Shown: positions 1 through 64,000 of the stretch, one piece after another | Position numbering within the stretch: position 1 is the stretch's first letter | Layout of the letters: every line of letters begins with the position of its first letter | Assembly (NCBI GenBank): GCA_051313645.2 | Contig: JBNRSN020000027.1 | Location: 42,842,001-42,906,000, forward strand | DNA: 64,000 nt | Direction: 5' to 3' | DNA from: Centroscyllium fabricii | Taxonomy: Eukaryota | Made by a program: the position numbers and the translations under genes | Notes under the pieces: model-generated | What the model was told of the DNA's origin: nothing | The model's input: only the letters and a program-made list of their open reading frames with translations | Databases searched by the model: none

Positions 1-669
1 GTTAAATTGCTAACTTATTTAGAATTAGATTTGATTTAGTGATCAACTCTGGACTTTAAAGAAGAAAGCAGCCAACGCGGGGTATAAAATGAACAAGACT
101 TCCGCAATATTCCGAGAGTCAAATGCATGAGGCGGAGACCATTAATTATCTGACCGGTGATGGGGAACATGTACATGGTGCTTTAATTAGCTTATGGGTC
201 CTACGACAGAACAAGTATCAATCAGAAACCACAAAGTAGTTAATTGTAGCTTATAAACAAGACATGCTATACTCATTTTTCTCATTCTAGATTATTTCAG
301 TGTCTTTGACTCAGTCAGACCTGATCATTACTTGTGGTTTTATTTTGGGTTAATGTTTACCACTTGTGGTATTTTGAAGGGAGGTTGGTAGTTCTATTTC
401 CTTTGTATGGGTTTCCTTTTTTTAAAAAAAAACAAAAATAGTGCATCAGAAATAATGTCTTATTTCAAAAACCCACGGGTGACATGCAATGTTCCCTCCT
501 TTTTTTGTGGGGGTTGCGGGCCCCTTTGAAAAGCAAAGTGCGAAACTTAACATTGAATAAGCCGGTCCCAGGCTGCACAGGACCAGCAGAGAGCTGCGCA
601 ATAACAACAGAAAACACTGGAAAAGCTCGACAGGCCTGGCAGCATTGGTGGAAAAAGAAACAGAGTTAA

Positions 670-1438
670 GGGGGGGATTTTCATGTCCCCGTGAGGCGGG
701 GTTTTCGGCGGCCCAGCCGGCAAAATAGCGGAACCGGCAGGTCACCCCCGTATCCCCGCCGCTTTCTCATTTTCCCCCGCCCAGATTCCCCGCCCCGAAA
801 CCTTGTGGCCGGCGGGGATGGGTTGTCACCTCGTTAAGGGCCCTTAATTGGCATCTTTAATGCCATTTTAAGGGCCCTCAGCCATTTTGCCCTGTTTCCC
901 GCCCTAACCCCGCCGCCCTAAACCCCGCTAGGTGAAACCCAGCGGGAGCACCGCGCTGCTTATTACTTTCTCCTTCAAGGTGCTGAAGGACATGCTGCCA
1001 AATGCTTGGCATGCCTCCAGCACCTTAGAGGAGTAAGTAACTCCGCTGTGGCTGCAGCAGCTGTGAGCAGAAACTGAGAAAACTCAGCTCTGAACACTTC
1101 CTCACAGCTGCTGCCGAGCTGTCAAGAATTCTGAGCCCGCCCGCCCGCCTGCCTGTCAGTCACCAGCACTTGACCATTCCCATTGGTTCCACTCCACTGT
1201 GTGGAGTGTTTCCATGGGAACTGTCAACAACCAGTGCTGGAACTGTCGATCAAGCTGCTCGCAGCCCCGATACAGCCCGACTCGATTGACCTAATTACCT
1301 CCCGCTGCCGCCGGCGTGGATTTAACAACCTAATTAAACTAAAATTGCGTGGCCTTCCCAGCTGTTTGGGCGGGCGGGGCCAGAGGCGGCCCAGACCAAT
1401 CCCCGCCATGTTCCCGCCCTTCCGGCAAAATCCCCCCC
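670..1438. mobile_element. Non-autonomous TIR element (PIF/Harbinger-like MITE, family A)
   Basis: Ends GGGGGGGATTTT ... AAAATCCCCCCC; homologous copies at 33130-33897 (inverted) and 53265-54071; no coding capacity. Superfamily inferred from G-rich termini. Confidence 0.75.
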
Positions 1439-1575
1439 AACGTTTCAGAGAGCTGTGCAGCCCAGCAGCTCATGGGGAACATTGGTGACATTTTAGCTGG
1501 GTGCTAAAAAAAACCTTAGAATTTGTATTTATCTAGTGCTTTCTCATGTCTGCAAGCAATGAATTACTTTTCAAA

Positions 1576-1960
1576 AATAACAACAGAAAATGCTGGAAAA
1601 ACTCAGCAGGCCAGGCAGCATCGGTGGAGAGAAATAGAGTCGACGTTTCGGGTTCGGACCCTTTATCAAGACTAAAGCTGGCGAATGAAACACAAGCAGG
1701 AAGTGGGGGGGGGGGCGGAAAGGAACAAAGAAGGCAGCACAAAGAGAAAAGACTGAGACGAGATTCTGTGGACAGGAGACAGGAGTTGATTAGCTGTGAA
1801 AACGCTGGCAGAGCAAGAAGTGGCTGCCACGATAGAGAAAAGAAAGGCCAAATAAACATTGTGGATAAAAAGAGGTAAAAATATATAATGGGGGCCGGAG
1901 TTATGATCTGAAATTGTTGAACTCGATATTGAGTCCGGAGGGCTGTAAAGTGCCTAATCG
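1576..1960 (-). mobile_element. 5'-truncated Penelope-like element (ORF C-terminus plus pLTR with decayed hammerhead motif)
   Basis: 15-bp direct repeat GAATTACTTTTCAAA at 1561-1575 and 1961-1975; minus strand encodes FRLGTLQPSGLNIEFNNFRS* (typical end of a PLE GIY-YIG ORF); TTGATAA-stem-GAAACGTC hammerhead relic at ~1638-1670. Confidence 0.75.
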
Positions 1961-3420
1961 GAATTACTTTTCAAATGTTGTTACTTTTGGTGATGGAGAC
2001 AAGACTTTGGGCTATGTTCCTCCCTCAACCACCACTGCCAAAACCGATTAAGTGATCTTTTGCACCCCATAGTGTTGAGTGAATCACCACGTTCTATGGA
2101 TTGAGATAACAATGTTTTCACAACTTCTGAGCTTTAAAGCAATTTTCTATCATTAAGGAGGTACCTAGCGTGTTGGCTTGTATCCAATTAGTAATAGCAG
2201 TAATTTCACTAATTAAAGTAGAACAGACGGGGGGTTGCTATATTAGGTGGTCGCACGCATTGCCTCCTTCCAGAACAGGCGCAGCACTGGTGATGATGAA
2301 ATTGAAACTCGGTTCTGCGAAAACAGGATTAATGCTCACTTGCCAACATCAGGCTCTGTTATTTCAGTAAACTATCAACTGATGCAGTTGAAAACGCTTC
2401 GCCAGTAAAGGAAGTTTGACAAGTCTAAGACTGTGGCCAGAAAGTATATGCGGCCAAAAAAAAAAAGTGAACCTTTGGACAGTTTCCAGTAGTTGCATTT
2501 AAAATCAAAGGGCTCTGTTTGCCATTTAAATGAATGGGAAATGGAGCTTTGCGAGTTTTGGACTTTGAGCCAGATTTATGACCTTCCACCTTCAACACAT
2601 TTATTAATATAAGGGGGTGGAGGAGTCCGATTACAGTACTTGTCAATACAACTTCTGGGCATTTCAATGCTTGTTGCTGCTCAGAAGGTCAACTTTTGCC
2701 TTAAGTTTCTCTTAAATGTCTGTCTGTTTCGACGTTGTATACGTGCAAGTCATTTGAACATCGGCGCTACCACTCTGAGAGAACAGCACTCCAGCAGACA
2801 CCCATGTCCAGGCCTTTTATATTGCACCTTTGTGCTGCCTGTCCTTTGTGGAGAGCCAGTGTAAAGAACCACCTGTTGTCCACAGCTACGATTTCTGCAT
2901 TGTCAACAACAAAGGTGAAAGCACCACTGGCGACGGAGGTTGCAGCTCCGCAGTGATGGGGGTATTACGCACCTGCCGCTGACCACACGCGAACAAAACA
3001 AGTACTGTCTAGAGTGCTGCAATTTTTTAACTGGTGTTATTTATATGTAAACCATAAACTAGGAGCGTGACTAAACCGCCGCTACTTTGTGACTATTGGG
3101 CCAGAAATTCGGCTCGATCTGTTTCGTGGGGATCGTTTCCGTTATGTTGCCCACGGGAGTCGTCCCGTTTTTGCGCTTGAAATTTCCGATACTGATTACC
3201 ACCTTCTTCGTGGGCATCGTTTCTGCCCAGCCAGTTTTGGTGGGCAACGTTTCAGCTTGCTTGGTGCGTGGAGAAATAGCAAGCCCCGCCCTCTGTGGGC
3301 TAATCTAAATGCACACGGCCCCTGATGAAAGTACAGAAAGTGCTGCAGAGAACTGCAAGCACTTTTTCGGTGCCATAGTTAGGTAAGTGTGCTTGCTTTT
3401 CTAAAATGAAAAAGGCATTT

Positions 3421-3697
3421 TGTGGCGACACGCCCACCAGGACCATCGAATCCGCCTCGGGAGTACTGCGAGACGGCCCCGCCCGCCGGGCGGCGTGATG
3501 ACGTCACCGCGACATCCGGCGTGATGACGTCGCCAGGTGGACACCCGGCAGTGACGTCACCAACCGCGGGTCCTTTAAATACCTTGGTTCCAGGTGGCTC
3601 ACTCTCTGCTACCTGGCCATAGTTGTGTTAACATTAAATGATTGTTTTCCGAATCCTCTGTGTCCAGCATGGTTCTTCAGGCCTGCATGCCTCTACA
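3421..3697 (+). repeat. 5' LTR (277 bp) of CsRn1-like element
   Basis: Direct repeat of 7689-7967 differing by two substitutions and one 2-bp indel; TTTAAAT at 3574-3580, ATTAAA at 3633-3638. Confidence 0.95.
3499..3559. promoter_or_regulatory. Cluster of CRE/ATF-type motifs in LTR U3
   Basis: TGACGTCA at 3499-3506 and 3552-3559, TGACGTCG at 3525-3532, just upstream of a TATA-like TTTAAAT; function not shown. Confidence 0.5.
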
Positions 3698-3698
3698 G

Positions 3699-3710
3699 TG
3701 GTGACCTCGA
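3699..3710 (+). other. Primer-binding site complementary to tRNA-Trp 3' end
   Basis: TGGTGACCTCGA one nt after the LTR; matches the Trp PBS TGGTGACCCCGA with one wobble position; Trp priming is characteristic of the CsRn1 clade. Confidence 0.85.
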
Positions 3711-3795
3711 TACTTGGAACGAATTCCAAGGGAACATGATGAAGCAGTTGCTGCAGGACTGAGGGCCAAGCTGCCTCAGTGGAACCACAACCAAC

Positions 3796-4527
3796 ATGCC
3801 AGCAGGGAGCCAAACAGCACGACTCCACAGACTGGGCCAGAACTACGGGCAAATTCCAAACTTGCCAGAGTTCTGGGAGCTACGTCCAGCGGCCTGGTTC
3901 CTCAGCACAGAGAACACCTACCGCATCCATGGCGTTCAGGGGGACGATCGATACAGCCTGCTCTTCGCGGCCCTTTCACAGACCACGGTCGACCGAATGT
4001 GGTCATCGATACAGCACGAACCAACTGCTGGCAGGTACGAATCGCTTAAGACCGCGCTGCTTAAAAAATTCACCCCCACCCAATTCAAGCGCGACTGCCC
4101 GCTCATTAACCTCCCCGAACTCGGGAACGCAGACCCATCGGACCTCTGGGCCCAAATGGAAGCGCTCAACTGCGACCCGGCCACCATTAAGCGCGCCTTG
4201 TTCCTCCTCAAACTGCCCCCCTCCGTCAGACCGGCTCTGACGATCCTTGATCACTACACCAAGGAGCAACTGGCTGAGGAGGCCGACAAGCTGATGAGGG
4301 CCGAGCCGCCACGTGCCAACCCACTACTGCTCCACCGGAGCAGTACTACGCGCACCCCAGATCCAGCCCCAAGTCCGAACCCAGGCCAGTGCGTACCCGT
4401 AAAAAGCCACGCACCACAGGCCCCGGCTGGTGCTACTATCACACCAGGTTTGAAAACAAAGCGCAGCGCTGCGTCCAGCCCTGCACCTTCAAACCCCAAA
4501 CCAGCCCAAGCCCCACCATGTCCGTAG
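3796..4527 (+). pseudogene. gag: Gag (CsRn1-type), frameshifted before the CHCC knuckle
   Basis: LPEFWELRPAAWF and YESLKTALL Gag-like blocks; [18 protein letters not shown] lies in the next frame (ORF 4389-5585). Confidence 0.8.
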
Positions 4528-7500
4528 GCCGCTCCGGAGCACTGCTCTTCGTCACGGACAGTGGCTCAGGCCTCCGCTTCCTCTGCGACACAGGCGCGCA
4601 GCACAGCCTAGTGCCAGCCTCCCCGGCAGAAACCAAGCAACGCACCCAAGGCCCACCACTTGAAGCCGCAAACGGCTCCGAGATAGTGACGTTCGGCACC
4701 CGCCAGCTTACCATCAAGCTGGCAGGCCACACGTACAAGTGGGACTTTATCACAGCCCAAGTCAAAATACCCCTACTCGGGGCCGACTTTCTGTGCGCCC
4801 ACGGCCTACTGGTCGACGTTACCCGGCGCCGCCTGGTCGACATCCACAACATGTCGACCATCCCATGCTCCACAGGGCCGGCACACCAGACCCACGCAGC
4901 GTCCCACTGCCGAGCCCGGAACTCCGACACGTACGCCACGCTCCTCGCGGAGTTCCCAGCCCTAACCAACCCTACCTTCACAGCCCGTACGGCCAAGCAC
5001 GGGGTGGAGCACCACATCACCACCACAGGCCCCCCAGTCCATGCCCACGCACGTAGGCTGGACCCGGCCAAGCTAGAGATCGCGCGCGCCGAGTTCCACA
5101 TCATGGAACAACTCGGCATAATCCGCCGCTCCAGCAGCCCCTGGGCCTCCCCCCTCCACATTGCCCCCAAACCCGGCGGCGGCTGGCGCCTCTGCGGAGA
5201 CTACCGCCGCCTCAACAACGCCACCACCCCAGACAGGTACCCCGTCCCCCACATCCAAGACTTCTCAGCAAGGCTAGCCGGCTGTACGATCTTTTCAAAG
5301 ATCGACCTGGTACGGGGCTACCACCAGGTACCAGTGCACCCGGCGGACGTCCTTAAGACAGCCGTCATTACCCCATTCGGCCTTTTTGAATTTCTCCGAA
5401 TGCCCTTCGGACGTAAAAACACGGCCCAGGCCTTCCAACGCCTCATGGACTCAGTCCTCCGGGACTTGCAGTTCACGTTCGTCTACCTAGACGACATCCT
5501 CGTGGCCAGCACCTCCCCCCCCAGGAACACCTCCTCCATCTCAAGGCCCTTTTCAACCGCCTGGTCGAACACAGCCTCATATTAAGCCCCTCCAAATGTC
5601 GATTCGGCCTCGAGACGATCGACTTCCTCGGCCACCATATCTCCCAGACCGGGGCCATACCCCTGCCCTCCAAGGTGCAGGCGGTCCAGGAATTCCCCCG
5701 CCCGCACTCCATCAAGGGGCTGCAGGAATTCCTCGGGATGGTTAATTTCTATAACCGCTTCATCCCGGGAGCAGCCCCCCTCTACCACGCCACCCGCGGC
5801 CAGTCCAACAAGGCTGCGGTCGAGTGGACGGGCGAAGCCACCACCGCTTTTACCACAACCAAAACCGCCCTGGCCAACGCCACGCTCCTCACCCACCCTA
5901 GGCCCAACGCCAGAGTAGCCCTCACCACCGACGCCTCCGACCGCACCGTCGGAGCAGTCTTTGAGCAGTGGACAGGCGACTCCTGGCAACCCCTGGCCTT
6001 TTTCAGCCGACAACTCCGGCCCCCGGAGGTCAAGTACAGCGCCTTCGATAGGGAGCTACTCGCTCTCTACCTCACGGTGCGCCACTTCCGCTTCCTCCTA
6101 GAGGGCCGCCACTTTACAGCCTTCGTGGATCACAAGCCACTTGTGTCCGCAATGGCCAAGATCTCTGAACCCTGGTCGGCCAGGCAGCAGCGCCAGCTCG
6201 CGGCTGTGTCGGAATTTACCACCGACATTCAGCACATCGCCGGCCGCGACAACATGGTCGCTGACTGCCTCTCATGCCCCACCATCAACTCCGTTCAAAC
6301 GGCCGTCGACTACGCCAAACTGGCGGCCAACCAACTGACCGACCCCGATCTGCTCGACCCAGCTACCAACCTCCCCGGCCTGCTCTTGGCCACCCTAGCA
6401 CACGGGCCCACAGCCACGGAGGTCCGCTGCGACGTCTCCCTCCCGCAGCCCAGACCCGTCGTCCCCCACGCATGGAGGCGACACATCTTCCAGACCCTCC
6501 ATGACCTGTCCCACCCCGGCGTCCGCGCGTCCACAAAGCTGATTTCTGCGCGTTTCGTTTGGCGCGGCCTGCGCAAGGATGTCCGCGCCTGGACCAACAC
6601 CTGCAATGCCTGCCAGCGCGCCAAGGTGCACAAGCACATCAAGGCGCCACTTGAAACGATAGCCATCCCAGCTAGACGCTTCAGCCACGTCCACATTGAC
6701 CTGGTCGGACCACTACCACCATCACGGGGACATACACATGTCATGACCGTGGTCGACCACAGCACCCGCTGGCCAGAAGCGGTCCCCCTCACCGCTACCA
6801 CCACCTCGGACCTGGCCAGGGCCTTCATTGCCACCTGGGTCGCACGTTTCGGCGTCCCCACTGACATCACATCAGACAGGGGCCCCCAATTTACCTCAAC
6901 CCTATGAGCAACCATCGCCCACGACCTCGGGGCAACCCTGCACCGAACCACCGCCTACCACCAACAGGCCAACGGCCTCTGCGAGAGGTTCCACCGCTCC
7001 ATCAAAGCTTCCCTACGGGCCAGCCTTAAGGACGCGACCTGGACCGACCGCCTGCCCTGGGTAATGCTCGGCCTGCGTTCAGCGGCCAAAGAAGACCTGC
7101 ATGCCTCAGCAGCGGAACTCGTGTATGGCCAACCCCTAGCCGTACCGGGCGAGTTCGTCGCGGAAACCAACGAACCCTGGTCAGCCGACCGCTGCCTCAA
7201 GGAGTTTAATAACCAGGCAGCGGCGTTCAAACCACTTCCGGTGGCCCAGCACGGAGAGCCGGCAGTGCGTGTTCCTGATGGCATCGAGAATGCCAAGTAT
7301 TTGTTTGTCCGCCACGACGCACATCGAACACCACTACAGCCACCGTACGACGGAGTGCTTCGGGCAGGACCTAAAACATTCCAGATAAAAATGGGCAACA
7401 GAGCTGAGACTGTCTCAATCGACCGGCTCAAACCGGCACACGTAATGGCGGGCGAGACAACCGTCCCCGCGCAGCCACCAAAACGCGGACGCCCTACCGC

Positions 7501-7591
7501 ACCAAAGCCCGCCCACACTCCCACGCAGAACAAGGAGCAGCGCACGACACGTGCTGGCCGCATCATCAGGCCACCTCAACGCCTCGCCTGA
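4389..7591 (+). pseudogene. pol: Pol (protease, RT, RNase H, integrase), disrupted
   Basis: FLCDTGA protease, YLDD RT, TDAS/ELLA RNase H, HHCC and DLVG/SDRG integrase; frameshift at C8 5515-5522 and TGA stop at 6905-6907. Confidence 0.9.
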
Positions 7592-7688
7592 GACTCAATT
7601 TTTATGCTCCATTTTTTAATTTTTCTTTATGCTCCTTTCTACTTTAGGTTAAACTCTGCTCTCCCTCACAGATTCTGGGGGGGAGCTG

Positions 7689-7967
7689 TGTGGCGACACG
7701 CCCACCAGGACCATCGAATCCGCCTCGGGAGTACTGCGAGACGGCCCCGCCCGCCGGGCGGCGTGATGACGTCACCGCGACTTCCGGCGTGATGACGTCG
7801 CCAGGTGGACACCCGGCAGTGACGTCACCAACCGCGGGTCCTTTAAATACCTTGGTTCCAGGTGGCTCACTCTCTTTGCTACCTGGCCATAGTTGTGTTA
7901 ACATTAAATGATTGTTTTCCGAATCCTCTGTGTCCAGCGTGGTTCTTCAGGCCTGCATGCCTCTACA
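7689..7967 (+). repeat. 3' LTR (279 bp) of CsRn1-like element
   Basis: Near-identical to 3421-3697, followed by TSD ATTT. Confidence 0.95.
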
Positions 7968-8517
7968 ATTTCTCAGTTATCTGAGACTGAAATCCCCCAA
8001 AAAATACTTTCAGCAGTGGGGGATTAGCAGGTACTTAATTTTTAAATTAGGATGAAAGACTTTTCTACCAAACAATTTGGTTGAAAAAAACGGCAAAAAA
8101 ACACTTCAAAACGCGATTTTTAAATTTTTTCTAAAACGTTCACACTCACTCACAACTTTTACTAAACACCACTCAAACATCAAAACTGAAATAAATTTGC
8201 TAGAACTTAACTTTTCACGCTGAAACAGTCCTTTCACCATTCTCCACAAGCAACAGCTCTCCTTCACGCACGAGTTACTGGAGCTTTTTTGGAGGGCATC
8301 TGAAGGCAACGTTGCCCACAGAATCACGGAAAAAATTGACCCTTTTCAACCGGAAATCTTGGGTGCAACTCATTCCTGCGTTTGATGCTGAGGGCCCTTC
8401 TCCCTCAGCATCGGGAATCTCGGATCCGTGGGCATCTCGGATCCGTGGGCATTTCGTCCGTGGGCATCTGGTGCGAGGCACCCGAAATTCTGGCCCATTA
8501 TTCCCAGACTGGTAGAT

Positions 8518-9386
8518 ATGGGAGGTTTCATTGACCCATGGTGTCGGGATTGGAGGCGTGCGGGGGGGTTAAAGTCCCGAATTCGGGGGGGCTTAAAGTC
8601 CCGAATTCGGGGGGGTCCCAACCCCATCCCGCACCCAACCCGACTCCATGTCAGTTTCAAAGGAAGTGGGCACCCGCCCCGCACTGGGACCTGCCTATCC
8701 GAGGCGGGAAGGGATTAGTGCCAATTAACTGCCTGTTAACAGGTAGTTAACAGGCAGTTTTGAGCTTAATCTCTATTGTAAACATTGAACTGTGAGTTTC
8801 CCGATGGCTCCAAACCACACCAAGTTAGAGGAGTTGGGACGTCGGGTTGAAGGACTTGGAGGGGTTGAGATGTCGGTGTTCAGGTGAATGATGTGTGCAT
8901 GAGTGCAAAGGTAAGTGTGTTTGGTGTGTCTAAAGTGATTAAATAAGTTTAATATAACTTTTCTTACCTTTTCAGCCTTCCTTCCTTTAGGCTTCGGGAG
9001 TCCCTCATCTCACCGGCACAGAAAGCAGAATGGCTGCGAACTGTCAAAAGTGACAGCCTTCAGCTTTCTGTGCCGGTGAGATTTCTAACTGAGTCTGTCG
9101 AGAAGGACTCGGGTTAGAAGTGAGACTGTCGGTGCTTGACAGCTTCAAACAGCTGTGAAACATGGATATTTCATCTATCAAAACCGCTTGACAGATGAAA
9201 TTTCAGTCTGTGACGTCACCTGTTGCCGGGTGGCCCTTAGTTGGCCTGCTCAGCCCACTGGGCGGGCTCAACAAGGTCAATCAAATGGAAATCGTGTGGA
9301 TTGGCCATAACTCGAGGGAGGCGGGACTACAAGCCCAAAAGTTGTAGTCCCGCCTCCTTCCCGACTTTTCAATGAAAATCTCCCCC
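8518..9386. mobile_element. Harbinger-like MITE (family C)
   Basis: Imperfect TIRs GGGAGGTTTCATTG / CAATGAAAATCTCCCCC; collinear homolog at 9744-10532. Confidence 0.65.
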
Positions 9387-9649
9387 GTGGAGTTCAATAA
9401 CTAATCAGCAGACTGGAGTTACACGGTCAACCCGCGCATTAACTTCAGGCGCAAAAAGCACAATGCTGCGTTCCCCTCCGCTATCCTTCAATGTTGGGAG
9501 AGAGCAGTCGACTGGTCCACTTTCCAATAATAAACATTAAACAGTAAATTTATATGGACCACCCAGGCACTACAAAAATGCAGCTTCACTCTGCACTGGA
9601 ATTATACTGCCCCCAACGTGAACTCAAAACTAAAATTATCTCTCACAAA

Positions 9650-10678
9650 AAGAAAATACTGCAGAAATCTGAAATAAAAACAGAAAATGCTGGCGATACT
9701 CAGCAAGTCAGGCAGCATCTGTGAAGAGAGAAACAGAATTAACGGGGGTGAATTTCATTGGGCCGTGGAGGTGGGATTGGAGGCGTGTGGGGGTTTAAAA
9801 TCTCAATCGGGGGGGGCATAACCCACCCCGCCCCCAAGCCGCCTCCATGCCAGTTTCAAAGGAGGCGGGTACCCACCCCGCACTGGGACATGCCTTCCCG
9901 AGGCGGGAAGGGGATTAGTGCCAATTAACTGCCTGTTAACAGGCAGATTTTAGCCTAATCCCTATTTTTATTGCTGAAATATAGGATTCCCGATGGCTCC
10001 AAACCACGCCAAGTTAGCGAGGTGTACTGAAGGGCTTGGAGGGTTTGAGATGTCCGTTGTTCAGGTGAGTGATGGGTGCATGAGTGCAAAGGTAAGTGTG
10101 TTTGGTGTGTGTAAAGTGTTTAACGAAATTCTACTTACCTTTACTTACCTTTACAGTCTTCCTTCCTTCAGGTCTCGGGAGTCCCTCCCTCACCGGCACA
10201 GAAAGCAGAATGGCCTCGGGCTGTCAAAAGTTGCAGCATTCAGCTTTCTGTTCTGGGGAGATCGCTAAATCAGCCTGAGAGGAAGGAATTAACTTAGTTT
10301 ACAGATTGTCAGTGTTTGACAGCTTCAAAGAGCTGTCAACCACTGATATTTAATCTGTCAAAAGCTTTTGACAGATGAAATGTCAATCTGTGACGTCACC
10401 TGTTGCCGGGTGGCCAACAAGGCCAATCAAGTGGAAATCGCGTGGATTGGCCACAACTCAATGGAGGCAGGACTACAACCCCGAATGTTGTAGACCCGCC
10501 TCCTGCATACCTCCAGTATGAAAATCCAGCCCTTTAAAGTTTCAGGTCGATGACCTTTTGTCAGAACAACAGGTTCTGATGAAGGGTCATCGACCTGAAA
10601 CATTGACTCTGTTTCTCTCTTCACAGATGTTGCCTGACCTGCTGAGTATCTCCAGCATTTTCTGTTTTTATTTCAAAT
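9650..10678. repeat. Palindromic Penelope pLTR-derived repeat with hammerhead-like cores, left arm interrupted by a MITE
   Basis: 9650-9743 plus 10533-10567 is the inverse of 10573-10678; CTGATGA(10576-10582)-stem-GAAA(10597-10600); related to 1576-1670 and 38770-38881. Confidence 0.7.
9744..10532. mobile_element. Harbinger-like MITE (family C, second copy)
   Basis: Termini GGGGGTGAATTTCAT / ATGAAAATCCAGCCC; collinear with 8518-9386. Confidence 0.7.
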
Positions 10679-12105
10679 TACCTCTTGGTAGTTTCACACA
10701 TCCTGCCTTGAACGCACTCGGGAGTCCGGACGAACCTTGCTCCAAAGTTATGCTTCCATTTCTGAATTTATATTGACTCTAGGTACCCGATTGTGAGATG
10801 TTGAGAGGTGCTTTTTATTCTTTATTGTAATATTAAATCGCTGTGAAGTATGAAAATGAAAGAGCTCTGACAATAAGTGGAAAATAGAAAATTTTAATCA
10901 AAACAATCAAGAATAGGAGTAAATGGAAAATCTTAAACATAAATCTAAAAAGGAGAAAAACAAAACACAAAAAAATGGAAACCAAATTAAAAAAGCGAGA
11001 GAAACAATGCATTAAAATGGCTAAAGGAAAGAAGATTGAAACTTCTGACTGTGTAAAATGTGTTTCACAGTTCAAGGAGTGTTTTATATGGAAAGATGAT
11101 TGGAAAGGGGCCAGAGTGGGAAACTAAGTCTCCTCAGACTCTACAGAAAAGGAGACCAGGAGTTGGAAGCAGCTTTTGCCACTTTTCGCCTGGTTTCTGG
11201 TATTTTTCTGAAATGTTAGGAAACGGAGTAATGCCCCAATTCCATACTTCAGTAAGAATGGGGGAAGATTTCCTCTATTCCTCGCGATATAAAATGTAAC
11301 TATAAATCATCAACTCATTCTCTATAAACCGAATCACGATTTTGTTAGTGGGGTTCAGTGGGCGCGCACCTCATTTACATGGAGCTGGCAGATGGAAGCG
11401 CCTCTTGAAGTGGCACCCAACTGCCTCGTGTGCCAGACAACTGGGACATCTGCCTGGCCATGGAATGGGGTGGGGGACCTGCGGGGTGATGCCCAGGCTC
11501 CTTCCAACCCTGCCCAATACAGATAATATAAATAAATATATATATTTATTTATTTTGAGTTGCTTTCTTCGGGGGCCAAGGTCACATGCCGTGCCAGCAA
11601 TGCCGCACCAGCTGCGTTGTGGAGGCTGGTACATCTCCCAACGTTTCTCACTGTACTGGTCAACAATGACACACTGGGTCCCAACTGAGACTCAGTAGTG
11701 GGGAACTCTGGCTCAGGGGGCACTCTGGCTCAGGGGGTGCTCTGCCCCCCCACCCCCCCAGCCCATCATTTGCCTTGAAAAGCACAGGCAGAAGTTCCGG
11801 CCCTTACAAGGCGATGTCGAAATGGCGGAGACCCAGCGCAGCAGCTGTCCGAATAATCTGTTGCCGTTACTTTGGGAGACCGCTAGAACCCCCCCGGAGC
11901 AGGCCCCCTTTAATACTCCGTTACGCCCCTCCTCTCAAATTCATATCCCTTGTAAAGCATTCCAAGATATTCTACATAATATGTAAAGAATGCCATATAA
12001 AATGTAAGGAATTAGATTTAATATCGAAGTTGCTGCATATAAGGTTCTCTCTCTAGTGAGTTTATTTTGAATGGATTCTCAATCTCTTGGTCCCTTTTCT
12101 TGCAT

Positions 12106-12385
12106 AAAAAGAACAAACTTGCATTTCTATAGCGCCTTTCATGACCTCAGGACATCCCAAAGTGCTTTACAGCCAATGAAGTACTTTTGGAGTGTAGTCA
12201 CTGTTGTAATGTGGGAAATGCGGCAGCCGAATTGCGCACAGCAAGCTCCCACAAACAGCAATGTGATAATGACCAGATATTCGGTTTTAATGATGTTGGT
12301 TGAGGGCTAAATATTGGCCAGGACACCGGGGAGAACACCCCTGCTCTTCTTCGAAATAGTGCCGTGGGATCTTTCACGACCACCT
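12106..12385 (-). mobile_element. 5'-truncated DeuSINE (SacSINE1-like)
   Basis: Reverse complement of 59715-60005, including the L2-type tail AAGGCGCTATAGAAATGCAAG. Confidence 0.8.
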
Positions 12386-12439
12386 TCACAAGGAGAATTA
12401 TTTCTCTCATTATTCATCACTTTCTCTCTTCATTTGCAG

Positions 12440-12485
12440 ATCAGATGGTGCTGGGAAAAGACTGTTCCAGATTGTAAGCAGCCAG
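12440..12485 (+). other. Candidate 46-nt exon of an unidentified host transcript
   Basis: Pyrimidine tract plus TTTGCAG acceptor and CAG/GTAAG donor; two open frames, no recognisable protein. Confidence 0.3.
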
Positions 12486-12747
12486 GTAAGAAAGATAGCA
12501 GTTAGGATCAGGGGCAAGGGAAGATTACAGAGATGAGTAGCAGAGTGTCCTAGCTGTACCTAATTTCCCGGGGTGTAGTCATGCGTACAGGTTTAACTTG
12601 GGACAGATTCAGAGACTGACTGAATTCCATTACTTGATACTTTACTGCTTTCCCAAAACACATTTTTGACTGGCTGAACTGATTATGGATTAAAATGAGA
12701 CAAATATTTTTGTTTAATGGTGGCTTAGTGCAAAGTTTTTTATCTAA

Positions 12748-13597
12748 GGATAAGGGGTAAGCCATTTAGAACTGAGATGAGGAGGAATTTTGTCACCGAG
12801 AGTGGTGAACCTGTGGAATTCTCTACCACAGAAGGCAGTTGAGGCCAATACATTAAATATATTCAAGAAGGAGTTAGATATATTTCTTAAGGCTAAAGGG
12901 ATCAAGGGATATAGAAACATAGAAGATAGGAGCAGGAGTAGGCCATTCGGCCCTTCCAGCCTGCTCCGCCATTCAATGAGATCATGGCTGATCATCCAAA
13001 CCCAGCACCCTGTCCCTGCCTTGTCCCCATATCCCTCGATCCCCATCGAGCCTGCACCGACACATATCCCACCCTATCCCCGTAACCCCACATATTCAAT
13101 CCCCCTAACACTAAGGGTCAATTTATGCTGGCCAATCAACCTAACCCGCACATCTTTGGACTGTGGGAGGAAACCGGAGCACCCGGAGGAAACCCATGCA
13201 GACACGGGGAGAATGTGCAAACTCCACACAGATAGTACCCGAGGCCGGATTTGAACCCGGGTCTCTAGTGCTGTAAGGCAACAGTGCTAGCCACCGTGCC
13301 GCCCCTTTTTTTTTTCGCCCGCCGGAACCACGGACACCGAGCCCCCGGCCGAGCCCCAGCTCTGCCAACGCCCCCCCACTGGCCTATGGCCTATTCACAC
13401 ACGACACACACCGGGGCCCTCGACATCGTCAGCTGACGACTGGGGGGCTGACGCCACACCGCCAGCACCCGTGGCTGATATGGGGAGAAAGCAGGGACAG
13501 GGTACTGAGTTTGGATGATCAGCCATGATCTCATTAAATAGCAGAATAGGCTTGATGGGCCGAATGGCCTACTCCTGCTCCTATCTTCTCTGCTTCA
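12748..13597 (+). mobile_element. CR1 LINE 3' fragment split by an insertion at 12913-13476
   Basis: RVVNLWNSLPQKAVEA ORF2 end at 12790-12912 resumes at 13477 with the CR1 3' UTR; GATAT duplicated at 12908-12912 and 13477-13481. Confidence 0.8.
12913..13304 (-). mobile_element. tRNA-derived V-SINE (HE1-like) with CR1-type tail
   Basis: tRNA-like head with B box GGTTCAAATCC, V-core GGGTTTCCTCCGGGTGCTCCGGTTTCCTCCCAC; near-identical to 15527-15934 and 51100-51502. Confidence 0.9.
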
Positions 13598-13877
13598 TGG
13601 CTGGCAATCATAATGATCTGAGAAATGTTCATGTACGAGTTCAGCTATTAGATCTCTTAAAGTAACTGTTAGCAAAAGTATAGTTATAATAATCAGGTTA
13701 CAGGTGGCAATATGAGTACAGCAATGAGTAATAATCCCACATAGAAGATCCAGTATTTGCTTTGTTGACAGTAGCAGAGTGGTACACTGGTCACAACTTT
13801 GAAAAGTTGCAACTTGACTCGTGATCTGTAAATTTAAATAGATGCTGCACGATTGAAGCTCACTTGGCGAACATATT

Positions 13878-14613
13878 GGCCCGTATTTTCTGAACGCGGG
13901 CCTCCTGCAGGCGGAGGTCTGCGATCTGGAAAAATCTGCGCCCTTACCTGAGGGCTCCCGGGACGTGCACGCTTCCGCTCCTGGGCCTTGCCAAACTTGA
14001 AGTGCGCAGGGCCCACGTATCCCAGGGGCGCATGTCGTTTGCAGCGTCCCTGGGATCACGTGGGCCATGGGGAGCCAGTTATAGAAGGTAATCTCCCTTC
14101 GTACACTTGATAGGAAGACCTGTCAAATATATCGATGGCGATCAATGAGAAATTTTAAATAAAAAAATTTTTAAATCACATTTTTAAAATGACATGAAAT
14201 TACAATAAATTAAGTATTTCAAACAAAAATGTAACTTTTTGAAAAAAGTAATTTGTTTTTTACGGGGCTAAAAATAAACTTTTTTAGAAGTATTTTAAAA
14301 TGATAAATCAGTGAATTTTTAAAAAACTTTTTTCAGCTCTTATCCTGGTGAAAGCAAGCCTCATGCCTGCTTTTTACCAGGCGTAAGAATTGTAAGTGTT
14401 TTCTGCGGGCAGAGGGTCTCCAAAAAGCGGAACTCTCCGCCCGCGGAGGCCCGTCTCCAGGGCAACCGGAGGATCTGTCGAGACCATTCTTGACAGATCG
14501 GAAATACCGGTTTTCAGCGCCAGCGCTGTGCACGCCTGAAACCCGCATTTCCGATGTCCCTACGGGTGGGTACACAGCTCCTACCCACACGTAGGGATCG
14601 GAATATCCAGCCC
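13878..14613. mobile_element. Harbinger-like MITE (family D)
   Basis: Imperfect TIRs GGCCCGTATTTTC / GGAATATCCAGCCC, TSD ATT; inverted homolog at 63068-63761. Confidence 0.75.
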
Positions 14614-14982
14614 ATTGTTTATGACTTATCAAAATAATACAACTCTCAGTATTCACAGGTAGACGGTCTCTGCTGAATGTAAAGAAATTGCCTCAACGTG
14701 CCTTTAAAAAAAAAAAAAAAAAAAAAAAAAGTGTTGCGTCTGCTGCTGGCCTGGAGAGGGAAATACACGGAAGGTTTCTGGGTCTGCTCATTTGCATATC
14801 TATTTGTGCACGCATCAAAGTAAAACTGGTGCAAGCAGCTAGAACTAACGGAGACTTCAGAGCAGCCTTTGAATGGCACTGTTTAGCCTGCACTGGTCTA
14901 CGGAATACCGGGGGATGAGAAGGTAAGGCAGGAACACCGCGTGGCTCCTTTCTTGCCAATATTTTATTTATTACATTTGGAC

Positions 14983-16058
14983 AGAATTATGAATTTTTAA
15001 GTGCCATCTATGTCCAGAGGGCAGCAGGGCATGGCACCAAGCCAGGAGAGGAGCAAAGCAGCACAACGTCACTCCTTCAGACTCGAAGCTCTCTTGGAAG
15101 GGGGAGGGTGGGGGGCGCAGGACCAACGGATTCCTGTGTGTGGGTGCCACTAAGTCACCAGAATTTTTACCTCCACCACCTGGAGGGAGTGGGGGGGGGG
15201 GGGGTGCTGCAGGTACGGGGTGGGGGGGGATCGTGGCGGGGTGGGGGGTGTGCGGCATTGGATGGTGTGCGGGGGAGGGGGCGGGGAGCATGCGTTGGGG
15301 GGGCGGGGGGGTTGCGGTGCGTGGTGGGGGGGCACTGAAGGCCGGACGAACGGATTCCTGTGCGTGGGTGCCACTAAGTCACCAGAATTTTTACCTCCAC
15401 CACCTGGAGGGAGGTATCTGCTAAAATGGCAGGGAGTCTAAATTAACTGTGAGGCCAGAGGTTATTTGCTCCGCAGGCTGCAGGTCACACCTGTGGCTTT
15501 CTTCTTTCATGCCTAAGAAGATTATTAGAAACATCGAAACATGGAAGATAGGAGCAGGAGTAGGCCATTCGGCCCTTCGAGCCTGCTCTGCCATTCAATT
15601 AGATCATGGCTGATCATCCAAACCCAGCACCCCGCCCCTGCCCTCTCCCCATATCCCTCGATCCCTATCGAGCCTGCACCGACACATATCCCACCCTATC
15701 CCCGTAACCCCACATATTCAATCCCCCTAACACTAAGGGTTAATTTATCCTGGGCAATCAACCTAACCCGCACATCTTTGGACTGTGGGAGGAAACCGGA
15801 GCACCCGGAGGAAACCCACGCAGACACGGGGAGAATGTGCAAACTCCACACAGATAGTACCCGAGGCTGGATTTGAACCTGGGTCTCCAGTGCTGTGAGG
15901 CAACAGTGCTAACCACTATGCCACCATGCCGCCCTCAGGGCCTCGGGCCTCACAGTTAATTTAGACTCCCTGCCATTTTAGCAGATACCCCCCTCCAAGT
16001 GGTGGAGGTAAACATTTTGTTTGGCAAGATCACCCAGAGGTTAGAAATTCTGACTTCT
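14983..16058. repeat. Unclassified repeat with ~69-bp direct duplication, G-rich tract and ~65-bp inverted repeat, interrupted by a V-SINE
   Basis: 15121-15189 repeated at 15344-15412; ~15390-15456 inverted at ~15946-16012; outer boundaries tentative. Confidence 0.45.
15527..15934 (-). mobile_element. V-SINE (HE1-like)
   Basis: Full head, V core and CR1-type tail; same subfamily as 12913-13304. Confidence 0.9.
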
Positions 16059-16144
16059 ATGTCAACTGACTGCCTTGTTTCTTTCTATGTATTTATTGAG
16101 TGCGACTAAGAGTTTGAGTGTGACGCTAAAGTGAGCCCAACATG

Positions 16145-16445
16145 TGTGGTAACCGTTATATAATGCTTATTACCACCGTAATATTGTTGCACAATATTAA
16201 CCAACATGTATAGCGGCTGGGTGCACTATACACAGCTTTGTATTGCGACACTGTCGCGGGGTCAGGTCAGCCACACCTCTAACTCCTCCCCTCAGGTGAG
16301 TGCCTTATAGGTGGGGTCTGACCTGCCCCCATTCATTCTGTACCTGATGTTCGACCGGAGCGTAGCTCCTTTGTAAAGCTAATAAAAGCCTTTAGTTAAG
16401 GTAACTACACGTCTTTAGTTTTATTAGATTATTGACGATACGTCA
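16145..16445 (+). repeat. 5' LTR (301 bp)
   Basis: Four substitutions versus 20786-21086; AATAAA at 16381-16386. Confidence 0.95.
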
Positions 16446-16446
16446 A

Positions 16447-16460
16447 TTTTATTAGCTTTA
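16447..16460 (+). other. Non-tRNA PBS-position sequence complementary to the element's own LTR
   Basis: TTTTATTAGCTTTA is the exact reverse complement of TAAAGCTAATAAAA (16374-16387); no TGG start. Confidence 0.8.
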
Positions 16461-16469
16461 AAATTTAAA

Positions 16470-18257
16470 ATGGAGAGCAGCGCTGTGAAACCCGAAAAGC
16501 TGGACATTAGTCCACAGGACCCATCCGCCGCCAATACATTTGAACACTGGTTCAGTCTCGTCGAGGCCTACATGGAGGCCGCCAAGGCGACAACCGACGG
16601 GAACAAGCTTCATGTTCTCACATCAAGGATCTCCAGCCGGGTATACTCCTTCATCCGCGACGCTAAGACGTACACAGAAGCCGTGGAAAAACTGAAGGCA
16701 TGCTACGTGCGCCCGGTCCACTCGGTCTACGCCAGATATGTGCTGGCGACCAGACCACAACTAGTTGGTGAGTCCAACGAGCAGTACCTGCTGGCGCTCC
16801 AAGCCCTTGTCCAGGCCTGTGACTGCAAGGCACGGACAGCACAAGAGGAGGCGAATCTCCTCGTCCGGGATGCCTATGTAACGGGGATCAGGTCCACAGA
16901 GGCCCGCCAGCGGCTGCTGGAGAAAGAGACACTAACGCTGGATGAGGCGATCTCCCTCTCCAACGCGGTGGATGTCGCACGCCGCAGGCTAGAGGCGTAC
17001 GGCAGCCACAGCACACCAGCCACCTTCGACCCCTGGGTGGCCACACGACGGTTCGAGACCCCCACAACGGCAGCGGCAGCTGCGAAGACGTCGGAGGAGA
17101 AGAGATGCTACTTCTGCGGCCAGGGACTACACCCGCGAGCGAAATGCCCCGCGAGGACCGCGACCTGCGAGAAGTGCAAGAAAAAGGGACACTACGCCAG
17201 GGCCTGCAAATCGGCCCCGGCGTCCAGCTCCAGACACAACAGCGCGGCCTGCGAAAGCTCCAACGCCGGCCCTTGGCCTCAGGTAAGCTGCAGTTGCAGC
17301 GCGACCCAGCGACGGTCCGGGGGTAGGGTACAAGCGCCCCCGTCTCCCACCCTGATGCGGCAGAGGCCGGCCGCACACACTGCACGCCAAACTCGGCCAC
17401 GGCCGGCCCTGTGCGACCCCCCAACGCCGGCATCTCGCCCAGCGCGGCCCGCTGCGTGCGAATCACGGGCGCCGCCAACCCAGCCACCGTGGCCCGCTGC
17501 GCGCGAACCACAGGCACCGCCACCGCGTCCAGAGCGGCCCGCCGCATGTGAATCACGGGCGCCGCCATCTTGTCCGCAGCGGCCAGCCATGTGCGACCCC
17601 CCGGCGCCACCATCTTGTCTTCAGCGGCCAGCCATGTGCGACTCCCCGGCGCCGCTATTTTGTCCACAGCAGCCGACCATGTGCGAATCACGGGCGCCGC
17701 CATCTTGTGCACGGCCCCCCTCGCCAGCGGAGGGCTGCCACAAAAGCACACACACTTCGGCCTCAGCCACGGTCGACCAGGCTAGGCCGCGCACCCTATC
17801 AAATTCCATGATGGGGATTAAAGTCAACGGCCATGCCACTAACTGCCTGTTCGACACCGGAAGCACAGAGAGCTTCATCCACCCCGACACAGTGCAGCGC
17901 TACGGACTGCAGACCCTGCCCACGCGCTACCAAGTCTCCCTTGCTTCACAGTCCCACACAGCGGACGTCACCGGCTACTGCTCCGTCACGCTCACAGTCA
18001 GGGACTGCGTGTACCGTAATTTTAAATTGTACATACTCCAGCAGTTGTGCGCCCCAGTCTTACTGGGACTGGAATTCCAGTGCTACCTTAAGAGCGTGAC
18101 AATGGAGTTCGGCGGGACCCTGGCCCCCCTCACCGTCAGTAGCCGGGACAATCCCTTCTTAAAGCGGAGCCCGACTTGCGGCCTTTCCACCCTGAAAGTC
18201 GACCCCCCCCTCACTGTTCGCCAACCTCAACCCAAACTGCAAACCTATTGTTACTAA
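16470..18257 (+). CDS. gag: Gag-protease ORF (595 aa; frameshifted into RT at C8 18203-18210)
   Basis: CYFCGQGLHPRAKC and CEKCKKKGHYARAC zinc knuckles, Pro/Cys 15-aa repeats, CLFDTGS aspartic protease motif. Confidence 0.85.
   Translation: MESSAVKPEKLDISPQDPSAANTFEHWFSLVEAYMEAAKATTDGNKLHVLTSRISSRVYSFIRDAKTYTEAVEKLKACYVRPVHSVYARYVLATRPQLVGESNEQYLLALQALVQACDCKARTAQEEANLLVRDAYVTGIRSTEARQRLLEKETLTLDEAISLSNAVDVARRRLEAYGSHSTPATFDPWVATRRFETPTTAAAAAKTSEEKRCYFCGQGLHPRAKCPARTATCEKCKKKGHYARACKSAPASSSRHNSAACESSNAGPWPQVSCSCSATQRRSGGRVQAPPSPTLMRQRPAAHTARQTRPRPALCDPPTPASRPARPAACESRAPPTQPPWPAAREPQAPPPRPERPAACESRAPPSCPQRPAMCDPPAPPSCLQRPAMCDSPAPLFCPQQPTMCESRAPPSCARPPSPAEGCHKSTHTSASATVDQARPRTLSNSMMGIKVNGHATNCLFDTGSTESFIHPDTVQRYGLQTLPTRYQVSLASQSHTADVTGYCSVTLTVRDCVYRNFKLYILQQLCAPVLLGLEFQCYLKSVTMEFGGTLAPLTVSSRDNPFLKRSPTCGLSTLKVDPPLTVRQPQPKLQTYCY
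17400..17714 (+). repeat. In-frame 45-bp tandem repeat (7 units) in the Gag-PR linker
   Basis: Units such as RPAACESRAPPSCPQ and RPAMCDPPAPPSCLQ. Confidence 0.85.
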
Positions 18258-18312
18258 GCGTCGGCGTTACAGTGCAGGGGATCGGACATTTATCAGGTCG
18301 GAGGCCGGGCGT

Positions 18313-20766
18313 ATGCTGAAGGAGGGGATAATTGAAGCCAGCACCAGCCCCTGGCGGGCCCAGGTCGTAGTGGTTAAGACTGGCGAGAAACAGCGAATGG
18401 TGATCGACTACAGACAGACCATTAACCGCTACACCGGGCTTGACGCCTACCCCCTTCCCCGCATCTCGAAAATGGTTAACCAGATCGCCCAGTACAAGGT
18501 GTTCTCCACATTCGACCTTAAGTCGGCGTATCACCAGCTCCCGATCCGGAAAGCCGATCGCCCGTACACCGCCTTCGAGGCGAACGGTCGGCTCTACCAC
18601 TTCCTCCGGGTCCCCTTCGGCGTGACCAATGGAGTGTCGGTATTCCAGAGGGAGATGGACCGCATGGTTGACCAGAACGGGTTGCAGGCCACTTTCCCCT
18701 ACCTGGACAACGTGACCATCTGCGGCCATGACCAGCAGGACCACGATGCCAACCTGGCCAAATTTCTCCACACGGCGAAACGGCTCGATCTCACGTACAA
18801 TAAAGATAAGTGCGTCTTTAGTACAGATTGGCTCGCCATCCTCGGATACGTGGTGGAAAACGGGGTCCTCGGCCCCGACCCACAGCGTATGCGTCCCTTA
18901 CAGGAACTGCCCCTTCCTCACAACCCCAAAGCCCTGAGGAGATGTCTGGGATTTTTCTCTTATTACGTGCAATGGGTTCCCCAGTTCGCGGATAAGGCCA
19001 GACCACTCCTCAAGGCTGCCGTCTTCCCCCACTCGGTAGAAGCCCACACGGCATTCGCCCGGATCAAGGAAGATATTATCAAGGCGACCATGCACGCCGT
19101 TGATGAGTCCATCCCTTTCCAGGTGGAGAGTGACGCTTCGGACTTTGCCCTTGCCGCCACCCTGAATCAGGCAGGCAGGCCCGTAGCGTTTTTCTCCCGC
19201 ACCCTACAGGCACCCGAAACTCGCCACTCTGCAGTGGAAAAGGAGGCCCAGGCCATCGTGGAGGCCGTGCGCTACTGGCGTCATTACCTGGCCGGCAAGC
19301 GTTTTACCCTGCTCACCGACCAACGGTCGGTCGCGTTTATGTTTAATAATAAACAAAAGGGTAAAATCACGAATGATAAGATCCTGCGGTGGCGGATCGA
19401 GCTCTCGACTTCCGAGTACGACATTCTTTACCGACCAGGCAAACTCAATGAACCCCCGGACGCACTGTCCAGGGGAACTTGCGCCAGTGCCTAGCTAGAC
19501 CGGCTGAAGGAACTCCACGATCGCCTCTGCCACCCGGGCACCAGACTTGCCCATTTCGTTAAATCCCGTAGCCTCACCTACTCCATCACGGAGATCAAGG
19601 CTATGACCCGAGAGTGCCCTGTTTGCGCCGAGTGCAAACCCCAATTTTACAGGCCAGACACGGCGCACCTCATTAAGGCCACCCGCCCCTTTGAATGTCT
19701 AAGCATGGACTTCAAAGGCCCCCTCCACTCCACCGACCGCAACTCGTACTTCCTCACGGTCGTAGACGAGTTCTCCCGCTTCCCCTTCGCCTTCCCCTGC
19801 CCAGATATGACGAGCGCAACGGTGATCAAACACTTCACCATGCTGTTCGCCATTTTCGGTCTCCCCAGCTACATCCATAGCGACCGGGGGTCGTCGTTCA
19901 TGAGCGACCAACTGCGTCAGTTTCTTCTTCAGAAAGGGGTTGCCTCCAGCAGAACGACCAGTTACAACCCCCGGGGGAATGGCCAGGTAGAAAGGGAGAA
20001 CGGGATCATCTGGAAGGCGGTCAGCCTGGCCCTGAAGTCCAGAGGCCTTCCAGTGTCCCGTTGGCAGGCAGTCCTCCCAGACGCGCTGCACTCGATCCGC
20101 TCTCTGCTGTGTACGGCTACCAACGCCACACGTCACGAATTGCTCTTTTCCTTCCCCAGGAAGTCGACTTCGGGGACAGCACTTCCACCATGGCTCACGA
20201 TGCCGGGGCCTGTCTTACTTAGAAAGCATGTCCGCGGCCATAAGACCGACCCCCTGGTGGAGAAGGTGCAGCTGCTGCACGCCAACCCACAGTATGCATA
20301 CGTGCAGTTCCCGGACGGGCGCGAGGACACCGTCTCCATCAGGGACCTAGCGCCCGCCAGGAGCAACACAGCAGAGCCCCTGGTCGAGCCTCAGCCCGAC
20401 CAGCCACTACCTATCGACCACTGGCCTACATACCAACTACAACCCACCGGATTTTGGCCGATGCACACACACACACCGGAGCCCCCGCCACTACCAGCTG
20501 AGGCCCAAGAACCGGACGACGCACCGCAGGCACAGCAGCAACCGGAGGGCCCGGCCCCACTGCCACTACCGGCACCAGCACCGACACTACCGGCACCAGC
20601 GCCGCCGACACTACCGGCACCAGCGCCGCCGACACTACCGACACCAGCGCCGCCGACACTGCAGGCACCAGCGCCGCTGACAGAGACCCGGCGGTCCTCA
20701 AGGCAGACGCGACCGCCGGAGAGACTCATTATGAACTGCTCTGTCCATTCACCCCGCCGGACTTAA
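18313..20766 (+). pseudogene. pol: RT-RNase H-integrase, interrupted by TAG at 19492-19494
   Basis: DLKSAYHQL, VPFG, YLDN, ESDAS, EKEA, PDALSR, DFKG/HSDRG/EREN; the stop is CAG in the paralog at ~44176. Confidence 0.9.
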
Positions 20767-20785
20767 TTTTCAAAGAAGGGGTGAA

Positions 20786-21086
20786 TGTGGTAACCGTTGT
20801 ATAATGCTTATTACCACCGTAATATTGTTGCACAATATTAACCAGCATGTATAGCGGCTGGGTGCACTATACACAGCTTTGTATTGCGACGCTGTCGCGG
20901 GGTCAGGTCAGCCACACCTCTAACTCCTCCCCTCAGGTGAGTGCCTTATAGGTGGGGTCTGACCTGCCCCCATTCATTCTGTACCTGATGTTCGACCGGA
21001 GCGTAGCTCCTTTGTAAAGCTAATAAAAGCCTTTAGTTAAGGTAACTACGCGTCTTTAGTTTTATTAGATTATTGACGATACGTCA
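20786..21086 (+). repeat. 3' LTR (301 bp)
   Basis: Direct repeat of 16145-16445 followed by TSD ACATG. Confidence 0.95.
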
Positions 21087-21330
21087 ACATGAAGATGTGT
21101 TGGATGTAAATTTCTTACCACATTACTAGCAAATCTCTTGTGGCACCGCTCATGGTAAGCCAGAGCATGCGCTGGTTTAGAAGGATGTGAACATTGTAGC
21201 TTGCAAAGCACAATGTATTATTCTACTGCTGGACTGTGGGTGTGTGTTCCATTCAAGTTACAGCATCTAATTAATGTGAAGTAATATGTTAATACAGAGG
21301 TCAAAGAAGAGGCTGGAGACATTCTGGCTC

Positions 21331-21427
21331 TAGTCATAGTCATAACAGCACAGGAGGAGGCCATTCGGGCCATCGAGTCCGTGCCGGCGCTCCAGAGCAA
21401 TCCAGTCCGTCCCATTCCCCCGCTCTG
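21331..21427 (-). mobile_element. Short CR1-type 3' tail fragment
   Basis: Minus strand GACTCGATGGCCCGAATGGCCTCCTCCTGTGCTGTTATGACTATGAC resembles the other CR1 3' ends. Confidence 0.6.
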
Positions 21428-21535
21428 ATAGTACTTTGTCTTCCTGGAGTGTTTTGTTGTTTATTATTTATCTTACGTGTGGCACAGAAATTTGAGTCTT
21501 ACACTTGAACTGTGGGAGATTTAGGTAGATACAAA

Positions 21536-22266
21536 GGGCGCGAAATTGGTGGTCTAGCGCCGGCCCAATGGGCGCTAATCGGGCGCTACAGAATTATCAC
21601 TAGTGCTCGCGCCCGGCGTGAAATTCAGGTGAGCGCCATGTTGGGGGCTAACTGGTAACGCCCCAATGAATTTAGCACCCAGTTGGATGTCGGGAATGAC
21701 GTCATCAGCCCGCACAGCACCTGGGAGGTGCCCGCGACTGAAATTGGGCAGCGCCCGCTGATTTATCGCTGGGCGCTGCCTGCGCCAGATTTTTGGGGCC
21801 GTGACAGCAGCGGGGGAGCGCTGCTTAAAGGGGAGTGTGGAGGTCGCCCATTTTTATTGCTGGCCCACTGCCAGCACCTTCCCCCTCGGCCTCCCCCGCT
21901 GCTCCCCCGGCGGGGTCAGGCCTCCGGCAACTGAGCCCCGGCACTTCCCTCCAGTGCCGGGCTCCTTCTGGCGATTCTGGTCCCACGGCGGCCCCGCGGG
22001 GCTCCAGGCGCAGCCGCGCTAGGCCCCCCCCTTTAATCGGTGAGGAAGGCCTGCAGTACCGTGGGCCGCCGCTACGCGCTCCTTGGCGCAGCGACGTGCC
22101 CACGCCCCAATATTCGGCCGCCTCGCACCAAGAGCGAGGGGGCCCACCTGCTTTAGCGTCCGCCATCCCATAATGGGCGATGCAGGCAAATTTTGGCCCT
22201 AGGCACTAAAAGTAGCGCAGCGCCGAGGTCAGCGCCACAAAATGTGGGCGGACCAATTTAGCCCAC
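21536..22266. mobile_element. GC-rich Harbinger-like MITE (family E)
   Basis: Imperfect TIRs GGGCGCGAAATTGG / CCAATTTAGCCCAC; sharp GC-rich block in AT-rich flanks; TSD unclear. Confidence 0.55.
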
Positions 22267-23236
22267 CAAGAGCTGTGCAACATCTTTGAATGTGACCTAC
22301 CATCAAAATTTCACTTCCTTCCTTCTGAACTTGGAACCACTGAGGAAGAAGATAAAATTGAAATACAATGCTGCAGTATAAAACTTCAATTTCCTTTCAC
22401 AGTTGGAAGTGACGGTACGAAATCTGAAATGCCAAGCAGCTACATTCACGCATGTGCTCGTAAACATTCACCTAAAATACAATAATTTTGAACACTGTTT
22501 CTTGTCTCACATAGATTGCTAATTGAATGCAGATGAAATTCTAGTTCTCTATCAGCATCATTCACATTTTGGCATGGTGCACAACCACTTTGAAACCATA
22601 GCCTTAATCATAACATTTTGTCAGTGAATTTTTACCCTCAATGTTCCTTTCAAAGCAGGTGTAACCCAAAATGGCTGCCCACAGCATCGCATTGCTTCAT
22701 GTGCTGGATATAACTCAAACTGTTCAGTCATTTGCATGTTTTATAATAATTGACGTTCTATCGTCAGAATCTGGCTTTCGTGATCAGAAACAGGTGAGAG
22801 ATTGACGGCAACAGCACTTAAAAGATCGAAATATCTGCAGCGCTTTACAAAACATAAGCAATAGGAGCAGGAGTCGGCCATACAGCCCCTCGAGCTTGCT
22901 CAGTCATTCAATAAGATCATAGCTGAACTTTTACGTCATCTCCACTTTCCTGCCCTATCCCCATATCCCATCATTCCCATAGTGACCAAAAATCTATCGA
23001 TCTCAATCTTGAATATACTCAACAACTGAGCATCCACAGCCCTCTGGGATAGAGAATTCCAAAGATTCACAATCGTCTGAGTGAAGAAATTTACCCTGAA
23101 CTCCGTCCTAAATGGCCGACCCCTTATTCTGAGACAATGACCCCTAGTCCTAGACTCAAGCCAGGGGAAACCGCCTCTCAGCATCTATGCTGTCAAACCC
23201 CCTCCGTTTCAGTGCGATCACCTCTCATTCTTCATT

Positions 23237-23600
23237 GGGACGACACGGTGGCGCAGTGGTTAGCACTGCTGCCTCGCAATAAGGAGCTCCTGGGTTCGAA
23301 TCCTGCTTGGCCCGGGACTTCTCTGCGTGGAGTTTGCATGTTCTTCCCATGTTCGTGTGGGTTTCCTCCGGGTACTCCGGTTTCCTCCCACCATCCAAAG
23401 ACATGAAGGTTAGGTGAATTGGAGATACTAAAAATTGCCCATGAGTATGTGTGTGAGATATAATTCGTAGAGTTGGGGGTGTCGGGGGATATGGGGAGAG
23501 GGTAGGAGGGGGTGCTGGGTTTGGATGATCAGCCATGATCTCGTCAAAATGGCGGAGCAGGCTCGAAGGGCCGAATGGCCTACTCCTGCTCCTATCTTCA
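23237..23600 (+). mobile_element. V-SINE, second subfamily
   Basis: A box TGGCGCAGTGG, B box GGTTCGAATCC, V core, same CR1-type tail as other copies but a different middle. Confidence 0.85.
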
Positions 23601-23701
23601 GTGTAAACTCCACTCCAGGTATTATCATAGAAATTTTACAGTGCGGATAAGGGCCATTCGGCCCATCCAGTCCGCACCGGCCCAGGAAACTCCTCGCTAT
23701 A

Positions 23702-26590
23702 CTAACCCCATTTGCCCGCACCTGGCCCATAACCCTGTATGTTATGGTCCTTCATGTGCTGGTCCAAATATTTTTTAAATGTTGCGATGGTTTCTGTTTC
23801 CACCACCCTTACAGGCAGGGAGTTCCAGACTTCCACCACCCTCTGGGTAAAGAAATTTCTCCTTACCTCCCCCCTAAACCTCCCTCCCCTAATCTTGAAT
23901 CTATGTCCCCTAGTACTTGACTCTCCCACCAATGGAAACAATGCCCCTTTATCTACCCTATCGTGTCCTCTCATGATCTTGTAGACCTCAATCATGTCAC
24001 CCCTCCACCTTCTCTTCTCCAGGGCAAACAACCCCAGCCTGTCCAGCCTCTCTTCGTAGCATACGTCCCCCAGACCAGGTATCATCCTGGTAAACCTTCT
24101 CTGCACCCTTTCCAGGGCAACCACGTCCTTCCTGAAGTGCGGTGACCAGAACTGCACACAGTACTCCAGCTGGGGTCTCACCAGTGTATTATACAAGTTT
24201 AACATTACCTCCCTACTTTTGTATACTATGCCCTGGTTAATAAAGGCCAGAATTCCGTATGCCTTCTTAACCACCTTGTTAACGTGTCCAGCAACCTTCA
24301 GGGAGCTGTGCACCTGTACCCCTAGGTCCCTCTGTTCCTCGGTCCTATTTAACGTTTTGTTGTTCATGGTATATTCCCTTACCCCGTTTGGTCTACCGAA
24401 TTGAATGACCTCGCATTTCTCTGGGTTGAACTCCATTTGCCATTTTTCTGCCCAATTAACCATTAGATCTATATCCTCCTGAAGCCCCTTACTATCCTCA
24501 TCATTGTTTACCACCCTTCCGATTTTCGTATCATCAGCGAATTTGCTGATCATGCCCCCTACTCCCATATCCAAATCGTTGATGTATACTAGAAACAGTA
24601 AGGGTCCCAAAACCGATCCCTGGGGGACACCACTGGTTACTGGTTTCCAGTCACAGAAGCAGCCCTCTACCATTACCCTCTGTCTCCTATCCCCTAGCCA
24701 ATTTTCGATCCACTGTGCCAAGTTGCCCTGAATCCCGTGCGCTCTAACCTTTGTTATTAGTCTCCTATGTGGGACTTTATCAAAAGCTTTGCTAAAGTCC
24801 ATATACACTACGTCCACAGTACTCCCTTCATCCACCCTCTTTGTTACCTCCTCAAAGAATTCCAACAGGTTAGTCAGGCACGACTTACCTTTGACGAAGC
24901 CATGCTGACTGTCCCTTATGAGACCTTGTTTGTCCAAATGCGAGCTGATTTTGTCCCTCAGAATTTTTTCCATCACTTTCCCTACTACAGATGTAAGACT
25001 GATTGGCCTATAGTTACCCGGTTTGTCCCTACTACCCTTTTTAAACAGGGGTACTACATTAGCCGTTCTCCAGTCCTCAGGTACATCCCCTGACGCGAGA
25101 GAGGTCCTGAAGATTTGAGACAGGGGGCCCGCAAGCTCTTCCCTGGCCTCGAACAGCAGCCTGGGGAACATTGCGTCCGGCCCTGGTGATTTGTCCACCT
25201 TTAGGCCTCCCAAGATTTCTAAAACTTCTTCCCTTGTAGTGGTAATATCCTTGATTACCCCCCCTACACTCTGTCCGATTTCGATGTCGGTATCGTCCCT
25301 CTCTTTTGTGAATACTGAAGAGAAGAATTCATTTAGTACCTCCCCCACCTCCTCAGGCTCGACGCACAGCTTTCCGCTATCGTCCTTAATGGGCCCCACT
25401 CTTTCCCTCGTGATCCTTTTGTTTTTTATATAACCATAAAAAGCCTTAGGGTTTTCCTTGATTTTACTGGCCATTGTAATCTCATGACCTCTCTTGGCTT
25501 TTCTTATCTCCTTCTTTAAATCACCCCTATATTTCTTATACTCCCCTAGTGCCTCCTCGGTTTTTAGCCGTTTATATTCATTGAAAGCCCCCCTTTTTTT
25601 CTTCATTAATTTACATATATCCCTAGACATCCAAGGTTCCCTTTGTTTGCCTCCCCCACCCTTAATTTTTGCAGGAACATGTTCCTCCTGTATCTTCCCG
25701 ACTTCCCTTCTGAAGGCCTCCCACTGCTCTGATGCAGATCTTCCTCTGAGAAGATGGCCCCAGTCTACTGCGGCTAAATCGTTCCTAATTTTATTGAAAT
25801 CCGCCTTCCCCCAGTTTAGTACTTTTACCCCTGGTCCATTTTTATCTTTCTCCATTACAATTTTGAAACTAACTGAATTGTGGTCGCTATCCCCGAAGTG
25901 CTCCCCCACTGTTACCTCCTCAATCTGACCGTCCTCGTTCCCAAGTATTAGGTCTAGTACCGCCCCCCCCCTTGTAGGTGACCCAACATATTGTTTCAAA
26001 AAATTTTCTTGGCTGCATTGTAGAAATGCTGAACCTTCCGTGCCCCTCACACTTTGATTTTCCCAGTTGATATTGGGGAAATTGAAGTCCCCTAATATTG
26101 TTACTTTATTATTTTCACTTATCTTCGTGATTTGTTCACATATCTTATCCTCTACCTCCCCTTTACTGTTTGGTGGTCTATAATAAACTCCCAGTAAGGT
26201 GCCCCCCCCCTTTTTATTTTTTACCTCCACCCATAGTGCCTCGTTTGAGGATTCGTCCATTAGGTCGACCCGCCTAATGGCTGTGATTGAATCCTTAATC
26301 AGTATCGCTACCCCCCCTCCCCTTTTTCCCTCGTCTCTGTCCCGCCTGAAAATTCTATACCCCGGAATGTTTAGCTGCCATTCTTGCCCCTCTTTCAGCC
26401 ACGTCTCCGTGATAGCTACTATATCATATTCCCATGAGTCAACCAATACCTTTAATTCATCCACTTTGTTAGTCAGACTCCTTGCGTTAAAGTATATGCC
26501 TTTCATTCTCTGTCCTAACACTACCTTGTTTTGCTGTCTAGTCTGCTTTCCTTTATTAGGTTGTGTTCCCCTATCCATTATACCTTCCAT
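23702..26590 (-). CDS. CR1 ORF2: APE endonuclease plus reverse transcriptase (962 aa)
   Basis: NARSL, ITETW, GDFN, SDHN endonuclease motifs; DFSKAFDKV, GVPQGSVLGP, FADD RT motifs. Confidence 0.95.
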   Translation of the reverse strand: MEGIMDRGTQPNKGKQTRQQNKVVLGQRMKGIYFNARSLTNKVDELKVLVDSWEYDIVAITETWLKEGQEWQLNIPGYRIFRRDRDEGKRGGGVAILIKDSITAIRRVDLMDESSNEALWVEVKNKKGGGTLLGVYYRPPNSKGEVEDKICEQITKISENNKVTILGDFNFPNINWENQSVRGTEGSAFLQCSQENFLKQYVGSPTRGGAVLDLILGNEDGQIEEVTVGEHFGDSDHNSVSFKIVMEKDKNGPGVKVLNWGKADFNKIRNDLAAVDWGHLLRGRSASEQWEAFRREVGKIQEEHVPAKIKGGGGKQREPWMSRDICKLMKKKRGAFNEYKRLKTEEALGEYKKYRGDLKKEIRKAKRGHEITMASKIKENPKAFYGYIKNKRITRERVGPIKDDSGKLCVEPEEVGEVLNEFFSSVFTKERDDTDIEIGQSVGGVIKDITTTREEVLEILGGLKVDKSPGPDAMFPRLLFEAREELAGPLSQIFRTSLASGDVPEDWRTANVVPLFKKGSRDKPGNYRPISLTSVVGKVMEKILRDKISSHLDKQGLIRDSQHGFVKGKSCLTNLLEFFEEVTKRVDEGSTVDVVYMDFSKAFDKVPHRRLITKVRAHGIQGNLAQWIENWLGDRRQRVMVEGCFCDWKPVTSGVPQGSVLGPLLFLVYINDLDMGVGGMISKFADDTKIGRVVNNDEDSKGLQEDIDLMVNWAEKWQMEFNPEKCEVIQFGRPNGVREYTMNNKTLNRTEEQRDLGVQVHSSLKVAGHVNKVVKKAYGILAFINQGIVYKSREVMLNLYNTLVRPQLEYCVQFWSPHFRKDVVALERVQRRFTRMIPGLGDVCYEERLDRLGLFALEKRRWRGDMIEVYKIMRGHDRVDKGALFPLVGESSTRGHRFKIRGGRFRGEVRRNFFTQRVVEVWNSLPVRVVETETIATFKKYLDQHMKDHNIQGYGPGAGKWG

Positions 26591-26613
26591 CTGGGTCCCC
26601 TCCCCCTGCCAAA

Positions 26614-27570
26614 TTAGTTTAAACCCACCCCAACCCGGCTAGCAAACCTTCCCGCAAGGATATTGGTCCCCTTCTGGTTCAGGTGCAATCCGTCCTGCAT
26701 GTATAGGTTCCACCTTCCACAGAAGTAAGACCAATTATCCAAAAAGCTGAAACCCTCCCTCCTACACCAATCTCTTAGCCACGAATTAAGCTGCTCTATC
26801 TTACGGTTCCAATACTCACTAGCTCGTGGCACTGGGAGTAATCCAGAGATTACAACCTTTGGGGTCCTGCTTTTTAGCTTTTTACCTAGCTCCCCAAATT
26901 TTCTTTGCAGGACCTCGTCCCCCTGTTTTCCTATGTCGTTGGTGCCAATGTGGACCACAACTTCTACCTGGTCCCCTGCCCCCCTCAAGATGCCCTGCAG
27001 CCGCTCTGTGACATCCCGGACCCTGGCACCAGGGAGGCAAGTAACCATCCTGGTGTCACATCCGCGGCCGCAGAACCGCCTCTCTGTGCCCCTTACAATT
27101 GAATCCCCTATTACTACTGCTGGCACACTAGTTTCCCTCCCTTTCTGGGCAGCCCCAGCACCCCCGGTGCCTGGAAGTAGGCTGCTGCCGCCCTCCCCCG
27201 GTAGGTCGTCCCCCTCCACAGTATCCAAAGCGGTATACTTGTTGATCAGGGGGACGGCCACAGGGGTTCCCAGCACTTCCTTCCTCGCTCTGGCACTCCT
27301 CTTGGTGGTCGACCATTCTTCTTCTAACTGGTCTATTTTAGTCTTTGGTGTGACCACTCTCTCATACGTGCTATCCACGACCCGCTCGTCGTTGCCCACG
27401 CTCCACAATGACTCCATCTGCCGCTCTAGCACCGTTATGCGGTCGGCTAAGAGCTGCAGATAGACGCATCTCCTGCATACGTGTTCATCAGGGGCCCCGT
27501 TTGGGTCCCTGAATTCCCACATGCTACAGGTGGAGCATATGACTGCGACGGCCTGCACTATGTCTCCCAT
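26614..27570 (-). CDS. CR1 ORF1: zinc finger/coiled coil plus SGNH esterase-like domain (318 aa)
   Basis: CSTC...CRRC, then GDSIVR, PGA, GTND and DGLH blocks of the SGNH fold known from CR1 ORF1 proteins. Confidence 0.92.
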   Translation of the reverse strand: MGDIVQAVAVICSTCSMWEFRDPNGAPDEHVCRRCVYLQLLADRITVLERQMESLWSVGNDERVVDSTYERVVTPKTKIDQLEEEWSTTKRSARARKEVLGTPVAVPLINKYTALDTVEGDDLPGEGGSSLLPGTGGAGAAQKGRETSVPAVVIGDSIVRGTERRFCGRGCDTRMVTCLPGARVRDVTERLQGILRGAGDQVEVVVHIGTNDIGKQGDEVLQRKFGELGKKLKSRTPKVVISGLLPVPRASEYWNRKIEQLNSWLRDWCRREGFSFLDNWSYFCGRWNLYMQDGLHLNQKGTNILAGRFASRVGVGLN

Positions 27571-28224
27571 TTTTCTCTTAAATCCCTAGTAGACTTAGAC
27601 TACTCTGTCTCTACTGTATCTCTGCTAAATTATAATAAGTATATATAGTATAAGTAATAAGTATAAGTATATATATATACTCAATCTCTCCTCAGATGAC
27701 AGCCCTCTAATCCCAGTAATCAATCTATTGAACATTGTTGCACCCCCTCTAATGCATGTATAAGTACTGCAGATGGGGGTCTCACCAAAGCCCGATATAC
27801 TTGCAGCAAGACTTCCTTACTCTTACACTCCAACCCCATTGCAATAAAGGCTAACATACCATTTGCCCTCCTAATTGCTTGCTGTACCTGCAGGTTAACT
27901 TTCTGTGGTTCGTGTACAAGGACACCCAAATACCTCTGAATCCCAACATTTACTAGTCTCTGACCTTTTTTATATTACACTCAGTCCCCTCATCTAAGCC
28001 ATTGATAGAGATTGTAAGTAGCTGAGGCCCAAGCGCCAATCCTGGCAGCATTCCACTAGTTACACTCTGCCATCCTGAAAATGACCCATTGCTACTATGT
28101 TTTCACCAGTCCTCAATCCATGCTAATCTTTTACCCCCCAATGCCATGAGCCCTAATCTTGTGTTACAAACTATTGTGTGGCACCTTCAGAAAATCCAAA
28201 TATACTACATCCACTAATTCCCCC

Positions 28225-29000
28225 AAGAAGCCCAAGGAATGTTGGCTTTCATTGCTAGGGGGATAGAATATAAAAATAGGGAGGTATTGCTTCAGTTGTA
28301 CAAGGTATTGGTGAGACCGCATCTGGAATACTGCATACAGTTTTGGTGTCCTTACTTAAGAAAGGATATACTTGCTCTCGAGTCAGTACAAAGAAGGTTC
28401 ACTCGGTTAATCCCAGGGATGAGGGGTTGGACATATGAGGAGAGGTTGAGTAGATTGGGACTCTACTCATTGGAGTTCAGAAGAATTAGGGGCGATCTTA
28501 TTGAAACATATAAGATTGTGAAGGGGTTGGATCGGGTGGACGCGGGGAGGATGTTCCCAATGATGGGTGAAACTAGAACTAGGGGGCATAATCTTAGAAT
28601 AAGGGGCTGCTCTTTCAAAACTGAGATGAGGAGAAACTACTTCACTCAGAGGGTGGTAGGTCCATGGAACATGCTGCCCCAAAAAGCTGTAGAAGCTACA
28701 TCATTACATAAATTTAAAACAGAAATAGACAGCTTCCTAGAAGTAAAAGGGTTACAGGGAGCGGGCAGGAATTTGGACATGAGTCCAGGTTCAGATCGGT
28801 CATGGCCCTGTGGGTAGTGGAGCGGGCCCAGGGACCGTGTAGCCTGATCCTGCTCCTATTTCGTGTGTCTAACTCTGTTAGATTCAGGAGATGGTTCTGT
28901 GATAGTAGATTGGTGGTTAGGATCAGATCAGCCATGATCTTATTGAATGGCTCAAGGGGCCAATTGGCCTACTCCTGCTCCTATTTCTTATGTTCTTATC
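28225..29000 (+). mobile_element. 5'-truncated CR1 with doubled 3' terminus
   Basis: ORF 28239-28817 (LVRPHLEYC, TRGHNLRI); CCTGCTCCTATTTC occurs at ~28849 and again at ~28974 before a (TTCTTATG)-type tail. Confidence 0.85.
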
Positions 29001-29454
29001 TACCCTGCAAGTTACACCCTCAAAAAACTCTAACAGATTTGTTAAACACGATTTCCCTTTTGTGAAACCTATTTTCTAGATTCTAGCATTTTCCCTACTA
29101 CTGATGTCAGGCTAACTGGCCTATAGTTCCTAGTTTTCTCTCTTCATCCCTGAACACCGATATGATTGTCTGCTGTCAAATATCTGCTTCAGGACATGTT
29201 CACAATTAGCCATCTGGGATTGGTTAGCTATTTATACAAACCATGCCGAAGACATGGGTAAGAGATCCAGTGATTACTTACTTCATTGAAGACTGGAGAG
29301 GGATTTGGCCAGCTGTCCATTCGGTTTCTATTTGTAACATGGAAAGGGAGTTCCAATCAGAGTTTTTCCACAAAGACAGCTATACCCCATATAAATTGAA
29401 TTAAATAGGTGTGGTTAGATCCTTTACCTGTTGGTGATATTCTAGATCAAAAAC

Positions 29455-32343
29455 AAGAAGTCTGACTAACAAGGTGGATGAGTTAAAGGTATTGGTTGAC
29501 TCATGGGAATATGATATAGTAGCTATCACGGAGACGTGGCTGAAGGAGGGGCAGGAATGGCAGCTAAATATTCCGGGGTATAGAAGTTTCAGGCGGGACA
29601 GAGACGAGGGAAAAAGGGGAGGGGGGGTAGCGATACTGATTAAGGATTCAATCACAGCCATCAGGCGGGTCGACCTAATGGATGATTCCTCAAACGAGGC
29701 ACTATGGGTGGAGGTAAAAAATAAAAAGGGGGGGGCACCTTACTGGGAGTATACTATAGACCACCAAACAGTAAAGGGGAGATGGAGGATAAGATATGTG
29801 AGCAAATCACGAAGATAAGCGAAAAAAACAAAGTAATAATATTAGGGGACTTTAATTTCCCCAACATCAACTGGGATTGTCAGAGTGTGAGGGGCACGGA
29901 AGGTTCAGCATTCTTAAAATGCAGCCAAGAGAGTTTTTTGAAGCAATATGTAGGGTCACCTACAAGGGGGGGGGGGCGGTACTAGACCTAATACTTGGGA
30001 ACGAAGACGGGCAGATAGAGGAGGTAACAGTGGGGGAGCACTTCGGGGATAGCGACCACAATTCAGTTAGTTTCAAGATTGTAATGGAGAAGGATAAAAA
30101 TGGACCAGGGGTAAAAGTACTAAACTGGGGGAAGGCGGATTTCAATAAAATTAGGCGCGATGTAGCCGCAGTGGATTGGGGCCATCTTCTCAGAGGAAGA
30201 TCTGCATCAGAGCAGTGGGAGGCCTTCAGAGGGAAGGTCGGGAAGATACAGGAGGAACATGTTCCTGCAAAAATTAAGGGCGGGGGAGGTAAACAAAGGG
30301 AACCTTGGATGTCTAGAGATATATGTAAATTAATGAAGAAAAAAAGGGGGGCTTTCAATGAATATAAACGGCTAAAAACTGAGGAGGCACTAGGGGAGTA
30401 TAAGAAGTATAGGGGGGAATTAAAGAAGGAGATAAGAAAAGCCAGGAGGGGTCATGAGATTGCAATGGCCGGCAAAATCAAGGATAACCCTAAGGCATTT
30501 TACAGTTATATAAAAAACAAAAGGATCACGAGGGAAAGGGTGGGGCCCATTAAGGACGATAGCGGAAAGTTGTGCGTCGAGCCCGAGGCGGTGGGGGAGG
30601 TACTAAACGAATTTTTCTCTTCAGTATTCACAAGAGAGAGTGACGTAACCGACATCGTAATCGGACAGAGTGCAGGGGGGGGTAATTGAGGATATTACCA
30701 TTACAGGGGAAGAAGTACTAGAAATCTTGGGAAGCTTAAAGGTAGACAAATCACCAGGGCCGGACGCGATGCTCCCCAGGCTGCTGTTCGAGGCCAGGGA
30801 AGAGCTTGCGGGCCCCCTGTCTCAAATTTTCAGGTCCTCTCTCGCGTCAGGGGATGTACCTGAGGACTGGAGAACGGCTAATGTAGTACCCCTGTTTAAA
30901 AAGGGTAGTAGGGACAAACCGGGTAACTACAGGCCAATCAGTCTTACATCTGTAGTGGGGAAAGTAATGGAAAAAATTCTGAGGGACAAAATCAGTTTGC
31001 ATTTGGAAAAGCAGGGTTTGATAAGGGATAGTCAGCATGGCTTCGTCAAAGGTAAGTCGTGCCTAACTAATCTGTTGGAATTCTTTGAAGAGGTAACAAA
31101 GAGGGTGGATGAAGGGAGTACTGTTGACGTGGTGTATATGGACTTTAGCAAGGCTTTTGATAAAGTCCCACATAGGAGACTAATAACAAAGGTTAAAGCA
31201 CATGGGATACAGGGCAACTTGGCACAGTGGATTCAAAATTGGCTGGGGGATAGGAGACAAAGGGTAATGGTAGAGGGCTGCTTCTGTGACTGGAAACCAG
31301 TAACCAGTGGTGTCCCCCAAGGATCGGTTTTGGGACCCTTACTGTTTCTAGTATACATCAATGATTTGGACATGGGAGTAGGGGGTACGATCAGCAAATT
31401 TGCTGATGATACGAAAATTGGAAGGGTGGTAAATAACGATGAAGATAGTAAAAGGCTTCAGGAAGATATAAATGTAATGGTTAGTTGGGCAGAAAAATGG
31501 CAAATGGAGTTCAACCCAGAGAAATGCGAGGTCATACAATTCGGCAGACCAAATGGGGTAAGGGAATATACCATGAACAAAAAAACGTTAGGTAGGACCG
31601 AGGAACAGAGGGACCTTGGGGTACAGGTGCACAGCTCCCTGAAGGTTGCTGGACACGTAAACAAGGTGGTTAAGAAGGCATACGGAATTCTGGCCTTTAT
31701 TAACCAGGGCATAGTATACAAAAGTAGGGAGGTAATGTTAAACTTGTATAACACGCTGGTGAGACCTCAGCTAGAGTACTGTGTGCAATTCTGGTCACCG
31801 CACTTCAGGAAGGATGTGGGTGCCCTGGAGAGGGTGCAGAGAAGGTTTACCAGGATGATACCTGGTCTGGGGGACTTATGCTACGAGGAAAGGCTGGACA
31901 GGCTGGGGTTGTTTGCCTTGGAGAAGAGAAGATTGAGGGGTGACATGATTGAGGTGTACAGGATCATGAGAGGACACGATAGGGTGGATAAAGGGGCATT
32001 GTTTCCCTTGGTGGGAGAGTCAAATACTAGGGGACATAGATTCAAGATTAGGGGGGGGAGGTTTAGGGGGGAGGTAAGGAAAAATGTCTTTACTCAGAGG
32101 GTGGTGGAAGTGTGGAACTCCCTGCCTGTAAGGGTGGTGGAGGCAGAAACCATCGCAACATTTAAAAAATATTTGGACCAGCACATGAAGGACCGTAACA
32201 TACAGGGTTATGGGCCAGGTGCGGGCAAATGGGGTTAGTATAGTGAGGAGTTTCCTGGGCCGGTGCGGACTGGATGGGCCGAATGGCCTTTATCCGCACT
32301 GTAAAGTTTCTATGATTCTTCTATGATTCTATGATTCTATGAT
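29455..32343 (+). mobile_element. 5'-truncated CR1, same subfamily as 23624-27678, inverted relative to it
   Basis: ORF2 in pieces 29474-32238 with three G-run frameshifts; (ATTCTATG)n tail at ~32310-32343. Confidence 0.93.
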
Positions 32344-33129
32344 TGTCGCTGCACAGTTTTTGGAAGTGCAAGAATTTAGAATTGATTTCCAAGAAGATTC
32401 TATCAAACACACAGCAGCTAATTAATGTAAAACTACCTGTGGACTCTTTCTTAAGCGAGCTGCCTTATAACGATGCCCATGATCCATAATGGTATAATTT
32501 CAGGTCGGATGACGGGGTTCCGTTGTTCATTATTTACACTCAGAGCTGCCCTTATTAAACAATTTGCTGGAAGAAACTAGAGTTGGAAAATGTCAGATGT
32601 GCAATCCATCCATAGAAGGACATTCTTGAAAAAATCTGCTGCTCATTTTTCTTTTTGAAGTGATCTGCAGGGATCTCTTGATAACAATAAGGAATAAGTC
32701 TGAATCCTTCCAGAGAAATGGATATGGCTCTTGAGTACTAGGAACAGAGTGAGCTGGAGGCCATACAATGGGAAGGGAGGAAAACAGAGACAAATCTATT
32801 GCACACATTTGGTGAATGGCTCAGGCATGTACTGTGGGATGTTCCCAACAACCTCTCTCTAGTTTTTTCTCTTTTTTTAAATATACTGTTGTAGGTGAGT
32901 GAGTTTTCCTATCAAAATGAGGGAGCCCACACGGAGGAAAGGTTCACAACAGGTCTTTTAGTTCTAAACTCCAAATCAACACTGAACACAAAAGCCCGCC
33001 CAAAACCCTGTACCTGTAAAGGATACATTAACAATTACATTCGTGCCTAACACCCTCTTTGAATTGCCGGAGGGTGTTAGGAGTCTGTTGGGGAGAATTA
33101 TATACATGAGTATTATATACAGATATCTA

Positions 33130-33897
33130 GGGGGGGATTTTGCCGGAAGTGTGGGAACCTGCGGAGATTGGTCGGGGCGGGTTCCTGTCCCGCCTGCCCA
33201 AAGACCTGGGAACCCCATGCAATTTTCATTTCATTGCGTTATTAAATCACCGCCTGCGGCAGCCGGTGGTAATTAACTCAATTGAGTCGGGGCTCCAGCG
33301 GGTTTCAAGCAGCTTGATTGACAGTTCCAGCACTGGTTGTTGACGGTTCCCATGGAAAGACTCCACTGTGACATCACAGTCGAGTGGAACCAATGGGAAA
33401 GGTCAGGTGCTGGTGACTGACGGGTGGGCGGGCGGGCTCCGAATCCTTGACAGCTCGGCACCGGCTGTGAGGAAATGTGCAAAGCTGAGATTTCTCCGTT
33501 TTTGCTCACAGCTGGTGCTCCCACCACGGAGTGACTTACTCCTCTAAGGTGCTGGAGGCATGCCAAGCATTTTGCAGCATGTCCTTCCCCCACCTTGAAG
33601 GAGAAAGTAATGAACAGCTCACCCAGTGAGGTTTTAGGCTGGCGGGGTTAGGGTGGGAATGGCATGAAAATTCAGAAGGGCCCTTAAAATGGCATTACAC
33701 GTGTCAATTAAGGGCCCTTAACAAGGTGACAACCCACCCCCTCTGGCCACCGGCGGGAAGGTTTTGGGGCGGGGGAAAATGTTAAAGCGGCGGGGATCCA
33801 GCGGGGCGGGGGGGGGGGGTCGCAACCCACTGGTCCCGCTATTTTGCCGGCTGACCCGCCGAAAACCCCACCTCACGGGGACATGAAAATCCCCCCC
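33130..33897. mobile_element. Harbinger-like MITE family A (inverted copy)
   Basis: GGGGGGGATTTT / AAAATCCCCCCC termini, CTA on both flanks; reverse-complement homolog of 670-1438. Confidence 0.8.
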
Positions 33898-35197
33898 CTA
33901 CAGTGGGATGTGGACCCGCCACACTGTAACTATATCCTATTGTGGTCTTGTCCAACATAATAACATATTATAAAGCCCTTTAATGCGAATACCGTTTGAT
34001 CAGGCAGCTGAATAAGTCAAATTCCACTTTTATTACATACAATTCTGTGATTTCTACCAGTGGTTTGGGAAATGTATTCCGCAATTCCACTCACTTGCAA
34101 TTAAGGCCATTCCTTTAAGGTGACTGAATAGATCGACTTCTGCTTCTGTTGCCTGGGATTACGGTATTTTTAACCAGGGTTTTAGGGACTTTTCTAAAGA
34201 CTGCAAATTAGTGAGTGAATTTGCATGTGTTGAAATGTATAATTACATCCTTGCCTATGTGTCTTAATGTTACAAGCCAAATGTAACCAGGTTCTTTCAA
34301 TGAAGGCGTACCGAATGTACAAAACAGACCCTGTTCCTTTTATGAAAGAAAATTAATTTGCTTCATTTTTGAAACGGGCCTCGATCTGATAAATCCCAGC
34401 AGCTACAGCTGCACTTTCTTCTGACTGGGATAATCTTGAAATCATTTAATCATCATCAAGTTTTATTATTTATTTTTTCCTTTCAGTCCTCGGTCTTTAT
34501 TGGCTGCAGCCATTAGGACAGGAAGTCAAACCGCTTCCAGATCTCCACAAATGCTGCTTGGAGCCATCTACACAAAGCTGTATAAAAAAACAGCTCCGGC
34601 CTTCCTCTCTTTCCAGGTGTTCCCATGCTCTGCCGTGGTGAAATACCTGGTTTCGGATCGGCCCCTCCCCAAAGCAGCACAGCCGAGATCAGGAAATCTG
34701 GTGCCGAGACTTCAGTCTGTGTTCTCCCACTGTCCTCTGTTAATGGAGTTATGCTTCCTTTTAAACCAGACAGGCAATGATCATTCACCATAAACATTGA
34801 CCACCGTAGCTTTAAAACAATTCAGTTCAGAGTTACTAATTATTCACTGCAATAATGTTGCTTCCATTCCAACTCCACTACAGTCCAATGAAAATTCCAG
34901 CCACTTTTTATTTAACAAATTTAAATTATTCACTTCGTAGCTACTAAATTTTATTTGCAACTTCCTAGCAACAACATTTCCAAGTCAGCTGTGTTTGGCC
35001 AATGTCCCAAATGGATCCTAGTAGCAGGGCTATTTTACTGTGATTGCAATCACACGGCAAGTGTTAGAATTTGACACAAATATCAAACAGTAGAAACATA
35101 ATCTTGCCATTTAAGATGGTTGCTTTTGATAATGATTTTTTTCATGGATATTTGGCCTGCTTAATTTAGTGAACATTTATTAATTTCATTGCTGCAA

Positions 35198-36190
35198 TAC
35201 TGTTTCTAGTATACATCAATGATTTGGACATGGGAGTAGGGGGTACGATCAGCAAATTTGCTGATGATATGAAAATTGGAAGGGTGGTAAATAACAATGA
35301 AGATAGTAAAAGGCTTCAGGAAGATATAAATGTAATGGTTAGTTGGGCAGAAAAATGGCAAATGGAGTTCAACCCAGAGAAATGCGAGGTCATACAATTC
35401 GGCAGACCAAATGGGGTAAGGGAATATACCATGAACAAAAAAACGTTAGGTAGGACCGAGGAACAGAGGGACCTTGGGGTACAGGTGCACAGCTCCCTGA
35501 AGGTTGCTGGACACGTAAACAAGGTGGTTAAGAAGGCATACGGAATTCTGGCCTTTATTAACCAGGGCATAGTATACAAAAGTAGGGAGGTAATGTTAAA
35601 CTTGTATAACACGCTGGTGAGACCTCAGCTAGAGTACTGTGTGCAATTCTGGTCACCGCACTTCAGAAAGGATGTGGTTGCCCTGGAGAGGGTGCAGAGA
35701 AGGTTTACCAGGATGATACCTGGTCTGGGGGACTTATGCTACGAGGAAAGGCTGGACAGGCTGGGGTTGTTTGCCTTGGAGAAGAGAAGATTGAGGGGTG
35801 ACATGATTGAGGTGTACAGGATCATGAGAGGACACGATAGGGTGGATAAAGGGGCATTGTTTCCCTTGGTGGGAGAGTCAAATACTAGGGGACATAGATT
35901 CAAGATTAGTGGGGGGGAGGTTTAGGGGGGAGGTAAGGAAAAATTTCTTTACTCAGAGGGTGGTGGAAGTGTGGAACTCCCTGCCTGTAAGGGTGGTGGA
36001 GGCAGAAACCATCGCAACATTTAAAAAATATTTGGACCAGCACATGAAGGACCGTAACATACAGGGTTATGGGCCAGGTGTGGGCAAATGGGGTTAGTAT
36101 AGTGAGGAGTTTCCTGGGCCGGTGCGGACTGGATGGGCCGAATGGCCTTTATCCGCACTGTAAAGTTTCTATGATTCTATGATTCTATGA
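35198..36190 (+). mobile_element. 5'-truncated CR1, near-identical to 31340-32343
   Basis: ORF 35224-35925 with FADD; (ATTCTATG)n tail. Confidence 0.92.
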
Positions 36191-36193
36191 ATA

Positions 36194-36580
36194 CAGGTTG
36201 AGCACCGTTAATCCGGACACCGTTAATCTGGCGACTTCAGTCGTCCGTAATGAATCCGGCCGACTGATCTGCGCATGCGCAGAATGACCACCCCGCTTGG
36301 CTGCGCATGCTCGGGCCTTCCCGAATGATGAGCGCATGCGCAGACCATTCAAAATGGCCGCCAGCTTTTCGCAGTGGCCATTTTGAATGGTCCTGAATGA
36401 TCCCCGGGCCTCCCCGAACGATGAGCGCATGCGCAGACCATTCAAAGTGGCCGCCGGCCTTTCGCGGCGGCCATTTTGAATGGTCTGTGCGTGCACTCGC
36501 GAAGCTTCAATCATTCGGAGTTTTCAAAAATTCGGCACGGTCCTGATCCCGACTGTGCCGGATTAACGGTGCTCAACCTG
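36194..36580. mobile_element. Tc1/mariner-superfamily (Tigger/pogo-like) MITE
   Basis: TIR CAGGTTGAGCACCGTTAATCCGG, TA TSD; internal GCGCATGCGC and CAAAATGGC repeats. Confidence 0.88.
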
Positions 36581-37239
36581 TATTCACATTATCTACTTAG
36601 TGCCCCTGACGTAACTGCACAAGTCTGCAAAAACTCTAGAAGCACCACTGGTGAAAAATAAAATGTAAACCATTAGCTTGCAACCAAGATGTTATTACAA
36701 ATGCATGCTATGCAGCACAGTACAGTATAGTAGCAACCTATGGTGAAGAGTGGGGACCTGCAAACCTGATTGTAAATGAACACAAACTGAGGCTTATGGC
36801 CCAGAATTTGCGGTTTGAATGACAGCGGAACTATCAGCGTTTGCCGTCATTACAACTGTGAAACTGACAGCAACATCTGGAGTACGCACATACGCAGTTA
36901 AGCGTGGAAATCCAGAAACTGCTGTCGGCCATTCTCTGCCCCTCCGCAGGGTGCGCTGTTGAACTCCCCGGAGCTGGCAATCAACTGAAATCACTGAACC
37001 GACAAAAACCTTTCCTTTTATGCTGGAAAATCACTGTTTAAAAGCCCCCGAAAAAGTTAAACCTTGTTCAGTGAGGAGGTGTAACTGTGTTTTTAATGGC
37101 GTACTATGTTATCATAACTGCTGAACAACCATTCTGGCCCTGAAAAACTAATTTCATATTTGTGGAATTTAAAATGTTTCCATTATGATAATTCCATGGT
37201 TTTTAATTTTTTTAAATGTTTGTTTGTGATATTTCACCT

Positions 37240-37469
37240 TGTGGTAAGCATGTATTTTACCACTTGTATATAGTACCTGTAAATATCTGTCGGCTGGGAC
37301 AGCCCCACCCCTAACTCCTCCCCTCAGGTCAGAGTACATAGGTGGTTGCTGACCAGCCCCCACTCATTCTTCACCTTGACCTCACCAGGAGACCAGCTCC
37401 ATTCTTAGTTAATAAAAGCCTGCAGTTTAGGTAACTACTCGTCTTTGTGTATTGATTGACGATACGTCA
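37240..37469 (+). repeat. Solo LTR of the Mag-like family (230 bp)
   Basis: TGTGGTAA...TGACGATACGTCA, shares AACTCCTCCCCTCAGGT and AATAAAAGCC with 16145-16445; TSD CACCT/CAGCT (1 mismatch). Confidence 0.85.
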
Positions 37470-37485
37470 CAGCTTCTACCTTATT

Positions 37486-38321
37486 GAGCCAGAAATTCGG
37501 GTACCTAAAGCAGATGCCCACGGCGATGCCCACGAAAAATGCCCACGGATCCGAGATGCCCATGGATCCAAAACTTCCGATGCTGAGGGAAAAGGGCCCT
37601 CAGCATGATGCCCAGGAATGAGTTGCACCCAAAACTTCCGAATCAAAAAGGGTCAAAAAGGGTCATTTTTTTCAGTGATTCTGTGGGCAACGGAGCCCAC
37701 AGATGCACTTGAAAAAAGCTTGAGTAACTCGTTGGTGAGGTGGAGAGAAACGTTCTTAACCATGGTAAGTTAATTTTTTAACTTTAATTTAATTTTTTTA
37801 CAGTTTTTGGGAGTAGTGTGGCCAGATCGGTAATGTTAAATTTTTAAGTTAAAGTTTAAATTTTTTTTTAACAAATCCGATTTTAAGTTAATTTACCTGG
37901 TTGAAATCGCTAATTTTTAAAGTTAAATTTGTGAAATTTTTAACTCTCTAGCTAATTTAAAAAATCTAGGGGGAAAAAATGGCTTTTCTTACCTGCCGTT
38001 TCTTCCTCTGAGCTGCTGCTGTGCCCCCGCGCTGCTCCCCGCGAGTTTGTTATGCAGCTCCGCACTTACCTGCTCTCACTAAGGTCCGACTCGGGATCTC
38101 GGCATTTAAATTAGGGATCGGGGGGCGTTTTCTATTTAAATTTGGGATCTGTGGGCGGGGCTTACACTTCGCACGTAACGTGGCTGGACTGCCATGTTGC
38201 GAACGAAGGGGGCGGAGCCAATTGGAAGTTTTGAGAAAAAAAAACTCCGATGTTGCTGGGCTTCGTTAGTGCTCCGCATGGTCCTAGTGCCCACCAACCG
38301 GCAAACCCGAATTTCTGGCCC
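37486..38321. mobile_element. Harbinger-like MITE family B
   Basis: TIRs GAGCCAGAAATTCGGG / CCCGAATTTCTGGCCC, flanks ATT/AAT. Confidence 0.78.
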
Positions 38322-38764
38322 AATGTGTATGTCCCAATCTTTATTTCGCTCTCTGTAAAATGATTAAAAAGTGAAGGAAAGTCGATGCATTTTACTTTCT
38401 GGTTTGTCATCTGAGAATTCTTCAATGTGATTGGCTGCTTTTCCAGCTTGATGACATCACTATTGCTGGACACTGGCGATCCCCTAGACTTGGCGCCAGT
38501 GTGAAATTAACGTTGGGAGAGGTGAAATCTGCACCACAGAGCAGCTTTCTTCGAGGCAGTGGCGAGTGCCATCACTTCGCCACTGACCGCAAAATCTGGA
38601 CCATTGTCCAAAAGCTTTTCTTGCAAGCAACACTTGATCTCGAGAAATCAACGAACCACATCATAAGCTGCACGGATTGTTGAGCAAAACTCAAGCTAGT
38701 AGCGCAATCTCCAGGTGTACAGTTTAAACATAGCCAGCAGCTTCCAATAAATGGTTTGAACACA

Positions 38765-38881
38765 GCAAAATCAAAATGCTGCAGATGCTGGAAATCTTAA
38801 ATATAAACAGAAAATGCTGGAAATACTCAGCAGGTCAGAGAGAAAACGGATTTAACGTTTCAGGTCGCTGACCTTTCGTCA
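38765..38881 (-). repeat. Penelope pLTR-derived fragment with hammerhead-like core
   Basis: Minus strand TGACGA-AAGGTCAGCGACCT-GAAACGTT; homologous to 9650-9743. Confidence 0.65.
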
Positions 38882-39020
38882 TTGGTTTAAAAAGAGCTGC
38901 CAGCTCCTGATAAAGAGTTTAAACACAGCTGACTGCTTCCACAGTTTCACCTTATCAGGGTTCAGTGAATCTCAGCAAGTTTTCATCTAGGTTTCAGTCT
39001 GTTGGGCATGACCATTTTGC

Positions 39021-40075
39021 ATGATGCATTTTGGGAGGACTAACAAGGCCAGGGAATACACAATGAATGGTAAGACCCTAGGAAAGACAGAGGATCAGAG
39101 GGACCTTGGTGTGCATGTACATAGATCCCTGAAGGCAGCAGGACAGGTGGATAAGGTGGTTAAAAAGGCATATGGGATACTTGCCTTCATTAGCCGAGGC
39201 ATCGAATATAAGAGCAGGGAGGTTATGATGGAGCTGTACAAAATGCTGATAAGGCCACAGCTGGAGTACTGTGCGCCAGGGGTCCCCAACCTTTTTCGGA
39301 CCGCGGCCCATTTTCGGCTTGTCATTTTTTTCACGGACCGGGATGGGGGGGGGTGCTGGCGGAGTTTTTTTGACTGACCAGTGGGGGGGGGGGGGGTGGC
39401 GGAGTTTTTTTTGACTGACCGGGAGGGTCTGTGAATCGGCGAATGATCTGCGCATGCGCCGATTCACAGACCCTGCCGCGGCCCGACGGCAATTGATCTG
39501 CGCTTGCGCCGATTCACAGACCCTGCTGCGGACCGGTAAAACTGTCCCGCGGACCGGTGGTTGCGGACCACTGCTGTGCGCAGTTCTGGTCGCCACACTA
39601 TAGGAAGGATGTGATTGTTTTGGAGAGGGTGCAGAGGAGATTCACTAGGATGTTACCTGGGCTGGAGCGCTTCAGCTATGGAGAAAGACTGGACAGGCTA
39701 GGGTTGTTTTCCTTAGAGCAGAGAAGGCTGAGGGGGGACCTGATTGAGGTGTACACAATTATGAGGGGCATAGATAGGGTAGATAGAAAGGAACTTTTTC
39801 CCTTAGTAGAGGGGTCAATAACCAGGGGGCATAGTTTCAAGGTGAGGGGATTTGAGGAAGAACCTTTTCACCCAGACGGTGGTTGGAATCTGGAACTCAC
39901 TGCCTGAAAGGGTGGTAGAGGCAGGAACCCTCACAACATTCAAGAAGCATTTAGATGAGCACTTGAAATGCCATAGCATGCAAGCCTATGGACCAAATGC
40001 AGGAAAATGGGATTAGAATAGACGGCTTGATGGCCGGCGCGGATACGATGGGCCGAAGAGCCTCTTTCTGTGCTG
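39021..40075 (+). mobile_element. 5'-truncated CR1 (another subfamily) interrupted by a hAT MITE
   Basis: MHFGRTNKAREY...RPQLEYC/AQFWSPHY joins across the insertion; 3' UTR at 40010-40075. Confidence 0.88.
39277..39573. mobile_element. hAT (Charlie-like) MITE
   Basis: TIRs CAGGGGTCCCCAAC / GTTGCGGACCACTG; perfect 8-bp TSD CTGTGCGC at 39269-39276 and 39574-39581. Confidence 0.92.
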
Positions 40076-41030
40076 GTCGAAGGTTGTTTTTGCGACTGGA
40101 AGCCTGTGTCCAGCGGGGTACCGCAGGGATCGGTGCTGGGTCCCTTGCTTTTTGTAGTCTATATTAATGATTTGGATATGAATGTAAAGGGTATGATTAG
40201 TAAGTTCGCTGATGACACGAAAATTGGTGGGGTGGTGGATAGCGAGGAGGGAAGCTTCAGTCTGCAGGACAATATAAATGGGTTGGTCAGATGGGCGGAA
40301 CAGTGGCAAATGGAATTTAACCCTGAAAAGTGTGAGGTGATGCATTTTGGAAGGACAAACAAGGCAAGGGAATACACAATGAATGGTAAGACCCTGGGAA
40401 AGACAAAGGATCAGAGGGACCTTGGTGTGCATGTACATAGATCCCTGAAGGCAGCAGGACAGGTAGATAAGGTGGTTAAAAAGGCATATGGGATACTTAT
40501 ATTCTATGCCTCGGCTAATAACGGTAAGAGCAGGGAGGTTATGATGGAGCTGTACAAAACGCTGGTAAGGCCACAGCTAGAGTACTGTGTGCAGTTCTGG
40601 TCGCCACACTTTTGGAAGGATGTCATTGCTCTGGAGAGGGTGCAGAGGAGATTCACCAAGATGTTACCTGGGCTGGAGCGCTTCAGCTATGAAGAGAGAC
40701 TGGACAGGCTGGGGTTGTTTTCCTTAGAGCAGAGAAGGCTAAGGGGGTCCTGATTGAGGTGTACAAAATTATGAGGGGCATAGATAGGGTAAATAAAAAG
40801 GAACTTTTTCCCTTGGTAGAGGGGTCAATAACAAGGGGACATAGTTACAAGATAAGGGGAAGAAGGTTTAGAGGGGATTTGAGGAAGAACTTTTTCACCC
40901 AGAGGGTGGTTGGAATCTGGAACTCACTGCCTGAAAGGGTGGTGGAGGCAGGAACCCTCACAACATTCAAGAAGCATTTGGATGAGCACTTGAAGTGCCA
41001 TAGCATACAAGGCTACAGACCAAATGCAGG

Positions 41031-41341
41031 TGTGGTAAACCATTATCACTAATACTATACCACTGTTGTACTACCGTACTATCACCTGTAAATACCTTAC
41101 TGCTGCCTATGTAAATACTGTACTATGATCTGTAAGTACCTGTATACCAATACATGTAGGAGCTTGCCCCGGCTGACCCCGTCTTGGACTCCACCTCCGG
41201 ACTCAGGTACTTAGGTGCTTGCTCACTCACCTCTGGTCAGTACACTCCTGAGCTCAGCCGAGACACACTCCATTCTTTAGTGAATAAAAGCCGTATAGTT
41301 AAGGTTAATTCTTCGTCTTTGGCCTTATTGATGGTACATCA
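41031..41341 (+). repeat. 5' LTR (311 bp)
   Basis: TG...CA; the 3' copy lacks 7-bp and 23-bp segments and has several substitutions. Confidence 0.92.
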
Positions 41342-41342
41342 A

Positions 41343-41356
41343 TTTTATTCACTAAA
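41343..41356 (+). other. Non-tRNA PBS-position sequence complementary to the element's own LTR
   Basis: TTTTATTCACTAAA is the exact reverse complement of TTTAGTGAATAAAA (41276-41289). Confidence 0.8.
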
Positions 41357-41365
41357 TTTTCGACA

Positions 41366-44300
41366 ATGGAGAACGCATTGAAACCGGACCGCCTAGATTT
41401 CGATCCCCAGGCACCGAGTGCAGCAAACGACTGAGCACTGATTCAACTGTTTTGAAGCCTACCTGAGAGCTATGAAAGCCGGTGACGATGACAAACTCCA
41501 GTTACTGGTCTCCAGGGTCAGCAGCCGGGTGTACTCCCTCATCAGGGACACCAAAACGTACAAGGACACCGTCGGCAAGCTGAAGGGCCATTACTTACGC
41601 CCGGTCAACTCTGTGTACGCCAGGCACCTACTGGCTGCCAGAAGACAACAGCCGGGTGAGTTCAATGCTGAATTCCTCCGGGCGCTCCAGACCCTTGTAC
41701 GGGCAATGCTGAATTCCTCCGGGCGCTCCAGACCCTTGTATGGGCCTGTGACTGCGAGGCAGTAACTGCAGCTGAGCACACCGAATACCTGGTCCGCGAT
41801 GCATACGTGGCGGGGCTCAAGTCCAGCCAGGCCCGCCAGCGGCTGCTGGAGCAGGACAAACTCTCCCTCGACTCCGCCGTCTCGCTGTCCAATGCGGTCG
41901 ACGGGGCCCTCCGGAGCATGGACTCCTACACGGCGGGTAACCCCCACGCGGGTCCATCTAATTCCTGGGCGCCGCAAACGCTGCTCCCAGTGCAGGCCCC
42001 AACGACAGCAGCGGCGGCTGCGACCCTGGTGAAGACTCCAGCAGGCCCCAGATGCTACTTCTGCGGCCAGGTGAAACACCAGCGGCAGCTGTGCCCAGCA
42101 AGGAGCGCACCCTGCGTGAAATGCGGGAAGAAGGGCCACTTCGCAAAAGTTTGTAAATCGGGCCCGGCCTCCAGACCCAACAGCGCAGCCTGCGAATCGA
42201 GCGAAGCCACTCCATGGCCACAGATATGGTGCTGCAGCGCGACCCGGCAGCGGCCGGCCACGTGCGAACCACGGGCGCCGCCATCTTAGATAGTCGCGGC
42301 CAGCCGCATGCGAACCACGGGCGCCTCCATCTTTGATACATTCGCGGCCAGCCGCATGCGAACCACGGGCGCCGCCATCTTCGCGGTGGCCATCTTGCCA
42401 CTCTCCCCGGAGACGGCCCCAGCCGTCGGAGGGCCCCAGCACACCCACAACACTGGCCTCAGCCACTATCGACCAGTCCAGGCCACACCCCTTGACTAAC
42501 TCCATGATGGCAATCACGGTTGAGGGGCACGCCACGAACTGCCTGTTTGATACCGGGAGTACGGGGAGTTTCATACACCCCAACACGGTGCGGTGCTACG
42601 CACTGCCGAACCGACCGACGCGCTACCAAATCTCCCTGGCCTCCAAGTCCCACACTGCGGACATCACCGGCTACTGCACGGTCACGCTCACGGTCAAGGG
42701 GTCCACGTACCACAATTTTAAATTGTACGTCCTCCCGCACCTCTGCGCACCAGTGTTACTGGGACTGGATTTCCAGTGCAACCTGCAGAGTGTGACGATG
42801 GCGTACGGCGGGTCCCTGTACCCCCTCACGGTCAGTAGCCGTGACGACCACAACCTACCACAGCACTCGACCTGCGGCCTGTCCACACTCCAAAGTTGAC
42901 CCACCCTCACTGTTCGCCAACCTCGACCCCAACCAAAAACCCGTTGCAACCAAGAGTCGGCAATACAGTGCAGCAGACCGGGCCTTTATCAGGACGGAGG
43001 TCGAGCGACTGCTATGGGAGGGGATCATTGAGGCCAGTACCAGCCCTTGGAGGGCCCAAGTCGTAGTGGTTAAGACCGGTGAAAAACTGCACATGGTCAT
43101 AGACTACAGCCAGACCATTAAACGATACACTGGGCTCGACGCATACCCCCTTCCCCGCATCACGGACATTGTCAACCAGATCGCCCAGTACAAGGTTTTT
43201 TTCCACCATCGCCCTTAAGTCGGCGTACCATCAGCTCCCCATTTAGGCTGCGGACCGCCAGTACACCGTCTTCGAGGTGAACGGGCGACTCTACCACTTT
43301 CTCCGGGTCCCCTTTGGTGTTACCAACGGAGTGTCGGTCTTCCAGCAGGAGATGGACCGAATGGTTGACCAGAACCTGTTGCAGGCCACCTTCCCCTACT
43401 TAGATAACGTCACCATCTGCGGCCATGATCAGCAGGACCATGACGCCAATCTCGACAAATTTCTCCGTACGGCCCGGTGTACAACGAGGACAAATATACC
43501 TTTAGTACCACCCACCTCGCTATCCTCGGCTACGTGGTGGAGAACGGGGTCCTCGGCCCCGATCCCGAGTGTATGCGCCCCCTGCAGGAGCTGCCCCTAA
43601 CCCACAATCCCAAAGCTTTGAAGAGATGTCTGGGTTTTTTCTCCTATTACGCTCAATGGGTGCCCCAATACGCAGATAAGGCCCGGCCTCTCCTCAAAGC
43701 TGCCGGTTTCCCACTTCCAGTAGAAGCCCAGGCGGCCTTCACCGGGATTAAGGAAGATATCATCAAGGTTACCATGCACGCCACTGATGAGTCCATTTCC
43801 TTCCAGGTCGAGAGCGACGCATCGGACTTTGCCCTGGCCGCCACCCTCAACCAGGCGGGCAGACCCGTCGCTTTCTTTTCCCGAACCCTACAGGGGCCCA
43901 AAATTCGCCACTCCTCGGTGGAGAAGGAGGCCCAAGCTATCGTGGAGGCAGTGCGCTACTGGCGCCACTACCTGTCCGGCAAGAAATTTACCCTGCTCAC
44001 GGAACAACGGTCAGTGGCGTTCATGTTCAACAACAAACAACGGGGTAAAATCAAGAATGACAAGATCCTGAGGTGGCGGATCGAACTCTTGACCTATGAG
44101 TATGACATTCTTTACCGGCCCGGTAAGCTCAACGAGCCCCCGGACGCCCTGTCCAGGGGAACGTGCGCCAGTGCCCAGCTCAACAGACTGCAGGCCCTCC
44201 ACGACAACCTCTGCCACCCAGGGGTCACCAGGCTCGCCCACTTTGTCAAGTCCCGCAACCTCCCCTACTCCATTACGGAGATCAAGGCCATGACCAAAGA

Positions 44301-45300
44301 GTGCCCTGTCTGTGCTGAGTGCAAACCCCAATTCTACAGGCCAGACAGGGTGCACCTCATCAAGGCCACCCGCCCCTTCGAGCGCCTGAGTGTGGACTTC
44401 AAAGGTTCCCTCCCCTCCACCGACCACAACTCGTATTTCCTCACGGTCATTGACGAGTTCTCCCGCTTCTCCTTTGCCTTCCCCTGCACAGACATGACGA
44501 GCGCGACGGTGATCAAACACTTAACCGCGATCTTCGGTCTCCTCAGCTACATCCACAGCGACCGGGGGTCGTTGTTCATGAGCGACGAACTGCGTCAGTT
44601 TCTGCTCCAGCAGGGGATTGCCTCGAGCAGAACGACCAGTTACAACCCCTGGGGGAACGGCCAGGTAGAGAGAGAGAACGGGCCAATCTGGAAGGCTGTC
44701 ACCTTGGCCCTCAAATCCAGAGGCCTTCCAGTCTCCCGTTGGCAAGAAGTCCTCCCCGACGCGCTACATTCCATTAATTCCCTTTTGTGTACCACTACTA
44801 ATGCCACGCCTCACGAGAAACTGTTTTCATTCCCCAGGAGATCGACTGCGGGGACAGCGCTACCGCCGTGGCTGACCACCCCGGGGCCCATTTTGCTTAG
44901 GAGACATGTCCGCGGCCACAAGACGGACCCCCTGGTGGAACGGGTGCACCTGCTCCACGCCAACCCGCAGTATGCGTACGTGGCATACCTGGATGGGCGC
45001 GAGGACACGGTCTCGATAAGGGACCTGGCGCCCGCCGGCGTCACGGACACCGAACCCCCGGCCGAGCTCCGGCTCTGCCAGCCGCCACCCACCGGCCACG
45101 AGACGCCCTGGCCAATACACACACGCAACACACTGGGGCCCTCGTCACCGCCAGCCGACAGCTGGGGGAATGACACCACGCCGCCAGCACCCATGGCTGA
45201 CAACACGCCCCGGGCCCCTCTGCCTCAACCACCGCAACCGGCACCCCGTCGGTCCCTCCGACAGGCAAAACCACCGGAGAGACTGATTACCCAATGCTGA
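41366..45300 (+). pseudogene. pol: Gag-Pol, multiply disrupted
   Basis: ATG at 41366, early TGA, 41-bp duplication at 41663-41744, CCHC knuckles, CLFDTGS, YLDN, and a 607-aa RT-end/RH/IN ORF at 43477-45300. Confidence 0.9.
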
Positions 45301-45380
45301 CGGCGAATGTAGACAAGCATTCACCTCGCCGGACTCAGACAAGCATTCACCCGCCGGACTCATTCTACAGAAGGGGTGAA

Positions 45381-45661
45381 TGTGGTAAACCATTATCACT
45401 AATACTATACCACTGTTGTACTACCGTCCTATCACCTGTAAATACCTTACTGCTGCCTATGTAAATACTGTACTGTGATCTGTAAATACCTGTATACTGA
45501 TGCATGTAGGAGCTTGCCCCGGCTGACCCCGCCCCTGACTCCACCTCCGGAACTTAGGTGCTTGCTCACTCACCTCTGGTCAGTACACTCCTGAGCTCAG
45601 TGAATAAAAGCTGTACAGTTAAGGTTAACTCTTCGTCTTTGGCCTTATTGACGGTCCATCA
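45381..45661 (+). repeat. 3' LTR (281 bp)
   Basis: Preceded by PPT AGAAGGGGTGAA, followed by TSD GCAGG. Confidence 0.92.
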
Positions 45662-46562
45662 GCAGGAAAATGGGATTAGAGTAGACAGGGCTCGATGGCC
45701 AGCATAGACGCGATGGGCTGAAGGGCCTCTTTCTGTGCTGTATGACTCTATGACCCATGCATTGGAGGCTGGTGCCACTGACACAGGTCTTGGCGCAACC
45801 CGATTCCAATGAACGTGATGCTTTTCGATAAGGAGGTAGCTGATCCTCAGCATTGTTTTTTGCTTGCACCAGTGTTGATTTTGAGTGAGCTTTGCTGTGA
45901 ATGGAATTTCCCTCTAATCTGCTGCAAATTACTTTCATATAATCCTGCATTAATGACCTCACAAATCAGTGTGACACTAGGCTTTCATCATTTGGGAATG
46001 CGGCAAATAATTTTTGACCGCTGGGGAAAAAAAAGCATTAAAATTTTAAACAAAAACAGCCACTATAGTGACTAATGAGTTAAAGGCTATATCCTCTCCT
46101 CCAGTTCGCTCACACATTACAGGACATTTTCTGAACCCCAAGATTAAGTTACAATTTTGTAACCCATTCCCAGGTATCTGTTCTGGATTTTAATGAGGTT
46201 CATTGAAAAACAGCTTTGCCTGAACAAGGGATAAGTCATAGACAGATGGCCAAGCTGTTGGAGTTATCAGCTAATTAAAAATGACTTAATAAGAAGTGGA
46301 ACTGGAATAATTCTTCAGTCTGACCTTTATTCAACCTTAATTAGTTACACTGTTGTGCAGTAACAAAAGATTACCCTTAAAGGAGGTTTTTATTATTGGT
46401 CAGAAGAAATGTAGTTCATTCAAGTTTATTTAAGACTCTAATTAAAATGATCTTGAATGCCTTTGTACTAGAAAGACAAACTTTGCTCTTCATTCACGTA
46501 CATTACATTATTGTTGCTAAATGTGCACAACCTGGAATAAGAAGGCATTAGTAACTGTTATA

Positions 46563-47232
46563 CAGGTTGAACACCGGTAATCCGGCACCCGATGGTCCGG
46601 CAGCTTCAGTGGTTCGGCACGATTGGAAACCGGCGCTCTTCAGTTTGCGGAGCAGCCGCTCGGTGGCGCCACCATTTCCCGTGAAGCGTGAGCGAGCGCC
46701 AAAGGCGTCAGGCGTTTGGGTTTCTGTTTATTTTTTAGGTTTTGTTAAGTGTTCTATCCCCGAGCTCCCTCCCGGGGAGTGTTCGACCCGCGCGCTCCGG
46801 GCCCCAGGGAGTGTTCGACCCGCGCGCTCCGGGCCCCGGGGAGAGTTCTACCCGCACGCTCCGGGCCCCGGGGAGTGTTCTACCCACGTGCTCCGGGCCC
46901 CGGGGAGTGTTCTACCCACGCGCTCCGGGCCCCGGGGAGTGTTCTACCCACGCGCTCCGGCCCCGAGGAGTGTTCTACCCACACGCTCTGGGCCCCGGGG
47001 AGTATTCTACCCACGCGCTCCGGGCCCCGGGGAGTGTTCTACCCACGCGCTCCGGGCCCCGGGGAGTGTTCTACCCACGCGCTCCGGGCCCCGGGGAGTG
47101 TTCTACTCGCGCGCTCCGGGCCCCGGGGAGTGTTCTACCGTGCACTCCCCCCGAACCTTCAGTGGTTCGGTATTTTCAGTGGTCCAGCATCGGCCTGGTC
47201 CCAAGGGTGCCGGATTAACGGTGCTCAACCTG
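46563..47232. mobile_element. Tigger/pogo-like MITE carrying a 32-bp minisatellite
   Basis: CAGGTTGA...TCAACCTG TIRs, TA TSD. Confidence 0.85.
46750..47140. repeat. GC-rich minisatellite, 32-bp unit, about 12 copies
   Basis: Unit CCCCGGGGAGTGTTCTACCCACGCGCTCCGGG. Confidence 0.92.
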
Positions 47233-47730
47233 TACTGGTATGTAATTATTTAACAAATTTGCCATGTGCATTCCTTTTTTAGGGATTTTGAAACTGCTGT
47301 GCCACAAACACTCCTTTTCTGTCCATTAAACATACACCTTAAGCTCTTTTGCTCAATAAACAAGAAAGCTAAATTTTAAAATGCTAAGTTGAAGTAATGC
47401 ACTTTGTAATTGCATTATTTCACATTCCACAGTGATCCTAGGAAATACAGGAGATGCTACACATGGAAGTGTTTCAATTCCAGAAGTGAAGTTGATTGTT
47501 GGAATTAGAATTTTTTTTTAAACTCACGCTTGGTGCTCGTCAACATCCAGCATTTTACTAACATATCCATTTTCTTGTTGATATTATAATTTGGTTGAAG
47601 TTTTTTTTAGTGAGTCAGTGATTATTTGTGTTAACAGTGTAGAAACAGAACACTCCCCATTGACGGCACATTGGGCTATATCCCATGGCTCGGCAAATAG
47701 TTGTTTATGTTATAAAAAATCTATATTAGC

Positions 47731-47936
47731 TCAATTCAATTCAATTCAAGTTTTATTGTCATTGCAGAGTACTAGTACAATACAACGAGACGAAGACTCG
47801 ACGCTCCTGAGAGTAGCGCAAATAAATTACATGCAAATGCATACAGTAAAGTGCATTTTCAGGTGTGCAGGTACCGGAGTTTATTTTTAGAGTTCAGGAG
47901 GCTGACAGCCCTGGGGAAGAAGCTGTCCTTAAATCT
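47731..47936 (-). mobile_element. Rex1/Babar LINE 3' fragment
   Basis: Reverse complement of ~57360-57563 with (GAATT)n tail. Confidence 0.8.
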
Positions 47937-48082
47937 GTCCTTAACTCAAGTACAGTTCTCTACATATTTAGTGTTATCGCAGAGTAGATTTTATTCCTTA
48001 CAATAATATCGAGCCTCTTTTCTACTTCCAGGTTTGCACTGCAGAGATCGTGAACTGTTGAGATATTTTGGTCAAGTTACTA

Positions 48083-48377
48083 CAGGTTGAGCACCATTAA
48101 TCCGGCACGGTCGGGACCAGGCCCGTGCCGGAAAAGTTAAAACTCCGAATGATTGAAGCTTTGGCGAGCGCATGCGCAGACCATTCATAATGGCCACCAC
48201 GAAAGGCCGGTGGCCATTTTGAATGGTCTGCGCATGCGCTCATCGTTCGGGAAGGCCCGGGTATGCGCAGCCAAGCACGGCGGCCATTTGGCGCATGCGC
48301 AGATCAGTCAGCCGGATTCGTTCCGGACGACTGAAGTTGCCAGATTAACGGTGTCCGGATTAACGGCGCTCAACCTG
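48083..48377. mobile_element. Tigger/pogo-like MITE
   Basis: Same TIRs as 36194-36580, TA TSD. Confidence 0.88.
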
Positions 48378-48431
48378 TATTTGTGCTTGAGCTTTATAAT
48401 AGCAGGTATCTGGTATAGCCCAATGGGAATA

Positions 48432-49442
48432 CAGATTGAGCACCGTTAATCCGGTACCTGAAAAACCGGCAGCTTCAGACGTCCGGCCCAGATTTCCCCG
48501 AATGGTCGGCGTATGTGTAAAATGGCCGCCACGCTTGGCTGCACATGCCTGAATAAAATAATAACAAGTAAAAATCAATGCATATCAAGTGGAAATGAAA
48601 GCTCCCTATCAGCAATTTCAATAAAATAAATTCCAATGCAAAAATTAGCAAGTGATAAATAACAAGGTGCAGAAGGGGAACCAATGAAATACTTGCAAGT
48701 ACTTTTGCAGTTCGAGTTACCCAGCTCCCTCCACAGGCTGTGAAGAGAACCTTGCCGAGAACATTCCCGAACGATGAGCACATGCGCAGACCATTCAAAA
48801 TGGCCGCCGGCCTTTCGCGGCGGCCATATTTCCCTGAGTGGTCAGCGCATGTGTAAAATGGCCGCTGCGCTTGGCTGCACATGCCTGAATAAAATAATAA
48901 GTAAAAATCAATGCATATTAAGTGGCAATGAAAGCTCCGTATCAGCAATTTCAATAAAATAAATTGCAATGCAAAAATTAGCAAGTGATAAATGGCAAGG
49001 TGCAGAAAGGGAACCAATGAAATACTTACAAGTACTTTTGCGGTCCGAGTTACCCAGCTCCCTCCACAGGCTGTGAAAAGAACCTTGCCGAGAACATTCC
49101 CGAACGATGAGCACATGCGCAGATCATTCAAAATGGCCGCCGGCCTTTGGTGGTGGCCATTTTGAATGGTCCCGAACGATCCCGGGCCTCCCCGAACGAT
49201 GAGCGCATGCCCAGACCATTCAAAATGGCCACCAACCTTTCGCGGTGGCCATTTTGAATGGTCCAGAACATTGATGCTTTGGCGAGCGCATGAGCAGACC
49301 ACTCAAAATGGCTGCCGGCCTTTCGCGGTGGCCATTTTGAATGGTCTGCGCATGCGCTCGCCGAAGCTTCAGTCGTTCGGAATTTTCACTTTTCCAACAC
49401 GGGCCTGGTCCTGACTGTGCCGGATTAACGGTGCTCAACCTG
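48432..49442. mobile_element. Tigger/pogo-like MITE with ~333-bp internal tandem duplication
   Basis: Same TIRs, TA TSD; ~48515-48816 repeated at ~48851-49148. Confidence 0.85.
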
Positions 49443-50437
49443 TAATTGCCCAAAGTTCCAGTGACATGATGCCATCAGTTGCAGAAACCAGGACCAAGAG
49501 CTAGTCTCAGTCTTGGCAACTTTTCCCAACGCATTAGAGTTTGCTAATTTGGCAGCGGTCTTGTTTACATTTTTCATTGAATGAAGACTTACTCCTCTCG
49601 CTATGTATGCCTTTACAGTTTTTTTAATTGCAGAGCTCCCCCTCCACTCCCCCCAGCATTTCTGTATCTCCGCACTTCAGTGAATGAAAGGCACCACACC
49701 CAGCGTAGCCTTCAGTGAACACCGCAGTGAGATACTGAGCAAGAGTAGGGGGCAGCAATCACAGCCCTTCAATTCTTTTCACTTTGCAGTCCCTGTTTGA
49801 AGTATTGATAGAGGATCGATTCATGGGCCTTGAAATTTAAGCAGTTACTGGGATCCAGGAGGCGGAGTGGTGGGTCGTGGTAAGACAGTGGCCTTGTTAT
49901 CTGTTGAAAGAGGCTTTCGGAAGGAAGTAATTTCAATGCAAGGTACCACATGCCTTTGATATCTCCCACAAAACAGCCTTTCATTTTTATTTTAGCTGGT
50001 AGAAAATCATTGTTTTTAATCCATGGGCTGTGCAGTCCCAACATTTGCGTTAATAGTGCCCAAAATAGCCATCAGCCAAATGCTCTTGTGAGTGTCTCCA
50101 TTATTTCAATACAGAATCAGCATCCTTTTCATTCCTGGACGGTCATTCAGAGCTGTCAATCATTCAAACAACTCCATGCTGGCTGAATACTAGCTCTGTG
50201 AGATTTTAACATTAGTGCCCAGAGGAAGGAAGGAGAAACCTTGCAGAAAATTAAAGAAGCATATTATAGGCCACTGCATCCCATAATTGCCGCCTTTTAA
50301 TTAAAAGTTCAGAAAAGAATGTTGCATTTTGAAAGCGACTTAATGTGATAAATCTCAGCCTGCAGCACACTACCTGCAAATTACTCAAGATTTAACATCC
50401 TTTGAGTTAGCAGGCCAGCCCACACTTGCAAATACTA

Positions 50438-50738
50438 CAGGTATACAACCCCTTATCTGCAATTCCGAAAATCGAAATGCTCTGAAAACCAAAAGTTTTT
50501 TCGTGGAGCGTCACTCGTGTGCACGACATGACCCGGGTTGCGGCCGACGCTTGACCCACGCAGGTGTGAGGCGTCAGTTGTGTCTCAGCGCTGCTACCAG
50601 TCACACGTGCTTCTGCTGCTCTCTGATATTTTTTGTGATTTTGTGATTTTGAGTTTAATTTCACTGTGAAAATATCAAAATTCTGAATTCCGAAAAGCAT
50701 CTGGCCCCAAGGGTTTCGGATAAGCGGTTGTATACCTG
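50438..50738. mobile_element. Tigger-like MITE, second family
   Basis: TIRs CAGGTATACAACCCCTTATC / GATAAGCGGTTGTATACCTG; TA on the left, GA on the right. Confidence 0.8.
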
Positions 50739-51099
50739 GACTATATTTCACCCCTTTTATGTATTACACTATCACTGCGTCTTCATGAATAAGAGTGTAA
50801 TACGAGTGATAGAGCGTCAACAGCCCATTTACATTTCTCACGATCTTTATTTTCGCAATGGAAATAGAGAGTGATGTAAAATGGGCTGTCAACTTGCCAT
50901 TGCCTGTAAATGTCGAGATCTACCTCCGTTTGTTCACGTACTCTTATGCACTGTCCCCATTTTAATTTATCATACACTCTTTTGCATTATGTAAAAAAAA
51001 CAAAGAGGGAACACTGAACACTGAACACAGTTCAACGAGATTCCGTGCACATCTCTGCCCACCAGAATTGTCGGGATCAATCTTGCGATCCCAGTTCCA

Positions 51100-51502
51100 G
51101 GGCGGCACGGTGGCATAGTGGTTAGCACTGTTGCCTCACAGCACTGGAGACCCGGGTTCAAATCCAGCCTCGGGTACTATCTGTGTGGAGTTTGCACATT
51201 TTCCCCGTGTCTGCGTGGGTTTCCTCCGGGTGCTCCGGTTTCCTCCCACAGTCCAAAGATGTGCGGGTTAGGTTGATTGGCCAGGATAAATTGACCCTTA
51301 GCGTTAGGGGGATTGAATATGTGGGGTTACGGGGATAGGGTGGGATATGTGTCGGTGCAGGCTCGATAGGGATCGAGGGATATGGGGACAAGGCAGGGAC
51401 AGGGTGCTGGGTTTGGATGATCAGCCATGATCTCATTGAATGACGGAGCAGGCTCGAAGGGCCGAATGGCCTACTCCTGCTCCTATGTTTCTATGTTTCG
51501 AT
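51100..51502 (+). mobile_element. V-SINE (HE1-like), full length
   Basis: A box TGGCATAGTGG, B box GGTTCAAATCC, V core, CR1-type tail with (TATGTTTC)n; sits within a small inverted-repeat relic (51073-51098 / 51510-51535). Confidence 0.9.
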
Positions 51503-52088
51503 CGGAGCCAGGAACGAGGGGCGGAAGATTGACCTCAACAGTGTGCCACAATCCCTGTTAGAGGAAAGCAAAATACAAGAGTATCTTTATTTAAATAAAA
51601 GTTGAGTCGCAGTGTTTGTTGACCAGGCAATTGTGATTGAGAATTTTGAAATAGAACATCCTTGTCTGTGAATAAAGCAGCTTTAAACTCGAACCAGAAT
51701 GGCGCAGCTGTACAGCTTGTTTAGAATTTAATTGGTACAATGGAGCTCTTGCTTTTCCTCGGCATAATTACTATACCTTCCCATCTCCTGGTGGGCTAAT
51801 GTATTATAGGTAGTGTTTCTGCAATTAACAAGACAAACCAAATACATTTTAATTGATTTGATGATGGTCTTGAAAATACAAATTGTAGCTAAACTGATCC
51901 TGCTCGCTATCTCAACCCCTTTATTAAAAAAAAAAGTTTTGTTTTTTTTAAACAGGCCAGTTATGCTGCACATTTTGCTTTAATACAAAGCTGTTCCAGT
52001 TTCACATCGATCCAGACCGTGTAGTGTCTCGGGAATGAAATCGCCAGTGTCAAATTTGGGAAAGCAGCACAAGATCACCCGAGAACAG

Positions 52089-52377
52089 TGTTACCGAATT
52101 AACGACCTCGGAGACGAGTTATTAAGAGGAGAAAACTATAGGCTTTTATTAGCTAAAGGTGGACATGCACCAGCTAGTCGACCGTCCCCAGGAATGGCCG
52201 GGGAGAGGGAGACGGCCGCTTATGTACCTGGTCCTGGGAGGGAGGAGTCACAGGCGGGGCCAGCATGGGCATGTCCAGGTGATCACAGCATATATAGTCA
52301 GAGAACACTGCCAGATATATATGATCATCTGGCATTGTTCTCTGACTATATATGCTGTGCCTATATGCATCACTTCA
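52089..52377 (-). repeat. Probable solo LTR related to the Mag-like family
   Basis: Minus strand TG...AACA with GACTCCTCCC, GTACATA and TTTAGCTAATAAAAGCC blocks shared with the other LTRs; no TSD found. Confidence 0.65.
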
Positions 52378-52468
52378 CTTCACCTGACGAAGGAGCAACG
52401 CTCCGCAAGCTTGTGATTTCTAATAAAACTGTTGGACTATAACCTGGTGTTGTGTGACTTCTTACATT
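52378..52468 (+). repeat. Penelope pLTR fragment with mutated hammerhead core
   Basis: CTGACGA(52384-52390)-A-GGAGC-AAC-GCTCC-GCAAGCTT (GAAA mutated to GCAA), then AATAAA. Confidence 0.6.
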
Positions 52469-52735
52469 TGCGTTTATATAGCGGCTTCTTACAGACGTAA
52501 ATGTCCCAAGGCACGTCGCAGAACAAAACCTGCATGCCAAGCAGTGAGATCGTTGTCCGAAAGTATGGTTAAAGAGAGAGGTTTGATTTAGGTCCCTCAG
52601 GTGGAGAAGTAAGATTTTAAAAAGGCAAGGGATTTAGGGAAGGATTTCCAGAAATTAGTTCATGAGACCAGTGCAGACTCTACCATCAATGGTAGAGCAG
52701 AAAGAAAAACAATGCACAGGGGTCCAGAGCCGGAA
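52468..52735 (-). mobile_element. Old L2-like LINE 3' fragment
   Basis: TTGCGTTTATATAGCG...GTCCCAAGGC resembles the reverse-complemented L2/DeuSINE tail; highly diverged. Confidence 0.45.
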
Positions 52736-53264
52736 GACTGAAGGAAATAGGCCGAGACGTCCTCAAGGAGATAATCTCAGTAGTGCAAAGCAAAGTTTAA
52801 AAAATTCCCACACAGTCCACTGGACAGCCGGTGTGAACTTTTCAAACTTCACTTGCAATCCTAATGCCATGCCAACTGCCTTGTTGATCATCTGCTAACT
52901 TTAAAAGTTACCCAGCATTTTAATACTGTTGGATAAACATGCAGATCTCTGGCCAGAGGCTGGCATGGAGCCTGCAGTATGTCATGAGCCTGCTACTGTG
53001 CGTTGCTGCAAGCAAGTGCCAGTCTCAAGCTTGGTACCTTTAGTACAATAGCACCATTAAACAACATTGGACCTTGGGTAGGCCAATCTTTGGTCACCTT
53101 ATTTCATCTTGGTAGCAAGCAAGTTTTGAGTTCTGGTTGGTGGTTATTGTACGTGGAGTTTAGATTCAGTGTACCTGAAGACAAGAGGTCCCAAAATTAG
53201 AAGGTTTTATAAACGTGCAATAATTTTTAATGATTTAAATCAGTAGAAAATTTGCAGAAACATT

Positions 53265-54071
53265 GGGGGTGAATTTCATCTGGCCGTGAGGCGGGGTTTT
53301 GGGCGGACCGGCCAGCAAAATAGTGGATACAGCGAGTCCCGCCCCCTCCCCCCCCCCCCCCCCCCCCCGCCATATCCCCGCCGCTTTTTCATTTTCCCCC
53401 GCCCAGATTCCCCGCCCCGAAACCTTCCCGCCGCCGGCTGGCGGGGATGGGTTGTCACCTCGTTAAGGGCCCTTAATTGGCATTTTTAATGCCATTTTAA
53501 GGGCCCTCAGCCATTTTGCCCTGTTTCCTGCCCTAACCCCGTCACCTTAAACCCCGCTGGGTGAAACCCAGTGGGAGCACAGCGCTGGTTATCACTTTCT
53601 CCTTCAAGGTGTGAAGGACATGCTGCCAAATGCTTGGTATGCCTCCAGCACCTTAGAGGAGTAAGTTACTCCGTTCTGTCTGCAGCAGCTGTGAGCAAAA
53701 ACTGAGAAAACTCATCTCTGAACATTTGCTCACAGCCGGTGCGAGCTGTCAAGGATTCTGAGCCCGCCCGCCCACCTGTCAGCCACCAGCACTTGACCTT
53801 TCCCATTAGTTCCACTCGACGGTGATGTCACAGTGGAGTGTTTCCATGGGAACTGTCAACAACCAGTGCTGGAACTGTCAATCAAACTCCTCGCAGCCCC
53901 GTTGCAGCCCGACTCGATTGAGGTAATTACCGCCCACTGCCGCCGGCGTGGATTTAACAACCTAATTAAATTAAAATTGCGTGGCCTTCCCAGCTGTGCG
54001 GGCGGGCGGGACCGGAAGCGGACCAGACCAATCCCCGCCAAGTTCCCGCCCTTCCGGCAAAATCGCCCCCC
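53265..54071. mobile_element. Harbinger-like MITE family A
   Basis: Collinear with 670-1438; termini GGGGGTGAATTT / AAAATCGCCCCCC; ATT on both flanks. Confidence 0.82.
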
Positions 54072-54831
54072 ATTGATTAAGATGTAATAACAGCATGTAA
54101 TAACAGATGTAATAAGATGTTCCAGTTAGAAATCAGGAAAATTGGACAAAAAGATCCATCGGATAAAACCATTTCCTGGATTTCATCTCGGTAATTTAGT
54201 GTCTTATACTTGGGTCTTGCCAGTGCCGAAACAATTGATGTTTAGGTCAAAGGTAGACTAACTGTCCTTTCAAATTAATACTTTTATATGCACGAGAAAC
54301 CCAATATGATAATTAATATTCCCACCGCTGTGTCCTCTGGAAGCTGTATATTTTATCTCAACAAACAGAGACTTGGAGATAAGCCTTTGTTTAAAAACCA
54401 AAGCACGAACAGTGCCTTCATTAAGTAAGGCAAGAAGTAATTGTACAGTAGAGCTCAAGCTACACAGCACTACTACACGGGCCAATTGTGGTGTCATCAG
54501 GCTTCAATCCAACTTTCCCAGTAAGTGAACCAATGGCTGTGTGGTGCTTTTATCGAGCAAATGTTGATATTATTAGAATGTAGGCACTGTACATTTTAGA
54601 AATGTAACTGCTCTGCTCAGTTGGTATTGCTTAACTGAAAAAAGCCATGGTTCTCATTACTGGAGTTCATTAGCAAAGTGAAGGTTTACAGGAAAAAACA
54701 GCTGCTAACTTGGGTAGATTCCCAAACATCATAAGGTATGTGCTTTTAATCTGTCTGTTCTGCATTTTGCTAATTCCACCTTCACCGTCATCTTCAGCTT
54801 GTATGTGATTGTTAAAATTGAACTTGTTCAG

Positions 54832-54960
54832 AAACCGCACGCCAGATTCCCTCAAAGGGTTAACGTCCCTCATAAATATTTAAATAAGACTGATCTCATT
54901 CGAAAACCCCACGCCAGATTCCCTCAAAGGGTTAACGTCACTCATAAATGTTTAAATAAG
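54832..54960. repeat. 72-bp period direct duplication
   Basis: ACGCCAGATTCCCTCAAAGGGTTAACGTC at 54839 and 54911. Confidence 0.85.
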
Positions 54961-57124
54961 CCAGCTGTGCTGCTCACATTGTCAACCGAGGAGAATTTGA
55001 GACTATGAAAAATGTATAGTTTAATCAGGCGCACTTCAGTGCATCGTGTAAATGTGAAAATATCAAATCTATTCAAATGTATATTTCAGTAATGACCAAT
55101 GTAAATGACAAATTTAAATAATTGAATAGTTTAGATTTTCTAGACAAAAATGCAAATATACTAATTTCAAAAGAGTTACTTAATTCTGCAATATTTAAGT
55201 CTGTGGTAAAGCAGCTTTTTTGGTCTAATCAGGGTTAACCTGTGCACTACACTAATTCAGAGAGAGAGCTGGTAGAGCATTCCAATCCAGTTTAACCTGA
55301 CTGAAATTATGAATAAAGCAAGATAATTTCAGTTTATTGTGGGAGCATCTTTTCTGTAATTACTACACATCTCATGTGAACCAAACTCTGAAACCTTCCT
55401 CTTTAGTTCTGTCTCCTCTCCGAATATGCCATCAGACAGCCCCTTCCTGTTGGTTATTCCTCATTGCATTCTCCCTCTTTCTTTTCCAGGGCTTCAAAAC
55501 TGGGAAGCTCCTAATCTCCCTCGGTATTTTCTTCCTACAATCTTCAGGCTTTTAGAACCCAAGTTTGGTGTCTCCTGATCACTGCTATGTGATTTACCTC
55601 ACTCTCACATTTTGTTCTCGCAGCCTTTACGATGCCTGCACTGTGGGTCTTCACCATTGTTTCTCTGTAACCAAAAAACACATCATCCGTATGTATTAGC
55701 GCTAGAATCTTCAAAGTCAAGACAGTGTTGTCTATTCAAGCACACTTTTAAGATATCACCAGATTTTAATTTAGTTCCCTATGTGCAGTACATTAACAGC
55801 AAAGCAAAATAATTGCTTTTTAAAATAAACATGAGCCTTAATTATTGTAATTCAGATCTCCCATTTACAAGCACGAGGTTTACTCAATATCCATTATAGA
55901 ATTGACATTTTAAACTTATTTTGCTCAAAATGCAGGTTTCCACACTTGCAAATTATAGGGTGCAGCATTTGAAAAGTGAATCGTGACGTGGTGATGTGCC
56001 GTTTGACCAGCCATTGTGCAATTTGGTAATTGGAATTCATGTTACAATTATAAAAAAGATGCACTTCCTTCAGTTTCCACACTTTCTTCTTTGCACCTTT
56101 GGCGGTCTCATTCCATTTCTTTCCCACTTATTCTCGCTGTTGCTGCATCTCTCTTTCTTCATTGCTGTCCTTTTTCCAGTAACATTCTTCCTGTCCTGTT
56201 CTTTTCTGTAGCTTACGCTCGGGCTAGCATAATCTCCATCATTTAAATGGGCGAATGGCGTTTGGGGAAAATGCAGCTTCACAAAAGGAAGGCTCAGTCT
56301 TTAATCAGACCCGACTGCCCACTCCCACTTACCAGGGAGGGCTATTCCCAATGTCCTGATCTTCTAACAATCTGAAGTTTCTTATTCATTTTTGTTGGCC
56401 AAATATTTTAAGGATGGTGGTTTGCTTTGTTGAAATAATGTGTGTAAAACACAAAGAAGACTGAGGGTCAGGCTCTAACAAGTTGGACTTGTGTTAGACC
56501 ACAATGTGATTTGTGTTTAAAGCAATGGCTTTTCATGCTGTTTGGGGAGGTGGCATTAACTGCACGATCACTTCCATTCTGCACATATCAATGGTCATTT
56601 ATTTGAACAAAGCTATGTATTTGCTTTTCTGTATTATAGAACCTTGTTTGTTCTTCATAGTGAAAGAAAGAAATTGTACTGAAACTGCACCTCACCACAT
56701 CTCTCCAAGTACCAAAGCACATCACATGCAATCAGATGCTTTGAAGTGCAGTCACTGTTATTATGTAGTGCCTCAGATGTGTTCATTGTTCTTGACGGTC
56801 CCTTTCTGCGCCCAAGGTTTCCATGCACCTGTCATTTAAAAGAAAAGTGTTGCTCTCACCGATATACATATTAAAGCTCATTTTTTAAATGGTTACGGGT
56901 AAAAGGGCTCCAACAACTTCTTTAAAGCTTTTTTCTACCAGTGTGCAAGTTACTTCCGCCTGTTGGTTTGTGATTTTAATGAGCAAGTGGCGGGGGTGCC
57001 ACTTGTGGAGCTTTTGAAGCCTGTTGAGCCGGAACGTCCCAACCACCACCAGCTGACTTACTCCGGACCGACCCTGTACAAATCGCCGGGTGGATGAACG
57101 AGTAAGAAGCAAAACTCTGTTGAA

Positions 57125-57563
57125 GGATGGAATGGAAATTGCACTATCTCGGACCGGAAAACCCTGCAGCGGGTGGTCAAAACTGCCCAACGAATCACCG
57201 GTACCCAGCTACCGTCAATGGAAAGCATCTTCCTCAAACGTTGCCTACGGAGGTCTCAGAACATTATTAAAGACCCCACACACCCCAGCCTCCGTCTGTT
57301 CGCCCCCCCCCCCCCCAGCCCTCCGGGAGACGCTACAGATCAATTCGCACCCGCACGACTAGATTTAAGAACAGCTTCTTCCCCAGGGCTGTCAGCCTCC
57401 TGAACTCTAAAAAAATAAACTCCGGTACCTGCACGCCTGATAATGTACTTTACTGTATGCAATTTGCATGTAATTTATTTGCCCTACTCTCGGGAGCGTC
57501 GAGTCGTCGTCTCGTTGTATTGTACTAGTACTCTGCAATGACAATAAAACTTGAATTGAATTG
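57125..57563 (+). mobile_element. Rex1/Babar LINE 3' fragment
   Basis: RKTLQRVVKTAQRITG...IIKDPTHPS...SGRRYRSIRTRTTRFKNSFFP ORF end; AATAAA plus (GAATT)n tail. Confidence 0.82.
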
Positions 57564-58412
57564 GATGAATTTTGAAGTAGTTACATTTATAGGGATTGGA
57601 GAAAGAATAGTTCCGACTGTGGCTTTTTAATTGTACCATCTATTACTTATTGTTGCGTGGTAAAAGTAGCCCAAATGGAGTTTCACACTGTAGTCACACA
57701 GACTAATGTCATGGGCAACTCTGAGAAATGTCAAATGGAAATGGAAAGTAGGCATTCCAAATGTTTGGGTGACGATGACAAAAGAGAAAGAAAAGGCAAT
57801 AAAATGGCAAATAAAAAGTTTCAAATTTTATGTAGAATTAATTTTTTTTCTGTTTCCCTTGTATTTTTCTTTTCTAACTTCTCTGGTAACACTGAAAATG
57901 TAATTCTGTTATTCTGTTTGCAGTTATAGTAAGGAATGTATAACATGGTTGCTTCCCGTTTGTGATATTGGCCAGAATTAAAATGAGCTGTTTAAGTTGC
58001 TAGTAGTCACATACTGCTGCTGCTGATGTATGTACTCGGTTGGATTCTGTATAGTGTAATTGGTTTTGTGATGTATGGGGCTTTTTTTTTCCTGGAGCTG
58101 ATTTATTATGGTTTGAGTAATTTGTGAAGTGCTGTTTATACAGTATTGGCACTCAGTTTTAATGTTGTTGAGGTGTGTTGTACGTGGAATTTTATACCTG
58201 ACGTGATTTACTATTGTGCAGGGCCATGAGCCATGAATGAAACAGTCCTTTCCATATCCGTATGTTAAATCTGCAATTCTAGCTTTTACAAAGTATTGGT
58301 TCCTTAGGAACCATCTTCAGTGACACATGAATCTAGAATACCTAGAGCCTGCAGTGGTATATCAAAGGACAATGAGGGAAGATTTGCTTTGGTCACTGCC
58401 TTCAAAAAGAAT

Positions 58413-59305
58413 GGGGTCAATTTTTCTGAAGGTGTGGGAAATGGGTGGGTTCCCCACTGATCACTTTATCCTCCCACTTTCTGAAGGGTGTGGAAGCCCC
58501 ACCCAATTTTGGCTCAATTGGCCAATTAAATCCCCGAGTGTGGGAAGCCACTGCCAATTGATTCATTTTACATAGAAAACGGGCGGGCTTTCCACTGTGT
58601 AAGCAGCAGAGCCAATGATTGACAGATCGAAGTGGGCTGCTGTTTTTCTTTCCGTGGTTTCAGGGCATTCTAACGTCATAATCCAATGTAAACAGATTGT
58701 AACCACAACTCGATGAGTGACAGCTCTAACTAGTCTGGTCTGTTTGTGGTTTCAGTCATTTCTGAGGTCACAATCCTATGTAAACAGAAACTAACACCAA
58801 CTGGACGATTGACAGCTCTAAGTGCTTTGTTTGACAGGCAAGCCCCTGACAACTGTGCAGCGCGTCTTACGTGAGCCATTGGGAAGCAGCTGGCTGGTAA
58901 GTTTTTTAAAGGTTTTTGGCCACTAATCTTGGGCACCCTAGGGAGACAGTTAGACCTCCAGCATGTTGGAGGCCAGCAAGCCATTCTGCGGCAGGTGCTT
59001 CAATGCCTTGAAGGTGGAAGTCACCAAGCCGATTGTGTGTCCGCCAGCTTTCAACGGCGGTGTTCCAACCAGGTGGGTTTTGCGTGGGAAGAGGCTCGAA
59101 ATAGCAATGGGCCCTTAAAATGGCATTACCGATGCCAGTTAAGGGCCCCTAATGAGCCTAACGACCATCCCTGCTGATGCCGGATGGGACTGAGGCGGGC
59201 TGATTGGATCCGCCGGGTGAAACTGACAAGCGAGCAGGAATTCCCCCCACCTCCCTTACAGGCCCGCCCAAAACCCCACCTGGCGGCTCCAGGAAGATTA
59301 ACCCC
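58413..59305. mobile_element. Harbinger-like MITE (family G)
   Basis: TIRs GGGGTCAATTTTTC / GGAAGATTAACCCC, TSD AAT; shares the GGGCCCTTAAAATGGCATTA block with family A. Confidence 0.7.
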
Positions 59306-59533
59306 AATGTGTTTCCAAAAATAGTTGTATATAGTAACCAGAGCAAACCTTCTGTCCCAGATGAACTTGGAAACACTGAAGTTTAGTTGTAAGCCACAAT
59401 CTGATGTTGCACTAGAGAGAGGCATCTAACTGCTGAAATACTGAAGAAACATTACGATCCCCTTTGGGCTTGAATTTTTTTTTTCAATGGCTTGGAAGTT
59501 ATAGGAAGAAATTAGATTTTACTCTCCATTCCA

Positions 59534-60009
59534 GTGTCAGCTGTGGCTCAGTGGGTAGCACCCTCGCCTCGGAGTCAGAAGGTTGTGGGTTCAAGTCCCA
59601 CTCCAGGGACATGAGCTCAAATCTAGACTGACGCTCCAGTGCAGTGCTGAGGGAGTGCTGCACTGTCAGAGGTGCCGTCTTTCGGATGAGACGTTAAACC
59701 GAGGCCTCTCAGGTGGATGTAAAAGATCCCATGGCCACTATTTTGAAGGAGAGCGGGGCAGTTCTCCCCGGTGTCCTGGCCAATATTTATCCCTCAATCA
59801 AAATAACAAAAACAGATTATCTGGTAATTATCACATTGCTGTTTGTGGGACCTTGCTGTGCGCAAATTGGCTACCACTTTTCCCACATTACAACAGTGAC
59901 TACATTCCAAAAGTACTTCACTCCAAAAGTACTTCACTGGCTGTAAAGCGCTTTGAGATGTCCGGTGGTCATGAAAGGCGCTATAGAAATGCAAGTCTGT
60001 CTTTCTTTC
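59534..60009 (+). mobile_element. DeuSINE (SacSINE1-like), full length
   Basis: tRNA head TGGCTCAGTGG / GGTTCAAGTCC, Deu core GAGGTGCCGTCTTTCGGATGAGACGTTAAACCGAGG, L2-type tail. Confidence 0.88.
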
Positions 60010-60230
60010 CCCACACATCGACTTGCTGAAGTGGCTTAAAGGTTAAGGGGGCTAATTTTTGAGCGTCACGTATAAAGGCACACTGTCACACCGCACTGAA
60101 CATGTGCTATATTCAGATCTATCAAGTTTGTACTTGCTACCAGCAGTTAGTTCAGAAATTAAACCAAATTTGCTGGTTCCCAAGCAAATGAGCCATTTGC
60201 ACCTCTAAGCAAATAATGTACCTTATTGTA

Positions 60231-60772
60231 CAGGTTGAGCACCGTTAATCCGGCACGGTCGGGATCAGGACCGTGCCAAATTTTTGTAAACTCCGAATGA
60301 TTGAAGTTTGGCAAGCACATGCGCAGACCATTCAAAATGGCTGCCACAAAATTTTGAATAGTCTGCGCATGAGCTCGCTGAAGCATCAATCGTTCGGGGA
60401 GAGGCCCGGGCATGCGCAGCCAAGCATGGTGGCCATATTGCGCATGCGCAGCCCAGTTGGGGAGGCCCGGGCATGCGCAGCCACGCGTGGTGGCCATTTT
60501 GCGTATGCGCAGGGCAGTCAGGCAGAGGCCCGGGCATGCACAGCCAAGCGCGGCGGCCATATTGCGCATGCGCAGACCAATCGGGGAGGCCCGGGCATGC
60601 GCAGCCACGTGCGGCGGCCATATTGCGCATGCGCAGACCAATCGGGGAGGCCCAGGCATGCGCAGCCACGCGAGGTGGCTATTTTGCGCATGCGCACACC
60701 AGTCGGCCAGATTCGTGCAGGACGTTTGAAGTTGCTGGATTAGCGGTGTCCGGATTAACGGTGCTCAACCTG
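60231..60772. mobile_element. Tigger/pogo-like MITE with five ~61-bp internal repeats
   Basis: Perfect TIR CAGGTTGAGCACCGTTAATCCGG, TA TSD; GAGGCCC(G/A)GG units start at 60401, 60462, 60525, 60586 and 60647. Confidence 0.9.
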
Positions 60773-60919
60773 TATTGATGGTGACAAAGGGTAAAATACT
60801 ACAGCCAAGGCTAAACATAGTCAAGCTACTCCGAAAGTGGCACTTACAACACTGACCAAAAATATTCAGAGGAAGTTGATCAATGACCGAGGGGTATTGA
60901 CCACCATGAATCTGAGTAC

Positions 60920-61270
60920 CTGCATGATACAGTGGGTAAATTTGTGGTTTGGTACTGAAACATACAGATCAGCAAGATCATGCGTTCAAATCCCAGTCTG
61001 TGCTAATTCGCAGATCTCAGCTGGTGCAATGTTGAACAGTGGCTTGAGCACCTGTGGCTGGGGAGAGAACTGACCAAGGTCCTTGCACCTGATGGCTATC
61101 CAGTGACTATATGTAAATGTCAGGTGAGGACAATTTCAGCTGTGATTCCCACAGTTGAATAACCCACCAGTACCACCATCTAAGCTCCTATGTGATGAAT
61201 GACCACTTGAGCAAGATACGAGACAGATGCCCGATCCCTTGGCGCCATATCCCAGCTTCAGCCAGTACCC
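60920..61270 (+). mobile_element. Possible ancient tRNA-derived SINE relic
   Basis: A-box-like TGATACAGTGG and B-box-like GTTCAAATCC followed by sequence reminiscent of old vertebrate SINE bodies; single diverged copy here. Confidence 0.35.
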
Positions 61271-61874
61271 TGAGGAGGACATTTTACCATTTAAAAAAAA
61301 TACATCATCTATCTCTAAGTAATGTCTGTTCATAAGAATATAGATCAGATCTGCAGGGAGCTGTCATAAAATATTATAAAGCAATCCGGAAAGAGTTGCA
61401 ACATTGAAAATTCTGCTCAACAGAAGCAGAAAAATATTGAACTGTTAAGTCACAGGCCACCCAAAAAAATCTGGCACAAGAACATTAGTCACTATTAGTC
61501 AATCTAACACTGACACCCACTCCTTGACAAGGTTGGCGATTGAATCTGGTAAGTGATGGATGAGTGTGTGCTGCCTTTTTGAAAGTCATACATAAATATT
61601 ATTCCAATGTGTATAATATCTTCTTAAATATCCATACCAATAAGATGTGAGCTTTTAGAAATCCTACACAAGTAATGTTTTGTGCCATTCAATATATTGT
61701 GCCCAAAATAAACAAATTGCATAGTGGCTTTCTGTCTTCTACGACAATCTTATCCTAGCTACATCAGAATGCAGAGTCCAAAGAAACAATCTCTTGCGTC
61801 TGCACAGCTAAGTCCAGCACAGCTATTACTAGAGCAGTGCGCAAAGCCATCACCACAGGGACAAGATCCAAAAG

Positions 61875-62039
61875 GACATAAGAACATAAGAAATAGGAGC
61901 AGGAGTAGGCCAATCGGCCCTTCGAGCCCGCCCCGCCATTCAATAAGATCATGGCTGATCTGATCCTAACAACCAACCTACTATCGCAGAAGCATCTCCC
62001 GCATCTAACAGAATTCGACACACAAAATAGGAGCAGGAC
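61875..62039 (-). mobile_element. CR1 3' fragment of the double-tailed subfamily
   Basis: Reverse complement of ~28848-29000. Confidence 0.8.
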
Positions 62040-63067
62040 AACTTTGGTCTGTAAATACAGGCAAGGGGGTCTACTATGGAGGAGTATTGGGGGGATGGGT
62101 GGCCTTTCAACATCCTTAGCTTACCCCCAGATCATGTAAACACCATTTGTTTGTCCCACAGTGCAAAATGCCCATGGCATTTGTAACACTCATGAGAAAA
62201 TGCAACTTGAAGTTGCCTCCACCTTAATGAAGGTTAAATGCCATGTCTGTTCTTTTCTTGTTGCCACTAAGTCAGAGTAACAGTTGCCAGCCCTTATGAG
62301 ATAGTTCAAGTGCTCTCCATACTAGAGAGGTCTGAAATTTAAAAGTGTTAATTTTTGGGATGCAATTTCATGAAGTCTCATGCATGAAGATGAAATGCAG
62401 CTGTTAGCATTTCAACTGCCAGCAAGAAAATGGAGCCGTGATTCCTAACAGAGCCGACTGAAATAACTGAAAAGAATATTCTTTTGCTGTCGCAAGTGTA
62501 CTTACTTACCAGAGTTCTCAAATGTATGGTACAGAAATGTTCAGATGGCACTATATTTAAATCTGAATCATTCAAACGAAAGTGGAGTAGAATAAATTGA
62601 TTTATCTCTTTCTGACAACATGGCGAGATGCTTATCAGCCAGATGACGTTTATAGCCAAGTTTACCAGCCGTGTCTGGAAAGTGTCTTCGCCGGGACAAG
62701 GCATGGGTTCAACACTGCATTGTTCCAACTGTGGCTCCATGCTGGCAGTCTGCAGTTAGTTGTTTCACCATTCTCTCTGGTCCACATTAGAGCAGTTAGG
62801 AAAGGTTAGCGTCCCATTTTATTTACATTCTTCAGATATTCCTGGGATCGATGCCAAAGGAGTATCCTGGCTTTTCAGCCAGTCACATTGATGCATTTTT
62901 TAAATCTTCAACTGACCTAGGTTATAAGAATTGTGTTATAATGAATGAAAAGTTGGTGTGCGTTTTCCAAAAGATTCCGTACTCCAGGGATCACTTTGAC
63001 ACAAGCGTAAAAAAAATATGCAAATGCTGTTGTTATTTAGTACCTGGTTTGTTAGTTTATTTATGTT

Positions 63068-63761
63068 GGCCCATATTTTACGATCCCTACGGGTGTGTAC
63101 GAGCTGCGTACACACCCGTAGGGACCTTGCAAGTGCCGGTTTCAGGTATGTGAAGCGCATGCGCTGAAAAACCAGCATTTTGATCTGTCAAGAATCATCT
63201 TGACAAATCGTACGCCTGCACTGGAGTAGGGCCTCTGCAGGGTGGGAGGGGGGGTAAAGAGTTCCGCTTTCTGCTTTTACCAGCATAAGAGTTTTTAAAA
63301 GTTTTGAAAAAACAATTTTTTTTAATTTCACTTATTATTTTTAAATACTTTTTAAAAAATGTAAGTTTATTTTTAGCCTGTAAACTTTGACATTTTTTTT
63401 TTAAATTAAATTTTTGTTTAATATATTTAATTTAATGTCATTTTAACTCATTTTAAAAACGTGATTTTAAAAAAATGTATTTAATATTTAGATTTTTGGA
63501 GTGATTTGCATTCATACTTTTGACAGGTAAAAGCTGGGGGACTCCCTTCTCCCATTGGCTCCTCATGGCCCACGTGATCCCAGGGACACTTGTGAACTCC
63601 CTCGCGCCCCTGGGATACCTGGGCCCTGCGCATTTAATCGTGGAGAGGCCCAGGAGCAGAAATGGCCGGATCTCTGGAGCCCTTGGGTAAGGGCGTCGAT
63701 TTTTTTTTTCCCGGTCGGAGGCCTCCGCACGCAGGAAGCCTCCGATCAGAAAATATGGATC
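63068..63761. mobile_element. Harbinger-like MITE family D (inverted copy)
   Basis: TIRs GGCCCATATTTT / AAAATATGGATC, TSD GTT; homolog of 13878-14613. Confidence 0.75.
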
Positions 63762-64000
63762 GTTAGCTCTGCCCCATGTTTCTTAGCTTATGTCTTCTAA
63801 ATTGTCAGTTTCTTACAGCCAATGAGTTACTTGACTAGAATTAACCAGCCTTCATTTCGAGAATAGAGCAATGAAGGGCTATATTTTTCTGAGTCTGAAA
63901 ATGTTATTGGAAAAAGTAAATGTGAATAAATCTTCTTAGGGTGTCCCTCTGAACTGAGGATGACTTGCTTCCACATTAAGAATGAGTTCTCAGGTGACTG

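Follow-up and report, generated by a model that had tools for sequence, protein, structure and literature searches.

Two Ty3/Gypsy elements from Centroscyllium fabricii, lying in a 64,000-nucleotide stretch of DNA that was analysed as a whole (the window), carry a reverse transcriptase (RT) in which the second aspartate of the YxDD motif is replaced by asparagine, and we consider it likely (a probability of about 85%) that such elements copy themselves through this RT, with the catalytic metals held by the two remaining aspartates. The YxDN enzyme is most likely, to judge from comparative sequence evidence, a naturally active and autonomous two-aspartate RT operating in a permissive background. 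The YxDD motif has been treated as invariant and used for calling RTs intact or dead, and in yeast models the D-to-N change blocks transposition; a clade that switches naturally between the two residues would show that this rule depends on background, and, if the reading is true, a lineage completing whole cycles on two aspartates would be the new finding. Such a clade would also supply naturally matched D and N enzymes with which to ask what role the third carboxylate plays, and annotation filters that demand YxDD would be discarding active families.

The first of these elements (element 1) spans 16145–21086 of the window, and the features of both elements lie on the + strand. Its 5′ LTR (16145–16445), of the TG...CA type, and its 3′ LTR (20786–21086), followed by the ACATG sequence of a 5-bp target duplication, enclose a gag region with two CCHC knuckles, a linker of 45-bp repeats and an aspartyl protease (16470–18257, with DTGS at 17853), an RT–RNase H frame (18196–19494), an integrase frame 3′ of the RNase H (19495–20766) and a polypurine tract (20774–20785). 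By this order of domains, gag-protease-RT-RNase H-integrase, the window element is a Ty3/Gypsy LTR retrotransposon, and the structural hallmarks of the group (TG...CA LTRs, 5-bp target duplications and a polypurine tract) are present. Pfam searches of the window recovered protease, RT, RNase H and integrase in Ty3/Gypsy order, with no match to a chromodomain or env in the element. This copy is broken, its frame changing from protease to RT and a stop standing ahead of the integrase. The two LTRs differ at 4 of 301 sites, and the recent transposition that the original prediction read from this figure is borne out, with LTR pairs of N-type elements from several subfamilies being 90–100% identical. 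All four differences between the LTRs of element 1 have A in the 5′ LTR and G in the 3′ LTR, and two of them stand in a CpG context. The 45-bp tandem repeats of the gag-protease linker occur in both elements (17397–17715 and 42248–42381) and are in frame in element 1.

The YLDN motif, encoded by TACCTGGACAAC at 18700–18711 in element 1 (Asp codon 18706–18708, Asn codon 18709–18711) and by TACTTAGATAAC at 43397–43408 in element 2, was verified in both copies, where it stands within the context FPYLDNVTICG. The best match by sequence among solved structures is the Ty3 RT (4OL8, E 5e-47), on whose YLDD the YLDN is aligned; the AlphaFold model of the element 1 RT (pLDDT 86) has a retroelement RT fold, and a fold search with this model ranked the CaMV, MLV and Ty3 RTs at the top. 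In the canonical three-aspartate set, formed by the motif A Asp and YxDD, the first two positions are intact (motif A codon at 18514–18516) and the third is occupied by Asn, and the RNase H D-E-D-D codons of element 1 are found at 19132, 19243, 19318 and 19459. As had been pointed out for the same window, a further Gypsy RT reads YLDD; it lies near 5484, in an element presumably of the CsRn1 type, a label given in the original prediction from its motifs. Four LINE RTs in the window read FADD. Element 2 (41031–45661) is an older, broken copy from a sister subfamily, with 78% nucleotide identity to element 1 over RT–RNase H, LTRs at 41031–41341 and 45381–45661 that are identical at 266 of 281 positions plus 30 gap columns, a GCAGG duplication, and an RT carrying indels and stops. 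A CR1-type LINE harbours it in its 3′ end.

The claim that the asparagine is a family trait and not a product of decay is upheld by genome-wide counts. In the 7.2-Gb genome, exact matches to the degenerate pattern YLDN[VI]T[IV]CG number 222,611, against none for the reversed-pattern control, with such patterns detecting only copies intact across 26 bases. At 4.4–4.9 kb each, the N-type copies would amount, if full length, to an estimated ~1 Gb, which would place the N form among the largest repeat sets in the C. fabricii genome. In a protein search with the window RT, all of the 150 matches listed are 95–100% identical, five of them in open frames of at least 1300 aa, and all 30 of the top genomic matches examined read YLDN. 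Chance, decay and copy-specific mutation are ruled out as explanations of the motif by these 30 matches, by the copy number and by selection on the RT.

For the estimates of selection, 62 N copies were grouped into ten subfamilies and dN/dS was calculated between one copy of each, giving a median of 0.10 for the RT (range 0.04–0.46; 33 of 45 pairs unsaturated, median dS 1.4) and of 0.11 for the RNase H (27 of 45 pairs unsaturated). Within the largest subfamily (42 copies), variants found in at least three copies have a dN/dS of 0.05, with 60 synonymous to 9 replacement changes, and singleton variants one of 0.31, a value that is biased down, most of these copies being top protein matches. Across the N-type rows of the alignment (143), the motif A Asp is kept in 141 of 143, R51 in 137 of 139 and Y96 in 141 of 143, all four RNase H acidic residues are kept in 140–142 rows, and the motif A Asp, R51, Y96, Q135 and the RNase H acids are conserved as they are in D-type rows (54). 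As a neutral-site control, none of 32 A-containing two-fold sites stays A across the ten subfamilies, in a comparison that is biased by the choice of the subfamilies through the N pattern and that we weigh below the genome-wide counts. Judged by these substitution patterns, the N-type RT evolves like a working polymerase and not like a passenger. A genome in which most relatives read YLDD, with YLDN copies evolving neutrally, is the opposite of what the counts and the purifying selection reveal.

The same evidence bears on the proposal that a YxDD RT performs synthesis in trans for YxDN elements that are non-autonomous, or that contribute no more than scaffold and RNase H. Candidate helpers exist, in the form of a related YLDD family with LTR pairs 90–99% identical and of the other Gypsy and LINE RTs of the window, and the Ty3 RT has been described, in the available text of PMC5371799, as an asymmetric dimer in which a single polymerase site works and subunit B acts as scaffold and RNase H. 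A search for D-type helpers with one motif pattern, built like that for the N form, returned 445 YLDD-type matches genome-wide, 131 of which carry the codon signature of the separate family, itself 52–56% identical to element 1. A helper family of 131 matches and ~55% identity would nevertheless have to serve the full complement of N matches, the polymerase-site and dNTP-binding residues are equally conserved in N and D rows, the RT has a dN/dS as low as that of the RNase H, and N lineages persist across corals, molluscs and cartilaginous fishes. We regard synthesis in trans as very unlikely.

A different alternative would restore the aspartate in the protein, through A-to-I editing of an mRNA in which the Asn codon is recoded to Asp, yielding an ordinary YxDD enzyme. 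AAY and GAY are separated by a single A-to-G step and D and N are nearly the sole states of the site, as editing would have it, but packaged edited RNA would leave D copies behind, and YLDD in the N background accounts for 314 matches, fewer than the 489 of the YLDS control (the neighbouring A-to-G change), with the D copies unclustered. This deficit bears on packaged RNA, and editing limited to translated, unpackaged RNA could still occur; we lend the editing explanation as a whole very little credence. On trees, D copies in the N background appear as scattered tips among N copies. That D copies replicate as a sub-lineage of their own within the N family was considered and rejected: 22 of the 30 loci nearest to one D copy were readable, comprising 16 N and six D including the query, which itself favours D matches, and the D copies did not group. 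Four older D copies have no N neighbour above 79% in the sample, and small old D lineages may therefore exist in the genome. A more specific version of the two-aspartate reading, which we put forward tentatively and which the odds do not favour, is that the cartilaginous-fish branch possesses a true two-aspartate RT in which Asn is favoured over Asp, none of the Asp variants that a single transition creates among more than 220,000 copies having given rise to a subfamily, and that this hairpin-primed lineage wrote about one-tenth of the 7.2-Gb genome.

The asparagine is also widespread outside this genome. The 120 top homologues divide into 90 YxDN, 29 YxDD and one YLNK. Over all the protein sets surveyed, the hosts named for the N form are sharks, rays, corals, a sea anemone and a mussel, and those named for the D form are Ciona, a sea cucumber, a nematode and two insects. 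Metagenome loci (80) comprise 51 DN, 23 DD and six other forms, and 91 further proteins near the Ciona element comprise 52 DN and 39 DD. In a tree set of 150 representatives at 50% identity, 148 of which cover the motif, the YxDN-bearing clade is separated from 41 outgroup rows with an SH-aLRT of 100; its 108 representatives include 57 DN, 48 DD and three others, all 40 representatives outside it are DD, and its early branches are nearly all D. The D/N site requires at least 21 changes over 127 rows (mean of 42 and minimum of 34 in shuffles) and 16 changes in a second set of 197 rows, and in 40 rows picked after seeing the tree the starred branches force eight changes, with rejection of a tree that unites all N rows in one clade (p-AU 3e-7). 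Some lone D rows in the trees may be private mutations; the diverged D pairs and a 205-member D cluster, which reads YLDD in 7 of 7 readable members, are true families. A coral cluster with a single-ORF Gag-Pol of ~1180 aa reads YIDN in 11 of 11 readable members. On these trees, YxDN marks one well-supported animal Gypsy clade, within which the residue toggles between D and N from a D ancestor. In the same clade, the P0113 cluster (P0400–P0409; 20 members) reads YLNK in four and YLDK in two of the six readable members listed, and is a lineage that departed from both D and N, which could be either non-autonomous or domesticated.

The equivalent Asp-to-Asn change cripples retroviral RT, and a natural Asn at the third carboxylate position occurs in mononegavirus L polymerases, whose motif C reads GDN. 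The latter are RNA-dependent RNA polymerases with a fixed GDN, whereas the clade described here comprises RTs that toggle between D and N. The available part of PMC4207942 was found to contain no mention of GDN. In agreement with the background quoted in the original prediction, the Ty1 D211N RT retains polymerase activity, with a 223-fold lower kpol and a preference for Mn, and loses transposition, of which RNase H suppressors give back 5–10% (available text of PMC2148107). The Ty3 D214N RT is active in vitro with reduced processivity, its transposition is abolished, and the role of metal ligand is assigned to the two remaining aspartates (available text of PMC5371799). Because these two mutants, which share with the window RT both the substitution and its position, still polymerise, two-aspartate chemistry is established. 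They fail to transpose, whereas the N state of the window RT is natural, fixed, accompanied by all four RNase H acids and massively amplified; the RNase H of N elements displays no catalytic crippling by sequence.

In a working two-aspartate RT, the two catalytic metals would be bound through the remaining aspartates and the third carboxylate would be accessory only, affecting features such as the rate, processivity and pyrophosphate handling seen in Ty1 and Ty3. The crown of the clade would have acquired a background in which an amide replaces the third carboxylate well enough. The site takes D or N and almost nothing else, so that the shape of the side chain and its hydrogen bonds are likely still required there and charge is not. 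Two candidate permissive residues, a motif B Gly and the Thr at position +2 after the Asn (18715–18717 in element 1), which shares its strand face, would have spread before or with the Asn. Among N rows 87% have the Thr, as do 97% of crown D and 26% of basal D rows, and outside the clade neither of the two most frequent residues is Thr; the corresponding figures for the Gly are 88, 94 and 22%. Both residues mark the crown in which N arises, as permissive changes would. Neither of them tracks D/N in eight independent pairs (median p not below 0.05), and no D/N co-variation was found among the columns listed of the 25 strongest (median p not below 0.05, 9–10 independent pairs). A single compensating residue was consequently discarded, the raw associations disappearing in independent pairs.

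The original prediction further linked the asparagine to an unusual mode of priming. In both elements, a 14-nt stretch after the 5′ LTR is complementary to an LTR segment bearing an AATAAA signal: in element 1 the primer-site position (16447–16460), which is not TGG-initiated, is the complement of 16374–16387, and in element 2 the stem is formed by 41276–41289 and 41343–41356. No tRNA gene was found in the window. The primer-site hairpin has a folding z of −3.8 (0 of 200 shuffles). In element 2, the complete 14-nt stem partner occurs only in the 5′ LTR (41276–41289, vs 45599–45609 in the 3′ LTR). Among 20 elements preselected for a primer-site match (15 YxDN, one YLHN and four YxDD), the primer site matches its own LTR at 11–13 of 13 nt and co-varies base for base with its LTR partner; of the 380 cross pairs, seven reach 10 nt and none 13. 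Not all copies pass a strict test for a perfect match: in the D family of the genome three of the six copies with LTRs fail it, as does roughly every second N copy.

Adaptation of the Asn to this tRNA-less, self-complementary primer would agree with the occurrence of N only inside the clade with the hairpin primer site and with the co-variation of that site and its LTR partner. However, the same hairpin is carried by four D-type elements on separate branches (L083, L141, L152 and L161), D families such as the 205-member YLDD cluster thrive in the clade, and the repeated toggling of the residue is likewise at odds with co-adaptation, which did not hold up and which we consider improbable. Its distribution makes the self-complementary tRNA-less primer site a trait of the whole clade that does not depend on the D/N residue, and that therefore provides no explanation for the Asn; hairpin priming could at most be a permissive precondition for it. 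Tf1/sushi chromoviruses self-prime from their own RNA, and in them, as in this clade, base-pairing at the primer-site position is with LTR RNA of the element itself and not with a tRNA 3′ end. Unlike Tf1/sushi, the elements described here belong to a different clade and lack a chromodomain, and the poly(A) signal is contained in their partner segment. A TATA-like box stands, in this genome's subfamilies, ~65 nt upstream of the LTR partner segment, which probably lies away from the first base of the transcript, and with such spacing an internal cut would be required for self-priming. A primer with its 3′ end abutting the LTR edge would suit the geometry, and masking of the 5′ poly(A) signal may be an additional or alternative role of the hairpin.

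The YxDN clade is probably the Cigr-1 clade of Ty3/Gypsy. To call the two elements Mag-like, as was done earlier, is imprecise: those outgroup rows that we take, by their motifs, to be Mag-type stand apart from the clade, in a tree with weakly fixed deep branches and no named Mag reference, and Cigr-1 markers fit better, though Cigr-1 is placed under Mag in one published table. Inside the clade sits an element of Ciona intestinalis (P0157/P0411, YLDD), and Cigr-1, with a founder from C. intestinalis and the library label 'LTR/Gypsy-Cigr', was compared solely by its tabulated markers. Like the window element, Cigr-1 has two CCHC arrays, an ILG-type protease end and the integrase after the RNase H, without GPY/F, chromodomain or env (available part of PMC2774666 supplement 3). 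This marker set is also found in Osvaldo, and hence is not diagnostic, and the Cigr-1 protease flap TANG (GANG in the consensus) is not recognisable in the window element or in P0411. The Cigr clade has been reported in molluscs and annelids (available text of PMC6238403 and PMC8556966), and a search of the PMC2577118 supplement for a Cigr-1 lead gave no match. Neither YxDN nor the hairpin was found mentioned for the Cigr-1 clade in papers on it, and the literature searched, which did not cover the original Cigr-1 paper or Repbase, yielded no description of YxDN in Gypsy RTs, a prior mention being possible.

Several other repeats occupy the window. Two direct repeats of ~300 bp (12911–13210 and 15533–15832), 95% identical and 2.6 kb apart, have an inverted copy at 51099–51489 on the − strand; these may represent a short LTR element of non-autonomous type plus a solo LTR. 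The LINE copies with an FADD RT at 23624–26484 and 29454–32316 are ~94% alike and form a large facing inverted pair, with further copies at 35173–36178 and 39024–41030. A 32-bp tandem array of ~15 units extends over 46707–47203, and short repeats with internal inverted arms form tandem and inverted clusters at 36318–36507, 48081–49444 and 60229–60779.
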